Origin: a virus
Taxonomy: Duplodnaviria; Caudoviricetes
Strand: one strand, 5' to 3'
IMG/VR virus record: IMGVR_UViG_3300033066_000709
Location: 1 to 64,000 of that record
Length of the DNA stretch: 64,000 bases
Shown: positions 1 to 64,000 of the stretch, in pieces
How positions within the stretch are numbered: position 1 is the first letter of the stretch
Layout of the letters: every line of letters starts with the position of its first letter
Notes under the pieces: generated by a model
Database searches by the model: none
What the model was told of the DNA's origin: nothing
What the model saw: the letters and a program-made list of their open reading frames with translations, nothing else
Program-made: the position numbers and the translations under genes

Positions 1-524
1 AAATTTCTTATTTCGCAAACTATTATTGTAGCATGAAATCTTCTTTTTTCTAATGGTAATAATGTTCTTTGCCATGTACTATCACTTTTTGCTTTTTTAT
101 ATAACATTGCTAAAAATGTCATTTGTAAATCTAAAGATTCTAAACATTCAACAGTTAATGATAAATCATGATATGTTACAGTATTTTCTGGACCATCTGG
201 TCTTTTCCATATCTCTTCTAATCCTGATATTGATTGAAAATACCAAGGTTTATTATACTGTATATCTTTTAATTGTTTTATAAATTCTACTAAATAATTA
301 GACCTCAATTCTTGACCAATTCTCCTCAAATAATTAATAGAACTATCTAAATCATCATCATTCAATAATAATCCAGGTATTATACGATTTATATTAGATT
401 TATCCCTAATATTTTCAAAATCAAATTTAATGGCAAAACCTAAATACGTAGGTTCTTGTCCCATCATATTATCTGAGCCTATACCTAAAAATTTTCGTAT
501 AAGTTTATCTGGATTTCTTTTCAT
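1..524 (-). CDS. Putative tail-tube-like/baseplate structural protein (partial, runs off window)
   Basis: Not in the ORF track. ATG at 524 reads open MKRNPDKLIRKFLG...EPTYLGFAIKFDF...PWYFQSISGL...VECLESLDL to the window edge; lies in the baseplate cluster. Confidence 0.55.
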   Translation of the reverse strand, partial: MKRNPDKLIRKFLGIGSDNMMGQEPTYLGFAIKFDFENIRDKSNINRIIPGLLLNDDDLDSSINYLRRIGQELRSNYLVEFIKQLKDIQYNKPWYFQSISGLEEIWKRPDGPENTVTYHDLSLTVECLESLDLQMTFLAMLYKKAKSDSTWQRTLLPLEKRRFHATIIVCEIRN

Positions 525-542
525 TAAAAATATTTAATTTTT

Positions 543-2690
543 TTATAGACTATTTGATTGATAATTTTCACCATTATTACCTTCACTTGTGGGCATTTCC
601 CATTCTCTTCTTGATAAATATAATTCTTGTTCTATTTTTCCAGTAACATCATTATTTTTACTATCATCTATTTGAGAATATATTAATCTTATACCAACTA
701 CAACATAATTATTAGCACTTAAAAATCTATCAACAGTTAAACCTAATGATTTATAATCATCTTTACCTACACTACCAGCAACTTTACCTCGTTCGACATC
801 CTTTGTGATAATACATGTTAATGGTAATCTTTGACCTCTATAAACATTATAATTTGGTTTAGGTAATGTTATTTTTAATAACATTTTATCTACAAATTCT
901 AAATTTTGAAAATTTATAAATTCAGCATATTTCCAATATGCATGTACATTATGTTCTGCTACATTTGAATATTGTATACCTTGCCATTTTCTTTTATTTG
1001 TATTTTGATAATATTTTTCATTTGTTCTACCCTTCATCATATTTTTATATTCTTCAACCTTATCAGATGAGTATGGGTCGACAAAAATTACATCATGTTT
1101 TTCTTTTTTACCAGAATATAATTCTCTTCTTGAAACATCATAAAAATGTACATATCTTTTATATCCATTTAAAATATTTATTTCACCAGAATTATTTATA
1201 AATTCAAATGAATTGTAATAATAATTTGTTTTTTCCATAGCAGGAGCATTAGAAAAATGGTGTACAGTTTTTTGTGAAGTAATGTTATCATCCCTATTAT
1301 GATCTATTTGCTGAGTTGATGACATTATACCATCCTTTGCTTCGGCTGTATCACTAACAGAATAAACTGTATTCATATTTATAAAATTAAAACAATAATA
1401 TAAATCAACCCATGAATCAAAAAATGATTTATTATCTTTATATGCATGTATTGTTATATTATCTATCCAATTTTTATATGTATCATATGGACATATCCAT
1501 GTCATCTTATCATCAGTATTTGTTTCATTAGAAGCAAACCCTAATTTTAAATCTTTTGATATTTCTAATAATGCTTCATATGAAGTTTTATTTTTAATAG
1601 CTTTACAATTTTCTGCAAATAAATAATTAATATTTAATATACCATCTATAAATAATGTTATTTCAGAACCTTCTTTATCCTTAGATGCAGTAGTATCAAC
1701 ATGTGTTATTAAATAATCATTTCTTATTGGTTTAAAAATATCATTATAACTTCTTATAAAAATATTAACAACATCACCATCTTTTGGAAAATGTCTTGAT
1801 ATAAATATACCAGTCTGTAATGATATTACTAATGATATAGTTGGTAAAAAACTTGTAGACGTTATTTCCATACTAATTATTTCTCTAGATGAGAAAACAT
1901 AATCATTTATAATAATAACAGGTTGGCTACCACCCAATCCACCAATACCTTTACCAAGTGTAGCCGGCTTATTTTTTTCTTTTCCAGAATCATTTATTTG
2001 TTTATCATTATCACTTTTGACAGAATCTTTAATTATGTTATTATTATCTTTACTTTTAATAACATTTTTATCATTTACATCATTAGCAATATTTTTATTA
2101 TTTATATAATCATCAGAAGTATCAAATTCTTCTTCATTCGTATTTACAGGTATATCTGGTTGATTATTTCCTGATGAACCACTGGAACCGGAACTTCCTG
2201 ATGAACCACTGGAACCGGAACTTCCTGATGAACCACTAGATTCCGTATATGGTAAATCATCTATATTATTTGTTATTGTAGTATTATAATAATATTGAAC
2301 ATTACCATTTTTAAAATCTAAATTAGTATTTTTATTATTTAATACCCATTCTTTTATTTTTAATCCAAAATCATTTTTTATAGAATCAAATGCTAAACTT
2401 AAATTTGATAATTGAGTTTCTTTTATTTCAGAAACAGTTATAGCTTTAACATATTTAGTTATTGGTAATTTAAACTCTACAACTGAAATGATTTCTTTAG
2501 TTTTTATAGTAGAAGCTTGTACTATTAAATTTAAACCAACATTAGTTTTATTTCTTTTACCAGTTACAACATAATTTATATTTACTCCAAATTCATTAGA
2601 TGTTGTACCACCATATAATAAATTTAAACTATTTATAAATTGTTCTGTTTTTGATATTAAACTATTTTCTATTTCTATTTTTAATGACAT
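543..2690 (-). CDS. Putative baseplate hub (gp27-like) protein with N-terminal extension and (SSG)n linker
   Basis: 715 aa. C-terminal ~450 aa has a hub-like layout; downstream of gp53-like and lysozyme genes. Confidence 0.5.
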   Translation of the reverse strand: MSLKIEIENSLISKTEQFINSLNLLYGGTTSNEFGVNINYVVTGKRNKTNVGLNLIVQASTIKTKEIISVVEFKLPITKYVKAITVSEIKETQLSNLSLAFDSIKNDFGLKIKEWVLNNKNTNLDFKNGNVQYYYNTTITNNIDDLPYTESSGSSGSSGSSGSSGSSGSSGSSGNNQPDIPVNTNEEEFDTSDDYINNKNIANDVNDKNVIKSKDNNNIIKDSVKSDNDKQINDSGKEKNKPATLGKGIGGLGGSQPVIIINDYVFSSREIISMEITSTSFLPTISLVISLQTGIFISRHFPKDGDVVNIFIRSYNDIFKPIRNDYLITHVDTTASKDKEGSEITLFIDGILNINYLFAENCKAIKNKTSYEALLEISKDLKLGFASNETNTDDKMTWICPYDTYKNWIDNITIHAYKDNKSFFDSWVDLYYCFNFINMNTVYSVSDTAEAKDGIMSSTQQIDHNRDDNITSQKTVHHFSNAPAMEKTNYYYNSFEFINNSGEINILNGYKRYVHFYDVSRRELYSGKKEKHDVIFVDPYSSDKVEEYKNMMKGRTNEKYYQNTNKRKWQGIQYSNVAEHNVHAYWKYAEFINFQNLEFVDKMLLKITLPKPNYNVYRGQRLPLTCIITKDVERGKVAGSVGKDDYKSLGLTVDRFLSANNYVVVGIRLIYSQIDDSKNNDVTGKIEQELYLSRREWEMPTSEGNNGENYQSNSL
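2168..2237. repeat. 27-bp tandem repeat (~2.6 copies) encoding (SSG)n
   Basis: ttcctgatgaaccactggaaccggaac at 2168 and 2195, partial copy at 2222. Confidence 0.95.
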
Positions 2691-2691
2691 A

Positions 2692-3516
2692 TTATAATGT
2701 TTCTTTTATACCAGGATTAAATATAGTATCTATTTTATGTGTTGGATTTAAAATTGTTCTTGTTGATACCTCTTGATTTAAAGAATCTGTTCTATTCGTA
2801 TCTTTTTTTTCAATTATCGAATCAGACATTGATTTACCAGTTAATAAAAAAACATTTATTCTATCATATGCAGAATTTAAATCTAAATTATCATCAGTAT
2901 TTTTTTCATCATTACTGTTTATATTACCATCTATATTACCATCTATATTATTATTTGTTCTATCATCTATATTAGAAGCAACTGTTGTTCTGGCTATAGG
3001 TTTACCACCACATTGTTTTATTTTACTATTATATCTATCTATTACATCACTATTTAATTGTCCAGTTGACCATAATTGGTATTCAGCATTTCTTCTTATA
3101 ACTAAACCCCTTAAAAGGTTACCAGCTTTATCGTGTGTACCTGATATTATACTATTTTTTATATCATCAGCACTAGAATTATTTTTTATTAATTGTAAAA
3201 GTGTATCATGTAATTTATGATTAACACCAAAATTATACATTCTACTCATAAAAACGTCAAATTGATTTTGTGTTAATATAACACCATAATTATTAGCTTT
3301 TTTTTGTAAAATAATACCTCTTGCACTGAATTGATTTTGTAAAAATTGTTCACCCTCATCACATGTTATAGTTGTACCCTGTTCTATCTTTTTACCATTT
3401 ATAAAACCAGTTTGACCCCATCCAATAGTCCATATACCACCAGTATCTTGATATGCTGTACTTCTAAATCCTTCAAATGCTTTAATTAACATTACACCTT
3501 TTTCTGATATATTCAT
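2692..3516 (-). CDS. GH24 phage lysozyme with shared C-terminal module
   Basis: FEGFRSTAYQDTGGIWTIGWG (E-x8-D-x5-T triad), QNQFD, YNFG, GLVIRRNAE. Confidence 0.9.
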   Translation of the reverse strand: MNISEKGVMLIKAFEGFRSTAYQDTGGIWTIGWGQTGFINGKKIEQGTTITCDEGEQFLQNQFSARGIILQKKANNYGVILTQNQFDVFMSRMYNFGVNHKLHDTLLQLIKNNSSADDIKNSIISGTHDKAGNLLRGLVIRRNAEYQLWSTGQLNSDVIDRYNSKIKQCGGKPIARTTVASNIDDRTNNNIDGNIDGNINSNDEKNTDDNLDLNSAYDRINVFLLTGKSMSDSIIEKKDTNRTDSLNQEVSTRTILNPTHKIDTIFNPGIKETL

Positions 3517-3539
3517 ATTTATTTTATAATTATTAAAAA

Positions 3540-4478
3540 CTAACCATCTTCACCACCAGGATTAATAATTTTATCTAATTCGTGAGTTGGGTTTAATAAA
3601 ATTTTTGTTGATGTTTCTTGATCTTTATTTTCTACAGCATTAACATCTTTTTTATCATTTACGGAATCAGACATTGCTTTACCAGTAAGTAGAAAATCGT
3701 TTATACGATCATATGCTGCATTTAAATCTAAATCATTAGATTCTGTATTAGAAGGCGTATCATTATTGTTACTATTATTTGCCGGATTACTATTATCTTC
3801 TGCTGGTGTAGAATCTATAACTCTATTATCAGCAATAAATCCTGTAGAATCTGGAAATTTACCACCTATACGTATAAGATAAAATTCTACAAGTTGTGGA
3901 GTACCACCTTTACAGATACCACCACCTAAAGCATCTCTTTGTCCATCTGCAATATTTTCTTTACAATTACCATTACCATTCATGGCTGGTTTTTGACTAC
4001 TATTGATTGTTATGTTTACATGTCCACTACCTGTAGTGCCTCTACAATTTATAGTACCTGGTCTTGGAGAATCTACCTTTTTTAAATATTTACTACCATT
4101 TTTATAAGCATCTCTTGCAAATCCAGAACCAGCATTTCCTAATTTTAAATAATAACTTCTTTCATCTTCCGTTAAATCATTTGCATATTGTGCTGCTAAA
4201 CGTAAAATTAATGTAACTGATAAAGCACAATACGGGGCACCAGCCGGCTGTCGAGGTATACTTGGTAATGGTGAAAAATCAGTAGTGCCATTATGGTTAT
4301 TTGTCCAAAATGCAGCAGCAAATCTACCAGCCCAATCCGCATCTACTCCTGAAAATCCTATATTTTGTCTACCACCACTTTCTGTTAATCTTAAAGATGT
4401 TATCCAGTTTCCAACATCTGATAATTTTTGTAACATGCCTGCTGGATTTGTAACTATTGAAGGTAATTGTCTACTCAT
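3540..4478 (-). CDS. CHAP/NlpC-like cysteine amidase with shared C-terminal module
   Basis: APYCALSV, PRPG and SGHVNI Cys/His motifs; C-terminus matches the adjacent lysozyme. Confidence 0.6.
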   Translation of the reverse strand: MSRQLPSIVTNPAGMLQKLSDVGNWITSLRLTESGGRQNIGFSGVDADWAGRFAAAFWTNNHNGTTDFSPLPSIPRQPAGAPYCALSVTLILRLAAQYANDLTEDERSYYLKLGNAGSGFARDAYKNGSKYLKKVDSPRPGTINCRGTTGSGHVNITINSSQKPAMNGNGNCKENIADGQRDALGGGICKGGTPQLVEFYLIRIGGKFPDSTGFIADNRVIDSTPAEDNSNPANNSNNNDTPSNTESNDLDLNAAYDRINDFLLTGKAMSDSVNDKKDVNAVENKDQETSTKILLNPTHELDKIINPGGEDG

Positions 4479-5011
4479 TTTTTAATAATATTATTTCCTA
4501 AAATAAAATTTCCATTTTTAGTTAATGTTGCTTCTGAATCTCCAGGTTCAGAAAAATTTGGTGGCAAATTATAATTTGAAAATGAACCACCATTTATATT
4601 TTTACGTAATTGTTTTAATTCTTCATCATATAAAATCTTTTTAGGATCTAATGATGTCTTTTTTGTAGGATCTATAAATTTATTCCTAACTTCTTCTATA
4701 TTATTTTTATTTTGTGGATCATATAAACTATCATACATAAATCCCAAGTCTGGTATATATACAAGATCATTTGCATCTAATGAATATGGATTAGAGATAC
4801 CATTATATTTAGCTATTATATCAAAATGGTCATCATTACCATATGCTGCAAAAGAAACAAGATCTAATCTCATAGCCATATCTTCACCAACATAAAATGC
4901 ATCTATAACTTGACCATCCGATTTATAATCCAAAGATCTTGTTGTTAAATCTATAAAAGATTCACCTTTGTTTTTTATATTTTTTTTACTTGCTAATATT
5001 TTAGATTGCAT
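4475..5011 (-). CDS. gp53: Baseplate wedge protein, T4 gp53-like (LysM-like)
   Basis: RLDLVSFAAYG...IIAKYNGISNPYSL...LVYIP. Confidence 0.8.
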   Translation of the reverse strand: MQSKILASKKNIKNKGESFIDLTTRSLDYKSDGQVIDAFYVGEDMAMRLDLVSFAAYGNDDHFDIIAKYNGISNPYSLDANDLVYIPDLGFMYDSLYDPQNKNNIEEVRNKFIDPTKKTSLDPKKILYDEELKQLRKNINGGSFSNYNLPPNFSEPGDSEATLTKNGNFILGNNIIKK

Positions 5012-5027
5012 ATTTTATTTATTTTAA

Positions 5028-8018
5028 TTATTCTCCACCGGATTTAAATCCTATTTTTTCTGCCAAAGCTTGAGCTTGTTTATTTGAACTATACATTTTA
5101 CCTTGTAATAGAGCACTTTGTGGCATCGTCCATGCATCATTAACTCCACCACCTTTAGCCGAACCACCATAGTTACTATTTGTATCAGCTGACATTACAC
5201 GTTTTTTACCAGTATAATTATCATCAACTGTTTGTTTACAATTAGCACAATCAATTTTACTATCTCTTGTTGACGATGCGTTATTCCAAAATTCCGTATT
5301 TTGACCATAATAAGAATAATGTAATCTACCATTACCTCTATTAAATATACTTTCGATTGACCCTTTATCGCGAGCTAAACCATGGTCTAGAGTTATACTT
5401 ACAGTCATTTGGTCAGGAAAATCATCTGCGCCTAATCTATCAGAAAAAGAAATTTTAGTATTTGTGCATATCAAATTACCTATCATCATAATAGGATTAA
5501 AAGGATTACCTATAACAAGATGCCATTCACCAACTGGATCACCAGTTAATAATGCTTTTAATCCTAAAATAGCAGGTCTTTTATCTCTTTGTTTTTCGGC
5601 CATCCATAATTGAGTACCTTTACCAGCTAAACCTTTTAAAGCTTCTCTAGGATTTGTTATTAAATTTTGCACAAAACTGCCTATATTACCCAACGCAGTA
5701 GAAAGTTGGTCTGCAATACCATCTAACATACCAGTTGCATTACCTGAATACCATGCATCTTGGCTTTTTTTACCACCAGGAAATGGATAAGCAGGTTTAT
5801 TTGGAAAATACCTATTGGCACCACCCCAAAACCCAGCATTATTATATGTTAGTGCTAATATATTAGCCATTATATCTAACATTGCAGCTTTAGGATTTAT
5901 ACCACCTATAGATTTTAAAGAATAATGAAAATTTAAATTTATTTGATGATCATAAGCTAAACCTCTATCTCTTGCTTTTGTTGAATCTATAACATTTACA
6001 GGACCATATATACGGTTTGCATATGCACCATCTTTATATGGATCAAATTTAGCTCGTTGTTCATCCCAACCTGATACACTATTAAAGTTTGATTGTCCAC
6101 TTAAAATACCTAACCATTTTCCAATACCTTCTCCAAATGGACTATCAGCGGCACCTTGTTCATTACCTTGTATTTCATTTATTTCAGCTTTTAAATCTCT
6201 CCAATTCATATGGTATGAAAATGTCATAAGTTCACTAACTTGATTACCAGTTTGTGCACCCATCCATGTAACTGCACTTGCTACTGCTAATAAATGTTGT
6301 TTAGTTTTATCTTGTCCTATCATTGTAGCATTATCACCTACTGGCATGGGATATCGTCTTAATGTTACTAAAAGATTATTAGGTATTAAATCGTAATATG
6401 TACAATATAAAAAGTCTGCCCATCTATATTGAAATTGTTCTGTACCTGTAAAATTTTCAGGATTTGTTAAATTATCAGTAGTTGGTTCTATCGGCTCCTT
6501 TATAGTTGGTTTGGAATTTGGTTTTCTTAAATATCTTTTTTTAGTATTATTTCCAATTTTTACCCAACCTCTACTTATTTGCAATTCTATATAACTTCTT
6601 GCTGATTCTGCATCTTTTTCTATTTGAGCTATAACTTCTGCACTTGCACCACTTTTTATAGTATCACCTTCACAGTGCTGTGGTTCAACATATAATTCTT
6701 TACCATTAGGTTTTTTACATTTTTTCCAACCCTGTTTTAATAACCAAAACTCTGGTCTATCTGGTGTAATTTTATTTTTATTTTCTGCATCTAAATTAGC
6801 TTTATCTATTGTTTTATAATTGGATTTTATATTTTTATTAGTTTCCCAATTTTTTCTCATAGCCATTTGAGCATTAGCTCTTGCCAATTCTGCATTTTGT
6901 CCAGCTAATGGTGTATCAACTGTAACTTCTGCTGGGTCATCTTTTTTAGAATAAGTTCTACCAGTTTTTACAACAGTAACTTCTTTTTGTGGTCTCCATA
7001 TCTCTTGTGAATAATCAACTTCATTAACATACAATGAACCGGATTCATCGACATATGTTGTACCATCAGCTTCGGTTATTCCCAATTCTTGTTTTGCTTT
7101 TAAATCATTAAATATAACAATTTTTTCTTTTCCTTCATTTTTACCTATAGTTATAGAATTTCCATAATCCTTAACATTTGCATAAGGTTTATAAAGTGTA
7201 CTTCTAAATCCACCCTTATTATTTTTTTGATCTATTAAAAATTTATGATGTTTAGATCCAGCCACATGATCAAATCTTATTAATGCATATGGATTCATTA
7301 TAGCAGGACTACCAACCCATTCATCACCATATGGCATATGGTTACCTATAGATTGTGAACTTGAATATGCATAAGATAATCTACCATCCCAAGGTAATAT
7401 AAATCCTTCAGTTTTATTATCAGATTTAAAATATTTAATTCTTTCATTTATAATAGTATCATCATCACTAGATTTTAATCCACTATATAAAGAATTATTA
7501 TTTCTGATTTCTGTTATTTCTTGGGCACTTTCTGCATCTTCTTGACTAAATCCGGCAGTATCGGCAGTATCTATTGTACCAGTATTAGCTGATATATTTT
7601 TTAATTTATTTTCTTCTAAATTTTTTTTAAAAGTTAATATATCAGTATCATCGGTTACATCTGATATATTTGTTGGTAATTCTTCTGTATTTGTGGCAAA
7701 TGGTATATTTGTTTTATCATCTTTTGGTTTATTAAAATCTGATATAATTTTCTGATGTTCTTTTATTACAGATTCTTTTTGTGAAAGTTGTAACTTATTA
7801 GAACTTATTTTAGATTTTAATTGTTCAATTTCTAAACGTTTAACTATGGCTTCATCACCATTCAATTTAGATAATTCTAATTCCTTTTTTGTTTGTTCTA
7901 TTTCTAATTTACTAGTTACATCATATAGATTGTTATAATCTCTAACCTTATCCTTAATACCGTCCTTTAAATTATCTACTGATAATTTTTGAACATTAAA
8001 ATCTGTAATGAATGACAT
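5028..8018 (-). CDS. Large structural protein, putative baseplate/tail-tube junction
   Basis: 996 aa immediately upstream of gp53; conserved-looking C-terminal half (DFLYCTYY, TLRRYP, WHLVIGNPFNP...GNLIC, DDFP). Confidence 0.45.
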   Translation of the reverse strand: MSFITDFNVQKLSVDNLKDGIKDKVRDYNNLYDVTSKLEIEQTKKELELSKLNGDEAIVKRLEIEQLKSKISSNKLQLSQKESVIKEHQKIISDFNKPKDDKTNIPFATNTEELPTNISDVTDDTDILTFKKNLEENKLKNISANTGTIDTADTAGFSQEDAESAQEITEIRNNNSLYSGLKSSDDDTIINERIKYFKSDNKTEGFILPWDGRLSYAYSSSQSIGNHMPYGDEWVGSPAIMNPYALIRFDHVAGSKHHKFLIDQKNNKGGFRSTLYKPYANVKDYGNSITIGKNEGKEKIVIFNDLKAKQELGITEADGTTYVDESGSLYVNEVDYSQEIWRPQKEVTVVKTGRTYSKKDDPAEVTVDTPLAGQNAELARANAQMAMRKNWETNKNIKSNYKTIDKANLDAENKNKITPDRPEFWLLKQGWKKCKKPNGKELYVEPQHCEGDTIKSGASAEVIAQIEKDAESARSYIELQISRGWVKIGNNTKKRYLRKPNSKPTIKEPIEPTTDNLTNPENFTGTEQFQYRWADFLYCTYYDLIPNNLLVTLRRYPMPVGDNATMIGQDKTKQHLLAVASAVTWMGAQTGNQVSELMTFSYHMNWRDLKAEINEIQGNEQGAADSPFGEGIGKWLGILSGQSNFNSVSGWDEQRAKFDPYKDGAYANRIYGPVNVIDSTKARDRGLAYDHQINLNFHYSLKSIGGINPKAAMLDIMANILALTYNNAGFWGGANRYFPNKPAYPFPGGKKSQDAWYSGNATGMLDGIADQLSTALGNIGSFVQNLITNPREALKGLAGKGTQLWMAEKQRDKRPAILGLKALLTGDPVGEWHLVIGNPFNPIMMIGNLICTNTKISFSDRLGADDFPDQMTVSITLDHGLARDKGSIESIFNRGNGRLHYSYYGQNTEFWNNASSTRDSKIDCANCKQTVDDNYTGKKRVMSADTNSNYGGSAKGGGVNDAWTMPQSALLQGKMYSSNKQAQALAEKIGFKSGGE

Positions 8019-8033
8019 AACATAATATTTATT

Positions 8034-8402
8034 TTAAATAACATTATCGAAATATTTATATATTTTATTATCTATAGTTTGATTATAATCTATTAAAATA
8101 TATTCTGTAAATAATATACCTTTACTTTCTACGTATTTTTTAAAATTACTAACAAATCCTATACTTATATTATCAATGATATATAATAATTTATCAAATC
8201 TTTTACTTTCATAAATGTTTCGTATTTTAATTTCTATTTCTTGGCTTAAAACATAGTCAACACAAATATCTCCACCATAATCGGAATATTTAATCAATTT
8301 AGCCATTACTGGTACATCAATAATGGCTAAATTTTTATCGAGATATGTTTTGTAATTTTTCTTTATATTTTTTTTATCATCACAGCTGATAAATATTTTC
8401 AT
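8034..8402 (-). CDS. Hypothetical protein
   Basis: 122-aa ORF, tightly packed in the operon. Confidence 0.7.
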   Translation of the reverse strand: MKIFISCDDKKNIKKNYKTYLDKNLAIIDVPVMAKLIKYSDYGGDICVDYVLSQEIEIKIRNIYESKRFDKLLYIIDNISIGFVSNFKKYVESKGILFTEYILIDYNQTIDNKIYKYFDNVI

Positions 8403-8422
8403 ATAAAATTATTATTTTAAAA

Positions 8423-8860
8423 TCATATCTTATCTAGTTTTTTAGCAAATCTCTTTTCGAAATCTTCTAAGTGTTTTTTATGTTTTTGTTTACCAATTTC
8501 TTCACCATACACTTCAATTAATAACTTTAAGTATTTCTCTTCTCTTTCTTCTGTTTGTCTCACCATCTCATTGTATAGTGCTTCCTCATTTATTCTATGT
8601 ATGTTACTACCATTTTTATTCGAATGTTTAATACGATTAAACCATTCTGAAAAATTATACCTTTCTTTCCTTGTTCTCTTTTTTAATTTATTAGTAATTC
8701 GTCGTACACCTAAATTATCTATAAATTGATATTTATCATTTCTCAAAGAAGTTCTTTCATAATATCTTCTATATTTATGACTTTGAGGATTATATGATAA
8801 TTGTTCTTTTAATTCAATTTTTTCATTTGAATTTTTTGTTACTTGATCTACCTCTTGCAT
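8423..8860 (-). CDS. Hypothetical basic protein
   Basis: 145-aa ORF in the operon. Confidence 0.7.
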   Translation of the reverse strand: MQEVDQVTKNSNEKIELKEQLSYNPQSHKYRRYYERTSLRNDKYQFIDNLGVRRITNKLKKRTRKERYNFSEWFNRIKHSNKNGSNIHRINEEALYNEMVRQTEEREEKYLKLLIEVYGEEIGKQKHKKHLEDFEKRFAKKLDKI

Positions 8861-8887
8861 TTTATCACCTTAAATAATTGTAAAAAA

Positions 8888-9433
8888 TTAAAATTGTTTT
8901 TTTATGGCAAATATGTTTCCAAATAAAGAAACATATAATTTTAATAATAATGATATTGCCAAACCATTATTACTTGATATTATTTTATTAACAGGTACTA
9001 TTTTAAATGAATTTATTAATGAATTTTCATCAGCTTCAGGTTTTAATTCTGTAATATTTACAGCATAACATGTATAACCAGAACTCATGATATCTGATAC
9101 ATGCAATTCTTTTAAATATGTCCATTTACTATCATCCGTCACTTTATAACCAGTTTTATCATATAAACATCTAATAGCAGTATCTAAACTATTATCATCA
9201 GAATCATGCTCTGAATCTATTAATACAGATAATCCACTATTTTTAAATGGATTTAAATTATTTACTATACCTATACCATTTATAATATTTGCAGCATCTA
9301 AAGTATATGGTATAATAGCAACATTTTCTACTTTATAATCAATAGTAACCATTTCATGAAATGGCTCTTCACATAAAGAATGTACTATATCAAAAATATC
9401 TGTGCTATGTATAATTTTATTCTTTATTTCCAT
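8888..9433 (-). CDS. Degenerate Nudix-fold protein
   Basis: VAIIPY...DNSLDTAIRCLYDKTGY resembles a Nudix box lacking the catalytic glutamates. Confidence 0.55.
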   Translation of the reverse strand: MEIKNKIIHSTDIFDIVHSLCEEPFHEMVTIDYKVENVAIIPYTLDAANIINGIGIVNNLNPFKNSGLSVLIDSEHDSDDNSLDTAIRCLYDKTGYKVTDDSKWTYLKELHVSDIMSSGYTCYAVNITELKPEADENSLINSFKIVPVNKIISSNNGLAISLLLKLYVSLFGNIFAIKKQF

Positions 9434-10070
9434 AATATATTTTTAATGAGTTTTTAATACATTCTTTTAATGTTACTATATTTTCTGGTGTAAAAAGATA
9501 ATCAATTATCTTATCTTCAGCATTATCATAATCATCAACCAATACTTCATATAATTCTTTAGATGGTAAATCTAATTCTATTGATAATGATATTTCTACA
9601 GGTTTCTTTTTTCTTCTTTTAAGAATCTCTATTACTGGATCAAATTCCACAGGTTTTTTTTCCATTCTAATATTTGAATTTAAACCAGAATTTATTTTAT
9701 TTGGTATTATTTTTGATAAATCATTTTCTATATATGTATGGTCTTCGACCATCAACCTTTCTATTTCTTGTACAGTATGTTTTTGTCCATTATCAAAAAA
9801 TACACAATAATTCGTACCTTCTTTTACTGTACGTTCAGCTCTAACTACTAAACCTATAAATTCACTATTTATATATCTAAAATATTTACCTTTAAATATA
9901 TCGGCACTTTCTTCTACAGTTTCTATTGAACCTAATATACTAGCACCACTTCCATGTACTTTTGCTAATACATTACCATCATTTACTATTCTTTCTGGTA
10001 TAAATTCATCCGATGGTAAACCATCATTACCGAGTATTATATTCATTATATTTTTTAAAAAATTAAACAT
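9417..10070 (-). CDS. Hypothetical protein
   Basis: 217-aa ORF overlapping the next gene; AATATATA motif upstream. Confidence 0.7.
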   Translation of the reverse strand: MFNFLKNIMNIILGNDGLPSDEFIPERIVNDGNVLAKVHGSGASILGSIETVEESADIFKGKYFRYINSEFIGLVVRAERTVKEGTNYCVFFDNGQKHTVQEIERLMVEDHTYIENDLSKIIPNKINSGLNSNIRMEKKPVEFDPVIEILKRRKKKPVEISLSIELDLPSKELYEVLVDDYDNAEDKIIDYLFTPENIVTLKECIKNSLKIYYGNKE

Positions 10071-10078
10071 TTATAATC

Positions 10079-11378
10079 ATTGTTGAACAATATAAATATA
10101 TATATTATAAAAATTAAAATAGTGTTCTATGCACAGAACGGAATCACATATAATCAGGAATTCTAAAGAATTGGACGAACTAAGTTTTTGTTCTAAGAAT
10201 CTTTATAATAGAGCCAATTATATAATTCGTCAAAAGTTCATTGAAACTTCTAAACAAAAGGAAGATGGTTTAGTTCCTAATGCTATTTATTTAAATTATA
10301 ATGAAGTAGAGAAAGAGTTAAAGTCTATAGAGGAGTTTAATTTGCTTTCATCTCAAACAAAACAATCTGTATTAAGGTTATTGGATAAGAATTGGAGGTC
10401 ATTTTTTAGTTCCATTAAAGATTGGTCAAAGGATAAATCCAAGTATAAAGGTAAGCCTAATTTGCCAAAGTATTTAGATAAAACTGGTAGAAATATTTTA
10501 ATTTATCCAGGTCAGAACATATTTATAACTAAAGGATTTTTAAAAATTCCTAAATCTTCTACAAAAGTTAAGACTAAAATTTTGAAGAAAGATTTAAAGG
10601 AAGTTAGGATAGTATCACAAGGTAACAAAAATTTCAAGGTTGAGATAATTTACAATAAAGAGCAAGTTGATTTAGGTTTACCTAAATCGAGAGTCTTTGG
10701 TATAGACATTGGTTTAAACAATTTACTGGCTATAACATCAAACCAAATAGAGATTCCTAACTATTTGGTTAACGGTAGACCTTTAAAGAGTTTGAATCAA
10801 TATTACAATAAAAAATTGAGTAAATTAAAATCTACATTAGAGATAGTAAATGGTGTTAAGAAATCAAAATCTATAGTTTCTTTAAACTTTAAAAGAAAAA
10901 ATAAGATTAATGATTATTTACACAAGGCAAGTAGAATTTTAATTAACTTGTGCATCAGTAATAACATTGGAAAGATAGTAATTGGTCATAATATTGGATG
11001 GAAGCAAGATATATCAATTGGTAAAAGAAACAATCAAAATTTTGTTAATGTACCATTTAATAGACTTATACAAATGATCCAATATAAGGCAGAAGAATTA
11101 GGAATAGAAGTTCTTCTTACAGAAGAATCTTACACTTCTAAAATAGATCATTTAGCATTAGAAGAGATGAAACATCAAGAAAATTATTTAGGAAAAAGAA
11201 TTAAAAGAGGCCTATTTAAAAGTTCACTTGGTATAGAATTAAATGCTGACATAAATGGTGCAATAGGAATACTAAGAAAAACAAATGAAGTTTCCACAGA
11301 GTTTTTAAAAACTTTAGGAAATAGAGGCTGCGTATCACAACCAGTTAAATTAAATTGTTGATAAAACAATATTTAACT
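10079..11378 (+). mobile_element. IS1341-like solo-TnpB element (ends approximate)
   Basis: Similar hairpins ATTGTT-G-AACAAT (10079-10091) and ATTGTT-GATAA-AACAAT (11354-11370) flank tnpB. Confidence 0.45.
10129..11361 (+). CDS. tnpB: RNA-guided nuclease TnpB (IS200/IS605/IS607 group), no tnpA
   Basis: SKNLYN, PNLPKY, GIDIGLNN (RuvC-I), YLHKAS, QNFV, EESYTSK, NADINGA (RuvC-III). Confidence 0.93.
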   Translation: MHRTESHIIRNSKELDELSFCSKNLYNRANYIIRQKFIETSKQKEDGLVPNAIYLNYNEVEKELKSIEEFNLLSSQTKQSVLRLLDKNWRSFFSSIKDWSKDKSKYKGKPNLPKYLDKTGRNILIYPGQNIFITKGFLKIPKSSTKVKTKILKKDLKEVRIVSQGNKNFKVEIIYNKEQVDLGLPKSRVFGIDIGLNNLLAITSNQIEIPNYLVNGRPLKSLNQYYNKKLSKLKSTLEIVNGVKKSKSIVSLNFKRKNKINDYLHKASRILINLCISNNIGKIVIGHNIGWKQDISIGKRNNQNFVNVPFNRLIQMIQYKAEELGIEVLLTEESYTSKIDHLALEEMKHQENYLGKRIKRGLFKSSLGIELNADINGAIGILRKTNEVSTEFLKTLGNRGCVSQPVKLNC

Positions 11379-11427
11379 AATCCAATATCTATTGGAATGA
11401 TATTATTATTAAAAAAAATGTCTTAAA

Positions 11428-12372
11428 ATGGAACTAATCCAAGAATGTATAATTGTGGCTGCTAAAAAACATGATGGTTATATATTAGCTAAAAATAGAG
11501 ATAGAAGATCATTAAGTGATTATAAAGTTTATCATAATTTATATAAAGGTGTTGAATTAGCATACGCAGAAGATAGTACAGGTTGGACTGAAGGGATGTC
11601 TGAAAATGTTGGATTTGTATATACATATTTTATGAATAAAGATTCCTCCTCATATTATAAATATAGAAGTAAATGGGGTGTGCAATCAGAAATAACTATT
11701 GCTGGCCATAATGGAACAAAAGAAACTAAGAATAGTGAACGAAAAAGAGATGAATTTAAAAATATTTTAACATTCAAAACTGTTGAAAAAGCAGTAGAAT
11801 ATATTAAAACATTAGAATGGAATGGTGCATATTTTGTATGTGATAAAAACAGTGTATATGAAATTGAACATTTTCAATATGAAACTCAAGTTAGAAAATG
11901 TGATTTTTCAAAATCTAATTTTAAAGTTAAAACTAATTATGGTGATATTATAAAAAATGCTGGGCATTTGGATGGAGTTGAGGGAACAGCTCGTGGTAAT
12001 GCAGAAGTTAGGAAAACTGAAACAAAAAGATATCTTTTAGGTTTTAAAAATAGTACTGATATTATAAAACGTATGCAACAAAGAACATTTACAGATTCTT
12101 CCAGTTTAAATGTATTTAGGGTTGATGATGAAGAAAGAACAGTTGGTCAATTATTAATTGATATGAATAATAAAATTTTTCAATTTATTCATCATGATGA
12201 AAATTCAACATTTCATGGATTAAATGAAGATTTACCTAAAGGCTATGATAAAAAAATATCAGTTTATGTTAGAAATAAAAAGGAATTTGATAGAGCTGGT
12301 GAATATAAACAATTTATGTCAAAAAAGGATGATCTTTACTCACACTATAAAACATTTAAAGTTGATTTTTAA
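11428..12372 (+). CDS. Ntn-hydrolase (peptidase C45/choloylglycine hydrolase-like) with 6-aa propeptide
   Basis: CIIVAAK...ILAKNRD, WTEGMSENVG and VKTNY match the Cys-Ntn pattern C...NxD...EGxNExG...TN. Confidence 0.7.
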   Translation: MELIQECIIVAAKKHDGYILAKNRDRRSLSDYKVYHNLYKGVELAYAEDSTGWTEGMSENVGFVYTYFMNKDSSSYYKYRSKWGVQSEITIAGHNGTKETKNSERKRDEFKNILTFKTVEKAVEYIKTLEWNGAYFVCDKNSVYEIEHFQYETQVRKCDFSKSNFKVKTNYGDIIKNAGHLDGVEGTARGNAEVRKTETKRYLLGFKNSTDIIKRMQQRTFTDSSSLNVFRVDDEERTVGQLLIDMNNKIFQFIHHDENSTFHGLNEDLPKGYDKKISVYVRNKKEFDRAGEYKQFMSKKDDLYSHYKTFKVDF

Positions 12373-12685
12373 TAAAATCTTTAAAATTATTATAATAATT
12401 TAACATCCAATCTTCTGTAAGGCCCTCTTCTATCCAACGTAATAAATCTTCTCTAAATTTTATTAAAGTTAGTTCGAAATGGGCCTTATAGTTTCCAGCA
12501 TGTTTTTCTATAACTATTCTCAATGGTATTGAAAATGTATTTGTTGTACCTTTTACATTCCAAAGTAAATATGTTTTTTCTGATATTTTATATAAGCCAT
12601 ATCTAACTGTCATAGGATACCAACCAACTAATATTATATTGACTTCTTTTATATCTACGGCATAATTTATATCAAATCCTAGCAT
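12356..12685 (-). CDS. Hypothetical protein
   Basis: 109-aa ORF. Confidence 0.7.
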   Translation of the reverse strand: MLGFDINYAVDIKEVNIILVGWYPMTVRYGLYKISEKTYLLWNVKGTTNTFSIPLRIVIEKHAGNYKAHFELTLIKFREDLLRWIEEGLTEDWMLNYYNNFKDFIKNQL

Positions 12686-12695
12686 TTAAATTTCC

Positions 12696-13325
12696 TTAAA
12701 AGGTTCTACTTTCATTAACTGTACTATTTTCTGTCTTATCAAATTTTTTCTGTTTATATCTATCTATTTTTTCTTGTATGGATTTATCATATTCTACAAT
12801 AGTGAATGAAATTATCCTAGAATAATTTCTAGGTTGAATACTTCTTTCCATAAATGAAACTTTATCACCAGCATTACCTTCTACTAATTGGCCTCGTTCT
12901 TTATCCCAATAATAAACTGTACCTATATGCCCATTTAATGTATTACCTTTTTGAAAAATGACAAGTGTACCAGGTTTTATAACTACTCTGCCATATAAAA
13001 CATCTTTAGCTGATATTGATTTTTTAGTTATAAAATTTCTAGCTAATGCACTTTTTGTTTTATTTAAAATTCCAGTACAAACACCTTCGCAATAAGATAT
13101 GAAAGCTGCACACCAAGGATTACCCTTAGGTAATCCTACATATCTTAAAAACATTTCAACTTCTTTACCATCATTATTATTCGTTTTTTCCTTTACACCT
13201 CTATTATAATATGATATTGCGGTATCTAAGTGTGGTATTGTTGTATATGGTATTATATTTTTACTATAAGTAATATTAAAACAAAATAAAAATATAATAA
13301 GTGATGATATTATTTTTCTAAACAT
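12696..13325 (-). CDS. CHAP-domain peptidoglycan hydrolase with signal peptide (putative endolysin)
   Basis: Basic plus hydrophobic N-terminus; PWCAAF, GHIG, VEGNAG. Confidence 0.85.
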   Translation of the reverse strand: MFRKIISSLIIFLFCFNITYSKNIIPYTTIPHLDTAISYYNRGVKEKTNNNDGKEVEMFLRYVGLPKGNPWCAAFISYCEGVCTGILNKTKSALARNFITKKSISAKDVLYGRVVIKPGTLVIFQKGNTLNGHIGTVYYWDKERGQLVEGNAGDKVSFMERSIQPRNYSRIISFTIVEYDKSIQEKIDRYKQKKFDKTENSTVNESRTF

Positions 13326-13339
13326 TTTAATAAATATTT

Positions 13340-13624
13340 TTAACTACCAATTATAGATGCTGCTATTACTAAACATATAGCAAGCAAAAATATAGAGTAT
13401 GAAACTCCGCCACCATTTTTAATTAATTCTAAAGTATTTACATCTTTTAATACATATCTATCAATTAAATATATTATACCTAAAGATTCTCCAACATTTG
13501 CCATTATAGCAAAAAACGATGTTATTTGAGGTAATACTGTTGAGCATATTACTAATCCCAATATTCCTATAATTGTCAATAGTATTGATATTGTACCAAT
13601 TTTTAAATAATTTGCATCTCCCAT
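13340..13624 (-). CDS. Small 3-TM membrane protein (possible holin)
   Basis: 94 aa with three hydrophobic segments, directly upstream of the CHAP gene. Confidence 0.5.
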   Translation of the reverse strand: MGDANYLKIGTISILLTIIGILGLVICSTVLPQITSFFAIMANVGESLGIIYLIDRYVLKDVNTLELIKNGGGVSYSIFLLAICLVIAASIIGS

Positions 13625-13653
13625 AAAAAAATATTATTTTAATAGCATAGAAG

Positions 13654-13839
13654 TTATTCCTCTACTGCATTTATATTATCATCCACTGATTCACCATTAT
13701 TTGATAATAATTGTAAATATTCTATAGATGATTGTATTAGACTAGACTCTTTTAATGTAAAACATCCATTTTTCTGACCTATCACTGCTGCTTGAATTAA
13801 TACATCCAAAGCATCTTTTAAATTATCGATTACTTGCAT
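13654..13839 (-). CDS. Hypothetical protein
   Basis: 61-aa ORF preceded by AATATATA. Confidence 0.65.
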   Translation of the reverse strand: MQVIDNLKDALDVLIQAAVIGQKNGCFTLKESSLIQSSIEYLQLLSNNGESVDDNINAVEE

Positions 13840-13899
13840 AAAAACCTATTATAAATTGTAAAAAAATAAAAAATATAAAGTATATATTAAAACAAAAAA

Positions 13900-13926
13900 A
13901 ACCTTAATGCAGTTAACATTAAGGTT
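13900..13926 (-). terminator. Intrinsic terminator after the tRNA
   Basis: aaccttaatg-N7-cattaaggtt stem followed by a U-tract on the - strand. Confidence 0.75.
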
Positions 13927-13959
13927 CTTTTTAGTGAAAAGGTGATTTTTTAAATTTTG

Positions 13960-14032
13960 CTGAAGGGGCAGGGTTCGAACCTGCATCTTACGTCTTCAAA
14001 GGACGCTGAATTACCAATTATTCTACCCTTCA
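13960..14032 (-). tRNA. trnQ: tRNA-Gln(UUG), CCA not encoded
   Basis: Acceptor stem TGAAGGG/CCCTTCA (U1-A72), discriminator G; D arm GAAT/ATTC; anticodon arm GCGTC-CT-TTG-AA-GACGT; T arm GCAGG-TTCGAAC-CCTGC. Confidence 0.95.
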
Positions 14033-14037
14033 TAATT

Positions 14038-15192
14038 TTAATTATTTGTTGTAATAACTTTACCCAATTTAATATTTACTTTTGGTGCAATATCTTCCAA
14101 ATCAAATTTATCTTGAAAAAATAAATCAGAAACTTTTCTTTGTAATTCAAAGGCATCATCCTTATCTAATCTTGATTTATCAGTATGTGAAGCTATCCAT
14201 GTTAAATCATTTAAAAAGTCATATGCATTTCTACCAGAAGTAGCTGTTGATAACCATTTATCACTCTGAGCATTTATATCAACACCATATGATTTAAACA
14301 GATCATTATCATTAAATAATTTAGCAATTATATGATTATATTTATCATTATAATTTTTATTTTCGAAAAAATTCTTATATGTAAAATATTCTCTTATTGA
14401 GATATCTGTACGTCTTAAATGTTGTACATTTTCCATTAACATTGAAGAATATTTATCTTCACCACGAATCAATAATTTATTTATTTCATTTTGAATTCTT
14501 TCAACATTAAATGAATCATTTCTAATGTTTGTTTTAAATCCTAAATTTTGAGCAACCATACCATTTGTACAAATTAATCTTTCAAAGAAAGGTGCTGAAT
14601 TATATTCCAACATGTTAAATGATAAATTATTACCCATTTTCCACATATCAGTTAAATTATTTAAAACATCAACTTTTGATGATTTATCAATAAATCTCAT
14701 AGTAACAGTTTCGCTATTATCATCAAAATAAGACATATTAAGATCATATTCTTTTGTTGTACCTTTTAATGCTAAAGTAATCATATCAAAGTAATCACCA
14801 AATACTTTTTTATAGTCCTTTAAATCTACTAAATTTTCATCTTTTTTATTTTTAGCATATAATTTTACTATTGATGATGAACCATCAGTATTTGTAATTT
14901 TTTTAGCCCAAAATTCAGCATTTGAATTTGCAGTCTTTAATGTACTTTCAATATGAGACCATTCTTCATTAGAGAGTTTTTGCTTATAATCTATAAAATT
15001 ATTTTTAACTCTAACAGTTGATAAAATTTTATTTATTGCCGGTAATGTTAAATTGGAACCTTTTACAGAAATATTATTATCAAATGATATATCTCCTAAT
15101 TTGAAAGATACAATATCTCTATTAGAGATTTTACTTAAAACATTATCTTTAAATGTTTCTACTTTATCAATCAATTCTGTTTGCATACTCAA
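14038..15192 (-). CDS. DUF932-like protein
   Basis: FFERLICTNGMV motif; the start may be the ATG at 15186. Confidence 0.55.
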   Translation of the reverse strand: MSMQTELIDKVETFKDNVLSKISNRDIVSFKLGDISFDNNISVKGSNLTLPAINKILSTVRVKNNFIDYKQKLSNEEWSHIESTLKTANSNAEFWAKKITNTDGSSSIVKLYAKNKKDENLVDLKDYKKVFGDYFDMITLALKGTTKEYDLNMSYFDDNSETVTMRFIDKSSKVDVLNNLTDMWKMGNNLSFNMLEYNSAPFFERLICTNGMVAQNLGFKTNIRNDSFNVERIQNEINKLLIRGEDKYSSMLMENVQHLRRTDISIREYFTYKNFFENKNYNDKYNHIIAKLFNDNDLFKSYGVDINAQSDKWLSTATSGRNAYDFLNDLTWIASHTDKSRLDKDDAFELQRKVSDLFFQDKFDLEDIAPKVNIKLGKVITTNN

Positions 15193-15240
15193 TCCTTTTG
15201 TATATTTAAATTATAATAAATTATGTATTGAACTTTAATA

Positions 15241-15271
15241 ATTATACGTTTAGCCATTTTTTTTGTTTAAA
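15241..15271 (-). promoter_or_regulatory. Phage ECF-type promoter TTTAAACA-N15-CGTATAAT
   Basis: One of four identically spaced intergenic copies. Confidence 0.75.
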
Positions 15272-15288
15272 ATTATTATTAAAATAAT

Positions 15289-15696
15289 TTATTTTTCTAA
15301 TATGGTATTTATTACTAAATCAATTTTTGATGAAACTTCATCAGATAACTGTTCTGCGGATGAATTATATACCCAATCGGTAATATCATTAGCCTTTCTT
15401 TTTATTAACTCAACCTCAGAATCGTTAGAATAACAATCAATACTATTTATTCTAAATAATGATATACCACAACCATCTTTATCATAAAAGAGTTTTAATA
15501 TTAGATAATTTTCTTTAATTGGTACTAAAGAAGAATTCGAACCAATCTTTTGAAAAATAGGTTCTAATTGATCACCATTAGGATCAAAAATGCATGTAAT
15601 TCTTTCCATTGTTGGAAATCTACGTAAACTTTCCCATAAAGATGGAATACCATTTTTGGTCCTGGCGAATTTAATTATTTTTTTATTTAATTCCAT
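15289..15696 (-). CDS. Hypothetical protein
   Basis: 135-aa ORF. Confidence 0.7.
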   Translation of the reverse strand: MELNKKIIKFARTKNGIPSLWESLRRFPTMERITCIFDPNGDQLEPIFQKIGSNSSLVPIKENYLILKLFYDKDGCGISLFRINSIDCYSNDSEVELIKRKANDITDWVYNSSAEQLSDEVSSKIDLVINTILEK

Positions 15697-15720
15697 TATA
15701 AAATGGTCCTTTCAATTTAA

Positions 15721-15921
15721 TTATTTAATATATGTATTAATTCTTTGTTTATTTTTTTCATTCAATAAAGCAACTATAATACGTTGCACTTCGGAAAGAT
15801 CTCTATGCCCAGAATTTTTAAAAGCAACATTTGCATTTAACCAATGTAAATCTCCTCTTTTTTCTGGTGGTATAGTAAATGTTTTTAATAATTCATTTAG
15901 CCTAGTTTGTAGAGTATTCAT
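15721..15921 (-). CDS. Hypothetical protein
   Basis: 66-aa ORF behind an ECF-type promoter. Confidence 0.65.
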   Translation of the reverse strand: MNTLQTRLNELLKTFTIPPEKRGDLHWLNANVAFKNSGHRDLSEVQRIIVALLNEKNKQRINTYIK

Positions 15922-15932
15922 TTTATTTATTT

Positions 15933-15963
15933 ATTTTACGTTTTTAGTTATAAAATGTTTAAA
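15933..15963 (-). promoter_or_regulatory. Phage ECF-type promoter TTTAAACA-N15-CGTAAAAT
   Basis: Same motif and spacing as at 15241, 33835 and 42754. Confidence 0.7.
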
Positions 15964-15979
15964 AATTATTTTAAATATT

Positions 15980-16564
15980 TTATTTTTTATCATCACCTTT
16001 ACCGTCATGTTTTTTATCACCATTTTGTTCTTCTTGTTGTTGCTTTTTAGCAGCTTCTATTTGCTTCTGTTTCAATCCATTGATTACATCAGTTTCTACC
16101 CTTTTAGCCTTTTTATCAAAATATTCTTTATTTGCTTTGTCGGCTAACATTTTTGCTTCACCTGTTAATTTTTGAGCTAACATTGATAATTGTTGATTAG
16201 AACCACCTACCGACATGACGTACATCTCTAGGTCCATAGCTCTCATTTGTAAACCTTGCATTTGGTCTTGCATAACTTGCTGCATTTGACCAATTTCTGC
16301 TTCGCCAGCACCAGCTTGTTGCAGTTTTGCAATTTTATCATTCATTATTGATTGATATCTACCAGAATCTATAGTAGCTTTATATAATTCTTTACATAAA
16401 ACTCTTATTTGGGCATCTGGTGGTATTTTCGATTTATCTATAACATCCTCTCCAGTTTCCTTATCAACTTTAATTTTTAATTTAGTAGGTTTATCTGGAG
16501 TACCACCAAAATCATCTTCTAATAATCTAAATATTTCGTAATCTAAAATATGTTGTTTTAACAT
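15980..16564 (-). CDS. Putative internal head protein (capsid-targeting-like leader)
   Basis: MLKQHILDYEIFRLLE leader; Q-rich coiled coil. Confidence 0.55.
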   Translation of the reverse strand: MLKQHILDYEIFRLLEDDFGGTPDKPTKLKIKVDKETGEDVIDKSKIPPDAQIRVLCKELYKATIDSGRYQSIMNDKIAKLQQAGAGEAEIGQMQQVMQDQMQGLQMRAMDLEMYVMSVGGSNQQLSMLAQKLTGEAKMLADKANKEYFDKKAKRVETDVINGLKQKQIEAAKKQQQEEQNGDKKHDGKGDDKK

Positions 16565-16587
16565 TATAGTTATTTATTTTTCCAATA

Positions 16588-16599
16588 AATATATATATT
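16588..16599. promoter_or_regulatory. Bidirectional putative late promoter (AATATATA on both strands)
   Basis: Between divergent genes starting at 16564(-) and 16619(+). Confidence 0.55.
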
Positions 16600-16618
16600 T
16601 AAAATAAAAAACAACATA

Positions 16619-17719
16619 ATGAAATATGTTTTAAATATTAATGATTTTTATAAATTATACGAATCTTCCGACAATACTAAACCTGATGATAAAAAAATTA
16701 AAAATTTTTTCAAAAAACATTGGAAATTATTACTAACATTAACTGGATTAACTATTAGCGGATTAACTTTATATTTTTTATATAGGAATAAAATAAATGT
16801 AAAAAATAATATAATATCAACAGATACTAAAATAAATATAGATGATAATTACATAGATGATTTTTTTGATAAAACTAGTAAATCTTTTATAAAAATACCT
16901 ATAGATGTAAAAGAAAATATTAAAAAAGAAATTAAAAATATAGATGATCAACCAACAAAAAGAGTTATAATTTCTATATTAAATGATATAGAAAATCCAA
17001 ATTTAATAAAACAAGTAGAAGAATTAGAAAATGATGAAATAGGTAAAATATTAAATAAATCTAAAGATAGACAAAATTTTATTGAAAATATGGCAACTGC
17101 TATAGATCAAAATATTATAAGTTTTGGTGATATACATCCTTATTGGAAAAATGAAATACAAGAAGAAATTAAAAAAAGGCAACCATTATTGACGCATGAT
17201 ATAATGGAAATGCGTAAAAAAATGTTGGCTGATAATGGTATAATATTTAAAGATTTAAGTTTATTTGACCAAAAATTACTACAGACACCATTTGAACAAG
17301 GTTTTATTGATAAATTTAATTCTTTAATTGAGAAAAAAAGTAAATTTGATAAAGCTGGTATAACAATAAAACAAATTAAAGGTTTTGATGCACCACAAAG
17401 AATAAAGTATTTAAAGGATTTAGGTTTCTCAGAACAAGATTTAACAAAACAACAACTACAAACATTTAAAACATGTTCAGTTGATGATTTTGTAGATTAT
17501 GTTGAAAGTTTTAAAAGAAACTATCCAAAAATGAAAGAAGAAGAATGGCAAAAGAAAATGGTTATTTTAAAAAGAAAAAATATTGATGTTACAGATTTCG
17601 ATGAAAAGACTGTTGCATTTTTAAAATCTGTAAATATGGAAACATTTGGTGACTATATAAAAACAATTCAAATCAATTTGGATAAATCTATAGATGATGT
17701 TGATATTCGTGATTTTTAA
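16619..17719 (+). CDS. Putative internal head protein with a TM segment
   Basis: MKYVLNINDFYKLYE leader, then hydrophobic LLLTLTGLTISGLTLYFLY. Confidence 0.55.
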   Translation: MKYVLNINDFYKLYESSDNTKPDDKKIKNFFKKHWKLLLTLTGLTISGLTLYFLYRNKINVKNNIISTDTKINIDDNYIDDFFDKTSKSFIKIPIDVKENIKKEIKNIDDQPTKRVIISILNDIENPNLIKQVEELENDEIGKILNKSKDRQNFIENMATAIDQNIISFGDIHPYWKNEIQEEIKKRQPLLTHDIMEMRKKMLADNGIIFKDLSLFDQKLLQTPFEQGFIDKFNSLIEKKSKFDKAGITIKQIKGFDAPQRIKYLKDLGFSEQDLTKQQLQTFKTCSVDDFVDYVESFKRNYPKMKEEEWQKKMVILKRKNIDVTDFDEKTVAFLKSVNMETFGDYIKTIQINLDKSIDDVDIRDF

Positions 17720-17738
17720 ATTTTATATTTTATATAAT

Positions 17739-17771
17739 AAAAAAGCCCCATTCTTCAATGGGGCTTTTTTT
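17739..17771. terminator. Bidirectional intrinsic terminator
   Basis: aaaaaagccccatt-cttc-aatggggctttttt between convergent genes. Confidence 0.9.
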
Positions 17772-17795
17772 GTTTGACTATTTACTTACATTCTA

Positions 17796-19532
17796 TTATA
17801 CTAATGATACATTACCTGTCTTTAAGTATATTGTATAATATTGCGTTTCTGGCCATTGACCTGCTTCTACTAAGGCATAACGACTCTTAACAGCGATTTT
17901 AGGAGACATTGTACCTTCCGCAATCGTTTGTATGGATTCTGCCATTAAGTATGGCATAAATTTTAACCCTGGTTCTTCATCAGCACCTTTACGTCCAACA
18001 AGGATACGAGTATCATTGAAGCTCATATTTGGATCGACATATACTGTCATACCTGCAACTGTTCCTGTTGGATACAATGAGCCGTTATTTTGGTTAATTG
18101 TATTGTTCATAGGAGCAAAGCTAAACTGTGCATTATCTTGTAATGCTGTAGCAATTTGAAGGTTAGTAACAATAAAGTTAGCTGGACCTCTACGACCACG
18201 TTGCATAACAATACTACCAGCAGTTATGATCTTGCTCATAATTCTACGTTGTAATGTATACAAGTTTTCAAAGTCACCATAATCAGCAAAACCATTAACA
18301 TTAATAGCTTCACGGAAACCAATTTTATTAATAAATTCAGGTGATGCAGTTGTACTTAAAGTACTTCTATCTAACGTAAAGTTAAGGGTTACACCAGAAG
18401 TTTTGTAGTATTGGCTATTGTTTGACCATCCAAGAGCGAATGAACGTGAAAGTATGTGTTTGTTAATTGATTGTGAAATTTCATTAACAAGAGCATTTTC
18501 AATCATTGACAATACGTCGATACCGTATTGTTTATTCAAGTCTTGAATTTGCTCTGTCGTAACAGCAGCACTTACTTGGAAAGTTTCAGCTTCTACAAAC
18601 TTGGTGTAAGCTTTAAGGCTCATTTGTCTGTAGTATGTAGATTCACCAGTTGCACGTCCCATAGGATTAACAGGCTCTGTTCCGTTAACATCCGAACCAG
18701 TCCAATTATCTTGATCATAAGTACCAGCACCAGCAAAACCTTGGATTTGATCTTCTAATGCGCGAACTAAATCTGGTTTAGTTGTAACAGCAATAGCAGT
18801 TGAAGAAGTATTAACAGCTGTAGGTACACCTGCTGTATCAGTAGTAATAGCTGCACTTGAATCAAAAACTTCAGCTAATGTAATAGTATTATCTACTGCC
18901 CATGAAGAAGTATATGCCCAAGTTTGACCAACTCTGAAAATAGGATAACCAGTAATACGTGAATATCCAACAAAAATTAATTCTACGGCTTTATCACCAG
19001 AAGCAAATGCACCAGTTGCACCTCTATTAGTTCCCCAATAGTGAGTACCAACTACATATTTTGTAGAATTAATATCGTCTGCATTAATAGAAATTATCAA
19101 TGGTTTATCTGCACCACCAACTTTACCACCAGCATATACATAATCTAAGTATGTAAGAACTCCAGCAGGTCCAGACATTGGAATAACTGAAACAATATCA
19201 AAACCAATAGTTCTAGAAGCAACTTGAATAGCTAATGGAAGTAAAGAAGGAAATTTATCACCACTACCTTGTGTACCAGTATAGAATGATAAAGGACCAC
19301 CAGGAGCAGAACCTGGACGAACAGCACCCATACCAGGCAATGTTCCTAAAGATTGTGTTGAACTATATGAAAAATTTTCATTTAAAGAGTTTGAACTTTC
19401 ATTTACTGTGTGATAGTGACAATATTTAGATAACCATTTCTTTTTATAATCATTAGTAACACCAGCATTTTGTTCCAAAATAGGAGCCCATTGTTCGTAT
19501 ACTTGGCCCTCATTAATTAACATATTATACAT
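17796..19532 (-). CDS. gp23: Major capsid protein, T4 gp23-like
   Basis: WAPILE, DIVSVIPMSGPAG, EQIQDL..YGID...LVNEISQSINK, GPANFIV, YVDP, FMPY, MSPKIAVKSRYAL. Confidence 0.95.
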   Translation of the reverse strand: MYNMLINEGQVYEQWAPILEQNAGVTNDYKKKWLSKYCHYHTVNESSNSLNENFSYSSTQSLGTLPGMGAVRPGSAPGGPLSFYTGTQGSGDKFPSLLPLAIQVASRTIGFDIVSVIPMSGPAGVLTYLDYVYAGGKVGGADKPLIISINADDINSTKYVVGTHYWGTNRGATGAFASGDKAVELIFVGYSRITGYPIFRVGQTWAYTSSWAVDNTITLAEVFDSSAAITTDTAGVPTAVNTSSTAIAVTTKPDLVRALEDQIQGFAGAGTYDQDNWTGSDVNGTEPVNPMGRATGESTYYRQMSLKAYTKFVEAETFQVSAAVTTEQIQDLNKQYGIDVLSMIENALVNEISQSINKHILSRSFALGWSNNSQYYKTSGVTLNFTLDRSTLSTTASPEFINKIGFREAINVNGFADYGDFENLYTLQRRIMSKIITAGSIVMQRGRRGPANFIVTNLQIATALQDNAQFSFAPMNNTINQNNGSLYPTGTVAGMTVYVDPNMSFNDTRILVGRKGADEEPGLKFMPYLMAESIQTIAEGTMSPKIAVKSRYALVEAGQWPETQYYTIYLKTGNVSLV

Positions 19533-19538
19533 TTTTTA

Positions 19539-21449
19539 TTATTTATTTTTATTTATCATTTTTAATGAATTTGCAATATAATTTAAATGATTATCACTAT
19601 ACCCCAATGCTTTATTTTTCTCATTTTCGGTAATTAATTCAGCTTCATTTAACGGCTGAAATTCTAACTTCTCATTTAAAATATTTCTGGTTTGCCAAAA
19701 ATCAGAAATTGCATATTGATTATTCAAATTTATGTTTGTATATTTAGATTGTGCTATAATTCTTTCTTGTACATTTTTATCTAAACTTTCCCAAACAGGC
19801 TTATATTCGGATGGCATACCATTTAATAAAATAGTAACATACTCGTCATGATTTATAGGATTTAAAGCCTTTTCCCATATTTGAACGAATTCACCACCAC
19901 TTAAAGGTTTTTCTCTTTTAACAGCAGATATAACCTTTTCTTTTTGGCTCTCTGTTAAAAGTAAAAATTCTTTTTTCTTTGATTCAGTTAATAATCCAAA
20001 ATATGCATTATTTGCTTTTTGTGTAGCATCTATATTTTTTTGATTACTAATTGATTCTACTAATTTATCAATTTTAGATCCTATTGTTTTTGAATTATCA
20101 ATTAAAATATTAACATCATCTCTATTTTCATTTATTCCTAAATAACTTCCAGTATCTAAATCACCATTACTTCTATTTATTTCTTCAGATAAATAATTAG
20201 AATAATGTAAACCTGCATTTATTCTTTCAGTCATTAAATCAGTATAACCTATTAAAAGATTAACATTTTCTACAATTTCATCATTATGTTCTATTATATA
20301 TTTAACTTCTTCAGCAACACTTTCCGTATATTGTAAACCTTTATCTACCAATTCTGCCAAATATCTAGTATAACCGATATGTTTTTCATTTTCAATCAAA
20401 GAGTTATCTATTTGTTCTACTAAATAATCGCTAATATAAGATTCTAATTGGTTATGCTCATTTGCTTGGTGTTCTTGATAAGAAATACTTCTATCCAAAG
20501 CTTCACTTATATATTTTGTATATTCAATAGTTTTATTAGCTTCATTGGCAACATGTTCTGTATAACCTATTATAGTATCTAATTCTTCTGTTGATTTTAC
20601 AATTTTATTTGTTTCATTAGTAATATATTCTAAATATTTTTCCTGAATTTTTATTTTTTTACTCAATTCATAAAATTCTAGAATTTTATCATTTAATTTT
20701 TCATCATAAGAATTAAATTGTTCTGTAATATACGAGTGGAATTTTTCTAAATCTTCTTTTGATACAAACTTTTTATCTTCCATAATGGGATGATTATTTT
20801 CTATTATATTTTCTTTATTATTTTCTGTTTTTTTAACATTTGTACTCATATCAATAGAACTAATTATTCTATCTAATTCGCTCTCGCTCATATTCATATC
20901 AAAAATAGAAATGTCATCTGCATTATCATATCCTACACTTTCATTTATTCTTGTTAATGTAGCATTATCAAACCCAGGATCACCTACAAGATCATATGTG
21001 AAAACTTTTTTAATTTGTACAGTATTGTTTTCTCTAACAACGCCGGCTGCTCTGGATGATATAGATAATTGAACGCCATCATCAATTAAATTTTGTGCAA
21101 TTTTACCAGAAGGTGTAGATAACAATCTAATTCTACCTGTTATTGTACGATCTGCTTTATTGTAAACTAAACTTTCTATAATATGAGATGCTTTATCTAA
21201 TGATATATCAAATTTTTCTGGATGATCTAATTCCCCAACTAATCTACCTCTACTAATTTTTTTATTTAAATATTCAAGGTGTGGTAAAAATTCATCTTCT
21301 TCATAGACACGGTTATTTTTATTCATTACACCAAATGTTGTAAAAATTCCTTCTAAAATATAACCTTTTCCATTTTCATCCTTTTTAACGTCTAATTTAG
21401 TAGTAGCACGCTCTACTACCATGACTACATTTTTATTTTTATCTATCAT
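19539..21449 (-). CDS. gp21: Prohead protease (T4 gp21-like) fused to a scaffold-like coiled coil
   Basis: LEGIF, NKNNRVY, GELDHP, ISSRAAG, TYDLVGDPG; acidic helical C-terminal ~450 aa. Confidence 0.92.
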   Translation of the reverse strand: MIDKNKNVVMVVERATTKLDVKKDENGKGYILEGIFTTFGVMNKNNRVYEEDEFLPHLEYLNKKISRGRLVGELDHPEKFDISLDKASHIIESLVYNKADRTITGRIRLLSTPSGKIAQNLIDDGVQLSISSRAAGVVRENNTVQIKKVFTYDLVGDPGFDNATLTRINESVGYDNADDISIFDMNMSESELDRIISSIDMSTNVKKTENNKENIIENNHPIMEDKKFVSKEDLEKFHSYITEQFNSYDEKLNDKILEFYELSKKIKIQEKYLEYITNETNKIVKSTEELDTIIGYTEHVANEANKTIEYTKYISEALDRSISYQEHQANEHNQLESYISDYLVEQIDNSLIENEKHIGYTRYLAELVDKGLQYTESVAEEVKYIIEHNDEIVENVNLLIGYTDLMTERINAGLHYSNYLSEEINRSNGDLDTGSYLGINENRDDVNILIDNSKTIGSKIDKLVESISNQKNIDATQKANNAYFGLLTESKKKEFLLLTESQKEKVISAVKREKPLSGGEFVQIWEKALNPINHDEYVTILLNGMPSEYKPVWESLDKNVQERIIAQSKYTNINLNNQYAISDFWQTRNILNEKLEFQPLNEAELITENEKNKALGYSDNHLNYIANSLKMINKNK

Positions 21450-21563
21450 GATTAATATTGATAATTATTTTATTAATGTCGCAAAACTATATATTTTATT
21501 TTTTATATATTATTTATAAAAATGAAAATATAAATATATATATTGAAAAAATAAAAAAAAATT

Positions 21564-22013
21564 ATGCCTTTAATAGGAAGAGGTAATTCTCTAAATGGTG
21601 ATAACAATACATTGACATCTGATGGTGGTACAACAGATAATCCAATGTTTAAGATTAAATTACGTTCTTTAGATAGTGGGTACGAACAATCTAATGGTTC
21701 TAAAGAAGATACTAGAGAGGATAAAAAATTTTCTATTGGTGATATAGTTAGTGGTCAAATTTTAAATAAAAAAATAACTGCTGTTGGCAAAGTGATAAAT
21801 ATTAAAAAAAATGAACAGCAAAATATTTCATTTATAGAAATAATAGATTTTAAATCTAAAAATAAAATAAAATTAGATCCTAAAAGTTGTACAGTAGAAA
21901 ATAACAATGATAGGTATAATGGTAAAGATGGTGAACAAGGTCAACAAAAAGTTTCATATTCTGCCGAATCACTAAAACATCTGATAAGTTATGATGATTT
22001 TTATGGAATTTGA
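21564..22013 (+). CDS. Hypothetical protein (KOW/SH3-like core, C-terminal HLISYDDF motif)
   Basis: FSIGDIVSG...GKVINI; AATATATA at 21533-21540. Confidence 0.6.
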   Translation: MPLIGRGNSLNGDNNTLTSDGGTTDNPMFKIKLRSLDSGYEQSNGSKEDTREDKKFSIGDIVSGQILNKKITAVGKVINIKKNEQQNISFIEIIDFKSKNKIKLDPKSCTVENNNDRYNGKDGEQGQQKVSYSAESLKHLISYDDFYGI

Positions 22014-22360
22014 GTGTTTATATACTGTACATACCATGTTAAATCTCCAACTACATTTAATCCACCAACTATACTTTTTTCACCAGTATAATAAAATAGA
22101 TACATTTGACCAGGATAAATTGTAATATTTGTATTTGTTTGATATAGCCAATTATCGGGATTATCACTTATATTTGTTATATAATACATATCTCCATCTT
22201 TAAAACCTTTAGTATTAAAAGTTATAGCTTTTGTACCATCAATAGGATTTAAATATTGTCTAGGACAATCTTTAGATGATAAAATTTTATCAAATAAAAT
22301 AATTTCTCTATTTATACAATAGAAATAATCCTCTATAAATCCTCTTCGTATTTTTGCCAT
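22001..22360 (-). CDS. Hypothetical protein
   Basis: 119-aa ORF. Confidence 0.65.
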   Translation of the reverse strand: MAKIRRGFIEDYFYCINREIILFDKILSSKDCPRQYLNPIDGTKAITFNTKGFKDGDMYYITNISDNPDNWLYQTNTNITIYPGQMYLFYYTGEKSIVGGLNVVGDLTWYVQYINTQIP

Positions 22361-22375
22361 ATATTTATATTATTT

Positions 22376-22655
22376 TTAAACAAAATTAGCAACATTATTT
22401 GTTATTATATAATGTGATTTACATTCGAAGTAATTATTAGCTATAGATGGGGATAAAGATACTTTATCCCCATTTTTAATTAATGTCCATTGATTTTGGT
22501 ATAAAGGGGGTTACTGTTTGACCTTTACAACCACACAAACAAAGATGTATTACACATTTATATTTTTCTGAAATATAAAGTATACCATCTTCTAATTCTT
22601 CTGGTATAAACTCTACATATCTAGGCTCTACATTTACCTTTTTTAAAGTTTTCAT
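22376..22655 (-). pseudogene. DUF6527-like protein interrupted by a +1 frameshift
   Basis: Frame 0 reads MKTL...VEFIPEELEDGILYIS...HLCLCGC...VTP; the +1 frame continues LYQNQWTL...KVSLSPSIANNYFECKSHYIITNNVANFV*. Confidence 0.75.
22448..22477 (+). terminator. Putative + strand terminator inside the DUF6527-like coding region
   Basis: tggggataaag-ata-ctttatcccca followed by ttttt. Confidence 0.5.
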
Positions 22656-24736
22656 ATTATTTTTTCAATCATTTCTATAACTTGATCAGGTGTTATAGAT
22701 GTACTACATATATATTCCATTTTTCTTGGACAAGCTTCCCAACTTTTATCAAAATTTAAATTAACATCATTAAAGCAACCATGACAATGTTGAGTATTAA
22801 TTATTCTGAATGGATTATCATATTCAGCCCAAGATTCTGAAAACCCAGAAGGTACTATACATTTTTTATTCAAAGACCAAGCTATCCAATTAATTGCTGT
22901 CGATGGAGCAAGACAAAACTCTGCATGGTAAATAGTATTAATAGTATCTTCTATTGTTCTATCAGTCCTATCTATAACATTTTTTAAATTTGTTCTTTCT
23001 TTACTTACAATTATAACTTTATAACCTTTCGAATTTAAATAATCAACAACTGTTTGCCAACCTTTTGGGAACATCCAAAGTTTTGCCATTAATGTTGACC
23101 ATTCAGTTATAGCAACATATTTTTCTAGTATAGGTCTACCAATATTATTGACTACTATATTTGGTTTAATCGGTTCATAATCCAAACCTAATATATCACA
23201 TGCTATTTCTTGTAGAGTTAATCTTTTCCAATGTCTTTTATGTCGTTCAAACCTTATATTTTCATCTGCATCAAATATACCTAATCTATATGTTGCATCA
23301 TATTGTTTTAGTATATTATTATCATTTGTATATTCAATAAATTTTATTTCTGGATAATTTTTTTCAAACAATTGAATATGTGGTCCGCAATATGTTACTG
23401 TACAATTATGCTTTAACCTAAAAACTTCTAAGTATGGAAACCATGCAATTATATCACCCATTGCTGGACTTTCATTTACAATTAAAACATTTTTACCTAT
23501 TAAATTTAAAACATGTTCTTCACCATTAACTATTACTTTCCAATTTACAAACCATTTTCTTGATGGTGCATTCCATGTACCTGGTTTACATATATTTGAA
23601 TATATTAACCTATTTTCATCCATATCTATAAATTGAACATCATATGTTTTATCACTAATACCTTTTATGTGACACATGACGCCATCATTATATGTAATTT
23701 CAACATTATCTTTAATAGTATTTTCATTTTTAATAGCATTATCATATATGCTTATAAATTCATCTTTCATATTTTTTCTTTCTTCTATTACATTTAAATA
23801 TAAATTTTCCAATTGTTTAGTTATTTTCGACCAAGTAAAATTATAAATATCTTTTTGTGTATTATGTACATATTCAAAATAATTACCATTATGTATTATA
23901 TGATTAATACCACACGCTATATCTAATGGATAACCAACTCTAACTTTATATAAAGATTTTAATTCTAGAGAACTATCATATGTTCCAACTACCGGTAATC
24001 CAGTAGAAATAGCTTCTAGTAATGTTAAATTTGGGTGACCAGCTTCAAGTCTTGATGGATGCAAAAATAATGTATGCTCATGATATAAATCTATTAACTG
24101 TTTTTCGTTTAAATCATAAATAATATTCAAAAGTTTATATTCCAATAATTCTGGATTAGAATCAAAAAATTCTTTATTATTTTTAGTTGGACCTGCTATA
24201 GTTATAGGTAAACCTAATACAACGGCAGCTTCTATGGCTTCTCTGAAACCTTTTCTATCATATGAATTATCACCTATTATACCATTATTTGCAATACATA
24301 ATAATTTATGTTGCTTTACATCTAATTTTTTCTTAAATGTAAATAAATTAATATCAACACCATGTGGTAAATATACAACATTTGGTAAATTGCCAAATAA
24401 TTTTAACAAATGTTCAGCTGGAACAATACCAATCTCTGCAAATGATAATGCCATTTCATTTTCGCGTCGTACATTATCATGTAACATTACATGATGATCG
24501 TGACAGGTAAAAATATAAGGTATATTTCTAAGTTTCAGCATCATAGCTTGGTTCGCCATGTGGCAATGTACTATTTGATATACACCAGTATTAACTTCAT
24601 TTGGATATTTTATATCAACTTGATGTCCTAATTTTTCTAATTCTAATTTGGTATTAAAAATAATTCTTTCAATTGCTCCGTAATTTGAAGCTCTTGAAAT
24701 ATCATATACACCAGGAGTCACAATACAAATTATCAT
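22652..24736 (-). CDS. GT4 glycosyltransferase fused to a TibC/Aah-like (BAHT) heptosyltransferase-type domain
   Basis: YGAIERI, HGVD, DRKG, LLEAISTGLPVV; then SPAMGDIIAWFPY...CHGCFND...CP...C iron-finger-like motif. Confidence 0.75.
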   Translation of the reverse strand: MIICIVTPGVYDISRASNYGAIERIIFNTKLELEKLGHQVDIKYPNEVNTGVYQIVHCHMANQAMMLKLRNIPYIFTCHDHHVMLHDNVRRENEMALSFAEIGIVPAEHLLKLFGNLPNVVYLPHGVDINLFTFKKKLDVKQHKLLCIANNGIIGDNSYDRKGFREAIEAAVVLGLPITIAGPTKNNKEFFDSNPELLEYKLLNIIYDLNEKQLIDLYHEHTLFLHPSRLEAGHPNLTLLEAISTGLPVVGTYDSSLELKSLYKVRVGYPLDIACGINHIIHNGNYFEYVHNTQKDIYNFTWSKITKQLENLYLNVIEERKNMKDEFISIYDNAIKNENTIKDNVEITYNDGVMCHIKGISDKTYDVQFIDMDENRLIYSNICKPGTWNAPSRKWFVNWKVIVNGEEHVLNLIGKNVLIVNESPAMGDIIAWFPYLEVFRLKHNCTVTYCGPHIQLFEKNYPEIKFIEYTNDNNILKQYDATYRLGIFDADENIRFERHKRHWKRLTLQEIACDILGLDYEPIKPNIVVNNIGRPILEKYVAITEWSTLMAKLWMFPKGWQTVVDYLNSKGYKVIIVSKERTNLKNVIDRTDRTIEDTINTIYHAEFCLAPSTAINWIAWSLNKKCIVPSGFSESWAEYDNPFRIINTQHCHGCFNDVNLNFDKSWEACPRKMEYICSTSITPDQVIEMIEKII

Positions 24737-26430
24737 TCTTTACTTATTAAAATTGATGGGAAGGTTTTTGTGATAGTATTTCTTATACGAGCACTTTCTT
24801 GTTTATAATTAAAGGTATCATTTTTATCATGATACATAAAAATTTCACATTCTGTATCTATAGCAGAATTATCATCATTTAATACATATTCTTTTAATTG
24901 TTCTTCGATACTATCATTTTTGTCTATATAAAATTTTTCAATGATTTCATCAAGCATATAACTTATGCTATCACTTTCACCTATAAATGTTGAATATTTA
25001 TCTTTTGAGAAAAGAATTTTTTGATTCTTTTTGTATTCATTTTTATAAAATTTATCTAAAATTTCAATTTCTGTAGCATATTGTTCATAATCACCAGATA
25101 TAAACATTATAATACTATTATCTTTACAAAATTTATCTATATATTTTATAATTTTTCTAAATAATATTTCTAAATCTATATCTTTAAAGTCAATTATATG
25201 TAATGAATTTATTTTATCATCATATAATCTATTCATACATTGAAAAAAATAAGTGGTTTCATTGTAATCATTATAATCTTCATCTTCATTACTATATATA
25301 ATATAATATTCTAAAGTAGTAGTTTCTTTATATTCTGGTAATAATTTTAAATTATTTATTTTATTATGCAAAATATCTGATGACTTTTGCCAATCTGGAT
25401 GTTTCTGATAATCATTTAAATTCATACTATTCCATGTTATAGATTGTTTATTGAATTTTCTATAAAAATATAAATAGTTTGGTATAAAATATGATGTTTT
25501 GCCAGTTGCTCTAATACATTCTACTATTTCATGGTCATCAGTTAATGGCGTGTCTATTGTGTGAGTCCTTAGAGTATCCTCAATACATTTTCTAGTGTAA
25601 CATGTTGGATGGTATGCTGTATTATCAAACATACTACTATCTAATATTTTCATGTTATCGTGACCAAATATAAGATTATTGCCGATCAACATATCAGTTT
25701 CCTTGTGTTCATTAAAAAACGTATCTATTGTTTCTAATGCATTATTTGTTAAAAAATCATCAGCATCAACTACAACTATTATTTCACCATTAGTTTCAGT
25801 ATAAGAATATTCCCAAAAATTTAAAAATTCTGGTAATCTTTTATACATTATATTATTATCTTTTTTTCTCCATTCGTGTATTTTAGAATAAATGTCATCA
25901 GTTGATTTATTATCAAATATTATCCATTCAAAGTCTTTAAAACTTTGCATTTTTAAACTTTGGTGTAATCTTTCAATTTGATTACTCATATTTTTAATAC
26001 GAGTAACGACTGATATTTTTGGATAACGATGCATTTTTAATATACCATTTTCATGCAAATTATTGAATTCATTTTGACCAAAATGTAACATTCTTTTTTT
26101 AACTACTTCATCAAATTCATTAAATACTTTAATTAAAATGGTATAATTATCACCTTCTTTAAAATGAAATCTTTTTGTGAAATGAAAGAAATCTGTAATT
26201 GGTATATTATCTTCATATAAAACTTTACCATTATTTGTAATCAAAACAAATAATCGTCTATCATCAATTTTGTTAAAACTGGAAAACCAAATTAAAAAGT
26301 ATTCTGGAAATTTTTCAACTGGTAGTATAGTAATATATTCCAACATCGAAAATACATTTATAAAACTATTTGGGAATAATTTTTCTTCTGTTGTTTCTTC
26401 TGTTAATATTTGTTCAAGTACTTGTTTCAT
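24733..26430 (-). CDS. GT2 glycosyltransferase with a degenerate PLOD-like C-terminal domain; in frame with the upstream giant ORF
   Basis: PKISVVT...Q...FEWIIFDNKSTD...VVDADD; KILFS...DTECEIF. Confidence 0.75.
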   Translation of the reverse strand: MKQVLEQILTEETTEEKLFPNSFINVFSMLEYITILPVEKFPEYFLIWFSSFNKIDDRRLFVLITNNGKVLYEDNIPITDFFHFTKRFHFKEGDNYTILIKVFNEFDEVVKKRMLHFGQNEFNNLHENGILKMHRYPKISVVTRIKNMSNQIERLHQSLKMQSFKDFEWIIFDNKSTDDIYSKIHEWRKKDNNIMYKRLPEFLNFWEYSYTETNGEIIVVVDADDFLTNNALETIDTFFNEHKETDMLIGNNLIFGHDNMKILDSSMFDNTAYHPTCYTRKCIEDTLRTHTIDTPLTDDHEIVECIRATGKTSYFIPNYLYFYRKFNKQSITWNSMNLNDYQKHPDWQKSSDILHNKINNLKLLPEYKETTTLEYYIIYSNEDEDYNDYNETTYFFQCMNRLYDDKINSLHIIDFKDIDLEILFRKIIKYIDKFCKDNSIIMFISGDYEQYATEIEILDKFYKNEYKKNQKILFSKDKYSTFIGESDSISYMLDEIIEKFYIDKNDSIEEQLKEYVLNDDNSAIDTECEIFMYHDKNDTFNYKQESARIRNTITKTFPSILISKE

Positions 26431-26433
26431 AAT

Positions 26434-29400
26434 TTATCTAGATAATATGTTAAAATATACGTTTTCTAAACAGTTTGTTTCAGAACCATATTTTTTAATA
26501 ATGTCATTGTATTCTGTTTCATCTTTAAAATATTGAAAATGTTCTAAATAAAAATCAACTTCTGTTATAAAAAATATTGTTTTTAATGTCCATCCTTCAT
26601 TCTCTACTGTATTCATAAAATATGATTTTTTACCAGACTCTCTTAATTGTTTTAATTTATCATCAAAAACATGATAATCTTTTTCTGTAAAAATTAAATC
26701 AAAATTTGTAACTATTGCATATTTATATCCAAGTTCTTTAGCTTTTTTAATACCTGAATACATATTATTATGACAAGCTATTGCATGGTTAGTGTCATTA
26801 TCAAACTTGTGTAAATTTAATTCTACATGATAATCTTCAGTATTAAACCATGTTCTATTATAGAAATCATGCTTAATCATAGGATTATTTTCATCATAAA
26901 CATGGTAGTCTACATTATTTTTAAGTGTATCTGATATTTCACAATGTGTACCTAGTATAACTTTTCTACCAGTAGCCTTTAAAGATTGTACACATTTAAT
27001 AGTAGTATCTTCTGTAGCTCTATAATTAGGATGTGAAGTTACAACACATATTGTATCTTTTTTATCTTTCCAAACAGATTCATCTGGAAAATATGTGTAG
27101 AAATCCCAAGTATCTTTTTGAACGTCTGTATAGAAGTTGTACCATGAATGTGGATTTTTAGTTATCCATGTTTCTAAATGCATTGGCCATTCTTCTATAT
27201 CATTCAAATTTAAATCTGGTAAATTCTTTATATAATTTGAATGTGACCACCAAAAATTACCAGCATACATTCTAGATTCACCATATTTTTCAAACCACAT
27301 ATTGATATATAAACAACCAACTGTATCATATGTTTTTAATTGTTCTATGCAATCTTTCCATTTTTCAATGTTGAAATATTCTAAATAATTTCTCCATTTT
27401 TTAACAGTTTCTTTATTGTGTTTTTCTAAATTACCAGAAAAAACACCCTTCATATGGAAATATAATATATCAACATCTTCATTTATTTTATTACTAAATT
27501 GTTTAATAAACATTAATGTATGATATTCTCTATCATTTTTTTCATGTTTTACTATTTCTACTTTATTTAAATAATCATATAATAACATTTTCTCTATGAA
27601 ATCGTTAAAATCTTTATATGATTCGGAATAAACAGAATAATATAATTTAGTAGCTTTATCATATAAACCAGATGTCAAAAGTTTTATAAATTGTTCATCT
27701 AAAATACTTAACCAATCATTAACTAAATAATTGTGTGAAAATATATAAATTGGTTTTTCTACACTAATAATATTGACATTTTTAGCCCAACTAGAATCAG
27801 AATATATCTTAATATCATCTAAACCTATAGTATCATTTATAGCACGTTTAACGTTTTCATTATTATAATCATGTCCACTAATTATACCATTATTTTTTAT
27901 TTTTGGTAACCAATTAGTTATATCATCTTTTACATCATTGTATTTATGAGAAGCATCAATATAAATTAAATCAAAATATTTATCTTTAAAATAATTTACA
28001 GCATCATTGCTATATCTTTTTAATTTAGTAATATTAGTTTTATCTTTAATCATTAAATCAAACAGTTTTTCACCATTAGAAATTTCATCAGAATTCATTT
28101 CACCATATTCGATCCAAGGGTCTATACATATTACATGTTTACAGTAATTTGAAAAAAGTTCGGATGAAACTCCTGCATATGAACCAATTTCGGCCATTAT
28201 ATAATCAGGTTTAATAAAATCTTTACACAAATCATCTAAACCATACAATACATTTGTACCATTAACTTCATCAAACCATGGTATTCTCTTTTTATTCAAT
28301 AAGTTATCTTTATCAACTTTTACTAACCAACTTGAATCTTGGTATACTCTTATATTTTTTTCACCTAATATTTTATCAACAGCTTTCTTGACTTGTTCTT
28401 TATAATCATGACCACATATGATACCACCATTTTTTATTTTTGGTAAATAATTATTTATATCATCTATAACACATTCATAATCATGACAACCATCTATATA
28501 AACTAAATCTAATGATGAATCTTCAAACATACTTACCGCATAACCACTTGTATGTTTAACTTTAATTATATTATCATACATTGAACTAGTTTTATCAAAT
28601 TCACTTTCTGCTCTAAACGAATTTATGTCCTCTTTACCTTTATATTCCCAAGGATCTATACAATATATTGTTTTACAATGCAGTGCAAATAATTCTGATG
28701 AAACGCCCGCATATGAACCAATTTCAGCCATTACACTATTTTTATTTAAAAATTCATCAGCAATTTCCTTTAAACCCAATAATGTATCAAAATCATTTGT
28801 TATAGGAGTATCTAAATAATCCAACAACATTCTTCTTCTTTTTAGTAAATGATTTAAACGACCAGCTTTAGTTAAAATACCTATACCACCAAATTGTTCA
28901 TATTTCTCACATTGAGATTTTAATATATTATTATAAATATTAATATCAGTTATTTCATTTCTATCAGTACTTATTATTTCATGAGTATTATATTTATTTT
29001 TCAATTCATCCCATAATTCTGGTACACCACAATTCATATTTGTGTGCCATTCTGAATGGATGATATCGTGGAATAATATTATACCTGTGGGTGATAGAAA
29101 TTGATTATATAATTCTAAATCTTTTTTAACACCTTCATATGAATGATCACCATCAATAAATATTAAATCGAATTTTTTATCTAATAATTTGATTACTTCT
29201 ATAGTTTCAGAATCTTTAGAATCAGCAGTAATTATAGTTAAATTTTGGTTTACTTGTTCTAAAAAATCTATATTTGGTTGTCGTTCTATATCAATAGAAA
29301 TTACATTTTCAAATATTTGACATAAACTATGTGTTGTACCACCATTATATCTACCTATTTCTAATGCATTATCAGTTTTTATATCATTATTTAAAATGTA

Positions 29401-32400
29401 TAATAATAAATCTTTCCATTCCTTTTCTTTTTGTTGTATTGAAAAATATTTATTTGATGCCCAATATATTTCATCTACAAATTTCTTGTGATCTATTCTA
29501 TAAAAATATGGCGAATAAAATTTTGCATATAAATATTCAAATGGATATTCATTGACAAATGATGATTCAAATATTGAACATTTTCTAACATTAGAATTGC
29601 TTAATATCCATAATTCTGCATTGAATCTATTCTCATCATATATATCAATCTCTTTTAATGTTTTAATATAATTTGAATTAGCCCACCAAAAATTACCACA
29701 AGTTCTTTGTCTATCAGTTAAATTATGGTATGAATTATATTCATCATCAACAAAAGAAACATCATTATTATTTAATGCTTCTACATTCATTTTCCATTCT
29801 GTTATTGTAAAATGATTAATATATTTTCTCCATGTTTCCATATTTCTGGCTTTATTGGATGCACCCTTTGTATGGTAATAACATATATTAGCTTCCGGTT
29901 TATTGTCGCAATATTTCTTAATTATATGTAATGTTGGAAATTCAAAATTATTATCTCTTAATTTGAATGTTTTAATTTTAGGATATTTTAATACTAAATT
30001 TAGAAAATCAATTTCTTCTTGTGTATTTGGTGCATAATATATCATGTAAATATCAGTGGCGGCATCATATAATCCACCACTTTCTAATAGAAATAATTGT
30101 TCTTCTACAATATATTTCCAATCATTAACTAAATAATTATGCGAAAATACTGCAATATTTTTATCAACAGGCACTTGGTATAAATTCAAATCTTTTGGTG
30201 AATATAGATTTAATGGTTTATGTGGTATACTTGTTATCCAATTTTCACAATTACCTCTACCGCCAGTATCATCAACTTTTTTTAATTTTTTAATATATGA
30301 AATATTTGTCCACCAAAAGTTACCAGCAAATATAGGTGTTAAATCTGGATTTTGATCAAAATAAAATGGACCGATTATATCATAGTTATCCAAATTATCA
30401 ACACAATGTTTCCAATTTGTAATTGTAGTTTCTTCTAATTTATTTCTCCATGATATTATAGCATCTTTATTATTATTTGGATCATGCTCAGAAACTACAC
30501 CTTTTGTATGATAATATAATACTCTACCATTACCATTATAATTAGTAAAAATATCATAAATTTTATTCAATACATCAAATTCATAATTATTTCTATATAA
30601 TAATGATAAATGAATTTTATTATCCGAATCATATTTTTTAACTAAATTTACAAAATCTATCCATGAATTATTATCTTCAGAATATCCATAATAATTTATT
30701 GATTTAGAAGCATCATATAAACCTGATTCAGACAATTTATTTAATTGGTTTGATACAATTTCTTTCCAATTATTAATTAAATAATTATGTGAAAAAATGT
30801 ATATTGGATTAACATCATCTCTATATTCTTCTGGTTTCCAAACAGCTTCGTATAATTGGTTATTTTCTAATGTTGGAGATTTCATATTAAACCACAAATG
30901 AGGTTCCATTCCTATCCATCTCTCAGCATTCATTCTATCACTTTTTATATCAATAATTTTAGGCAATTTTTTTATATGAGATGATTTTGACCACCAAAAA
31001 TTACCACAGTACATATTTGGATACATTTCATGTGTATTATCATTCCAAAAACAACCAACACTATCATAACCATCTAATAATTCAACACATTTTGTCCACC
31101 TTTCTATTAAGAAATATTCCATAACATTTCTCCAAGAAGTCACAGCTTCGTGTGTAACATTAACATCAGAATGATTTTGTATACTTGTAACACCTTTTAA
31201 ATGATAATATAATACATTTACATCAAAATCCAAATTATTAATAGTTTCTTGTAAAAATGATAATGTTGTGAATTCATCTAAATTTTCTTCAAATTTTACA
31301 ACACTTATTTTTCTTTCTGTATCATTTTCAGAAATTACTGATATAAATTTCAAATAGCTTTCTTCTGTTGGAGAATATACACCGAAAAATATTTTATCTG
31401 CATTAAAGTATAAACTACTATTGAATAATTTAGATAATTGGTCTATGAAAATTTCTTCCCAATTATTAACTAAATAGTTGTGGGTAAAAATATAAATAGG
31501 TTTTTTATTCAAATTTAATTCATTTAATATCATTTTTAAATTTTCATCTTTATTAGATGTTAAATATTTTATGTTTGAATATTCATCATACATATTTCTA
31601 TAAACGTCTAAATTATACATTAAAAATGGCATATGCCATGAAGTAGCCTCTCTAATTACTAATGGATTAGTCTCCGTGTCGCCTGGTCGAGCACAAGAAG
31701 TAAATACGAATAAATCCATACAAGAATAAAAATTATCTACATCTGAACGTTCACGCCATAATATACAATTATCAGGTTTATTATCAACTATAGATTCCCA
31801 ATAATATTTAAAATTACCAGCTAATGAACCAACGAAATGAAATTGTATTGGATAATCTTGTAATTGTCTAGCATATTCCATTAACTCACCTTGGTTTTTT
31901 CTCTCGGTGAATATACCAACATTCAATACATGTTTTAATTTTGGATCTAATCCTAATTTAAGAAGTCCTTCAGTTCTATCAGGTCTATCTTTATATTCGA
32001 TTGGATATAAAACTATAGAACTTGGTATACCTAGCGATTCAAACTGTTCTTGTGAATATTTTGAAACAAATATAAAATGATCTGGTAAAAATATTATATT
32101 ATTTACATTCCAAGATGAATCATGCGTAGTTGCAATTAATTTATATGATCTATTATTAGAATATATCTTTTTTGCAATTTCATTATCCATAAACATTTCT
32201 GGCAATTCACCCATATGAATAACATCAGGATCAATTTTATTGATTAAATCTAAAATGATAGACTTATTGGATGATAAAGAGTAGAAATTTTTAGAAACTA
32301 TATCAATTATTTGTTTTCTATGCGTTACAAATTCATCACCATAATACGAATATTCAATTACAAATATCTCATATACATTAATCAAATTTTTAATTTGTTC

Positions 32401-32466
32401 AAGAACATATCTTGGCATTCCACCAGTAGAACAATGTGGAATAATTATCAATATTTTTTGTTTCAT
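26434..32466 (-). CDS. Giant multidomain glycosyltransferase/methyltransferase
   Basis: N-terminal GT4 (STGGMP, NVG..RKNQ, ETNPLVIREA); four HxKG...WR...GNFWW domains; three class I SAM MTases (EIG, IDxxHxY); C-terminal GT-like domain. Confidence 0.85.
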   Translation of the reverse strand: MKQKILIIIPHCSTGGMPRYVLEQIKNLINVYEIFVIEYSYYGDEFVTHRKQIIDIVSKNFYSLSSNKSIILDLINKIDPDVIHMGELPEMFMDNEIAKKIYSNNRSYKLIATTHDSSWNVNNIIFLPDHFIFVSKYSQEQFESLGIPSSIVLYPIEYKDRPDRTEGLLKLGLDPKLKHVLNVGIFTERKNQGELMEYARQLQDYPIQFHFVGSLAGNFKYYWESIVDNKPDNCILWRERSDVDNFYSCMDLFVFTSCARPGDTETNPLVIREATSWHMPFLMYNLDVYRNMYDEYSNIKYLTSNKDENLKMILNELNLNKKPIYIFTHNYLVNNWEEIFIDQLSKLFNSSLYFNADKIFFGVYSPTEESYLKFISVISENDTERKISVVKFEENLDEFTTLSFLQETINNLDFDVNVLYYHLKGVTSIQNHSDVNVTHEAVTSWRNVMEYFLIERWTKCVELLDGYDSVGCFWNDNTHEMYPNMYCGNFWWSKSSHIKKLPKIIDIKSDRMNAERWIGMEPHLWFNMKSPTLENNQLYEAVWKPEEYRDDVNPIYIFSHNYLINNWKEIVSNQLNKLSESGLYDASKSINYYGYSEDNNSWIDFVNLVKKYDSDNKIHLSLLYRNNYEFDVLNKIYDIFTNYNGNGRVLYYHTKGVVSEHDPNNNKDAIISWRNKLEETTITNWKHCVDNLDNYDIIGPFYFDQNPDLTPIFAGNFWWTNISYIKKLKKVDDTGGRGNCENWITSIPHKPLNLYSPKDLNLYQVPVDKNIAVFSHNYLVNDWKYIVEEQLFLLESGGLYDAATDIYMIYYAPNTQEEIDFLNLVLKYPKIKTFKLRDNNFEFPTLHIIKKYCDNKPEANICYYHTKGASNKARNMETWRKYINHFTITEWKMNVEALNNNDVSFVDDEYNSYHNLTDRQRTCGNFWWANSNYIKTLKEIDIYDENRFNAELWILSNSNVRKCSIFESSFVNEYPFEYLYAKFYSPYFYRIDHKKFVDEIYWASNKYFSIQQKEKEWKDLLLYILNNDIKTDNALEIGRYNGGTTHSLCQIFENVISIDIERQPNIDFLEQVNQNLTIITADSKDSETIEVIKLLDKKFDLIFIDGDHSYEGVKKDLELYNQFLSPTGIILFHDIIHSEWHTNMNCGVPELWDELKNKYNTHEIISTDRNEITDINIYNNILKSQCEKYEQFGGIGILTKAGRLNHLLKRRRMLLDYLDTPITNDFDTLLGLKEIADEFLNKNSVMAEIGSYAGVSSELFALHCKTIYCIDPWEYKGKEDINSFRAESEFDKTSSMYDNIIKVKHTSGYAVSMFEDSSLDLVYIDGCHDYECVIDDINNYLPKIKNGGIICGHDYKEQVKKAVDKILGEKNIRVYQDSSWLVKVDKDNLLNKKRIPWFDEVNGTNVLYGLDDLCKDFIKPDYIMAEIGSYAGVSSELFSNYCKHVICIDPWIEYGEMNSDEISNGEKLFDLMIKDKTNITKLKRYSNDAVNYFKDKYFDLIYIDASHKYNDVKDDITNWLPKIKNNGIISGHDYNNENVKRAINDTIGLDDIKIYSDSSWAKNVNIISVEKPIYIFSHNYLVNDWLSILDEQFIKLLTSGLYDKATKLYYSVYSESYKDFNDFIEKMLLYDYLNKVEIVKHEKNDREYHTLMFIKQFSNKINEDVDILYFHMKGVFSGNLEKHNKETVKKWRNYLEYFNIEKWKDCIEQLKTYDTVGCLYINMWFEKYGESRMYAGNFWWSHSNYIKNLPDLNLNDIEEWPMHLETWITKNPHSWYNFYTDVQKDTWDFYTYFPDESVWKDKKDTICVVTSHPNYRATEDTTIKCVQSLKATGRKVILGTHCEISDTLKNNVDYHVYDENNPMIKHDFYNRTWFNTEDYHVELNLHKFDNDTNHAIACHNNMYSGIKKAKELGYKYAIVTNFDLIFTEKDYHVFDDKLKQLRESGKKSYFMNTVENEGWTLKTIFFITEVDFYLEHFQYFKDETEYNDIIKKYGSETNCLENVYFNILSR

Positions 32467-32505
32467 CTGAAAAATCCTTCAAAAATAAAACCATTCATAA
32501 TAATG

Positions 32506-32513
32506 TATATATT
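32506..32513 (-). promoter_or_regulatory. Putative late promoter AATATATA for the glycosylation operon
   Basis: 40 nt upstream of the ATG at 32466. Confidence 0.5.
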
Positions 32514-32534
32514 ATAGTATAATAAGTATAAAAC

Positions 32535-33746
32535 TTATTTTTGTAGGTTAAAGCAATGCTTCAACTTTACAGGACTAACTATAGAGTCCTCTATCCCATT
32601 ATACCATAAGGCATTTGGGACTGCTTTTCTTAATATATTTCCTGCTGCCTGAACGTCAGCATTACAAATGATATTAGTTGAGGTTTTAAAGAGTCCTCGT
32701 TTAACTCTTTTGCCTTGATAAATTTCTTGTTTTTCTATAGGTTCATTATCAAGGAAAGAACACTTACTGGTGTAAGATTCTTCTTGGAGAATAAAGTCTA
32801 TAAAATGATCGTTGCATTTGGATTCTAACTTTCTCTTAAATAGAAAGAATGGAATTAAAACAAAATTTTGGTTGGTCTTAGAACCTAAGTTTATTTTTTG
32901 TTTCCAAGTTTCATTGTAACCACAAACTACAGTACCTATATTGTTTGATAGGCAATGTTTAATTATGTAGGATACAGTTTGATTTAAATAATTATTTATC
33001 CAATTAGACCTATTAATATTAAGTATTGATAGTCGGTTAGACCAATGCTTGTTATTCTTAGTTTTTAGTTCGCTTTGTATCTTAGCTTTACTCTTATTGT
33101 AAAATTGGTTGTATGCCTTTAAAGGCTTTCCATTCATTATAAATGAATGTCCAATATTTGTAACGCACGATGCAAAGTTATTTAAACCTAAGTCTATCGC
33201 TAAACACTTGGATTTGTCCAAGTTTAAATTAATATTCGGTACCTCATCGTATTGAATACATATAGTGTAATAATTATTTGGATGTGGATTTATTATTACT
33301 TGCTTAATAACACCTTTTAAATTAAAGGTGAATGGTATCCTTAAAGCATTAGTTATTTTAAGTTTACCTTTAACTAAAGAAACTTGGTCAGATGGAAGAA
33401 TTAATAAATATTTAGAATCTTTGGGTAAATACTTTGGAGATTTAACAGTGGCAGCATATTCTCCACGTCCTTTTTTCTGAAGTAAAGCAAAAAATGATCT
33501 AAAGTTTTTATCAACCAAACGAACTATTTGTTGGGCTATCTTGGCTGGTAAAGCTTTATAATGATCATTAGTTTTTATTATATGATAAACTTCATTGTAG
33601 CCTAGATATTTATTTGTTTCTTTAAAGTAACCATTAATAACATATAAAGCAGAATTATAAAGTTTCCTAGATTCAGTACACATCCTGGATAACTCCTGAA
33701 ATTCAGTAGAATTTAATTTCCTTATATGTTGTTTTAATGTCCTCAT
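32535..33746 (-). CDS. tnpB: RNA-guided nuclease TnpB, no tnpA
   Basis: SRKLYN, SPKY, AIDLGLNN, QNFV, EESYTSKC, KRGLF, NADVQAA. Confidence 0.93.
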   Translation of the reverse strand: MRTLKQHIRKLNSTEFQELSRMCTESRKLYNSALYVINGYFKETNKYLGYNEVYHIIKTNDHYKALPAKIAQQIVRLVDKNFRSFFALLQKKGRGEYAATVKSPKYLPKDSKYLLILPSDQVSLVKGKLKITNALRIPFTFNLKGVIKQVIINPHPNNYYTICIQYDEVPNINLNLDKSKCLAIDLGLNNFASCVTNIGHSFIMNGKPLKAYNQFYNKSKAKIQSELKTKNNKHWSNRLSILNINRSNWINNYLNQTVSYIIKHCLSNNIGTVVCGYNETWKQKINLGSKTNQNFVLIPFFLFKRKLESKCNDHFIDFILQEESYTSKCSFLDNEPIEKQEIYQGKRVKRGLFKTSTNIICNADVQAAGNILRKAVPNALWYNGIEDSIVSPVKLKHCFNLQK

Positions 33747-33819
33747 TGGAGTATATATTAAAATTTAGTATAAAAAAATATACAAAAATAAATATTTATA
33801 GATAGATTTAAAAATAAAA

Positions 33820-33849
33820 AACCCTACATATATTATTATACGTAGGGTT
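33820..33849 (-). terminator. Intrinsic terminator overlapping an ECF-type promoter
   Basis: aaccctac-N14-gtagggtt with a U-tract on the - strand. Confidence 0.6.
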
Positions 33850-33865
33850 ATAGTAAATGTTTAAA
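33835..33865 (-). promoter_or_regulatory. Phage ECF-type promoter TTTAAACA-N15-CGTATAAT
   Basis: Exact motif and spacing; upstream of tnpB2. Confidence 0.7.
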
Positions 33866-33870
33866 ACTTA

Positions 33871-34053
33871 TTATTGGTTAAGAGTCTTAACCCAAGCTTT
33901 GGTACCATCGTTAGCTGTTGTGTAAACATATTCGAATTTATCACCAGTATTTGTTTCAATAAATGTTGATAATACTGGTACACCCGTAGTAGGTTTAGAA
34001 TCTGTACTTAAACCTTCGAAATTCATTGGTCTTGGTATTCTTTTGATAGCCAT
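33871..34053 (-). CDS. Small hypothetical protein, possibly a virion fibre-type domain
   Basis: GLSTDSKPT...STFIETNTG...W; AATATATA at 34080-34087. Confidence 0.6.
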   Translation of the reverse strand: MAIKRIPRPMNFEGLSTDSKPTTGVPVLSTFIETNTGDKFEYVYTTANDGTKAWVKTLNQ

Positions 34054-34088
34054 TTTTAAATTATTATTTTTTATTATTGTATATATTA

Positions 34089-34262
34089 TTAATATTCTCT
34101 AAATTCTATTGTTATAGAATCATCATTTATACCATCCGATAATATTATATCAGCTTTTAACTCTTTTGCCTTATTTATAATAGTATCCGTCATATCTACC
34201 CTATCTAATAAACTCTTATCTACTATAGTAGGAGTATTTGGTTTTATATTATCAAAAATCAT
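34089..34262 (-). CDS. Hypothetical 57-aa protein (below ORF-track cutoff)
   Basis: MIFDNIKPNTPTIVDK...TIEFREY* fills the gap exactly. Confidence 0.55.
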   Translation of the reverse strand: MIFDNIKPNTPTIVDKSLLDRVDMTDTIINKAKELKADIILSDGINDDSITIEFREY

Positions 34263-34284
34263 AATTATTTGTAGTTATTCTTTT

Positions 34285-34644
34285 TTAATTAAAACTATGT
34301 GTCGGTAAATCGTGTACTATTTTTAATGAATTCAATATATCAAAATCAGGTTTTCTAGAAAACCAACTTGTAATACTATTAACAAATGCATCATATGAAA
34401 TATGTTTATGATGTATATTATTTATCATATTATCTATATAATCACCAAACTCACCATGGTCATCTAATAAATCATAATAATCTTTTTCTGCACGTGGATC
34501 ATCTTCTGGTATATCAAAATTTCTTAATCCATCATAACAATCTTTTAATTCTTTTGCATATTTAGTTTTTATAGTACTTGTAGAACTAACCGCACCTTCT
34601 GATATAACATATTTATATTCTTCGAAACTTATTAAATAATTCAT
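34285..34644 (-). CDS. Putative internal head protein
   Basis: MNYLISFEEYKYVISE leader. Confidence 0.6.
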   Translation of the reverse strand: MNYLISFEEYKYVISEGAVSSTSTIKTKYAKELKDCYDGLRNFDIPEDDPRAEKDYYDLLDDHGEFGDYIDNMINNIHHKHISYDAFVNSITSWFSRKPDFDILNSLKIVHDLPTHSFN

Positions 34645-34658
34645 AATTTTGTTTTTTT

Positions 34659-35240
34659 TTATCTTGCAATTAAAATTTTTAATATAACATCATCACCTGA
34701 TAGATTTTGCAATTCTATTGGTCGTATAGGTTTTGTTTTTGTACCAGATAACATTAATATTCTACCTAATTCATCCCATTGATGATATATTGCTTGATTT
34801 TCTACACCAGTACCATAAGGATCTTGTACTAAAGCATCTGGAAATCCATCACTATTATCATCCTCATAAACAAGATAGCCTTTATACCTCCAGTTGAGTT
34901 TTATATCATCAAAATCTACATTTGATAAGTGCCACAATGGTAATATCATTAAAAATGTTATACCATCATCACCAAACATACCATAATTAACTGTCATGTG
35001 TTCATCAGATGTCATTTCTTTTAATGTTATCTGATATTCCATATAACCATCTATAGGTTGAAAAAATTCTCTTAAATCTGTAGTGCTTCTTGTTTCCCAA
35101 CCTTTAACTACTGCTAAAGATGTTTGATCAAATAATATTGACATGATACTAACATCTGGTGGACATGTAATGCAACCTGATGGTACACTAATATGTGGAC
35201 TTCTCGCTTGAGGTACTACAGAATATGGATATGCTGTCAT
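34659..35240 (-). CDS. Hypothetical (possibly structural) protein
   Basis: 193-aa ORF. Confidence 0.65.
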   Translation of the reverse strand: MTAYPYSVVPQARSPHISVPSGCITCPPDVSIMSILFDQTSLAVVKGWETRSTTDLREFFQPIDGYMEYQITLKEMTSDEHMTVNYGMFGDDGITFLMILPLWHLSNVDFDDIKLNWRYKGYLVYEDDNSDGFPDALVQDPYGTGVENQAIYHQWDELGRILMLSGTKTKPIRPIELQNLSGDDVILKILIAR

Positions 35241-35251
35241 TTATAAAAAAT

Positions 35252-35722
35252 TTATTTTTTACCTATTTTAGATATAATATCGTTTAATTTTGTATATTCT
35301 TCTGGTGTTAATATTTTTTTAATAGAAGGATCTAATTCTTTTTGTACTTTTTGTAAATATTCAGAATATTCTTTATTCCATATTTCATCAGAAACTTCAC
35401 CAGGTGTTCTAAATGCCCTAAAATCTTTTTCTAAATTTTTTAATTTATTAAAAAAGTCTTTATCTTTATTTAATTTGTTCAATAAAGATAATAAAGTTTT
35501 TTTATCACTTTTATCTAATGAATTTATTTGTTTCATATTTAAATCATTTTTACCTGATATAAAATCTAAAAACCATGTTTTTCTAATCATATTTAATTTT
35601 ATTAATAAATATGTAACTAGACCCATTTTAGCACCTAATATTAATATTAATGGTATTTCTGCACCAGTTATTTCATTTAACTTTTGATTTTTATATTCAC
35701 TAAAATTTATTAAGTAATCCAT
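35252..35722 (-). CDS. Putative internal head protein with a TM segment (start revised to 35722)
   Basis: MDYLINFSEYKNQKLNE leader then a hydrophobic helix; AATATATA at 35741-35748 supports this start. Confidence 0.6.
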   Translation of the reverse strand: MDYLINFSEYKNQKLNEITGAEIPLILILGAKMGLVTYLLIKLNMIRKTWFLDFISGKNDLNMKQINSLDKSDKKTLLSLLNKLNKDKDFFNKLKNLEKDFRAFRTPGEVSDEIWNKEYSEYLQKVQKELDPSIKKILTPEEYTKLNDIISKIGKK

Positions 35723-35732
35723 ATTAATATTG

Positions 35733-36374
35733 TTATTTATTATATATTGTAGATGCAACTGGTGTGTCTATTCTTTCAGTTGTATATTTTTCACCATCAT
35801 TACTTACTATTTCTAGATATGGTATTTTTGGTTTATCATCCACTATTTCATTTTCATATATATTTATTTCATTTTCATTTTTATCAACTATTTCATCATT
35901 TTTGATAGGCTCATCAAACTTGAGGTAATCCACTATCGATTTCAAAAAGAAAAGTGATATTAATGGTATTGGTATTGAAACTAAACATGAAACTAATAAT
36001 TTCATCAATGTTTGATCACCTGCTACAAAATATGATACCAATTCTTGAAATGAACCTAGCCAATTTGGGTTCATTAATAAATGTTGATTGATATAATCAA
36101 ATGAAAAATAAACATTACCTAATATTTGAAATATTACTAATATAACAAATATAGACATTACCATTGATTTATTAACCCTATCAAGTATGGTAAGAATTAA
36201 AAGACTAGCTATAGAACCAAGTTCAAATGCTATAGCTAATGTTATTGACATCCATTCATGATTACCCAAATTGAATAATCCTATAAGGTGTATTGTACTT
36301 ATTAGTGATGATAAAAATGGTATAGATACAAATGTACCTATTATAAATTTTCTTATTAAATCTTTATTTAGCAA
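35733..36374 (-). CDS. Multi-pass membrane protein
   Basis: About four hydrophobic segments; TTG start. Confidence 0.7.
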   Translation of the reverse strand: MLNKDLIRKFIIGTFVSIPFLSSLISTIHLIGLFNLGNHEWMSITLAIAFELGSIASLLILTILDRVNKSMVMSIFVILVIFQILGNVYFSFDYINQHLLMNPNWLGSFQELVSYFVAGDQTLMKLLVSCLVSIPIPLISLFFLKSIVDYLKFDEPIKNDEIVDKNENEINIYENEIVDDKPKIPYLEIVSNDGEKYTTERIDTPVASTIYNK

Positions 36375-36390
36375 TTTTCTATTTTTATTT

Positions 36391-36747
36391 TTAATTTAAA
36401 CACATTGTATAATATGGATTTATTTCGCTTTCTGTGCAAAAATTACCATGATCATCGAAAAAGAATGATTCATATACTTCTAAATCATAACCATTTTTAA
36501 TTAAAAATTTGATTATATTTGCTGCTACATCTGGTGGTGTTTCCAAATTAAATGATATATTCATATTATCATTAGACAATATTATCATGAATATATCACT
36601 TATTTGAAATGATATATCAGTAACATAAAATTCACAAGGCATACTAATTATACAATCTCTCATTTTAAGTATTTCACCAGTTTCAACATATAAATTTTTT
36701 AATTTGATGAAAACCTCTGGTATATCAAATGGTGGCTCATTTGTCAT
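36391..36747 (-). CDS. Hypothetical protein
   Basis: 118-aa ORF. Confidence 0.65.
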   Translation of the reverse strand: MTNEPPFDIPEVFIKLKNLYVETGEILKMRDCIISMPCEFYVTDISFQISDIFMIILSNDNMNISFNLETPPDVAANIIKFLIKNGYDLEVYESFFFDDHGNFCTESEINPYYTMCLN

Positions 36748-37078
36748 TTGCTTTGTTTAATTTTTTTGATAAGTCGTCAAATCTTTTTTGAATATCTTGA
36801 TTTGACATCTTACCTTTTTGTATAGCATCTGTATATAATAAATTTTTTGCAAATTCTTGCTCAATCGTCAATTTAACAGTTTCATTTAATTTATTAATTT
36901 CATCTTTATTTTCAGATATTCTTTTTTCAATATCCAATTGTTTTTGATATAAAAGATTTAATCTTGTATTTGTTGAACAATTACTTAAAAGTAATAATAC
37001 AGAAAAAATTAATGATATATAACCTATAATTAATGGTCTCTTATACCACTTATCAGGAGAATTAACTATTACATTCAT
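36737..37078 (-). CDS. Membrane-anchored coiled-coil protein (possible spanin component)
   Basis: TM segment ending LLLLSNC, then a coiled coil. Confidence 0.4.
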   Translation of the reverse strand: MNVIVNSPDKWYKRPLIIGYISLIFSVLLLLSNCSTNTRLNLLYQKQLDIEKRISENKDEINKLNETVKLTIEQEFAKNLLYTDAIQKGKMSNQDIQKRFDDLSKKLNKANDK

Positions 37079-37096
37079 AATATTTTATTATTTTAA

Positions 37097-37127
37097 AAAA
37101 TAAAAGCCACTCGAAAGTGGCTATTTT
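37097..37127 (-). terminator. Intrinsic terminator with UUCG loop
   Basis: agccact-ttcg-agtggct-tttatttt on the - strand. Confidence 0.85.
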
Positions 37128-37129
37128 GA

Positions 37130-37729
37130 TTATTTGTTATTTTCTTGTTCTTCATTTTTGAAGTATTCTAAATTAGCATCTTCTATTGGAATTTGTTGTT
37201 CGAAACTATCATTATATATTATATATTTCTTTTCTAACAATTCTATTCTTTTTCTCCACTTAGTTGCTTCTTCGATTGTTTCGAATAATGGATCTATAAT
37301 TGAAATAAAAGTTTTTGCATAATCTAATCCAACATCTTCATGTAATGATAAAAAATATGCAATAGCTTGTACCACAACATTATCTAAATAAATACCATTT
37401 GTTTTTAATTTTTTAGATTCTGCTTGAGCTTTTACAACTGTATCATAACATTGAACAACACCATATGCATTTTTAAATTTCCATTTAATTTTATTTTTCA
37501 TAAAATCCAATAAATTATTTACTGCATTATCATCCATCCTAATTAAAAATAGATGTTTTTCTAAACCTTCAATTTCCTTGTCTAATTCTTGTTTTATTAA
37601 CAAGACTTGATCTTCTGTTGCAGTTCTTTCTAATTCTGATTTTTTTGTAGATTCTGCAACTGGTTGCAATTTGAAAACTGGAGCACCTTCTTCATTTAAA
37701 GAAGCCTCTTGTTCTGTAACTTGTGACAT
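37130..37729 (-). CDS. Hypothetical protein
   Basis: 199-aa ORF; AATATATA at 37763-37770. Confidence 0.7.
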   Translation of the reverse strand: MSQVTEQEASLNEEGAPVFKLQPVAESTKKSELERTATEDQVLLIKQELDKEIEGLEKHLFLIRMDDNAVNNLLDFMKNKIKWKFKNAYGVVQCYDTVVKAQAESKKLKTNGIYLDNVVVQAIAYFLSLHEDVGLDYAKTFISIIDPLFETIEEATKWRKRIELLEKKYIIYNDSFEQQIPIEDANLEYFKNEEQENNK

Positions 37730-37768
37730 TATTACTCTCGATAAATTATTAAATTGTTTTTGTATATA

Positions 37769-37996
37769 TTAATTTGGCAAAATAATGCCTGATTTGCGAC
37801 GTTTAATTTCTTCTGAAATTTCATATAATTGCATACCAGCACCAATAATATCTAGTTGATTTTTAATATTTAATAACTTTTCAGTTAAAATACCTTTTTC
37901 TAATCCAATATTATCTATATTATTCCATTCATTGAACAATTCTAAATATTCCGAAATTAGTTGTTCATTTTTTTCTTCTATTCTATCAAAATTCAT
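37769..37996 (-). CDS. Hypothetical protein
   Basis: 75-aa ORF with ATGA overlap. Confidence 0.65.
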   Translation of the reverse strand: MNFDRIEEKNEQLISEYLELFNEWNNIDNIGLEKGILTEKLLNIKNQLDIIGAGMQLYEISEEIKRRKSGIILPN

Positions 37997-38565
37997 TTCT
38001 TTTCTCCTTTAATGTAAATTTTTTCTTCTTTAATTATTCTAAAATTTTTATATTTCTTTGTTTTAAAAATGTTATGACCACATTGTAATTCTTCTTCAAC
38101 ATTTTTTCTACCTACTGTACTAAAAGTAGTACCATCAGGCCGTTGTATAGTATAACGTATAGCATTTACATTATCTATACCCTTTCCTCTACCCTTCAAT
38201 ACTTCTCGCATTTTAATTTTTGTTTCTTCGGTATGTCTAAATTTTAATTTCTTTTCATTTTTATTGTTTAATGATATAATTCTTCTCATTTCTATTTCAT
38301 TAAATTTAGCATCATCTAATGTTTTATTTTTATTTAATAAAATAATTATAGGTTCTAAACCTAACATAACTATATTGTTTATTTTAATAGTAATATTATT
38401 TTTATTTGCTGGTTCATTCATATGAATATAGTATGAATGTTTTTTACCTGTACCTATAATGAATGGTTCGTAATCAAATTGGTATTTTCCAAAAACAAAA
38501 TTGCCTGGTTTACGTGGATCTAAATATACGTAGTTATAATATTCTCCCATTTTAATATCCTTCAA
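37993..38565 (-). CDS. GIY-YIG-like/NUMOD3 homing endonuclease-like protein, possibly degenerate
   Basis: YVYLDPRKP...PFIIGTG; FRHTEETKIKMR NUMOD3 motif. Confidence 0.7.
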   Translation of the reverse strand: MKDIKMGEYYNYVYLDPRKPGNFVFGKYQFDYEPFIIGTGKKHSYYIHMNEPANKNNITIKINNIVMLGLEPIIILLNKNKTLDDAKFNEIEMRRIISLNNKNEKKLKFRHTEETKIKMREVLKGRGKGIDNVNAIRYTIQRPDGTTFSTVGRKNVEEELQCGHNIFKTKKYKNFRIIKEEKIYIKGEKK

Positions 38566-38580
38566 TTAAATTTAATAAAA

Positions 38581-38820
38581 TCAATTATTTTTATATTTTT
38601 TATATAATATCTCATATATTGGCTCTTCAACTTTTTCATCTTTATTATTATACCAAACATCATTCTTTTTAATCCAGTTAATATTATATCCAAACCATAC
38701 AACTTCACCATTACTCATAATTCTTTCTATATAATATGGTTTTCCAACTAAACCAGAAAGTTCTGGTTCAGCTAATATTGATTCAAACTCACAGAGTTCT
38801 ATAGTAGAATATATCTTCAT
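38581..38820 (-). CDS. Hypothetical protein
   Basis: 79-aa ORF with ATGA overlap. Confidence 0.6.
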   Translation of the reverse strand: MKIYSTIELCEFESILAEPELSGLVGKPYYIERIMSNGEVVWFGYNINWIKKNDVWYNNKDEKVEEPIYEILYKKYKNN

Positions 38821-39011
38821 CGTAATAATCTTTCTCTTCTATTAATATAAAAATGCATATCAGCCATTGAAACGTTATAATGAAATAATAAATTATGCAA
38901 TACCATTTGTCGTTCCTTTAAAGATTCTTTTAAACCAAAATCTTTATCCATGATATCATATATTATTCCACATTTATTCCAAGTTATTAAATCAATTTGT
39001 TGATTGCTCAT
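38817..39011 (-). CDS. Hypothetical protein
   Basis: 64-aa ORF with ATGA overlap. Confidence 0.6.
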   Translation of the reverse strand: MSNQQIDLITWNKCGIIYDIMDKDFGLKESLKERQMVLHNLLFHYNVSMADMHFYINRRERLLR

Positions 39012-40363
39012 TTTTTAAATACGAAAATTGGTTCAAATTTATATTTTTTATCAGCATATTCGATAGTATTTCTTGTTTTAGGATTTTCACCACCTGTATT
39101 TTTATTTATACGTTTTATACCTAGAACTTCTTTTTCAGTTTGTTTAGTTTTATCAGATCGTTTGTCATTACCAGGCATTATACCAAAAACCATCTTATAA
39201 GTTTTAACATGTTCAAATCCACATTCTAATGCATACTTGACAGTATCAGCTTCTAATGGATGATATTTACTACCTTTATATTTAACATCTGCTATATTTA
39301 TCCAACATTCACCACCTTCTTTTAAAAGGTCATAAGTATTTTTTAACATCGGTTTTAAAAATCCTTTTGACCATGCTGGATAATCATTATCATATTTTAT
39401 ATAACTTTGTGTATCATCATTAGAATATAATTCTTTATTAAAATATGGAGGGCTTGTAAAGTGTACATCAAAAGTACCTAAAGCATTTTTAAATTTATCA
39501 TCATCTAATAAATTTTCTGCTGGTAAAGTAGCTTTATAAAAATTAAAATTATCATTTACAGAAACATTTTGTTTCCAAAATTCTATAAATTCGTAAAATC
39601 TATCATGCACTTTAGTATTAGGATCTGTACCCCAATAAGAAACTTTTTTATTATAAAGGTATGGTTCATCAGCTACAGATAATGCGGCAAGCATTCTACC
39701 ACCCCAACCACACGACGTATCTAATATATTGAATGAATCCTTTATATTTGTACGTTTTGCTACATCCAAATATATCCATTTAGCTAATGTACTAGGAAAA
39801 TTGTATACAGGTTGATTACCTGATACAATTCTCAAACATTGTATAAGAAAATCACTGATATTTTGTGCACCAGCTTTATATTCATCAACAGATTTAAATC
39901 TATCTTTAATTATAATATCACGAACATTTTTATAAAATTGTTCACTATCGTAAAATTGATCTGTAACTGCTTTACCTGAAGATATTTTTGTATCCCAAAT
40001 TTCTGGAAACCAATGATTAATAGCATTAGTATTTTTTGTATTGTATGATAATAATAAACTATAATCTAATTCATTTTCATCTTGAAAAATTATAGGTTTA
40101 ACTCCACCAATTTTACGAGTTAATCTATTTAATTCAATATCATGCATATTATTAAATTCTTTTAGATTATCAATAATATCATTTCTAGTTTTATTTGTGG
40201 CAAATACTGGATGGCTATTAGAATGCAATGATATAAAATGCAATCTTATTTTTTCAACATATTTTCTAAAATCTTCATCAGATAATGTTCTTAATATACC
40301 AACATTACAGTCGATATTCTCTGGAAAAATATCGACTGTAGTAAATTTAGGTTCACAATTCAT
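39008..40363 (-). CDS. Amino (N4-C/N6-A) DNA methyltransferase
   Basis: Motif I ILDTSCGWGGR, motif IV FTSPPY, then LKEGG..WINIAD and EPIFVF. Confidence 0.85.
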   Translation of the reverse strand: MNCEPKFTTVDIFPENIDCNVGILRTLSDEDFRKYVEKIRLHFISLHSNSHPVFATNKTRNDIIDNLKEFNNMHDIELNRLTRKIGGVKPIIFQDENELDYSLLLSYNTKNTNAINHWFPEIWDTKISSGKAVTDQFYDSEQFYKNVRDIIIKDRFKSVDEYKAGAQNISDFLIQCLRIVSGNQPVYNFPSTLAKWIYLDVAKRTNIKDSFNILDTSCGWGGRMLAALSVADEPYLYNKKVSYWGTDPNTKVHDRFYEFIEFWKQNVSVNDNFNFYKATLPAENLLDDDKFKNALGTFDVHFTSPPYFNKELYSNDDTQSYIKYDNDYPAWSKGFLKPMLKNTYDLLKEGGECWINIADVKYKGSKYHPLEADTVKYALECGFEHVKTYKMVFGIMPGNDKRSDKTKQTEKEVLGIKRINKNTGGENPKTRNTIEYADKKYKFEPIFVFKK

Positions 40364-40890
40364 TTTAAAATATTATGTCCGTGTAAAAAATTATACAATT
40401 GTTGGAAAAAGAAATCAAAATTTATAAAAGAATTTAATAATACAATAAAAAAGTAAAAACATATTATTTTTATACATGTGAAAAAAATCCATTTAATTGT
40501 CAAAATTCTAAATATTGGTATAAATTGTACTAAATATGAATATGTTCCTGGTTGGTATGTTATCTCAGGTGAAAGTATTTCGTGCAAATTTAACTGAGTT
40601 ATATAAAGGTATAATTTTTCAGATCTTTCTCTATATCTTAACTCTCTTACTTCTGGATCTTTTTCACCAAAATCCTCTGCTCTTAAATTTACTACTGTGT
40701 ATAATATACCAGTATAAGTATATCTTAAATTTAATTCTTTCCAAGAATCTGTATTTTTATATATATTTATAGTCTTTCTTATGAAAAGATAATTAAAAAT
40801 ATCTCTTATAACTAAAATTATAGTATCTTTAAAATTATCAAGCCATCTTTTTAAAAAGAATGGTCTATCTATTTCATTTTTAAATGTCAT
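40360..40890 (-). CDS. Hypothetical membrane protein
   Basis: C-terminal hydrophobic segment. Confidence 0.65.
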   Translation of the reverse strand: MTFKNEIDRPFFLKRWLDNFKDTIILVIRDIFNYLFIRKTINIYKNTDSWKELNLRYTYTGILYTVVNLRAEDFGEKDPEVRELRYRERSEKLYLYITQLNLHEILSPEITYQPGTYSYLVQFIPIFRILTIKWIFFTCIKIICFYFFIVLLNSFINFDFFFQQLYNFLHGHNILK

Positions 40891-41084
40891 TTTGATCTCT
40901 TTATTTATTCTTAATATCTACAATATATATTGTAATGATTTATATACTTATTATAAAGCTCATTTATAATAAGTTACTAACGTAAATCCTAAGTTCATTT
41001 ATAATTATCGCTAATCTGCATCATTAAATGATGTCATATTACATTTAAAATAAAAGAGTGTTTTATCTTTTATGTAATCCTATG

Positions 41085-41609
41085 TTATTTAACTTTTCCA
41101 ATCAAAATACTTAAAATACTATCTTGTATTTTATAAGCATTTAATGATTTAATATACTCTGTAGTATTATGTACATAATGTCTACGTGTTAGATATTGTT
41201 TAAAACTTTCGTTTTTCTTCAATTCTACACAATCTTCCCAAAGTTTATAATCTATAATCGAAAATATCCAATGGCTGTACTTGGCATAACCAAAACATTC
41301 TTCCTTTAGAGCGAATGTTTTTCTTTTTTTGGCTCTTCTCATACCAAAAAGATTATTACCGTCAAGTGCTAGTCTTGATTTATATCCTGTTTTATCAGAA
41401 TTATATCCAGATTCTTTAACTGATTGTAGAAAAACATATTTTGGAAATCTCATATCTAATTCCATAATTGCTTTTGCTACATTCTCTGTTGTTAGTGGTA
41501 ACTTTCCAAATTTATCTACCACTTTTTCAATATTTTGAGCTGAACTTAGGGAAAAACTTATCATCACAAATACTATAGTAGAGATTAAGAATTTATAAAA
41601 GTTTTTCAT
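41085..41609 (-). CDS. GH73 glucosaminidase-like hydrolase with signal peptide
   Basis: QSVKESG, NNLFGMR, YAKYSHWIFSIIDY. Confidence 0.75.
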   Translation of the reverse strand: MKNFYKFLISTIVFVMISFSLSSAQNIEKVVDKFGKLPLTTENVAKAIMELDMRFPKYVFLQSVKESGYNSDKTGYKSRLALDGNNLFGMRRAKKRKTFALKEECFGYAKYSHWIFSIIDYKLWEDCVELKKNESFKQYLTRRHYVHNTTEYIKSLNAYKIQDSILSILIGKVK

Positions 41610-41664
41610 AAATTCTCCATTCTATTATGTATTTAAAAAATTATATAACCATTTTTATTACATA

Positions 41665-42333
41665 TCACACCTCTTTGTTTATTTTTCTAACTTCATTTAT
41701 TATAGCATTTTTAATTAATGTTCTTCCTATTTTTATTCTAGATTTTATAGTATTTATTGGCAAATTATATTTTTTTGATAAATCTTTATACATCATATTA
41801 TGTATTTCTCTATCTATTAATATATCTCTATATAAATAGCTCAAATTGTGATCTATTTCATGACATATTAATACCATTATATTTCTTCTTTTTTCTCTAT
41901 CTTCCTTTTCGCCTATAATATCTTTAAATTCCGACATTGTATCATATTTAGAATTAACATTACTCAAATCTGATAATTCTATTGTAACTGATGTTTCTTC
42001 ATCAGAAGATTTAATTATATCATTTAAATATAATCTATTTTTTATAGACCTAAACTCGTTCATTATTTCATTTCTTGCTATAGTATATATCCATGTTATA
42101 AACATAGCCTTTCTATAATCATACATGTGTATATTAAATATAACTTTACTAAATGTTCTAGCCATTATTTCATTTACAGTATCTATATCAAATGTATTTG
42201 AACTTGTTTTTATTATAAAGTATTTTAAACCATTTATTAATTTGTTGTATAGTTTTGAAAAATCTTTACTACTTTTTGAATTTATAAAATTTATTGCCAA
42301 TTCTTGTATATTATCTTCTTGTTCATCAACCAT
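41665..42333 (-). CDS. ECF-type sigma-70 factor
   Basis: Region 2 FITWIYTIARN; region 4 YKDLSKKYNLPINTIKSRI. Confidence 0.88.
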   Translation of the reverse strand: MVDEQEDNIQELAINFINSKSSKDFSKLYNKLINGLKYFIIKTSSNTFDIDTVNEIMARTFSKVIFNIHMYDYRKAMFITWIYTIARNEIMNEFRSIKNRLYLNDIIKSSDEETSVTIELSDLSNVNSKYDTMSEFKDIIGEKEDREKRRNIMVLICHEIDHNLSYLYRDILIDREIHNMMYKDLSKKYNLPINTIKSRIKIGRTLIKNAIINEVRKINKEV

Positions 42334-42376
42334 TTATAACCTCTATAAAAATAATAAATAATTACTCAATATACTA

Positions 42377-42407
42377 CAAAAATACGACTTTTTTTTCATA
42401 TAAACAA
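42377..42407 (-). promoter_or_regulatory. Bacteroidota housekeeping-sigma promoter (-33 TTG, -7 TAnnTTTG)
   Basis: TTG-N20-TATTTTTG, 44 nt upstream of the sigma factor ATG. Confidence 0.7.
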
Positions 42408-42416
42408 GAAATAAAT

Positions 42417-42716
42417 TTAATCGGTTGAATTTATTTTATTATCTTTTTTATCGACTAGATAACTTAAAATAAACATATCATATATCGAATATATGAAAAA
42501 TACTGTTATCCAATCTAGTTGAGTATAATTTAATCTACTAAACACATTCATTAATAAAAACCATAATATGGTTGATCTATATATGGATTTTACAAGGCTA
42601 ACTAAAATAGTTAATATAAAAGATTTTATAAAAGATTTTTCATTTTTTGTATTTTTTACTGTTTCTGTATTATCTTCATTTTGAAGTCGGCGAACCTGGT
42701 CTATTATACTATCCAT
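42417..42716 (-). CDS. Hypothetical membrane protein
   Basis: 99 aa with two to three hydrophobic segments. Confidence 0.65.
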   Translation of the reverse strand: MDSIIDQVRRLQNEDNTETVKNTKNEKSFIKSFILTILVSLVKSIYRSTILWFLLMNVFSRLNYTQLDWITVFFIYSIYDMFILSYLVDKKDNKINSTD

Positions 42717-42753
42717 TTTTATACTAAAAATATTTAAAAAAATTATTTTTTAT

Positions 42754-42784
42754 ATTATACGAATTGCCATTTAAAATGTTTAAA
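42754..42784 (-). promoter_or_regulatory. Phage ECF-type promoter TTTAAACA-N15-CGTATAAT
   Basis: Exact motif; reads into the sigma factor operon. Confidence 0.75.
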
Positions 42785-42850
42785 TATCGTTATTTAGATT
42801 TTAAAATTTTTTATATATTTTAATAATAGTTTTATTTTATTTAAATGAAA

Positions 42851-42891
42851 ATAGCCAATACCAATCGTTACTAATGAATGATATTGGCTAT
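42851..42891. terminator. Hairpin, possible terminator
   Basis: atagccaata...tattggctat. Confidence 0.5.
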
Positions 42892-42960
42892 AATGATAGT
42901 CTAAAATTTATTTTTGATTCCTTAAAAATAATTTTAAACAAATTTTAAAAATCTCGTAAT

Positions 42961-43121
42961 CCTTGATGTCACCCTCCGAAAACTTAGAACTAACTTAAAG
43001 GTACTTAAAGGGCCTCCTTCCACCAACCTGATTTAAGCCTCCTACCAAACCTCCTACCAAACCTCCTACCAACCAGATTCCAACCTCCTTCCACCAACCA
43101 GATCTATCTATCACCTTTTTT
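42961..43121 (+). ncRNA. Candidate sRNA with five CCUCCU motifs
   Basis: GC-rich repeat island with an ECF-like promoter upstream (42933-42960) and T6 at the end. Confidence 0.3.
43013..43103. repeat. CCTCCT(A/TCC)ACCAA repeat array
   Basis: Five CCTCCT copies; 12-bp unit cctcctaccaaa x3; cctccttccaccaacc x2. Confidence 0.9.
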
Positions 43122-43304
43122 CCTATTGATAGATTCCTGATTTTTAGCATCTATACCCCATAAAGGAGATTTATTGATTTCTTTTTTAACATATTTCCAT
43201 ACTTTATCATTCTTCTGTGGTTCTATTGCTGCAAATGGTATTCTATAATTAGAAGTTTCAGATTTATTACCTTTAAATTCTTCGTATGATATTAGATTTT
43301 TCAT
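43104..43304 (-). CDS. Small protein with capsid-targeting-like leader (start revised to 43304)
   Basis: MKNLISYEEFK; ATG one nt after the tape measure stop. Confidence 0.6.
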   Translation of the reverse strand: MKNLISYEEFKGNKSETSNYRIPFAAIEPQKNDKVWKYVKKEINKSPLWGIDAKNQESINRKKGDR

Positions 43305-43305
43305 A

Positions 43306-46300
43306 TTATTTTCTACCTCCATCTTTTATTCTAAATTGTGCTTTACCACCAGTTAATATGTTTCCTAGATTTTGAATATCTTGTCTTAAACCTGATACAC
43401 CATCATTTAAAGAGTTATCAGGTTTTTTATTCTCATTTCTTATATTCTGTTCTTTAATCATAGTCATTAATTCTCTAATACTATCAACTAGCTCTTTATT
43501 GTCACTAGCTATTTGCTGTATATTCGTTGTATTAGTCGCTGGAGACGACGTTTTACTACTTTCTGTAGCTTTACTTATTAAATCTTTTATGCTTTCTGTA
43601 TTCGTTGCTACGAGTGTTGGATCTAATTTTACTAATTCTGTTATTTTATAATTTAAATCCGAGAAAGAATTCATTCTAGCCACATCAATACTGTTTATTT
43701 GGCTAACGTATTCTTTAAAGTCTCCTAAATGTTGTTTGAATGTTTTAGCAAATTTTGCAAATGGGTCATCTATTTTAGACCAACGTTCAAAGAATTGTAC
43801 TATCTTATCCATAGAATCCAAATTCTTTTTATCTATTTTTGCAGTTACAACATCTTTTATAAATAATTTTAAATCTTTTGTCATTGAACCTATTGTACCA
43901 TTATAATTAGTATCAACGACCTTTAATAAATCATTTATATTATTTTTCATAATTGGCATAATGCCTGTTAACCATTTATAAATATTATCATATCCATATT
44001 GTTTAATAATAGTACCTATAGCTTCTATTGGAGATTTAATAATCTCTGCAATAACCTGTTTTTTAGTTTCCCAATCAGAAACATTAAATTCTTTTTTATT
44101 TAAAGTTTCTGATAACATACCTATACTTGATATTGCTTCTTTTATATTTGATAATACAGATACACCTTTTTCTATCCAATAATTATTTAATAACCAAGAA
44201 TTTTTACCAAAGAAAGAATCTGATATTTCTATATTAGCTTTATCATTTGTTTGTGCTAATCCTAATGCACCAAATGGTGACAATGCAGTCTTTATTATAT
44301 TTTTTATATAATTTGCAGCATTATCAAAATTTATTTTTTTAGAATCTTCTGTACTACTTTTTAATATATCAGCTGCTTTTTGTATAAAATCCATACCATC
44401 CATACCAGCTTTTAATGTTTCTGCTCCAGCCTTTATATTTTCTTTTCTCATAGCCCAATAATTATTACCAAATTGTTGGGTTAAAAATGTTTTATCATTT
44501 TCGTTATTATTTTGTATCAGACCTATAGAACCTAACATTATTAATGTTGTCGAAACTATATCTTTAATATTTTTTTTCAATACATCAACATTTAAATTTT
44601 TATTTTTTTGAATGTCCATGTATGGTTGCAAACTTTTGGATATTGTTTCCAATTCTTTACCAACACCTGATATTGCTTTAACACCAGCTGCAATATCTTC
44701 TGCTTTAGCCATTGTAACTTTACCAGAACCTATTTCACCAAAAACAGTCGCTATTAATGATAATATATCTGTTATATTTTTCTTTATAGAAGGCATTTTC
44801 ATATTATCAATAGTAGAAAATGTTTTTAATCCATTAGCTATACCATTTAATATTTCACCAACACCTTTAACAGAATCTATACCTTTTTTAATAGATTCAT
44901 CATAAACCCAAACTTTCTTTTTATTACCAAATGAATCCGTACTTTCTATATAATCACCCTTTTTACCTATTTCTCCAAAAACATTACTAGTAGCTTTTAT
45001 AACTTCAATCATATTATAAGCTATAGAACCTTTTTCGTTAGGATTAAAAGAATCTGATTTAAATCCCATTTTTTCTAAACTAGCAAATGATTTTAAACCT
45101 TCAGCGATTTCAGAAAAAACTTTACCAACACCATTAACGGCCGATATACCTTTTTCCACATTAGTACTTGTAAATAAACCTGTACCCAAAAATCCCTTAT
45201 CACTTGTAGCCCCTATATCACCGAATGCTTTTGATATTAGATTTATTACGTCAGTTACACTTTTTGATATTTTTTCAACATCTATATTTTGTTTTGATAA
45301 ATCATCCCACATTCTTAAACCATTTGCAATTTCTGTAAATGTTTTACCTATATCTTTTACAGAATCAATACCTTTCTGAACATTTGATTTTGTTATTGTT
45401 ATACCAAATAAACTTAAACTATCATTTGCAATATTAGAAAATGCAGAACTTATCATTCCAATAGTTTTAGAGATACTATCTAATAATAATTTACCACCAT
45501 CTGTACCAAATAAACCTCTTGTTTTTTCATCAAATTGCATTAAACCTTCGGCAACAGATGTCAAAGCTTTACCAGATTCAAATGTAGACTCTATACCCTT
45601 TTGAATAGCAGATTTATCTAACGTCCATAAACCAAAGAAACTTGATGATGGATATTTAACACCCATAGCACCAAATGCTTCGCTTACTGCGGTAATACTT
45701 CTACCCATTTTTTCTAAAAATGAACCTGATTTAGCTAAACCATTTTGGTCTACCGTTAAATCTAATACTTTCATTTTTTCATTAAAATCTAATAAACCTT
45801 GTGATATAGATGTTAATGCTTTACCAGCATGTAATACTGTTTCAACACCTCGTTTAACATTATTTGGTCCTATACCAACAGCATTCATTATACCAGTTAA
45901 AAATCCGCTAAATCCTGTTTTACCATCAGAACCAACTAATGCAAATGCGGTTGTCAATTTTAATAATACATTAGCTATATCATCTATTGGGAATTTTGCC
46001 CAATCTAATTTCAATGCTTCTTGTAAACCATAAGTTAATGTTTTTAATGATAATGCCATACCTGTTACTGCAAATATACCACCAATTATAAATGGCGTTG
46101 CTAAACCTATTGCAGAATAACCCATACTTAAACCAGCCATTAATAATGCTAATTTACCAATACTACTCCACTCTACATCATTTAGCATTTTTAAAGATGA
46201 TAGAGAAGCTACAAATAAAGGTAATGATATAGACATACCAGTTATTGCTACTGATCCTAATATTATTAATGGCGAAAGTAAACCTATTATAGAATATCCT

Positions 46301-49300
46301 ATGCCAAATGCAACCATAGCTAAACCAATTTTCAATATATTCATTATATCTAATTCTGGTAATAATGACATAGATGCTAAACCTAATGTAAATATTGGTA
46401 AAGATACACCCATCATAATTGCTGATATTGAACCTAATATTATAAGTGGTGATAATAAACCTACTATACTAAACGCAACACCCATACCTATTATAACTAC
46501 AGCGCCTAATAATAATTGTCCAATATCTGATACAGACATAACACCTGATAATGCTAATAATCCAGGTGCAAATAATAATAAACCTATACCCATTAAAATT
46601 ACAGATGGTGCACCAATTATACCTATAGAAGCTATAGCAAATGCTATACCATATGCTATTAATACAGCAGCTCCTAATAATAATGTAGCTATATCATTTG
46701 TTTTTAGTGCTAAACTAAATACCGTTAAACCAATACCAAATGCTATAAGTCCCAATCCCATTACTATAGCTGTAGCTGCACCAGCTAATGAAAGAACACC
46801 AGCACCAATTAATGTAAATACTAAACCATATGATAATAATACAACAGAACCCATTAATAATGTACCAATATCCGATACTTTTACTGCTGCACTATATACA
46901 AGCAATCCTATTGAAAATAATGTTAATCCTATACCCATTGCTATAACAGCCAATGAGCCTAATGCTATATCAGTTACAAATTTACCTGCTAAACCAAAAA
47001 CAACTGCATATGCTAATATGGCAACTGAACCTAACAAGACTGTTCCAATATCAACCATTTTAATTATAGATGAATAAGCTAACATAGCTACGGAAAATAA
47101 TAATAATGATATACTCATTGCTATTAATGCTAACGAACCTAATGCTATTTTAGCAGAAGATTTACCAACAGAATCAAATATTTTTGTAGCTATAAACATT
47201 ATACCAAATCCAGCAGCTATAGATATCCAATCTATTTTACTTAAAAGCATACTTGCAGCAAATAAACTTAATGAAAATACCACCAATGCTGGTCCTAATC
47301 CAACTAAAATTAATGATAATTTCATAAGTTTAGCTGCACCTTTTGAAATTTCCTTTAATATTTTTATTGCGGTTGATATAAAAAATATACCTGCTAGTGC
47401 TATAGGTGCTATAGGTGCTATTAATGTAAATTTTAAAGCCATACTAAAAATACTTTTACCTATATTAGCCATGAAATCTGCACCCTTTTTAGCTTTCATT
47501 ATTATAGGATTATTGATAACTATTCTATCGAATAAAATAAACATCGAATCAAAAAGAGAATTTACCACCTTTATTTGTTTTGTGGCAAGTTTTAATTTCT
47601 TATCATCAAGAGAATTTAAACCAATTAATATATTATCAATAGATTTGAATATTGATGAAAATGCAAATTTCAATTTTAAAATATCAGTTATTTTAGGTAT
47701 ATTAAAATTCATCATCATTTTTATTAATGACATCACTGGTGTCATTATTATTTCTATACTCTTAGCTTTTGAATCTATTTTATTTTTTTTAATATAATCC
47801 GATATTGATGATATTGTTAAAAATAGCTCTGGTATAGATTCAAAAAATATATGTAATGAATCTATACTTTTTTCAGCTACTTTTGGTTTAATATCAATTT
47901 TAGTAAATTTTGAAAATAATTCAAAACTTTTGCCTAATATTAAATCCATATTACCAATAGTAGATTTAATATCAGCTGGTTTATATTTTTTTAATATTGC
48001 TGATATAGAACTAAAATTTACAAAACTAGAATTTAAAGCACTTAAAAATTCACCAAAAGTTTCTATATTTTTATTAGCAACTTTATAATTTATATCCATC
48101 ATTGATATTTTTTCAAACAATTCAAATGATGATGTTATAGTAGTTAATATGCCTGGTACATCATATTTTCTCATTATTCTGCCTAATAACCAAAAAGTTA
48201 AAGACATTTTTAATATTGACACTGAAATATTACCTAATGTTTCTGAACCATTAGTTAATATTTTCCTAATACCAAATAATCCAAACCAACCAACCATATT
48301 AGCCACTTTAAACATTGACCAAAATGATACCATAGCAAATGGTATAAATGGAAATATAAGTGCTGCTAATATAAAACTAATCTGCATACTTTTAATAGCT
48401 TTAACTATAGATTTAAAAACTTCAATAGATGTATCATATCTATCAGGATTTTGTGTTATTTTATCTAATAAATCTACTATTTTTCCAAATCCTCCAGATA
48501 TAGCTTCTGTTAATTTTATAAATTTATTAACTTTTGATTTTTTAATATCTGAAATTTCTTCTATGAATTTTACTAAACCTTTAGCTATTAAAACTAAAGT
48601 TTTATTTATATCTTTTTTTGGTATTTTTTTATGTAATAAAACATCGGATATTTTATCAACTATAGTTACAACATTATTGACTAAACTTTCTACATCAACT
48701 CTATCTTGTATTTTTGCATAATCTTTTAATGCACCAACAAAACCTTTCAATAATTCACCCATATTTTTTAAACCATGAGTTATTGTTTTCATATCTTCTG
48801 GTTTAAATCCACCAATAGTTGACGTTTTCTTATTTTTAGATTTTGCTTCTGATGGACTATCTATAGTTTTATTGGCACTTTTAAACATATTATCAAGTTT
48901 ACCAAATGATGAATCACTTGATTGTTTTTCAAAACCTTTTAGAGATGAAATACTATCACCTTGACCAGACATAGATCCTATAATAGAACCTAATACAGAT
49001 GTTTGCACATCTATAGATTTTTTAATAGCTGATAATAAAGATGGTACGTCTGTTAATGATTTAGATATTGTAGTTAATAAACTTTCACTAACAATTTTAT
49101 TATCTTTTTTAAATTCTTTTTTATCCTTTTTTGGTTCTGTTACATCTTTTTTAGATAATTCATCTATTTTACTATACATTTTACCAAATAAAGAATCAAA
49201 TACGGATGTTTGCACATCTATAGATTTTTTAATATCAGATAATAGGGATGGTACATCCATTAATGTGGTTGATATGGATGATAATAAACTTTGACTCTTA

Positions 49301-49488
49301 GATTTATTAACAGTTTGTACTTCTTTAACTATAAGATCTAATTGGCCAGTGATAGCGGAATAAGTTTTTTTAGAAGTTTCCGCATTTATTTTATGAAAAT
49401 CAAAAAGTTGTTGATAAATCTCATTACCTTCATTTGTAGATTTATCCAACTTTTCTAAAATTTTAAGTATTTCTTTATCTCTTTCCAA
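43306..49488 (-). CDS. Tail tape measure protein
   Basis: 2060 aa, helical and A/G/I/L/S-rich, with a long hydrophobic core; follows gp26/gp51-like genes; TTG start. Confidence 0.85.
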   Translation of the reverse strand: MERDKEILKILEKLDKSTNEGNEIYQQLFDFHKINAETSKKTYSAITGQLDLIVKEVQTVNKSKSQSLLSSISTTLMDVPSLLSDIKKSIDVQTSVFDSLFGKMYSKIDELSKKDVTEPKKDKKEFKKDNKIVSESLLTTISKSLTDVPSLLSAIKKSIDVQTSVLGSIIGSMSGQGDSISSLKGFEKQSSDSSFGKLDNMFKSANKTIDSPSEAKSKNKKTSTIGGFKPEDMKTITHGLKNMGELLKGFVGALKDYAKIQDRVDVESLVNNVVTIVDKISDVLLHKKIPKKDINKTLVLIAKGLVKFIEEISDIKKSKVNKFIKLTEAISGGFGKIVDLLDKITQNPDRYDTSIEVFKSIVKAIKSMQISFILAALIFPFIPFAMVSFWSMFKVANMVGWFGLFGIRKILTNGSETLGNISVSILKMSLTFWLLGRIMRKYDVPGILTTITSSFELFEKISMMDINYKVANKNIETFGEFLSALNSSFVNFSSISAILKKYKPADIKSTIGNMDLILGKSFELFSKFTKIDIKPKVAEKSIDSLHIFFESIPELFLTISSISDYIKKNKIDSKAKSIEIIMTPVMSLIKMMMNFNIPKITDILKLKFAFSSIFKSIDNILIGLNSLDDKKLKLATKQIKVVNSLFDSMFILFDRIVINNPIIMKAKKGADFMANIGKSIFSMALKFTLIAPIAPIALAGIFFISTAIKILKEISKGAAKLMKLSLILVGLGPALVVFSLSLFAASMLLSKIDWISIAAGFGIMFIATKIFDSVGKSSAKIALGSLALIAMSISLLLFSVAMLAYSSIIKMVDIGTVLLGSVAILAYAVVFGLAGKFVTDIALGSLAVIAMGIGLTLFSIGLLVYSAAVKVSDIGTLLMGSVVLLSYGLVFTLIGAGVLSLAGAATAIVMGLGLIAFGIGLTVFSLALKTNDIATLLLGAAVLIAYGIAFAIASIGIIGAPSVILMGIGLLLFAPGLLALSGVMSVSDIGQLLLGAVVIIGMGVAFSIVGLLSPLIILGSISAIMMGVSLPIFTLGLASMSLLPELDIMNILKIGLAMVAFGIGYSIIGLLSPLIILGSVAITGMSISLPLFVASLSSLKMLNDVEWSSIGKLALLMAGLSMGYSAIGLATPFIIGGIFAVTGMALSLKTLTYGLQEALKLDWAKFPIDDIANVLLKLTTAFALVGSDGKTGFSGFLTGIMNAVGIGPNNVKRGVETVLHAGKALTSISQGLLDFNEKMKVLDLTVDQNGLAKSGSFLEKMGRSITAVSEAFGAMGVKYPSSSFFGLWTLDKSAIQKGIESTFESGKALTSVAEGLMQFDEKTRGLFGTDGGKLLLDSISKTIGMISSAFSNIANDSLSLFGITITKSNVQKGIDSVKDIGKTFTEIANGLRMWDDLSKQNIDVEKISKSVTDVINLISKAFGDIGATSDKGFLGTGLFTSTNVEKGISAVNGVGKVFSEIAEGLKSFASLEKMGFKSDSFNPNEKGSIAYNMIEVIKATSNVFGEIGKKGDYIESTDSFGNKKKVWVYDESIKKGIDSVKGVGEILNGIANGLKTFSTIDNMKMPSIKKNITDILSLIATVFGEIGSGKVTMAKAEDIAAGVKAISGVGKELETISKSLQPYMDIQKNKNLNVDVLKKNIKDIVSTTLIMLGSIGLIQNNNENDKTFLTQQFGNNYWAMRKENIKAGAETLKAGMDGMDFIQKAADILKSSTEDSKKINFDNAANYIKNIIKTALSPFGALGLAQTNDKANIEISDSFFGKNSWLLNNYWIEKGVSVLSNIKEAISSIGMLSETLNKKEFNVSDWETKKQVIAEIIKSPIEAIGTIIKQYGYDNIYKWLTGIMPIMKNNINDLLKVVDTNYNGTIGSMTKDLKLFIKDVVTAKIDKKNLDSMDKIVQFFERWSKIDDPFAKFAKTFKQHLGDFKEYVSQINSIDVARMNSFSDLNYKITELVKLDPTLVATNTESIKDLISKATESSKTSSPATNTTNIQQIASDNKELVDSIRELMTMIKEQNIRNENKKPDNSLNDGVSGLRQDIQNLGNILTGGKAQFRIKDGGRK

Positions 49489-49525
49489 TTGTATTTAGAT
49501 ATTTTTTTTATATATTATAAAATAA

Positions 49526-49557
49526 AAAAGCTCCATCAAATATATGATAGAGCTTTT
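49526..49557 (-). terminator. Intrinsic terminator
   Basis: aaaagctc.atca...tgat.gagctttt. Confidence 0.65.
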
Positions 49558-49560
49558 GTT

Positions 49561-49998
49561 TTATAATTTGGGCATTTTTATATTACCCATAGAAGGTGGT
49601 TTCATAGATGAAGGATTTATACCATGTTTTTTCATCATTGAACTTGATTCTTGCATCATAGTTTTTTGATTATATTTAGTATTAGTTTCATCATTTTGTT
49701 TATCATTTTCCTCTTTTTCTCTTTCTAACCATTTCTTTAAATTCTCAAGTGTATATTCAAGCTCATAATATGGAAAATTCTCTATTTCACTAGGTTGAAT
49801 TCTTAATTTTTGATAAATGATATGTTTTATCTCTAAAAGATTTAAAATATCAACTTGAAAAGTACCAAATGCTAAATTACAGAAATTTTCTACATGATCA
49901 ATATTTTCATTTTTTAAAAATCTATCTAAAAACATGATATAACTATCAGACCAATTCATCGAAGATGTCAGTATAGAGAAATAGTCCTTTGATTCCAC
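49561..49998 (-). CDS. gp51-like hub/tail assembly chaperone (start uncertain)
   Basis: IQPSEIENFPYYELEY..ENL resembles the gp51/chaperone C-terminal motif; overlaps the gp26-like gene in the +1 frame. Confidence 0.65.
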   Translation of the reverse strand: MESKDYFSILTSSMNWSDSYIMFLDRFLKNENIDHVENFCNLAFGTFQVDILNLLEIKHIIYQKLRIQPSEIENFPYYELEYTLENLKKWLEREKEENDKQNDETNTKYNQKTMMQESSSMMKKHGINPSSMKPPSMGNIKMPKL

Positions 49999-50944
49999 CT
50001 TGAAAGTTTATGGGTGAGGCAACCTCTGTGCCACAAGAAGTACAAGTATGTAATATATTAGGATTAATTGATTCTTGTAACAAATCAATAATACCAACAA
50101 CTATACTCATTTTCTTAACTGACCATTGGAATGAATCATCATTAACCAATTTATATTGTCGCTCACTCATAGCTCTCCAATTTGGAAATAAAAATGGAGC
50201 TATTTTTAAAAATGCTGTATCAAAATATTCATTTTTTTGTCTTTTAGTTCTAACTAAATTCTTAATCCAATTAGTAACACCCAATGTAGGTACAAATAAT
50301 TCTATACGTTCACCACCTTTAGTGTTTAAAATAAAACTTTTTTCATCACTAGAATAAAATCTTTGTATTTTTTCATCCATTTTGAAAATATTAAAATTGT
50401 TTTTTCCAATTTCAATTAAATCAGAATGACCACATTGATTACAATTTATAGTCATTTGTAATTTGTTTTCACCATCTTTAAATGTATATTCTCTAATAGC
50501 AAAAATTAAAGAAAAACGATCTATTTCCAAAATATCCTTGAATGATAAAATACCAGTTGGAGTATTTATTCTTGTACATTTTTCCAAAATAAAATTTAAC
50601 TTGTCGTCAATATCTATAACATCTTGTTCTTCTATAGTGGAAAAATGTCTAATCTCTTGAACACTTGCAGCACGTATCAATATTTGAGTACCTTCAACAT
50701 AAAATTTACCTTCGCTAGGTAAATTTTCCACTGGTATATTCTTCCAACCAATATCACCAGCCATATTCCTCGTTTCTTCACGACGTTCAATTTTACTCTG
50801 AACCATTTGTGATTTGCCGAGAGATTTTAAAACTTCTTCTTCATCAACAACATTTGATTCTTGTCCATTAGCTCTATTTTGAGCATTTATAGCTTCCGTT
50901 TTTTTCTGTAGCAGTTGTTTAGCTAATTCTTCATCTATAGGCAT
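49946..50944 (-). CDS. gp26-like baseplate hub assembly/tail chaperone
   Basis: LPSEGKFY, IRAASVQE, DRFSLIFAIR, two CxxC motifs, PTLG. Confidence 0.75.
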   Translation of the reverse strand: MPIDEELAKQLLQKKTEAINAQNRANGQESNVVDEEEVLKSLGKSQMVQSKIERREETRNMAGDIGWKNIPVENLPSEGKFYVEGTQILIRAASVQEIRHFSTIEEQDVIDIDDKLNFILEKCTRINTPTGILSFKDILEIDRFSLIFAIREYTFKDGENKLQMTINCNQCGHSDLIEIGKNNFNIFKMDEKIQRFYSSDEKSFILNTKGGERIELFVPTLGVTNWIKNLVRTKRQKNEYFDTAFLKIAPFLFPNWRAMSERQYKLVNDDSFQWSVKKMSIVVGIIDLLQESINPNILHTCTSCGTEVASPINFQGGIKGLFLYTDIFDELV

Positions 50945-51012
50945 AAATATTTCCTTAAATTATAATTATATAAAAAATTCATAACTTATATATTATAATT
51001 TTAAAAAGTGTA

Positions 51013-51534
51013 TTATTTTAATATTTCATCTATTGATTTATAATAAAAATTATATTTTTGTTTTTTATCATTAGTAATACTTTCATTTATTTCATCTTCA
51101 ATTTGTTTTTTGTTTTTTAAAAAACTGTTATCATCTATATTTTCATTAATAGACTTATTTGAATTTTTAAATGAAAAATTAATCTTTGGTTTATCAGGCT
51201 CTTCGTTTTTTACATTTTCTTTAAAACTTTCATTATTGAATTTTACATTAACCGCATTTTTTATAGATACAATACCTTCAAAAACTTTAAAATATGAAGA
51301 ATCTGCAATTACTTCAATTATTAAATTCGCAGAATCGTATTCTACATCCTTCAATGCTGGTATGTTAACGGTACATTCCCCATTACTTTTAATGGAGCAT
51401 TTAAAATATTTATTATTACCATTTTCCATTTCTAAACATAAACGAGCCTTTGTATCATTTATATTTACACCTTCTACCTGTACATCGAAAGTTAATTGCT
51501 CCTTTTTATCTCTATAAAAAATTAAACTACTCAT
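51013..51534 (-). CDS. Hypothetical protein (beta-sandwich N-terminus)
   Basis: 173-aa ORF. Confidence 0.65.
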   Translation of the reverse strand: MSSLIFYRDKKEQLTFDVQVEGVNINDTKARLCLEMENGNNKYFKCSIKSNGECTVNIPALKDVEYDSANLIIEVIADSSYFKVFEGIVSIKNAVNVKFNNESFKENVKNEEPDKPKINFSFKNSNKSINENIDDNSFLKNKKQIEDEINESITNDKKQKYNFYYKSIDEILK

Positions 51535-51825
51535 TTATCTCATTTTTATTTTTATTATAGGCCTACTATCTATTATTTCAACATCTATATTTTTAATACC
51601 AACTCTTATATTTTTATCAACTAATTTATAATCCTGATATACTTTATTATTATAAATAAATCTTACTTTGATTATTTTTTTATTACGCTCATATCTTTCT
51701 GTAGGAAAGAAATCACCAGCTCTTTTTTTCTTAATTGGAATTTCTGTAACTTCCAATACAACAAAACCCTTAGTTGCTGTAGTGCCACCTAATATACCTT
51801 TTGTTGCTAAATTTTCTGCATACAT
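51535..51825 (-). CDS. Hypothetical protein
   Basis: 96-aa ORF coupled to its neighbours. Confidence 0.65.
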   Translation of the reverse strand: MYAENLATKGILGGTTATKGFVVLEVTEIPIKKKRAGDFFPTERYERNKKIIKVRFIYNNKVYQDYKLVDKNIRVGIKNIDVEIIDSRPIIKIKMR

Positions 51826-52619
51826 TATAACAATGTTACCTTATAATCAACCAAATTATTATCATCATATAATGATGTTACAATATACTCGGCTAATGGA
51901 TTTATATTTTGGTCACAATCATCTGCATCATCATATATTCTTATATTACCAGAAACTAGTCTACCCAAAGAATCGTATTGTTGGTTCATAAATCTAAAAT
52001 TGTGTTGAACCATACCACGAATAATATTTAATGTTGGTGATAAATTATCATATATTGATTGAGTTATGCTGTTGATATCATCCTCACTAATAGCTGTTTC
52101 TATACTATTTATACTATTTAAAATATTAGTAAAGTCTCCAGCTAATTCTGTTTGTACTGCATTTGGTATTGCTAGAAAATCTGTACCTAATGCATTTTTA
52201 ACACCAGTTGCTATATCTATTTTATCTTGTGATGTAACAGCAGAGCCTGTAGATACAGTTACTAAGTTTACAATATTAGATGTTACTAAATTTACTAATA
52301 CATTATATGATCCTATAGTTTGTACCAAAGGACTTCCGCCACCATCAACATAAAGATTACCGTTAATAGTCAATGCATGATTTCCTTCATATGGTCTTAA
52401 TTTCCAACCATTTGTTAAAAAATATGTACCATCAACTGTAATACCACCACCAATTTCATCACCACCTATAACTCTAAATGCTGGCAAATATTTAGAATTG
52501 TCGCTCAATAATAGCCAATTTTTCCATTCAGAATATAAATCAGTTTTAACATCTATAGAAGTTATACCTGTATTTACTATTATTAGTTTTGTTATTCCAT
52601 CAAAAGAAACTTTAGGCAT
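51825..52619 (-). CDS. Putative virion structural protein
   Basis: FDGITKLIIV...DLYSEWKNW...FLTNGW; in the fibre operon. Confidence 0.55.
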   Translation of the reverse strand: MPKVSFDGITKLIIVNTGITSIDVKTDLYSEWKNWLLLSDNSKYLPAFRVIGGDEIGGGITVDGTYFLTNGWKLRPYEGNHALTINGNLYVDGGGSPLVQTIGSYNVLVNLVTSNIVNLVTVSTGSAVTSQDKIDIATGVKNALGTDFLAIPNAVQTELAGDFTNILNSINSIETAISEDDINSITQSIYDNLSPTLNIIRGMVQHNFRFMNQQYDSLGRLVSGNIRIYDDADDCDQNINPLAEYIVTSLYDDNNLVDYKVTLL

Positions 52620-52622
52620 ATT

Positions 52623-52931
52623 TTAAATAGTTTGTTTAGTAAATGCTGGAGGATCACATTTGTTTAAAAATTTATCTATTTTTCCATCCCATTCAAATGA
52701 TGTTATAACCTTTAGTGGGTCTATAGATGAAACATCCCATTCGAATGTAAAATTTTCCCAATCCATATTCGGAGAAAATTGAGATTCTATAATTTGTTTT
52801 AAATCAATATAATCTTTATATTCCTCATACTCTGATAAATCTATACCATCTCTTATTCTAAAAAGATGATATCGTATATCTCTTCTTAAAATACTTTTAT
52901 TTAATATTTTTTCTTTTAAAGTTTCTATCAT
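52623..52931 (-). CDS. Hypothetical protein
   Basis: 102-aa ORF. Confidence 0.65.
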   Translation of the reverse strand: MIETLKEKILNKSILRRDIRYHLFRIRDGIDLSEYEEYKDYIDLKQIIESQFSPNMDWENFTFEWDVSSIDPLKVITSFEWDGKIDKFLNKCDPPAFTKQTI

Positions 52932-52945
52932 TTTATTATACGAGT

Positions 52946-55348
52946 TTATGCATTAGAATAATTTCTTTCCAGAGACGAAACAACCGATATACTATTACTT
53001 GTTGTTTTTGTAATAGTACTCGAAGCCAATACAAATTGTGCAGTATTTAAACCTATTGCAACAAGTGTTACAGCTGCATTAGTGCCAGCAGTTCTACCAC
53101 CATCAGTATTACCATCATAATCAAATGTAAATGATATGGAAGGTTGACCTGATATTGTACCGGTTATATCTGCCCCAAGAGAGTCTTTAACTAATACAGC
53201 AGTTGAAGTACCATAATTACCAGTTGGGTTAGTTGTATAGAATAACCAATATTTTGCACTTGCATCATTTACAAGATTATCGTTAAATGAAATAGTACCA
53301 GCTGCGACAAAAGGATTAGTTCTATTAACTCCTGTTGAATCTTTATATGTAATACTATTAATATCTGTGCTTGATAAATTATCAACATATAAATCTAAAG
53401 ATGTACCAGTAGGAGCAGCATAAGACATTAAAAGATCAGTTACATCACCTCTATGTGTACTTGCACCCCAATCAATATCACTAGTTTGTCGTAATTGATG
53501 TTGTATAAATTGGTAAATATTTGAAAGTAATGTATTATTACCAGAAACTTTCCAATCAAATGAATAATTTACACCACCAATAGATCTTTTAAATGCATCA
53601 TATGCTGTATAAGTAGCAGAAACAGGACCTTCGTTAACTAATGTATCAGTAGATACACATGTAATTTGAGTTGCGGAATCTCTTGTTAAAACTGTGAATG
53701 ATTTATTATTAGAAGATGTACCAGTTACAACTATAACAGTACCGGCAGTTACACCATCTGTTATCCATGAACCAGCAGATCTAGTTATTGTTTTTCCGGT
53801 TGCTGCAAATGTTAAATTTCCAGGAGTCGTAATTGCAACGTTATCATGTTTATACTGTAAATACATACCAGCTTGTACAACTCTAAAATTAATATTACTA
53901 GCAGAACCAAATGTTTTATCAGTAGTATCTACTGTAAGTACAGTATTTGAATCTTTAGAAATAACTCTATATAAACCTCTATATTCAGAGGCAGCTTCTG
54001 TTATGATTAAAATATCACCAGCAACAACACCATCGGTTGTAAAATTACTACCTGCTGATGTTATAGTTCCAGTAGTTCCTGTTACATTAGCTATAGCACC
54101 ATCAGTTCTATCTGATGCAACACCAGCAGACTTTGCAGCAGATCTGATAGTTGTATAAACTTCAAAAGTTTGAGAAGTTAATGTTGTGAATGGACCTTGT
54201 TCAGTAGTATCAACAGTTAAAACAGTTTCAGATGTAACATCTGTTATTGTAAAATATTTACCAGCAAATGCACCAGTTGTTATCTTTAAAGTATCACCTG
54301 CAACAACTTTAGAAGTTTGAAAAGTAGCACCAGCAGATGTTAGTGTACCTGTAATTGTATCTACATCCGCTTGAGCACCATCAGTTCTAGTAACTAAAAG
54401 AGTTTGATTTCTAAAAGGTGCCGAACCTAAAATTTCTGCATCTGAAGCTGAAATTGCAGTATCAATTGAGTGTGCAAGAGGAAAACGATTAACAATTGTT
54501 TGAATAGAACTAACACCAATATCTCCAATTGTTGCTTGAGAATATGTTCTTGCTTTTTTACGTGCAAATAATTTTAAATAAGTTTTATAGCTAGTTGAAC
54601 CATCATTAATAGTTATAGATTCATTAACAGGACCTAAAAATGCAAAGTTTGTTGGAGCAGTATTAGTATCTGTTTGTTGATAATATATTTGAGCATCACT
54701 ATCTAATGAACCAAGTGTAACAATACCAGTCCATTCATTTCTAACCGAGCCGGCTGTATTTTTTGAAGCAAATCCACCAGTTCGCACCTTCTTTCTTGTA
54801 TAATTATTAAATAATTCCCAATCAGCATGTGATGTACCACCTCCAACTTCAAACTGTTCAGATGTAATAGCTTCTATGGGAAATGGATACCTAATTAAAT
54901 CATCACCACCAACATTAGTTGTATCATTTCTCCATTGCTCTTTTGCATAAGAATAAAGACATTGCATGGTAACACCATCTGCTATAGAACCACCTGTAGC
55001 AGCTCTAACTTCATAAGTTATACCAGTTGCTCCAGCAAAATTTGCCTGATAACCGTCAAAGGAACTACTAGCCAATGTAAGCTGAGTTGCAGAATCTCTA
55101 GATGCTACTACAAAGTGTCCAGCATCACCTTTATTTTTTAAAACTAATATATCACCAGTAGTTATAGATTTTGTAACAAAATCACCTAATGCAGAAGTAA
55201 ATGTTTTTGTACCTACTGTAGTTACACCATCTGTATTTGATGCCGTATTTTTAATAGAGCCTACAGGATATAAAGATATTCTAGAATTAGTTGTACCAAA
55301 TATAACTTGATTTCTATCTAAATTATCCGGATCAATTATAACTGCCAT
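52946..55348 (-). CDS. Virion fibre/decoration protein with four ~70-aa beta repeats
   Basis: T/S-rich; TxTSAxxxFxxxxxxxGDxL repeats. Confidence 0.65.
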   Translation of the reverse strand: MAVIIDPDNLDRNQVIFGTTNSRISLYPVGSIKNTASNTDGVTTVGTKTFTSALGDFVTKSITTGDILVLKNKGDAGHFVVASRDSATQLTLASSSFDGYQANFAGATGITYEVRAATGGSIADGVTMQCLYSYAKEQWRNDTTNVGGDDLIRYPFPIEAITSEQFEVGGGTSHADWELFNNYTRKKVRTGGFASKNTAGSVRNEWTGIVTLGSLDSDAQIYYQQTDTNTAPTNFAFLGPVNESITINDGSTSYKTYLKLFARKKARTYSQATIGDIGVSSIQTIVNRFPLAHSIDTAISASDAEILGSAPFRNQTLLVTRTDGAQADVDTITGTLTSAGATFQTSKVVAGDTLKITTGAFAGKYFTITDVTSETVLTVDTTEQGPFTTLTSQTFEVYTTIRSAAKSAGVASDRTDGAIANVTGTTGTITSAGSNFTTDGVVAGDILIITEAASEYRGLYRVISKDSNTVLTVDTTDKTFGSASNINFRVVQAGMYLQYKHDNVAITTPGNLTFAATGKTITRSAGSWITDGVTAGTVIVVTGTSSNNKSFTVLTRDSATQITCVSTDTLVNEGPVSATYTAYDAFKRSIGGVNYSFDWKVSGNNTLLSNIYQFIQHQLRQTSDIDWGASTHRGDVTDLLMSYAAPTGTSLDLYVDNLSSTDINSITYKDSTGVNRTNPFVAAGTISFNDNLVNDASAKYWLFYTTNPTGNYGTSTAVLVKDSLGADITGTISGQPSISFTFDYDGNTDGGRTAGTNAAVTLVAIGLNTAQFVLASSTITKTTSNSISVVSSLERNYSNA

Positions 55349-55408
55349 CTTTTATTTATTTTTATTTTTATAATTATTTTATATATTCTTTTTAAAAATA
55401 TTATAATA

Positions 55409-58400
55409 TTAAGGATTAGAATAAACTCTATCAAATCTTTGTTGAATAGGAATAGATGAACTAGTTGGTGATAAATTTAAATTATCAATTCTTAAATATT
55501 CATAATTACTGTGCATAATAACTATATCAACATATAATTCTGGTGAATAAGTATAAGAAAAATCAAAAGTTGTACCTGAACTTTCTATACCACTTAATTC
55601 TGTAGTTGTACCATGAGTAAAAACTCTCACTTCACTATCTAATTGTAAACCTGTTAGAGTCAAAGTTGTCTGTTCTGGTGGATAAATTGCAGTTCTATCA
55701 ACATTAGTATAAATATAAAGTCCATCTATATAAGAAGTATAAGAAGGAAATAAACCAAATGTTGTATTAGTAGCAACATTAGTAGCTCTAATTTCTCCAT
55801 CTGAATCTCTAACTATGATTTCACCCGGCACAAATGTTCCGACTACATTTGATACTTGAATTGTTCCTTGAGTTGGAAAATAAACATCTTTAACTACTGT
55901 AGCAGTTGCGAATGAAGATAAACCTCTAATAGTTTCACCAGGTACAAAATTCTTGATACAAGTAATATATTTCATACCAGCAGATGCAATTATCTTTAAT
56001 TTCAAATAAAATCCTTCAGTTGCACTAACTGTAAGTGCTGATAAACTTGCAGGTGTTGCTTCTAACCAGCTTACAGAATATCCACTGCCTGTATCAATTT
56101 TATAAAAAATTTGTAATCCTTCTAATAAAGTTATTGTATTTCCAAGATCTAATCCGTTAAATAAAAAGTCAACATTTCTAAAACCAGAAACTCCTAAAAT
56201 TTTATGTGGCCAAGTATATTCGATACCATCCCCAGGATTTGGTAAATACAATCTACCTGTATTAGAAAAATTTGCAGTACCTATTAGAGTATAAGGTTTA
56301 GAAGCTTTACTAGATGCATTAAAAGTTATATTTAATGCACCTTTATTAGGTGTAAAATATAATTCATTAAAAATTGTATCATATTCAGTAACATAATTTG
56401 TAGTAGCTATAGCTGTTGTTACCGAATCAAAATTTACAGTAGCAGAAGGTAAACTTTGCATAGCATTATTTGGTCTTACTGGCATTGAATATAGCTGCTC
56501 ATTATTTAATATAGTTACATTACCACCAGAAACACCTTTAAAGATATAATTCAAACCTTGATTCATAATAGGAATATCAGAATTATTCATGATTAAATTT
56601 TCTACTCTTACGCCTGAAATGTCATTAATAGAAGTTATTAGTCTTACATTCAAAAGAGTAGAAGCATAATTTCTCCAATTTTTTATATTCCAATTATATA
56701 AATATGTATCATTAGATTGAGTATTAAAGTTAGCTATACCAAGTAAATAATTACCACTTACATTATAAGTAACATTCTTAATTTTATTTCTAGAAGATGC
56801 AGCAGCAAAATATGCAAAATATTGTCCAGTAGGAGAACCAATACCAACTTGTGTCAGTCCATCTATAACATTATCAGCAGATTCATTATTAAATATAATT
56901 ACAGGTGTAGTTGAAGTTGCAGCACCCCAAGTATCAAATATTTTATTTTTAAAACTTGGAGTAAAATCATTAGTAGTCCCACAATATACTTCAGTCCATA
57001 ATTCACCAGTATTTGCAGCAGCTAATTGTAACTCAATACCAGAATGTGATTCTGGTTCTGCATAACCACGACACCAAGCTCTTACTAAGTTTATATCTCT
57101 TACTTTATTTGCATTTGATGTTTGGTTAGTTGTTGTTAATAAATAAGGCATTGTAGATGAACCTTTATTCACCATTGCACCTATAGCACATATAGCTCTT
57201 CTATTATCTGTTATAGTTATAACAGCATTAGTTGTAGTTGCAATCGCAGTAAATGTTGTAGATATTTTTTGCCATTGTGAAGTTGCAGTAAATGCTTGAG
57301 ATGCACTACCTAATGAAATAGAACCGCCAATTTCTAAAGTATCATTAAAATAATTTGTAATAGTAAGAATAGAAGTTGCAGCTGTTTCTGTAATTACAGG
57401 TTCAGTTAAAGTTAAAACTGTTGCTGTAACATTACTTATTGTAAACCAACCAATATTATAAATAGAACCAGCTGGAGGTGTTCCAGAACCACTTACTAAA
57501 ATTCTATCACCTATTTGATAACCATCTGTAATAAATGAGCCTGGTGAAGCTCCGGCAGCTGTAATAGTATATGTTGTACTAACTTGGTCGAATTTTAAAG
57601 TTCTCGATGCAGTTGCAGTTAATGATGCTAATTTTAAAACAGTAGGTTGTGTACAAACCCATAAAGAAAATGTATAAGTATCACCTACAGCTGTAGGTAT
57701 ACTTTGTGTTAATGTTCCACCAGCAGCAGTACTAGTAAGAATTACAGCCTCTGCGGTTTGTGTTGAAGTTATATTAAGTAGTGGGCTTACTCTAGTAGCA
57801 GCACCAACTGTTATACCAGAAGCAGTCCAACTTGTTGTCATAGAAGAACCTTGAAGAGCAAGATTATGTTGTACTTCTTGAAAAGTTGATTTTACATATA
57901 TTTCTTCAGAATCATTATATACTCCAGTATCATCATATTTTCTCATTACATAATAATAATCAGTATCATTTTCTATATTAGGTGCAGAAATTGTTACACT
58001 TTCGGTAGAATATGCAACTGTACCTGCTACAATACTAAATTGTTCGTTTACTGTCATAACTGTTGCAGTTAAAACAGCAATGGTATAATATCCATCATTT
58101 AATCCGGAAGTAGTATTTTGAACTCTTATACAATCACCAACATAATATCCATCATTTATAAAAGAGCCAGCACTTGCGCCTGATAAAGTAATTGTATTTC
58201 CAACAGGATTAAATGTCATAACTCTAGCTGCTGCTGATGTTAAAGTTACTTTTTGTGTAGTATGATAACCATATACTGTAGATGTTTGTCCAGCAGTTGC
58301 ATTATAAGTTGTTGTATCTACAATTACATTCTCACTAACAGTTATAGTATTAGCTGTTGGCATTGTTGCAATTGTAAATAATCCATTATTATATTTTTGT

Positions 58401-61400
58401 CCTGTAATTAGAATTTTATCACCAACTTTAAAATTATAAGTTGTGTCCCAAGTAGAAGTTGCTATTGTTAATGTCTTTGTAGCAGCTGTCCAAACTAATG
58501 TTATAGATGCAGTTGTTGTAAATGAAGGTCTCTGCCCTGTGTGAACCCATGTTATTGGATTTGCTGATATTGTAGATGTAGCAGTTGCGGCAGGATCTAA
58601 CCATGTTAATGTTGTGGTTGAAACACCAGATAGAGTAACTGATTTATTATACACATGACCATTAATTAAAACTTTGTCTCCAACTATGAATCCATTTTGT
58701 ACAAAATTAGCAGTAAATGTTGTTGATGCCGCTACTAATGTTCTAGCGCCAGAAGTGGTTGCTAAAGATGCATTGCTGGCACCTAATGCACAAGCATAAA
58801 AATTTTGTCGAGGAATTCTTTTTTCACATGTAATTACACATGTATCTTTATAAGAACTTGATTCTTCTATAATTGAATCAGCCAAGTGTAAATATAAGGC
58901 AGTAGCATTTGCAACATAATAACTTCCATCATTAGAACTAGTTCCGCTCACTGTTACTTTGTCACTTGCAGCCCATATTCTATTAGTTAAAAACGAACCT
59001 GTACTTCTTTTTATTCTATATGCAGTTAAAGTTGCCGTTGTTGAAACTTCATTATATTGTCTTTCTAAAGTAGAACTTGCAGTTAATACAGTTGCAGTTA
59101 CAGCAGTTAATGTTAATGTAATTTTATTGTTAAGTGATGAATTAGTAACTACTACTTTATCACCTACTACAAACCCTTCAGTTATAAAATTTCCTGGAGC
59201 AGTTCCACTAGCAGTTATAGTTTTTGCTACTTGATTAAAAGTAAATATTCTAGTTGTGCTTGCTGATTGAGCTATAGATTTTTGAAAACTAATTTCAGTA
59301 GTAGGACTAGCATCTAAATAAACTGACCATTTAGCAGGATATGATTTTGTTGTTAAATTAATACCAGAACTTTCAGCAGCTTGAGATACTAAAGTTTCTT
59401 TTATATTTAATACAGTTGCAGAAAAAATATTTAAAATAGTAAATTGTTTGCCATTATTAGAAGTTTGTGCACTACCATTAATTTCTATAATATCTCCAGG
59501 AGCATAACCATCTGTTATAACAGAACCGGAACTAAATACTAATCTATTCGTTTTTAAAACTGCTGATGCCGCAACTTCGGGAAAAACTAAATCACCAGAA
59601 CATGTTAACTGGCTTGTTGCTACAGCAGTTACAGTTAAATAATTATCACCGGTTGTATTATTTCTTGATGTTCCAGAAACAAATAATTTATCGCCAACTA
59701 AAAACCCATCTGAAGTAAAATTACCTGTTGCACTAGATATAGTAGTTGAAAGCTGTTCTATAGTTGCAGATGATGAAAGTGGTCCTTCATCTACAAGTAA
59801 ATCTGAAGCAGCAGTTACAGTCATTGTTGTAGCTGTTAAAGCAGATATTGTAAACCAAATACCTGGTTTTGTATTGTTATTTGTAGTTCCGGTTATATAA
59901 ATTTTACCGCCAACAATAAAGTTTTCAGCAACAAAAGAACCAGATGAAGCAGTAATAACTCCTGTAGATCTCACAAATGTTAAGGTTCTACCTCCAGATG
60001 CAGTCATAGTAGGAGCTGCACTTGGAGTAGCAGTAACGCCACCAAAAGTTAAACTTCTACTAGTAGATATACCAGTAGTTGTTATAGTTCTACCACCTGC
60101 AGCAGTTAAAAATAATTTTGTTGTTGGTTTATATTTTGCAACTAACTGAACTGCATTGTTTGTAGCATCTTGTGAAGTTACAGTTTCTAATACATTAATA
60201 GTTAAAGCTGTTACATTTGTGATTGTAAAATTCAAGTTATTAGCACTTGATTCAGTACCCATAACTGTTAAATTATCATTAATACTATAACCATCTGTAA
60301 TAAAATTTCCTGAAGATGCTATTATTTTATCGACAGTTATAACAGCAGTAGAACTAAGTGGTCCTTCATTTACAACAGTTTCAGAAACAGTTAAAGCAGT
60401 AGTAGATACATTTGTAACTGTAAAAGTAGAATTATTACTAGTTGTTCCAGTTATTTTTAATTTATCTCCAATTGCAAATCCATCCGAAGTAAAATTACCA
60501 GATGAAGCTGTTATAGTTTTACCGGTAGCGGCAAATGTTAAAGTTCTACCACCAGATGCAGTAATAGATATATTTTTAAATTCTAAAGTTCTATTATTTG
60601 TTGCCCATGTAGTTACTGTTGGTATAGATACAGTTGGTGAACTATTAAAACCTGCAACTTTGTTTGAAAGAGCTGGTGTAAATCCTGGAGTAGTTCCTCT
60701 ATAAATTTCTAAGAAATTTTTAGCATCAGCATTTGATACTGTATTAGTATCTTTTGTAAAAAATGGAACTCTATGTGTCCAACCAAATGTAACTGATTGA
60801 GGAGCATTAACATAAGCAGTTACATAATCTGGAAAATAAGTAGATCCTTTAAATGGTGTTGCAGAATAAACTCTACTTTCTGTATATTCTGTTCTATCTC
60901 TAGTATAAAATGTTCTAGATTTAAAATAATACTTTGTTCCGTCTACCATATCCAATTCAGTGTTCGGATCATGAGTAACTCTCATACCAGCAGTATAATT
61001 ATTAGAAAACGAAAACATCGTTTCAGAATTAATTATATTTGTAAATGTATTACCAGAAGAAAATTGAGAACTTAAAGGAGAAAGTCCATACACTTCAATA
61101 TTTGTAAATGTAGAATTAGTTACAGGTGTGGGAAATGCTAAACCATGTTGATATTGTCTAGTTCTATTTAAGAAATATAATCTTACATTAGAAACAGTTA
61201 CGTTATCTGAATATCCAATATTTATCATTCCTGTAGGAACTGTAACAGAACCAGAAGTAACAGCATTATTAGACTGTAAAACCATTGCAATATTGTTAAG
61301 TACTGCATTTGATACATAAGTCATTAACATTCCATTAAGAAGAACACCATCTCTCAATTCTCTCGATAACCATATATTACCGGTATTATATCTTCTAACA

Positions 61401-63643
61401 CAAGGCATGCCTTGTCCCATGCCATTTATATTTAAAGCGTATGTTTCTGAAATTGCTAAAGGTAAGTGTAAACCAATATTAGTAATATTTAAACTTTGTG
61501 CTTGATTACCATTAACATATACTTCGTCCAATAAACATGTATCTAACGACAAATTTCCACCACTTGACATGACAAAAGACAATCCTAATTGTTGAGAGCT
61601 TGTTTGCAAAGCAGCAGATGCATCTGAAGTTAACATGATATTTGGAATTCTAACTTTAACACCTGAAGTTAATTTATTGCCATTTACTCCATCACCAAAA
61701 ACAACAGTATTAGTAAGTTGAGAAGAAGAAGGATTAATTATTCTAACCGGTATATTAGTATAGCCAGTAGAAGTATAAGATGCACCTAAAGTTGCTGATA
61801 TTTGACTCACTCTTATTGTTGTTGCGTCAATAACTTTTTCTATAATTGTATTTGCAGGTATACCTTGACCGGTAATAGTTGCTCCTTGATATACTCCATC
61901 AGTTGAATCTAAAGTTATTGTAAACAAACCAAATGTAGTTGTAGCAGTTTTTGTTATATACTTATCTTGTATCGAACTTGGAATTTGTTTAAAAAATTTA
62001 CCTCTTTGTCCAGTTGAAACATCTAAAAGATTATCTTGATACTGTCTTAATGTTCCACCATAAGCTCCTGTTACATTTAACCATATTTCATAAGTATTTG
62101 TTCCAACTCCAGTTTCTACCCATAAAGCACCTACATAATCAGTATATGGAATTGTCATTTCTTGGTTAGAAGTATTATCTCCAGTGCCAATTTCAATCCA
62201 ATTTCCTTCTACTTCTATAAATCCTAATCCATTTGCAGGTGTAATTGAATGCACACCGGTACCAGAAACTCTAGTCATAGGAAATCTTTTAGCAACAGAT
62301 GTAGATGTATTTTCAATTCTTAATTTTCCACCTTGAGCAGAAGTAGTCATACTTGAAAATAAAGCCGGTTGATCTGTGTTAACAGTTATAGTTGCACCTC
62401 TATCAATGATAAGAACATCATTTGCACGACAATTATAAGGTACCCATTTTACTGAAGTCCATGTATATGTTCCACTTGAAGGACCTACAATCCAGCTAAC
62501 TCCATTATCATCAGAATATAAACAATTAGATACTGACTGACAAGGTATAAGCCATCTATTTTTTATAGGACTATAGTCTAAGCCGCCATAAGTTGCCAAA
62601 AGCGGCAGTGTTACCATTGTCCAATTTACACCATCATCAGAATAAGCAGTTAAGTCATTTGAAGTAGTATCAGCTGAAACCATTAATCTACCAGATCCGT
62701 TTGAAGCAATTCTAATCCAAGATCTTGGAATTAAATTTGAAGTTGGTGAACCTGTAGCCCATGTAATACCATCATCTGAATATGCAGTTCCTTTTATAGC
62801 TCTTAATGTTGCGGTTGAAGAAGCTGATTCAGTAACTAATGATTCATTAACTGTCATAGTAGTTGTACTTACAGTAGCAACAGTATATGTACCATTATTA
62901 GAAGAAGTTCCAGTTATTTCTATAGTTTGACCTACAATATACAAATCAGCTGTAAAGTTACCAGAATTTCTAGTAATAGTATTAGTTCCTGAAGTAAATG
63001 CAAGAGTACTTGTAGAAGAACATAAATATTCTATAGGCATAACAGAAACAGCAACAAATTTACTTAAAGTAGAATCATAAACAATACTTTTCCATCTACC
63101 AATTGGTAAACCAGAACCATCTGACCATGTTACACCATCACTTGAATATCTTACAAGATTTGAACCATATGAAAGTGTAACAAATTTACTTTCTCCGTAA
63201 GTAATACATCTCCAATCAGCAGCAGTTAAATTACTATTTAAAGTCCAATTAGCAGAATTTGTAGAAGTAATGGCTTTTGTCGAAGTTGATCTTATAGTAG
63301 TATCTAATCCACCACCAACAGCAACCCAAGTATTGTTACCAAAAGCTATAGCTTGCCAACCGATATTTGCTAAACCAGTAGCAGCAGCTGTTCTTACAGT
63401 TGGAATAGCAGTTGGTGTAGTTGTTGTATAAATCATATCAGCTGTATTTGCAGTTACAGCTGTCATGACATTTACATCATTACCAAATGCTTGATCTGTT
63501 ATTGCAGCTCTAGCTGTTAAAGTTAACGAGGTCCATGTTTCACCGTCAAGAGAATATTGCGATCTAGTATTTTGACCTAAACATTGAAATTGATTGTTAA
63601 TATTATCTATGTTATTGTCAAATAATGCTGTTATTGTTGCCAT
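55409..63643 (-). CDS. Giant fibre/adhesin-like virion protein
   Basis: 2744 aa; Asp-box repeats (YSDDGxxW), beta-helix-like segments, ~12 GNFxxDGFxVGDKI repeats. Confidence 0.7.
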   Translation of the reverse strand: MATITALFDNNIDNINNQFQCLGQNTRSQYSLDGETWTSLTLTARAAITDQAFGNDVNVMTAVTANTADMIYTTTTPTAIPTVRTAAATGLANIGWQAIAFGNNTWVAVGGGLDTTIRSTSTKAITSTNSANWTLNSNLTAADWRCITYGESKFVTLSYGSNLVRYSSDGVTWSDGSGLPIGRWKSIVYDSTLSKFVAVSVMPIEYLCSSTSTLAFTSGTNTITRNSGNFTADLYIVGQTIEITGTSSNNGTYTVATVSTTTMTVNESLVTESASSTATLRAIKGTAYSDDGITWATGSPTSNLIPRSWIRIASNGSGRLMVSADTTSNDLTAYSDDGVNWTMVTLPLLATYGGLDYSPIKNRWLIPCQSVSNCLYSDDNGVSWIVGPSSGTYTWTSVKWVPYNCRANDVLIIDRGATITVNTDQPALFSSMTTSAQGGKLRIENTSTSVAKRFPMTRVSGTGVHSITPANGLGFIEVEGNWIEIGTGDNTSNQEMTIPYTDYVGALWVETGVGTNTYEIWLNVTGAYGGTLRQYQDNLLDVSTGQRGKFFKQIPSSIQDKYITKTATTTFGLFTITLDSTDGVYQGATITGQGIPANTIIEKVIDATTIRVSQISATLGASYTSTGYTNIPVRIINPSSSQLTNTVVFGDGVNGNKLTSGVKVRIPNIMLTSDASAALQTSSQQLGLSFVMSSGGNLSLDTCLLDEVYVNGNQAQSLNITNIGLHLPLAISETYALNINGMGQGMPCVRRYNTGNIWLSRELRDGVLLNGMLMTYVSNAVLNNIAMVLQSNNAVTSGSVTVPTGMINIGYSDNVTVSNVRLYFLNRTRQYQHGLAFPTPVTNSTFTNIEVYGLSPLSSQFSSGNTFTNIINSETMFSFSNNYTAGMRVTHDPNTELDMVDGTKYYFKSRTFYTRDRTEYTESRVYSATPFKGSTYFPDYVTAYVNAPQSVTFGWTHRVPFFTKDTNTVSNADAKNFLEIYRGTTPGFTPALSNKVAGFNSSPTVSIPTVTTWATNNRTLEFKNISITASGGRTLTFAATGKTITASSGNFTSDGFAIGDKLKITGTTSNNSTFTVTNVSTTALTVSETVVNEGPLSSTAVITVDKIIASSGNFITDGYSINDNLTVMGTESSANNLNFTITNVTALTINVLETVTSQDATNNAVQLVAKYKPTTKLFLTAAGGRTITTTGISTSRSLTFGGVTATPSAAPTMTASGGRTLTFVRSTGVITASSGSFVAENFIVGGKIYITGTTNNNTKPGIWFTISALTATTMTVTAASDLLVDEGPLSSSATIEQLSTTISSATGNFTSDGFLVGDKLFVSGTSRNNTTGDNYLTVTAVATSQLTCSGDLVFPEVAASAVLKTNRLVFSSGSVITDGYAPGDIIEINGSAQTSNNGKQFTILNIFSATVLNIKETLVSQAAESSGINLTTKSYPAKWSVYLDASPTTEISFQKSIAQSASTTRIFTFNQVAKTITASGTAPGNFITEGFVVGDKVVVTNSSLNNKITLTLTAVTATVLTASSTLERQYNEVSTTATLTAYRIKRSTGSFLTNRIWAASDKVTVSGTSSNDGSYYVANATALYLHLADSIIEESSSYKDTCVITCEKRIPRQNFYACALGASNASLATTSGARTLVAASTTFTANFVQNGFIVGDKVLINGHVYNKSVTLSGVSTTTLTWLDPAATATSTISANPITWVHTGQRPSFTTTASITLVWTAATKTLTIATSTWDTTYNFKVGDKILITGQKYNNGLFTIATMPTANTITVSENVIVDTTTYNATAGQTSTVYGYHTTQKVTLTSAAARVMTFNPVGNTITLSGASAGSFINDGYYVGDCIRVQNTTSGLNDGYYTIAVLTATVMTVNEQFSIVAGTVAYSTESVTISAPNIENDTDYYYVMRKYDDTGVYNDSEEIYVKSTFQEVQHNLALQGSSMTTSWTASGITVGAATRVSPLLNITSTQTAEAVILTSTAAGGTLTQSIPTAVGDTYTFSLWVCTQPTVLKLASLTATASRTLKFDQVSTTYTITAAGASPGSFITDGYQIGDRILVSGSGTPPAGSIYNIGWFTISNVTATVLTLTEPVITETAATSILTITNYFNDTLEIGGSISLGSASQAFTATSQWQKISTTFTAIATTTNAVITITDNRRAICAIGAMVNKGSSTMPYLLTTTNQTSNANKVRDINLVRAWCRGYAEPESHSGIELQLAAANTGELWTEVYCGTTNDFTPSFKNKIFDTWGAATSTTPVIIFNNESADNVIDGLTQVGIGSPTGQYFAYFAAASSRNKIKNVTYNVSGNYLLGIANFNTQSNDTYLYNWNIKNWRNYASTLLNVRLITSINDISGVRVENLIMNNSDIPIMNQGLNYIFKGVSGGNVTILNNEQLYSMPVRPNNAMQSLPSATVNFDSVTTAIATTNYVTEYDTIFNELYFTPNKGALNITFNASSKASKPYTLIGTANFSNTGRLYLPNPGDGIEYTWPHKILGVSGFRNVDFLFNGLDLGNTITLLEGLQIFYKIDTGSGYSVSWLEATPASLSALTVSATEGFYLKLKIIASAGMKYITCIKNFVPGETIRGLSSFATATVVKDVYFPTQGTIQVSNVVGTFVPGEIIVRDSDGEIRATNVATNTTFGLFPSYTSYIDGLYIYTNVDRTAIYPPEQTTLTLTGLQLDSEVRVFTHGTTTELSGIESSGTTFDFSYTYSPELYVDIVIMHSNYEYLRIDNLNLSPTSSSIPIQQRFDRVYSNP

Positions 63644-63651
63644 TAATTATA

Positions 63652-63786
63652 TTACTCAGTTATATTTGTAATTACTTCACCAATTGATTTATTATTTTTG
63701 CAGCCAGGGCATATATCAGGTAAAACTGTGCTTTCGATAGTTATCCCGCATACTGAACAATGATATGTTTTTAATTCTGTTTCCAT
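63652..63786 (-). CDS. 44-aa rubredoxin-like metal-binding protein (below ORF-track cutoff)
   Basis: METELKTYHCSVCGITIESTVLPDICPGCK...; AATATATA at 63811-63818. Confidence 0.7.
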   Translation of the reverse strand: METELKTYHCSVCGITIESTVLPDICPGCKNNKSIGEVITNITE

Positions 63787-63861
63787 AAATTTATATTTAA
63801 TTTATATATGTATATATTAAAAAAGACTAACACTGTGATGGTAAATGATACATTTATAAAT

Positions 63862-63900
63862 AAAAAAAGTGTGACAATTTTTTAGAATTATCACACTTTT
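63862..63900 (-). terminator. Intrinsic terminator
   Basis: aaaagtgtga...tcacactttt. Confidence 0.7.
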
Positions 63901-63923
63901 ATTTTTGCAAATATTTATTTTAC

Positions 63924-64000
63924 TTACAACCTCATATCTTCCCAATAGTCAGCGGCAAATTGCATCTCTAATTGCCAAATAGTTGAACCAGATGAATAAT
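63924..64000 (-). CDS. C-terminus of a probable tail tube protein (gp19-like)
   Basis: ...YSSGSTIWQLEMQFAADYWEDMRL* resembles the gp19 C-terminal F..DYW motif; followed by a terminator. Confidence 0.55.
   Translation of the reverse strand, partial: YSSGSTIWQLEMQFAADYWEDMRL

What the first reader, a model, noticed from the sequence alone, without database searches (positions are those of the whole stretch)
22376..32513. Phage-encoded glycan 'assembly line' next to the capsid genes (putative virion glycosylation and methylation system)
Seen: a translationally coupled operon behind an AATATATA late-type motif. The 2010-aa ORF has the order GT4, R1 (~31500), R2 (~30807), R3 (~30156), three SAM MTases (~29370, ~28730, ~28195), R4 (~27753), then a GT-like domain. 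Each R is a ~200-aa domain with HNYL...YxHxKG...WR...GNFWW...E-x-W. A GT2/PLOD-like ORF and a GT4-BAHT fusion follow, for about 13 catalytic-type domains in total. Known: multidomain GT-MTase proteins build methyl-capped capsid glycans in chloroviruses, and the motif order HxK..WR..GxFW..ER recalls RgpF rhamnan-synthesis proteins. Inference: the phage makes an O-methylated oligosaccharide coat on its S/T-rich virion proteins, and R is an unclassified GT family amplified four times.
Basis: partly seen in the sequence, partly recalled or inferred. Interest (0 to 1): 0.85.

Follow-up and report, generated by a model that had tools for sequence, protein, structure and literature searches.

The report
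Megaphage multi-enzyme glycan assembly operon
A huge Prevotella-type phage carries a three-gene operon with about a dozen sugar-adding and sugar-methylating domains, including a protein-glycosylating enzyme, which most likely builds a methylated sugar chain on a protein, probably a virion protein, although that target is untested.

Summary
On the minus strand lie three coupled ORFs of 2010, 565 and 694 aa.

The 2010-aa protein reads GT4, R, R, R, three SAM methyltransferases, R, then a C-terminal domain I call X. The four R copies are 32-41% identical and share the reported motifs.

- **R domain.** It is not new as a family: it is Pfam DUF8361 (PF27674), with more than 4,000 clusters, mostly viral. 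Its model has a GT-A fold (Z up to 12) with H-x-K where GT-A enzymes carry DxD. It is a weak profile relative of RgpF rhamnosyltransferases.
- **X domain.** X is a second, unrelated GT-A-like domain (Z 13.4).
- **New here.** X and the N-terminal beta-sandwich of the next ORF (Y) form one fused unit in every relative examined with both domains outside this lineage. In this phage a single in-frame TAA splits them, which implies that the two proteins dock.
- **Third ORF.** It is a GT4-BAHT fusion. It scores above the TIGR04414 cut-off, and the TibC catalytic Asp and four iron-finger Cys are conserved.

The glycan-assembly function is well supported. The virion target is only inferred: the operon shares a promoter-like motif with capsid genes, none of the three proteins has a membrane segment, and S/T-rich structural proteins lie nearby. 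The position next to capsid genes is not conserved in the relatives examined, and "PLOD-like" is unsupported.

Verdict: a new variant of a known kind, moderately interesting.

The parts
32506..32513 (-). AATATATA promoter-like motif, 40 nt upstream of the ORF1 start
   Evidence: The same motif sits 25-45 nt upstream of the protease/MCP operon and of the 996-, 2060- and 800-aa ORFs. 16 of 27 coding-strand copies fall in the 8.4% of the window that is intergenic.
31513..32466 (-). ORF1 aa 1-318: GT4-type (GT-B) glycosyltransferase domain
   Evidence: PF00534, 33.1 bits (cut-off 26.4). 41% identical to the N-terminus of the LR756501 1140-aa ORF.
30832..31509 (-). R1 (aa 320-545), DUF8361 domain
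   Evidence: AlphaFold model with a GT-A fold.
30193..30810 (-). R2 (aa 553-758), DUF8361 domain
29512..30162 (-). R3 (aa 769-985), DUF8361 domain
28867..29466 (-). MT1 (aa ~1001-1200): SAM methyltransferase, Methyltransf_24 and RMNT_CmcI type
   Evidence: PF04989, 31.9 bits (cut-off 23.2), and PF13578. DLIFIDG motif.
28312..28821 (-). MT2 (aa ~1216-1385): SAM methyltransferase (Methyltransf_24)
27787..28281 (-). MT3 (aa ~1396-1560): SAM methyltransferase (Methyltransf_24)
27124..27759 (-). R4 (aa 1570-1781), DUF8361 domain
26437..27069 (-). X (aa 1800-2010): second GT-A-like domain with invariant H-P and N-F-D motifs
   Evidence: Model at pLDDT 82. Z 13.4 to B4GALNT1 and Z 11.9 to PBCV-1 A064R-D1. 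Unrelated to R by profile (P 0.46).
26434..26436 (-). In-frame TAA that splits the otherwise fused X-Y unit
   Evidence: X-Y is fused in 12 relatives, in 17 metagenomic loci and in both LR756501 loci.
26026..26430 (-). Y (ORF2 aa 1-135): beta-sandwich partner of X
   Evidence: about 104 columns aligned to the beta-sandwich of GH2 enzymes.
25411..26025 (-). ORF2 aa 136-340: GT2 (GT-A) glycosyltransferase
   Evidence: PF00535, 40.6 bits. TarS and GalT1 by sequence.
24736..25410 (-). ORF2 aa 341-565: unassigned C-terminal region
   Evidence: No Pfam, PHROG or PDB sequence match. No relative among the fetched proteins.
23747..24736 (-). ORF3 aa 1-330: GT4-type domain
   Evidence: PF00534, 23.2 bits, below the cut-off. 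Full-length homologues carry PF00534/PF13692.
22655..23746 (-). ORF3 aa 331-694: BAHT (TibC/Aah-type) protein O-glycosyltransferase domain
   Evidence: TIGR04414, 221.5 bits (cut-off 200). TibC 4RB4 at E 2e-36, with D110, T226, K230, W305 and C339/342/358/370 conserved and R286 replaced by T.
22376..22656 (-). Small DUF6527-like ORF, interrupted by a frameshift and ATGA-coupled to ORF3
   Evidence: Read from the sequence. The family name is recalled and was not tested.

Best explanation
The operon encodes a soluble, cytoplasmic glycan assembly line.

Shown:
- Twelve catalytic-type domains lie on three coupled proteins: two GT4, one GT2, four DUF8361 (R), one further GT-A-like domain (X), one BAHT and three SAM methyltransferases.
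- None of the three proteins has a membrane segment.
- The X|Y split shows that ORF1 and ORF2 carry the two halves of a unit that is a single polypeptide in relatives.

Inferred mechanism:
- The BAHT domain primes Ser/Thr of a folded, beta-rich protein with a first sugar. This would be heptose-like, but the donor is uncertain because TibC Arg286 is Thr here.
- Its fused GT4 adds the second sugar.
- ORF2 (Y-GT2) docks on ORF1 through X-Y.
- GT4, X, GT2 and the four R domains extend the chain.
- The R domains are probably metal-independent 6-deoxyhexose (rhamnose-type) transferases, with H-x-K in the DxD position.
- The three CmcI/RMNT-type methyltransferases O-methylate sugars.

The most likely acceptor is a phage structural protein: one of the S/T-rich 800-aa and 2744-aa repeat proteins, or the capsid protein. 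The result would be a methylated O-glycan coat on the virion.
For: Domain content:
- Domain calls.
- R fold: Foldseek matches GtrB, ArnC and DPMS at E about 2e-5. VIA Z is 12.1-9.2 to GT-A transferases.
- R is fused in 40 relatives with Methyltransf_24 (18), GT2 (14), GT1, CmcI, FkbM, GT92, GT17 and GT9.
- A bacterial R homologue in Segatella copri sits in a Wzx-type polysaccharide locus.
- RgpF is the nearest named family by language-model features.
- hhalign to RgpF scores 33.6 (P 3.9e-4), against at most 18.3 in 30 column shuffles, and aligns the H..Y, HTK and WR motifs.
- RgpF is an alpha-1,2 rhamnosyltransferase (PMC9574508).
- MT1 matches the rhamnosyl O-methyltransferase family.
- X fold: Z 13.4.

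Protein target:
- BAHT residues are conserved against TibC.
- There are no hydrophobic segments.

Link to virion genes:
- The operon sits in the structural module beside the protease and MCP.
- It shares the AATATATA upstream motif with those genes.
- S/T-rich repeat proteins lie nearby.
- A collagen-repeat protein lies directly beside the BAHT gene in LR756501.

Precedents:
- PBCV-1 A064R, a GT-GT-methyltransferase acting on the capsid glycan (PMC9614988).
- Glycosylated mycobacteriophage capsid and tail tube (cited in PMC12619734).
Against: - No glycan, acceptor or expression data exist.
- Adjacency to capsid genes is not conserved in LR756501.
- The closest MCP relatives in the phage collection (LR756500, Lak) gave no R, ORF1 or ORF3 match in the tblastn searches.
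- 17 metagenomic X-Y loci have no BAHT, GT4N or ORF2-type GT2 within 9 kb, so BAHT priming is not general for this enzyme family.
- Bacterial DUF8361 proteins probably act on lipid-linked glycans.
- TibC Arg286, a heptose-binding residue, is not conserved.
- No sugar-nucleotide genes were found in the 101-kb fragment, which is only 33% complete.
- R could in principle be another enzyme of the same fold, since nucleotidyltransferases score Z 10-11.
Confidence: 0.5

Rival explanations
1. Host-surface remodelling. The enzymes act on the host's lipid-linked capsule or O-antigen intermediates during infection. This would change receptors, for example to exclude superinfection or to stop progeny from sticking to debris.
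For: - The bacterial R homologues found (about 34 of 49 loci) are in Prevotella/Segatella.
- The one examined lies in a Wzx-flippase polysaccharide locus with LicD, an IspD-like enzyme and an epimerase.
- RgpF-type enzymes build wall rhamnans on lipid carriers (PMC9574508).
- Adjacency to capsid genes is not conserved.
Against: - All characterised BAHT enzymes modify proteins (PMC4358343), and the BAHT gene is ATGA-coupled into this operon.
- Neither the operon nor its immediate neighbours scanned encode an initiating phosphoglycosyltransferase, flippase, polymerase or ligase.
- None of the three proteins has a membrane-binding segment.
- The promoter-like motif is shared with structural genes.
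Confidence: 0.2
2. Protein glycosylation of a non-virion target. The glycan is put on a host protein, such as an adhesin or other surface protein, or on a non-structural phage protein, rather than on the particle.
For: - Known BAHT substrates are bacterial surface adhesins.
- GT4-BAHT fusions of this type are very widespread: 1034 clusters at E<=1e-10, with contigs up to 295 kb. They need not all be tied to virions.
Against: - No autotransporter-like gene is in the window.
- The operon lies inside the structural gene block, with the same upstream motif.
- A collagen-repeat, fibre-like gene is adjacent in LR756501.
Confidence: 0.12
3. DNA hypermodification, or a free methylated oligosaccharide. 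The transferases glycosylate modified bases, or make a soluble cytoplasmic glycan.
For: Phage glycosyltransferases often act on DNA (reviewed in PMC12619734).
Against: - The BAHT family is protein-specific, and its catalytic and iron-finger residues are kept.
- The methyltransferases are of the sugar O-methyltransferase type (CmcI/RMNT).
- R-family fusion partners are polysaccharide-type enzymes.
- No base-hydroxymethylation genes were seen next to the operon.
Confidence: 0.05

Closest known systems
Chlorovirus PBCV-1 A064R (GT-A rhamnosyltransferase, cation-independent rhamnosyltransferase D2, 2-O-methyltransferase) with A061L
   Same: - It is a virus-encoded, soluble, multi-domain enzyme of about 200-aa modules that extends and methyl-caps a glycan on the virus's own capsid protein (PMC9614988).
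- Domain X matches the A064R-D1 structure (2P72/2P6W: Z 11.9, rmsd 3.3, 183 aligned).
- A064R-D2 needs no cation, which fits R lacking DxD.
   Different: - A064R has three domains; this system has nine on one chain and twelve in the operon.
- Its host is eukaryotic and its glycan is N-linked, whereas priming here is by a BAHT-type O-glycosyltransferase.
- Sequence homology of R to A064R-D2 was not tested, because no copy of that sequence was available to me.
RgpF-family rhamnan synthesis proteins (Pfam PF05045)
   Same: - Domain size is about 230 aa.
- The motif order is the same: H..Y on strand 1, HTK(K/G), WR, G-(S/N)-(M/F)-(F/W)-(Y/W), then an acidic residue.
- It is the nearest named family by language-model features.
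- The profile-profile score is well above the shuffles.
   Different: - No match to the PF05045 model at any tested threshold.
- The R profile does not find RgpF proteins directly.
- hhalign probability is only 36%.
BAHT family (TibC, Aah): autotransporter O-heptosyltransferases
   Same: - TIGR04414 scores above the cut-off.
- The alignment covers TibC residues 22-385.
- The catalytic Asp110, Thr226, Lys230, Trp305 and all four iron-finger Cys are conserved.
   Different: - It is phage-encoded and fused behind a GT4 domain.
- No autotransporter substrate is present.
- Arg286 is replaced by Thr, and Pro300 by Ser (as in Aah), so the donor sugar is uncertain.
Mycobacteriophage virion glycosylation (Che8-type; Freeman et al. 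2023, as cited in PMC12619734 and PMC11256854)
   Same: Phage-encoded glycosyltransferases decorate capsid and tail-tube subunits.
   Different: - Those systems use a few single-domain enzymes. They have no megaenzyme, no BAHT and no DUF8361 that I could check.
- The primary paper is not held in the library.

Membership tests
Pfam DUF8361 (PF27674) | Match to the family model | tested here: met
   This is indirect, because the local Pfam copy lacks the model. The R profile finds proteins at E 1e-73 to 1e-44, and nearly all of them carry precomputed PF27674.1. 28 of the 30 nearest Atlas clusters share this family set, and the best three score 0.97-0.98.
RgpF (PF05045) | Score above Pfam gathering cut-off (25 bits) | tested here: not met
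   No PF05045 hit for the four R domains at E<=10, for 55 family members or in the whole record.
RgpF (PF05045) | Remote homology by profile-profile comparison and shared motif order | tested here: inconclusive
   hhalign probability 35.6%, P 3.9e-4, score 33.6 over 132 columns. Shuffles reach at most 18.3 and the reversed control 15.3. The G-N-F-W-W / G-S-M-F-Y correspondence was matched by eye only.
GT-A fold glycosyltransferases | Rossmann-like alpha/beta/alpha nucleotide-sugar binding fold | tested here: met
   R: Z 12.1-9.2 over 160-180 residues. X: Z 13.4, rmsd 3.0, 169 aligned. Sugar nucleotidyltransferases with the same fold also score Z 10-11.
GT-A fold glycosyltransferases | DxD metal-binding motif after strand 4 | tested here: not met
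   R has near-invariant H103 and invariant K105 (H-x-K-G) after strand 98-104. X has invariant N122-F123-D124. The mapping to the DxD position rests on strand order, not on a residue-level superposition.
BAHT (TIGR04414 hepto_Aah_TibC) | Equivalog model score above cut-off | tested here: met
   221.5 bits against a cut-off of 200, covering aa 344-693 and model positions 11-374 of 374.
BAHT (TIGR04414 hepto_Aah_TibC) | Catalytic base Asp110 and the four iron-finger cysteines (339, 342, 358, 370) | tested here: met
   All five align to identical residues. Residue roles are taken from PMC4358343.
BAHT (TIGR04414 hepto_Aah_TibC) | Heptose-binding residues Arg286, Trp305, Thr226, Lys230 | tested here: inconclusive
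   Thr226, Lys230 and Trp305 are conserved. Arg286 aligns to Thr. Donor specificity therefore cannot be assigned.
BAHT (TIGR04414 hepto_Aah_TibC) | Heptosylation of a beta-helical autotransporter; dodecameric ring | not testable with these tools
   No autotransporter is in the window. Oligomeric state and activity need experiments.
GT4 / Glycos_transf_1 (PF00534) | Score above gathering cut-off | tested here: met
   ORF1 N-terminus scores 33.1 bits against 26.4. ORF3 N-terminus scores only 23.2 bits, but its full-length homologues carry PF00534.
SAM methyltransferases (Methyltransf_24; RMNT_CmcI) | Model scores above cut-off and SAM/metal motifs | tested here: met
   PF13578 at 173.6 bits in three stretches. 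PF04989 at 31.9 bits against 23.2. D-[LV]-[IV]-[FY]-I-D-[GA] motifs at aa 1100, 1320 and 1499.
   No Pfam, NCBIfam or PDB sequence match for aa 341-565.

The most novel reading that the evidence does not exclude
DUF8361 is a large, mainly viral family of metal-independent GT-A glycosyltransferases, with H-x-K replacing DxD, and is a distant sister of RgpF and possibly of chlorovirus A064R-D2. In this megaphage four copies work inside a docked two-protein megasynthase. A BAHT enzyme primes a virion protein, and the megasynthase then builds a methylated rhamnan-like O-glycan on it. This would be the first bacterial-virus counterpart of the giant-virus capsid glycan machinery, and the first virion use of BAHT-type O-glycosylation.
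Probability: 0.3. Interest if true: 0.8.

Novelty: new variant of a known kind. Interest (0 to 1): 0.6.

Why it matters
- **Assigns a likely function to a large unknown family.** DUF8361 has more than 4,000 clusters at 50% identity, mostly in viruses. Here it gets a concrete and testable assignment: a glycosyltransferase with an unusual H-x-K active-site motif.
- **Widens the known scale of phage glycan machinery.** Uncultivated megaphages of gut Prevotella-type hosts carry combinatorial megaenzymes. GT4, R(1-4), MT(0-3) and X-Y are shuffled between relatives, on a scale so far described only for giant viruses of eukaryotes.
- **Relevance of a virion glycan, if that is the product.** It would bear on phage recognition by hosts and by the immune system in the gut.
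- **A ready-made interaction test.** The X|Y gene fission gives a protein-protein interaction that can be checked directly.

Tried and rejected
- **Local Pfam, NCBIfam and PHROGs on R and X:** no significant family.
- **PDB sequence search:** nothing with the R profile or with ORF1.
- **RgpF model:** absent from the phage record, LR756501, S-SRM01 and five Prevotella-type genomes. The R HMM does not hit RgpF proteins directly.
- **R against X:** unrelated by profile (P 0.46).
- **Plasmid collection:** no R homologue.
- **Close relatives in IMG/VR:** none for ORF1 or ORF3.
- **Related-locus searches:** alignment A2 was too diverse for a scan. The first genome-contig scan found nothing.
- **X as a stand-alone protein:** no homologue of similar length.
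- **Sugar-nucleotide genes:** Epimerase, NTP_transferase and CTP_transf_like were not found in the 101-kb fragment. This is uninformative at 33% completeness.
- **TAA readthrough or recoding at the X|Y junction:** considered and rejected. TAA ends 32 of 45 ORFs, and an 83%-identical relative ends at the same point.
- **Collagen-like G-X-Y runs in the window's S/T-rich proteins:** none.
- **Tools unavailable:** The Freeman 2023 paper is not held.

Full report
**Setting**

The window is the first 64 kb of a 101-kb IMG/VR virus record that CheckV rates 33% complete. It is AT-rich, at 23-33% GC. Its major head protein (17796-19532) is 43-45% identical to those of the uncultured 462-kb phage LR756500 and the Prevotella Lak megaphages. 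A prohead protease lies next to it. The window is therefore a fragment of a huge phage of that broad group.

**The observation**

- ORF1 and ORF2 are in the same frame, separated only by TAA-ATT before the ATG.
- ORF2/ORF3, and ORF3/the next small ORF, overlap by ATGA.
- The four R repeats are real. Every motif recurs at the four stated places, and the copies are 32-41% identical.
- Pfam finds a GT1-family (GT4-type) domain at the ORF1 N-terminus.
- Pfam also finds three Methyltransf_24 domains. The first also passes the cut-off of the rhamnosyl O-methyltransferase/CmcI family.
- Pfam finds a GT2 domain in ORF2.
- ORF3 aa 344-693 passes the NCBIfam equivalog model for autotransporter O-heptosyltransferases (221.5 bits against 200).

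The AATATATA motif is not over-represented as a word, but it is strongly positional. Of its 27 coding-strand copies, 16 lie in the 8.4% of the window that is intergenic. They sit typically 25-45 nt before starts, including the protease/MCP operon and the 996-, 2060- and 800-aa ORFs. It is a plausible phage promoter element shared with structural genes. Calling it 'late' is an inference.

**What R is**

R has no match in the local Pfam, NCBIfam or PHROG libraries. It is far from an orphan, however.
- A profile of the four copies finds 4,289 cluster representatives at E<=1e-3 among 1.84 billion proteins.
- The homologues carry the precomputed Pfam label PF27674, DUF8361. The protein atlas shows this family as mostly viral.
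- The family is therefore already delimited, though still of unknown function.
- Across 55 members, E79, Y101, K105, G169 and E196 (R1 numbering) are invariant. H10, H103, G106, W126, R127, D149, N170, W172 and W173 are nearly so.
- An AlphaFold model (pLDDT 76, pTM 0.80) matches GT-A glycosyltransferases. Foldseek gives E about 2e-5 to GtrB, ArnC and DPMS.
- An exhaustive structural scan gives Z 12.1-9.2 to CHSY3, ArnC, mannosylglycerate synthase, hyaluronan synthases, GlcAT-P, COLGALT1, WrtF, RmlT, TarP/TarS and SpsA.
- Sugar nucleotidyltransferases of the same superfold (GlmU, IspD) score almost as well, so the fold alone does not prove transferase chemistry.

Context argues for a glycosyltransferase.
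- In 40 multidomain relatives R is fused to Methyltransf_24 (18), GT2 (14), GT1, CmcI, FkbM, GT92, GT17, GT9 and acyltransferase domains.
- It occurs in one to four tandem copies.
- In cyanophage S-SRM01 a stand-alone copy lies in a cluster with a sulfotransferase, a glycosyltransferase and a sugar epimerase.
- In Segatella copri a homologue lies between an IspD-like enzyme, an epimerase, LicD and a Wzx-type flippase.
- By strand order, H-x-K-G follows the fourth strand, where GT-A enzymes carry DxD. I infer a metal-independent mechanism in which basic residues bind the diphosphate.

**The RgpF lead**

- Direct model searches fail.
- Once DUF8361 is excluded, 27 of the 30 nearest named atlas clusters are RgpF.
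- I fetched ten RgpF C-terminal half-domains from Bacteroidota genomes.
- They carry the same motif series: H..Y, N.GRD, HTKKS, WR, G-S-M-F-Y, H..ER.
- hhalign against the R family scores 33.6 (P 3.9e-4, probability 36%) over 132 columns and aligns those motifs.
- Thirty column-shuffled controls reach at most 18.3, and the reversed control 15.3.

I read this as a real but distant relationship. R is not a member of PF05045.

RgpF is an alpha-1,2 rhamnosyltransferase (PMC9574508). Together with the rhamnosyl O-methyltransferase-type MT1, this makes a 6-deoxyhexose donor the best guess.

**The X-Y unit and the gene fission**

The last 211 aa of ORF1 (X) and the first 135 aa of ORF2 (Y) are adjacent in one polypeptide in 12 fetched relatives. 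The same holds in both LR756501 loci and in 17 metagenomic loci on contigs up to 208 kb. The alignment runs through the window's TAA without a gap.

The stop is genuine, for two reasons.
- TAA is this phage's usual stop, ending 32 of 45 ORFs.
- An 83%-identical relative ends at the same point.

The unit was modelled as fused, with the stop read through (pLDDT 82).
- X is a second GT-A-like domain. It scores Z 13.4 to B4GALNT1. It also matches POMGnT1, GnT-I, LARGE1, WrtF, RmlT and the PBCV-1 capsid-glycan enzyme A064R-D1 (Z 11.9).
- X has invariant H-P and N-F-D motifs and is unrelated to R by sequence.
- Y is a beta-sandwich resembling the sugar-binding sandwich of GH2 enzymes.

The fission implies that ORF1 and ORF2 associate through X and Y. 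This is the best evidence here for a physical 'assembly line'.

Relatives shuffle the modules freely. Examples are GT4-MT-MT-R-X-Y, GT4-MT-X-Y-R and R-MT-MT-MT-X-Y. This suggests glycans of variable length and methylation.

**The BAHT fusion**

ORF3 aligns with TibC (4RB4) over residues 22-385 at E 2e-36. Residue roles come from PMC4358343.
- Conserved: the catalytic base Asp110; the ligand-binding Thr226, Lys230 and Trp305; and all four iron-finger cysteines.
- Changed: Arg286 is Thr. The stereoselectivity position Pro300 is Ser, as in Aah.

Family membership is therefore well supported, but the donor sugar is uncertain.

The GT4-BAHT architecture is widespread. There are 1,034 clusters at E<=1e-10, and the best 120 cover the full length at 38-44% identity. 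It recurs in LR756501 at 41% identity. There it follows a GT4-...-X-Y protein and sits beside a divergent 695-aa collagen-repeat protein.

**What it probably does**

None of the three proteins has a hydrophobic segment. No flippase, polymerase, ligase or initiating phosphotransferase is in the operon or among the neighbours scanned. The only domain with a defined acceptor class is protein-directed.

The operon lies in the structural block and shares its upstream motif with capsid and other large structural-type genes. Two nearby ORFs are candidate acceptors: 52946-55348 (800 aa) and 55409-63643 (2744 aa).
- Their S+T content is 25-26%.
- They share a repeated module of about 50 aa.
- One copy of that module matches a PHROG 'head protein' family.

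I therefore favour protein O-glycosylation of a virion component, followed by extension and O-methylation. I put this at about 0.5. The more general statement, that this is a multi-enzyme glycan-synthesis and methylation operon, I put at about 0.9.

**Evidence against the virion reading**

- The position next to capsid genes is not conserved. In LR756501 the two homologous loci are at about 305 kb and 580 kb, and the MCP is at 77 kb.
- LR756500 and the Lak phages gave no R, ORF1 or ORF3 match in the tblastn searches of the phage collection.
- None of 17 metagenomic X-Y loci has a BAHT within 9 kb.
- Bacterial DUF8361 genes lie in lipid-linked polysaccharide loci.

Host-surface remodelling therefore remains a serious rival.

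**Comparison with what is known**

- The nearest functional analogue is chlorovirus A064R with A061L. It has GT-A and cation-independent rhamnosyltransferase domains plus a 2-O-methyltransferase, and it acts on the capsid glycan (PMC9614988).
- Phage virion glycosylation is itself known from mycobacteriophages (cited in PMC12619734).
- What differs here is the scale (nine domains on one chain), the DUF8361 amplification, the BAHT priming module, the split X-Y docking unit and the megaphage/Prevotellaceae setting.

I rate it a new variant of a known kind.

**Limits**

- ORF2 aa 341-565 was not folded.
- Homology of R to A064R-D2 could not be tested.

Noticed in passing
window 22376-22656 (-): A small ORF is ATGA-coupled to the BAHT gene. 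It reads as a Cys-rich DUF6527-like protein only if one base of a C5 run is skipped. As it stands, it is split into a 59-aa frame and a +1-frame tail. The family name is recalled and was not tested.
   Followed up: partly
window 32535-33746 (-): An IS605 OrfB/TnpB-like gene (PF01385 and Cas12f1-like TNB; phrog_506) lies immediately upstream of the operon, with its own AATATATA motif. It marks a possible insertion point beside the glycan module.
   Followed up: partly
window 52946-55348 and 55409-63643 (-): Two S/T-rich (25-26%) proteins of 800 and 2744 aa share a repeated module of about 50 aa, rich in T/S/G. Neither has a Pfam match. One module of the larger protein hits phrog_1236 'head protein'.
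   Followed up: partly
L019-L067 (genome contigs): About 34 of 49 bacterial loci with R homologues (27-32% identity) come from Prevotella, Segatella or Prevotellaceae. This fits a Prevotellaceae host, as for Lak phages. The search patterns used may bias the count.
   Followed up: partly
L084:12983-13201, L088:5013-5312, L089:9337-9636, L091:5472-5771: In four metagenomic loci, small ORFs of 156-198 aa resemble only the first 120 or so residues of this phage's major head protein (about 30% identity). They lie about 3 kb from the X-Y gene on the opposite strand.
   Followed up: no
L007:6205-8292 (LR756501): A 695-aa protein with collagen triple-helix repeats lies divergently next to the GT4-X-Y and GT4-BAHT genes of the 735-kb phage. 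It is a candidate glycosylation substrate there.
   Followed up: no
whole window: Stop codon use among 45 ORFs is TAA 32, TGA 12 and TAG 1. TAG is almost unused as a stop, although the standard code still gives long, contiguous ORFs.
   Followed up: no
window 43306-49488 (-): A 2060-aa ORF has many hydrophobic, TM-like segments and repeated helical modules. It looks like a tape-measure or membrane-interacting protein. No Pfam or PHROG match.
   Followed up: no

Follow-up and report, generated by a model that had tools for sequence, protein, structure and literature searches.

Setting of the C-rich island

The window analyzed here corresponds to positions 1 to 64,000 of an IMG/VR virus record of 101 kb (26.5% GC), whose completeness is estimated by CheckV at about 33%. 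Nearly all genes of the record are oriented along the minus strand and baseplate matches of T4 type show this large, AT-rich phage to be a distant T4-like myovirus. The locus described below, a C-rich island with a promoter upstream of it, is flanked by minus-strand genes on both sides (Table 1). Its convergent neighbor is a 72-aa ORF whose stop codon, read along the minus strand, directly precedes the island. The true start of this ORF is probably the ATG at 43304, giving a protein of 66 aa, since the proteins of relatives begin at MKNLISY (the second ATG). The 2060-aa protein encoded upstream of it has many transmembrane segments and gave no match in family searches. Beyond the module, the minus strand continues with an AT-rich gap, a 99-aa ORF, the gene of an ECF-like sigma factor and that of a glucosaminidase. 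A tRNA search found none at the site.

Table 1. Features of the locus and its neighborhood (window coordinates; L002 is a related variant of the element, and G001 is a 67-kb phage fragment that carries another)
Feature	Position	Strand	Remarks
ECF-like sigma factor gene	41665-42333	-	Sigma70_r2 and r4_2 domain matches
Divergent promoter of the same family	42754-42783	-	would drive the 99-aa/sigma operon
Intrinsic terminator of the minus-strand operon	42843-42891	-	ΔG -17.9 kcal/mol, z -6.0, then UUUUCAUUU
Upstream edge of the module, A/T-rich, before the -35 box	42902-42932	+	100% identity with G001 begins at 42902
Phage-type promoter	42933-42960	+	TTTAAACA at 42933-40, 14-nt spacer, CGTAAT at 42955-60
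Conserved leader core	42974-43014	+	CTCC-AAAAC-TTAGAAC-TA-ACTTAAAGG-T-ACTTAAAGGGCC; 33 of 40 aligned positions identical to L002
"Glycine-zipper" ORF, 51 aa (39 aa from GTG)	42995-43150	-	read as a by-product of the G-rich strand
Variable tandem array, C-rich and G-poor units of 12, 22 and 25 nt with CCTCC cores	43013-43105	+	number and order of units differ among near-identical phages
Convergent 72-aa ORF	43104-43322	-	last gene of the operon with the 2060-aa protein
Weak hairpin (43106-13/43127-34), then U5 (43141-45)	43106-43145	+	ΔG -8.3 kcal/mol, z -2.7

CCTCCT motifs are clustered in a tandem array

The hexamer CCTCCT occurs on the plus strand at 43013, 43038, 43050, 43062, and 43084, all within 43013-43089; counting both strands, the 64 kb contain a single further copy, at 11645. 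Dinucleotide shuffles led us to expect about 8 scattered copies per window versus the 6 found. With five of these six in the island, the motif is clustered here and avoided or rare elsewhere. The GC content of the island is 0.37-0.40, compared with about 0.2 in its surroundings, and its GC skew is -0.57 to -0.62. The excess of C over G, expressed as (C-G)/78 nt, reaches a maximum of 0.45 at 43038, the highest value in the 101-kb record (mean 0.04, sd 0.07). Within the island a 12-nt unit, CCTCCTACCAAA, is repeated 2.9 times in tandem, and the units of the array follow one another in the order 25, 12, 12, 22, and 25 nt. Apart from the CCTCCT cluster, a preliminary description of the locus had listed TCACCCTCC (42970-42978), ATCACCT (43109-43115), a T6 run (43116-43121), and the promoter boxes TTTAAACA and CGTAAT separated by 14 nt; all of these are present. 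Rfam searches at E<=1 gave no family for the window region or for variants L002, L018, and L010, and blastn against the GenBank phage collection gave no match to the element.

The array lies behind a copy of the phage's promoter motif

The pattern TTAAAC-N14-19-CGTA has 6 matches in the window versus 0.62 expected, an enrichment of about tenfold. Three phage fragments contain 8, 4, and 4 matches (8 in the record to which the window belongs, G000) versus about 0.5-0.6 expected. Neither the sigma-70 consensus nor the Bacteroidota TTTG/TAnnTTTG consensus is enriched in the same three fragments. A typical member of the family, which is ECF-like (AAC/CGT), reads TTTAAACA-N15-CGTA(T/A/C)AAT and is located 25-90 nt 5' of a minus-strand gene; the genes behind such promoters include the 99-aa/sigma operon and, in the related fragment G001, a gp32-like SSB gene. 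The copy at 42933-42960 carries both boxes of the family, separated by 14 nt (as in a second copy at 50329 on the minus strand; 15 nt in L002). It is the sole intergenic member that points along the plus strand, and it lies about 150 nt from the sigma-operon promoter, divergent to it. In the L002 lineage both boxes are kept around a spacer of entirely different sequence. The proposal that a plus-strand promoter of the phage family precedes the island is thus supported: the site belongs to an enriched family, and its boxes persist where the spacer has been replaced. The ECF-like sigma factor encoded by a neighboring phage gene probably recognizes this promoter, and the predicted transcript start lies near 42965-42970.

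A conserved leader precedes a rapidly changing array

Homologues of the 72-aa protein form only three lineages in the databases: that of the window, an L010-type lineage (93% identity to the window protein), and an L002-type lineage (76%). For the large 2060-aa protein the corresponding identities are 94% and 59%. No relatives emerged from protein-based searches of IMG/VR that started from the sigma factor or from the C terminus of the 2060-aa protein. A scan with the leader pattern yielded two true relatives in viral contigs, L018 (in G001) and L019 (in fragment G002), and one chance match in metagenome contigs. Seven variants of the element were compared: those of the window, L002, L003, L010, L013, L018, and L019, taken from contigs with homologues of the 72-aa protein and from the two IMG/VR contigs (L018, L019) found by the scan.

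All seven variants show the same order of parts, namely AAAATA-TTTTAAACAAA, a spacer of 14 or 15 nt, CGTAA, about 13 variable nt, the leader, and a C-rich array. AAAATA-TTTTAAACAAA is invariant in all seven, and the spacer sequences are unrelated between lineages. The leader common to all variants is CTCC-AAAA-CT(T/A)AGA-CTA-CTTAAAGGTA-CT-AAAGGG-CC. The window, L018, and L019 do not differ in its core, which contains three ACTTARARR repeats spaced about 10 nt. Between the window and L002, the core (33 of 40 positions) is better conserved than the intergenic DNA just upstream, where identity is 63%; identity is 73% at the C terminus of the large gene, and the small neighboring gene is about 80% identical at synonymous third positions. 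The two lineages are thus not far apart, and leader conservation is only a moderate argument; the leader and the shared 11-12-mers could partly reflect common descent, not selection.

The arrays differ by whole units. Compared with the window, L018 lacks one 12-nt unit and has different distal units, and L019 carries one 22-nt unit more and a single inserted nt. Units of 12 nt are missing from L010 and L013. L002 and L003 carry a 33-nt unit repeated 2.5 times, with 1-nt shifts between the two; G makes up 18% of the L002 arrays. CTCC is found 4-8 times per variant, and GGAG is absent from the plus strand of every variant. The longer core CCTCC is present in 4-7 copies in the window, L018, L019, L010, and L013 and in none in L002/L003, where six GCTCC are found. 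Lack of conservation of the CCTCCT motifs had been named as a refuting result, and the CCTCC core is indeed not conserved: the L002 lineage lacks it. CUCC and CUCCUACCAAA are the only motifs common to the window lineage and to the most diverged lineage, L002. The longest strings common to both families, ACTTAAAGGGCC and CTCCTACCAAA, are absent elsewhere in 218 kb of phage sequence.

A search of IMG/VR for two copies of the array pattern CTCCTACCAA returned 80 loci, L018 and L019 among them; the remaining loci were rejected, as they encode Thr-Pro-Thr-Asn linkers of unrelated, GC-richer phages. Among 185,579 prokaryote genomes, the leader scan found nothing, the unit-pattern scan gave 36 matches that were all chance or coding (e.g., in Bacteroidota fasciclin-like genes), and no host-borne counterpart of the array was found.

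The island carries no conserved reading frame

The preliminary description had offered a glycine-zipper peptide encoded on the minus strand as an alternative. A membrane peptide of 39-51 aa is indeed compatible with the frame being open in the window, with repeat periods of 12 and 33 nt that are multiples of 3, and with the window, L013, and L002 all having the same TAA stop after ..F(K/S)YL. The comparison of variants went against it, as the frame is broken or truncated in four of the six others. A 22-nt duplication shifts it in L019 relative to L018, and 1-nt shifts do so in L003 relative to L002; in L010 it is disrupted by an early TAG and a 1-nt deletion; and L018 has neither an ATG nor a GTG for the peptide, nor the 72-aa gene upstream. 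The peptides of different lineages are unrelated except for a terminal F-x-Y-L, which lies over DNA conserved past the stop codon. Two of the three minus-strand frames are open owing to G-rich composition alone, and the ORF has no Pfam or PHROG match. An extension of the 66/72-aa protein by frameshifting or read-through was rejected as well, its frame not being conserved among relatives. A peptide of either kind is scarcely credible, and we conclude that the roughly 260-bp cassette, in which a phage-type promoter and a conserved leader precede a fast-changing C-rich CUCC array, is non-coding.

The plus-strand RNA is predicted to be unstructured

The predicted fold of the plus-strand RNA has an MFE of -15.6 kcal/mol over 185 nt (z +0.32), and the array is unpaired in both the MFE and the centroid structure, leaving its motifs accessible. 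The plus-strand RNA thus has neither an ORF nor significant predicted structure. The island had been described as ending in the T6 run. This run encodes Lys-Lys of the neighboring 72-aa ORF, is absent from L002 and L018, and is not a conserved terminator. The weak hairpin with U5 listed in Table 1 is a possible 3' end in the 72-aa-gene context only; it overlaps coding sequence of the 66/72-aa ORF, and nothing equivalent is present in L002 or L018. No terminator for the plus-strand RNA is conserved among the variants.

We also considered DNA-level structures on the G-rich strand, a G-quadruplex or an R-loop replication origin beside the AT-rich stretch, both raised before. Many GG runs on the minus strand and the AT-rich DNA at 42720-42850 fit such a site, and origins of T4 type are promoter-dependent. 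However, the G4Hunter maximum is 1.12 here and 0.88-0.92 in relatives, below the test threshold of about 1.2, and there is no three-tier (GGG-type) motif. Cumulative GC skew runs straight through the site with no inflection, in contrast to the switch expected of an origin. Moreover, the RNA from the linked promoter would be pyrimidine-rich, the unfavorable polarity for a stable R-loop. Of the features of iteron-type origins, direct repeats and AT-rich DNA are present; the skew has no inflection, and family searches of the neighbors found no replication initiator gene adjoining the module. A G-quadruplex or R-loop origin is very improbable.

The module is found in different gene contexts

The module occurs in at least two gene contexts, and probably in three. 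In the first (window, L010, and L002) it lies between the divergent sigma operon and the convergent 72-aa gene. In the second (L013 and L014) genes for proteins of 102 and 78 aa and a terminator precede the module, which is again followed by the convergent 72-aa gene; these two contigs are short and of low coverage and could be mis-joins at a repeat, though they come from two different samples. In the third (L018 and L019) the same 102-aa and 78-aa genes with their terminator are followed by the module, an AT-rich spacer of 165 nt, and genes for Hsp20 (PF00011) and a glycosyltransferase, all elements being co-directional. The terminator hairpins upstream of the module differ by context and fall outside the shared stretch. 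In the L018 context, a thermometer acting on Hsp20 was tried as a candidate and rejected: the modeled fold pairs the Hsp20 SD with CCUCCU, with a z of only -0.86, and is suggestive at best.

The only DNA shared by G000 and G001 is 159 nt of the module, at 100% identity, and one module was seen per 50-100-kb fragment. In each of four runs, Logan contigs with the 78-aa gene break off at one and the same position, about 30 nt inside the shared stretch, and many contigs with the 72/66-aa gene terminate inside the array. Such breaks are the behavior of a dispersed or length-polymorphic repeat in a de Bruijn graph. The simplest reading is that there are two copies per genome or that the module was recently transferred between phages.

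These data raise the possibility that the module acts as DNA, as a mobile regulatory cassette that supplies a promoter on landing and promotes recombination between gene blocks, with the array being a neutral minisatellite or a protein-binding repeat. The same module stands at the junctions of differently arranged blocks, its identical copy is the sole DNA common to two fragments, assemblies break at it, and the array changes in minisatellite fashion by gain and loss of units. In L018 it lies upstream of, and co-directional with, the Hsp20 and glycosyltransferase genes and could simply be their promoter. There is also a precedent in the PeSL cassettes of T4-type phages, which are repeated promoter-bearing intergenic modules bordering shuffled blocks in genomes of T4-like organization (PMC2839356, PMC4122927). 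As with PeSLs, the promoter module flanks gene blocks that have been shuffled, here in three arrangements, and an identical copy lies in an otherwise unrelated fragment. In contrast to PeSLs, which combine a promoter with a conserved stem-loop and are present many times per genome, the shared unit here has no stem-loop, is followed by a C-rich array of 100-150 nt, and was seen in one copy per fragment, its leader and unit motifs occurring nowhere else in 218 kb. A purely DNA-level role is further opposed by the window, L010, and L002 contexts, in which there is no plus-strand gene to drive, by the retention of boxes and leader across lineages whose large neighboring protein is only 59% identical, and by the extreme excess of C over G and the absence of G, which neither a promoter nor a duplex-DNA binding site needs. 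We regard this explanation as unlikely, though to be taken seriously.

The choice of strand

In window-type and L002-type contexts, transcription of the minus-strand operon would pass through the entire module before reaching the operon's strong intrinsic terminator (the L002 equivalent is a hairpin of -18.4 kcal/mol, z -5.1, with a U8 tail). The module is hence also within the 3' UTR of that operon, and, as this 3' UTR contains the G-rich complement, a plus-strand RNA would be perfectly antisense to it. The minus strand could then be the functional one: GGAG, its shared core, would form in the mRNA of a late operon an array recognized by a protein or RNase, or a 3' stabilizer, and the plus-strand promoter would serve as an antisense regulator. 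Against this, L018 and L019 have no gene or recognizable promoter feeding the G-rich strand, the minus-strand RNA folds no better than shuffles (z -0.5), and a RegB-like GGAG nuclease (PF10715) was not found in the three fragments. We consider a minus-strand function quite unlikely. Since nothing obvious transcribes the G-rich strand in the Hsp20 context, the plus strand is favored as the common denominator of all contexts. Transcription of the module as a minus-strand 3' UTR weighs against this choice in the window-type context, so that the plus strand is only the likelier of the two to be functional.

Shine-Dalgarno motifs and candidate targets

The phage's own genes had been described as showing no SD. 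This is correct for most of them, whose leaders are A/T-rich, and does not hold for a minority. A GGAG, GAGG, or AGGA 4-mer precedes 17 of 88 ORFs (about 19%) compared with a background of 5%, and AGGAG lies 5-7 nt before the ATG in about 6-7 genes of this phage, mostly of replication type; the gp32-like gene of G001 likewise has AGGAG 5-7 nt upstream of its ATG. Across 218 kb of phage sequence, the conserved 11-mer and the leader motif had SD-like complementary matches of 5-6 nt and no longer ones. No gene for bS21 (PF01165) was found in the 101-kb fragment.

A Bacteroidota host, presumed in the preliminary description, was not confirmed, and the Bacteroidota promoter consensus is not enriched in the phage fragments. 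In Bacteroidota ribosomes the anti-SD is sequestered (PMC7797042), and large freshwater Bacteroidota phages of similar size and GC content have been described (PMC9723584); a host from this phylum is only a lead.

A CUCC-repeat RNA is the favored explanation

The island is a genuine feature that is non-coding, linked to a promoter, and either mobile or duplicated. The explanation that we favor, with about even confidence, is that it is a self-contained non-coding unit on the plus strand whose product is an unstructured CUCC-repeat RNA making multivalent single-strand contacts, most likely with GGAG-type segments. Direct support comes from the promoter family and the conservation of its boxes, the linkage of the module's parts across contexts, and the absence of a conserved ORF and of predicted structure. 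Production of the RNA, its ends, and its partner are inferred. The phage-specific promoter, probably served by the phage ECF-like sigma factor, would start a plus-strand transcript in the predicted region. A conserved leader of about 40 nt would be followed by rapidly evolving C/A/U-rich, G-poor tandem units, each with a CUCC (CCUCC in the window). The resulting RNA, about 150-200 nt long and mostly single-stranded, would display 4-8 CUCC motifs, exposed owing to the predicted lack of structure. Such an RNA would act through multivalent single-stranded contacts, most likely by base pairing with GGAG-type (SD-like) segments. Candidate sites for pairing lie in the late operon that converges on the module, whose 3' UTR is complementary to the RNA, and upstream of the few SD-led phage genes or of host mRNAs. 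The replacement of CCTCC by GCTCC in L002 counts against this explanation, as do the lack of a conserved terminator, the lack of an extended target in the phage sequence, and the fact that just three lineages are available.

The original idea of an anti-SD sRNA therefore survives as a CUCC-repeat RNA, the best available reading, and not as a proven anti-SD mimic. In its strongest form, a phage-sigma-driven RNA with 4-8 copies of the anti-SD core would mask SD-led mRNAs or titrate a factor that recognizes the 16S 3' tail, such as bS21, which with bS18 and bS6 holds this tail, and thereby reprogram initiation by host ribosomes, with copy number tuned by gain and loss of units; we give this version only a small chance. 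Mimicry of the 16S rRNA 3' tail in particular has been weakened. The ACCUCCUU and CCUCCU strings of the window lineage are identical to the anti-SD core, whereas CCTCC is not kept in L002/L003, the L002 lineage having GCUCC instead, and there is no rRNA context here.

Comparison with known RNAs

Small RNAs that direct several C-rich motifs at G-rich ribosome binding sites from their own promoters are known, namely the RsaE/Rsa family of S. aureus (UCCC motif; PMC2790875) and 6C of M. tuberculosis (PMC6486639). They are chromosomal and well conserved, and display their motifs in the loops of stable hairpins followed by intrinsic terminators. In contrast, the element described here belongs to a phage, takes the form of a tandem array of variable copy number, and has no significant predicted fold. 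It also lacks a conserved terminator, the sole candidate being a weak hairpin with U5 that is confined to one context.

A plus-strand RNA might instead act on a protein, either as a loading site or decoy for Rho or as a decoy for a host RNA-binding defense toxin, in the manner of pseudo-ToxI. No other 78-nt window of the record has so large an excess of C over G ((C-G)/78 = 0.45; weaker in L002, with 18% G), and the RNA made from the island is predicted to lack structure. A rut site likewise comprises at least 80 nt of RNA that is rich in C, poor in G, and unstructured. Rut sites are, however, usually embedded in longer transcripts, and the present element differs in standing alone as a conserved module with a linked promoter and repeated CUCC cores. 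With respect to a toxin, a promoter is followed by short tandem repeats whose number varies between near-identical phages, the L002 array consists of regular 33-nt units (2.5 copies), and phage RNAs of the pseudo-ToxI/type III antitoxin kind offer a precedent for repeat-RNA decoys (PMC5086642). Pseudo-ToxI, however, has regular units of 34-40 nt and a terminator and toxin gene after the array; the units of the window lineage are irregular (12, 22, and 25 nt), the array is followed by neither a terminator nor a toxin gene, and no host toxin is known. Rfam at E<=1 returned no type III antitoxin or other family, and no similar array was detected in the 185,579 prokaryote genomes. With the 18% G of the L002 arrays also counting against it, a protein target appears improbable.

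Few phage-encoded regulatory RNAs are known, and almost none from large environmental phages. If transcribed, the CUCC-repeat RNA would be unusual in being deliberately unstructured, multivalent, and complementary to GGAG in a phage whose genes mostly lack an SD. If this explanation is true, the cassette would offer a handle on how a phage might discriminate between SD-led and SD-less translation, or might interfere with Rho or with an RNA-binding defense protein. A practical consequence is that this dispersed, length-polymorphic cassette breaks short-read assemblies of these phages.

The promoter–array module is a systematic assembly breakpoint

Contigs from short-read assemblies and from Logan, drawn from many samples, stop inside the module that comprises the + strand promoter, its leader and the C-rich repeat array, or break off at its border (contigs L004-L009, L011, L012, L015-L017 and L151-L155). 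The module is a systematic assembly breakpoint in this phage group.

Two possible classes of translation start

Outside the island, CCTCCT/AGGAGG is strongly avoided, with 1 copy against the ~8 expected in 64 kb. Yet ~6-7 genes of the window and the 101-kb phage fragment it belongs to (G000), mainly of replication type, carry a canonical AGGAG 5-7 nt 5' of the ATG. Together, these observations suggest that a single phage has two translation-start classes.

The 72-aa ORF convergent with the module probably starts at the second ATG (window 43304 rather than 43322, minus strand), giving a 66-aa product (MKNLISYEEF...). Of the three clusters of homologues, two have this start, and a GGAGG lies 11 nt 5' of ATG 43304, within the 3' end of the gene for a 2060-aa protein. 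The latter, which has many Gly/Ala/Ile-rich repeats predicted to span the membrane, had no match in Pfam or PHROG, and a search of 5.8 billion proteins yielded no more than three clusters of homologues. Given where it is encoded, this protein could have a tape-measure or ejection role.

Coordinates of genes and promoter motifs
Feature	Sequence	Position (strand)
2060-aa protein	window	43306-49488 (-)
403-aa ORF	window	32535-33746 (-)
Promoter of 403-aa ORF	window	33839-33864 (-)
Second N14-spaced motif	window	50305-50329 (-)
gp32-like gene	G001	43599-44630 (-)
Hsp20 gene	L018	6496-6834 (-)
AGGAG-led gene (example)	G000	72860-73504
AGGAG-led gene (example)	G000	88087-88881
AGGAG-led gene (example)	G000	90696-91067
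AGGAG-led gene (example)	G000	96004-96513

Promoter copies and neighbouring genes

In the related 67-kb fragment G001, a perfect TTTAAACA-N15-CGTACAAT promoter copy and an AAGGAG SD precede the gene of a gp32-like protein (PHROG 224, E 7e-31) that binds single-stranded DNA; replication genes, and not just the sigma operon, thus carry this promoter class. In the window, a second N14-spaced copy of the motif, inside a 332-aa T4-baseplate-like ORF and upstream of a 145-aa ORF, may be an internal promoter. Another window copy, in which the spacer pairs with downstream sequence as a hairpin followed by a T-run, lies upstream of a 403-aa ORF matching PHROG 506 'transposase' (E 4e-40). This ORF may be an IS200/IS605-type TnpB-like gene within a lytic-type phage.

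The module copy of G001 (variant L018) is followed, 165 nt downstream, by the gene for Hsp20 (PF00011), a small heat-shock protein. AAGGAG forms a strong SD for this gene, and a 639-aa glycosyltransferase-like ORF comes next.
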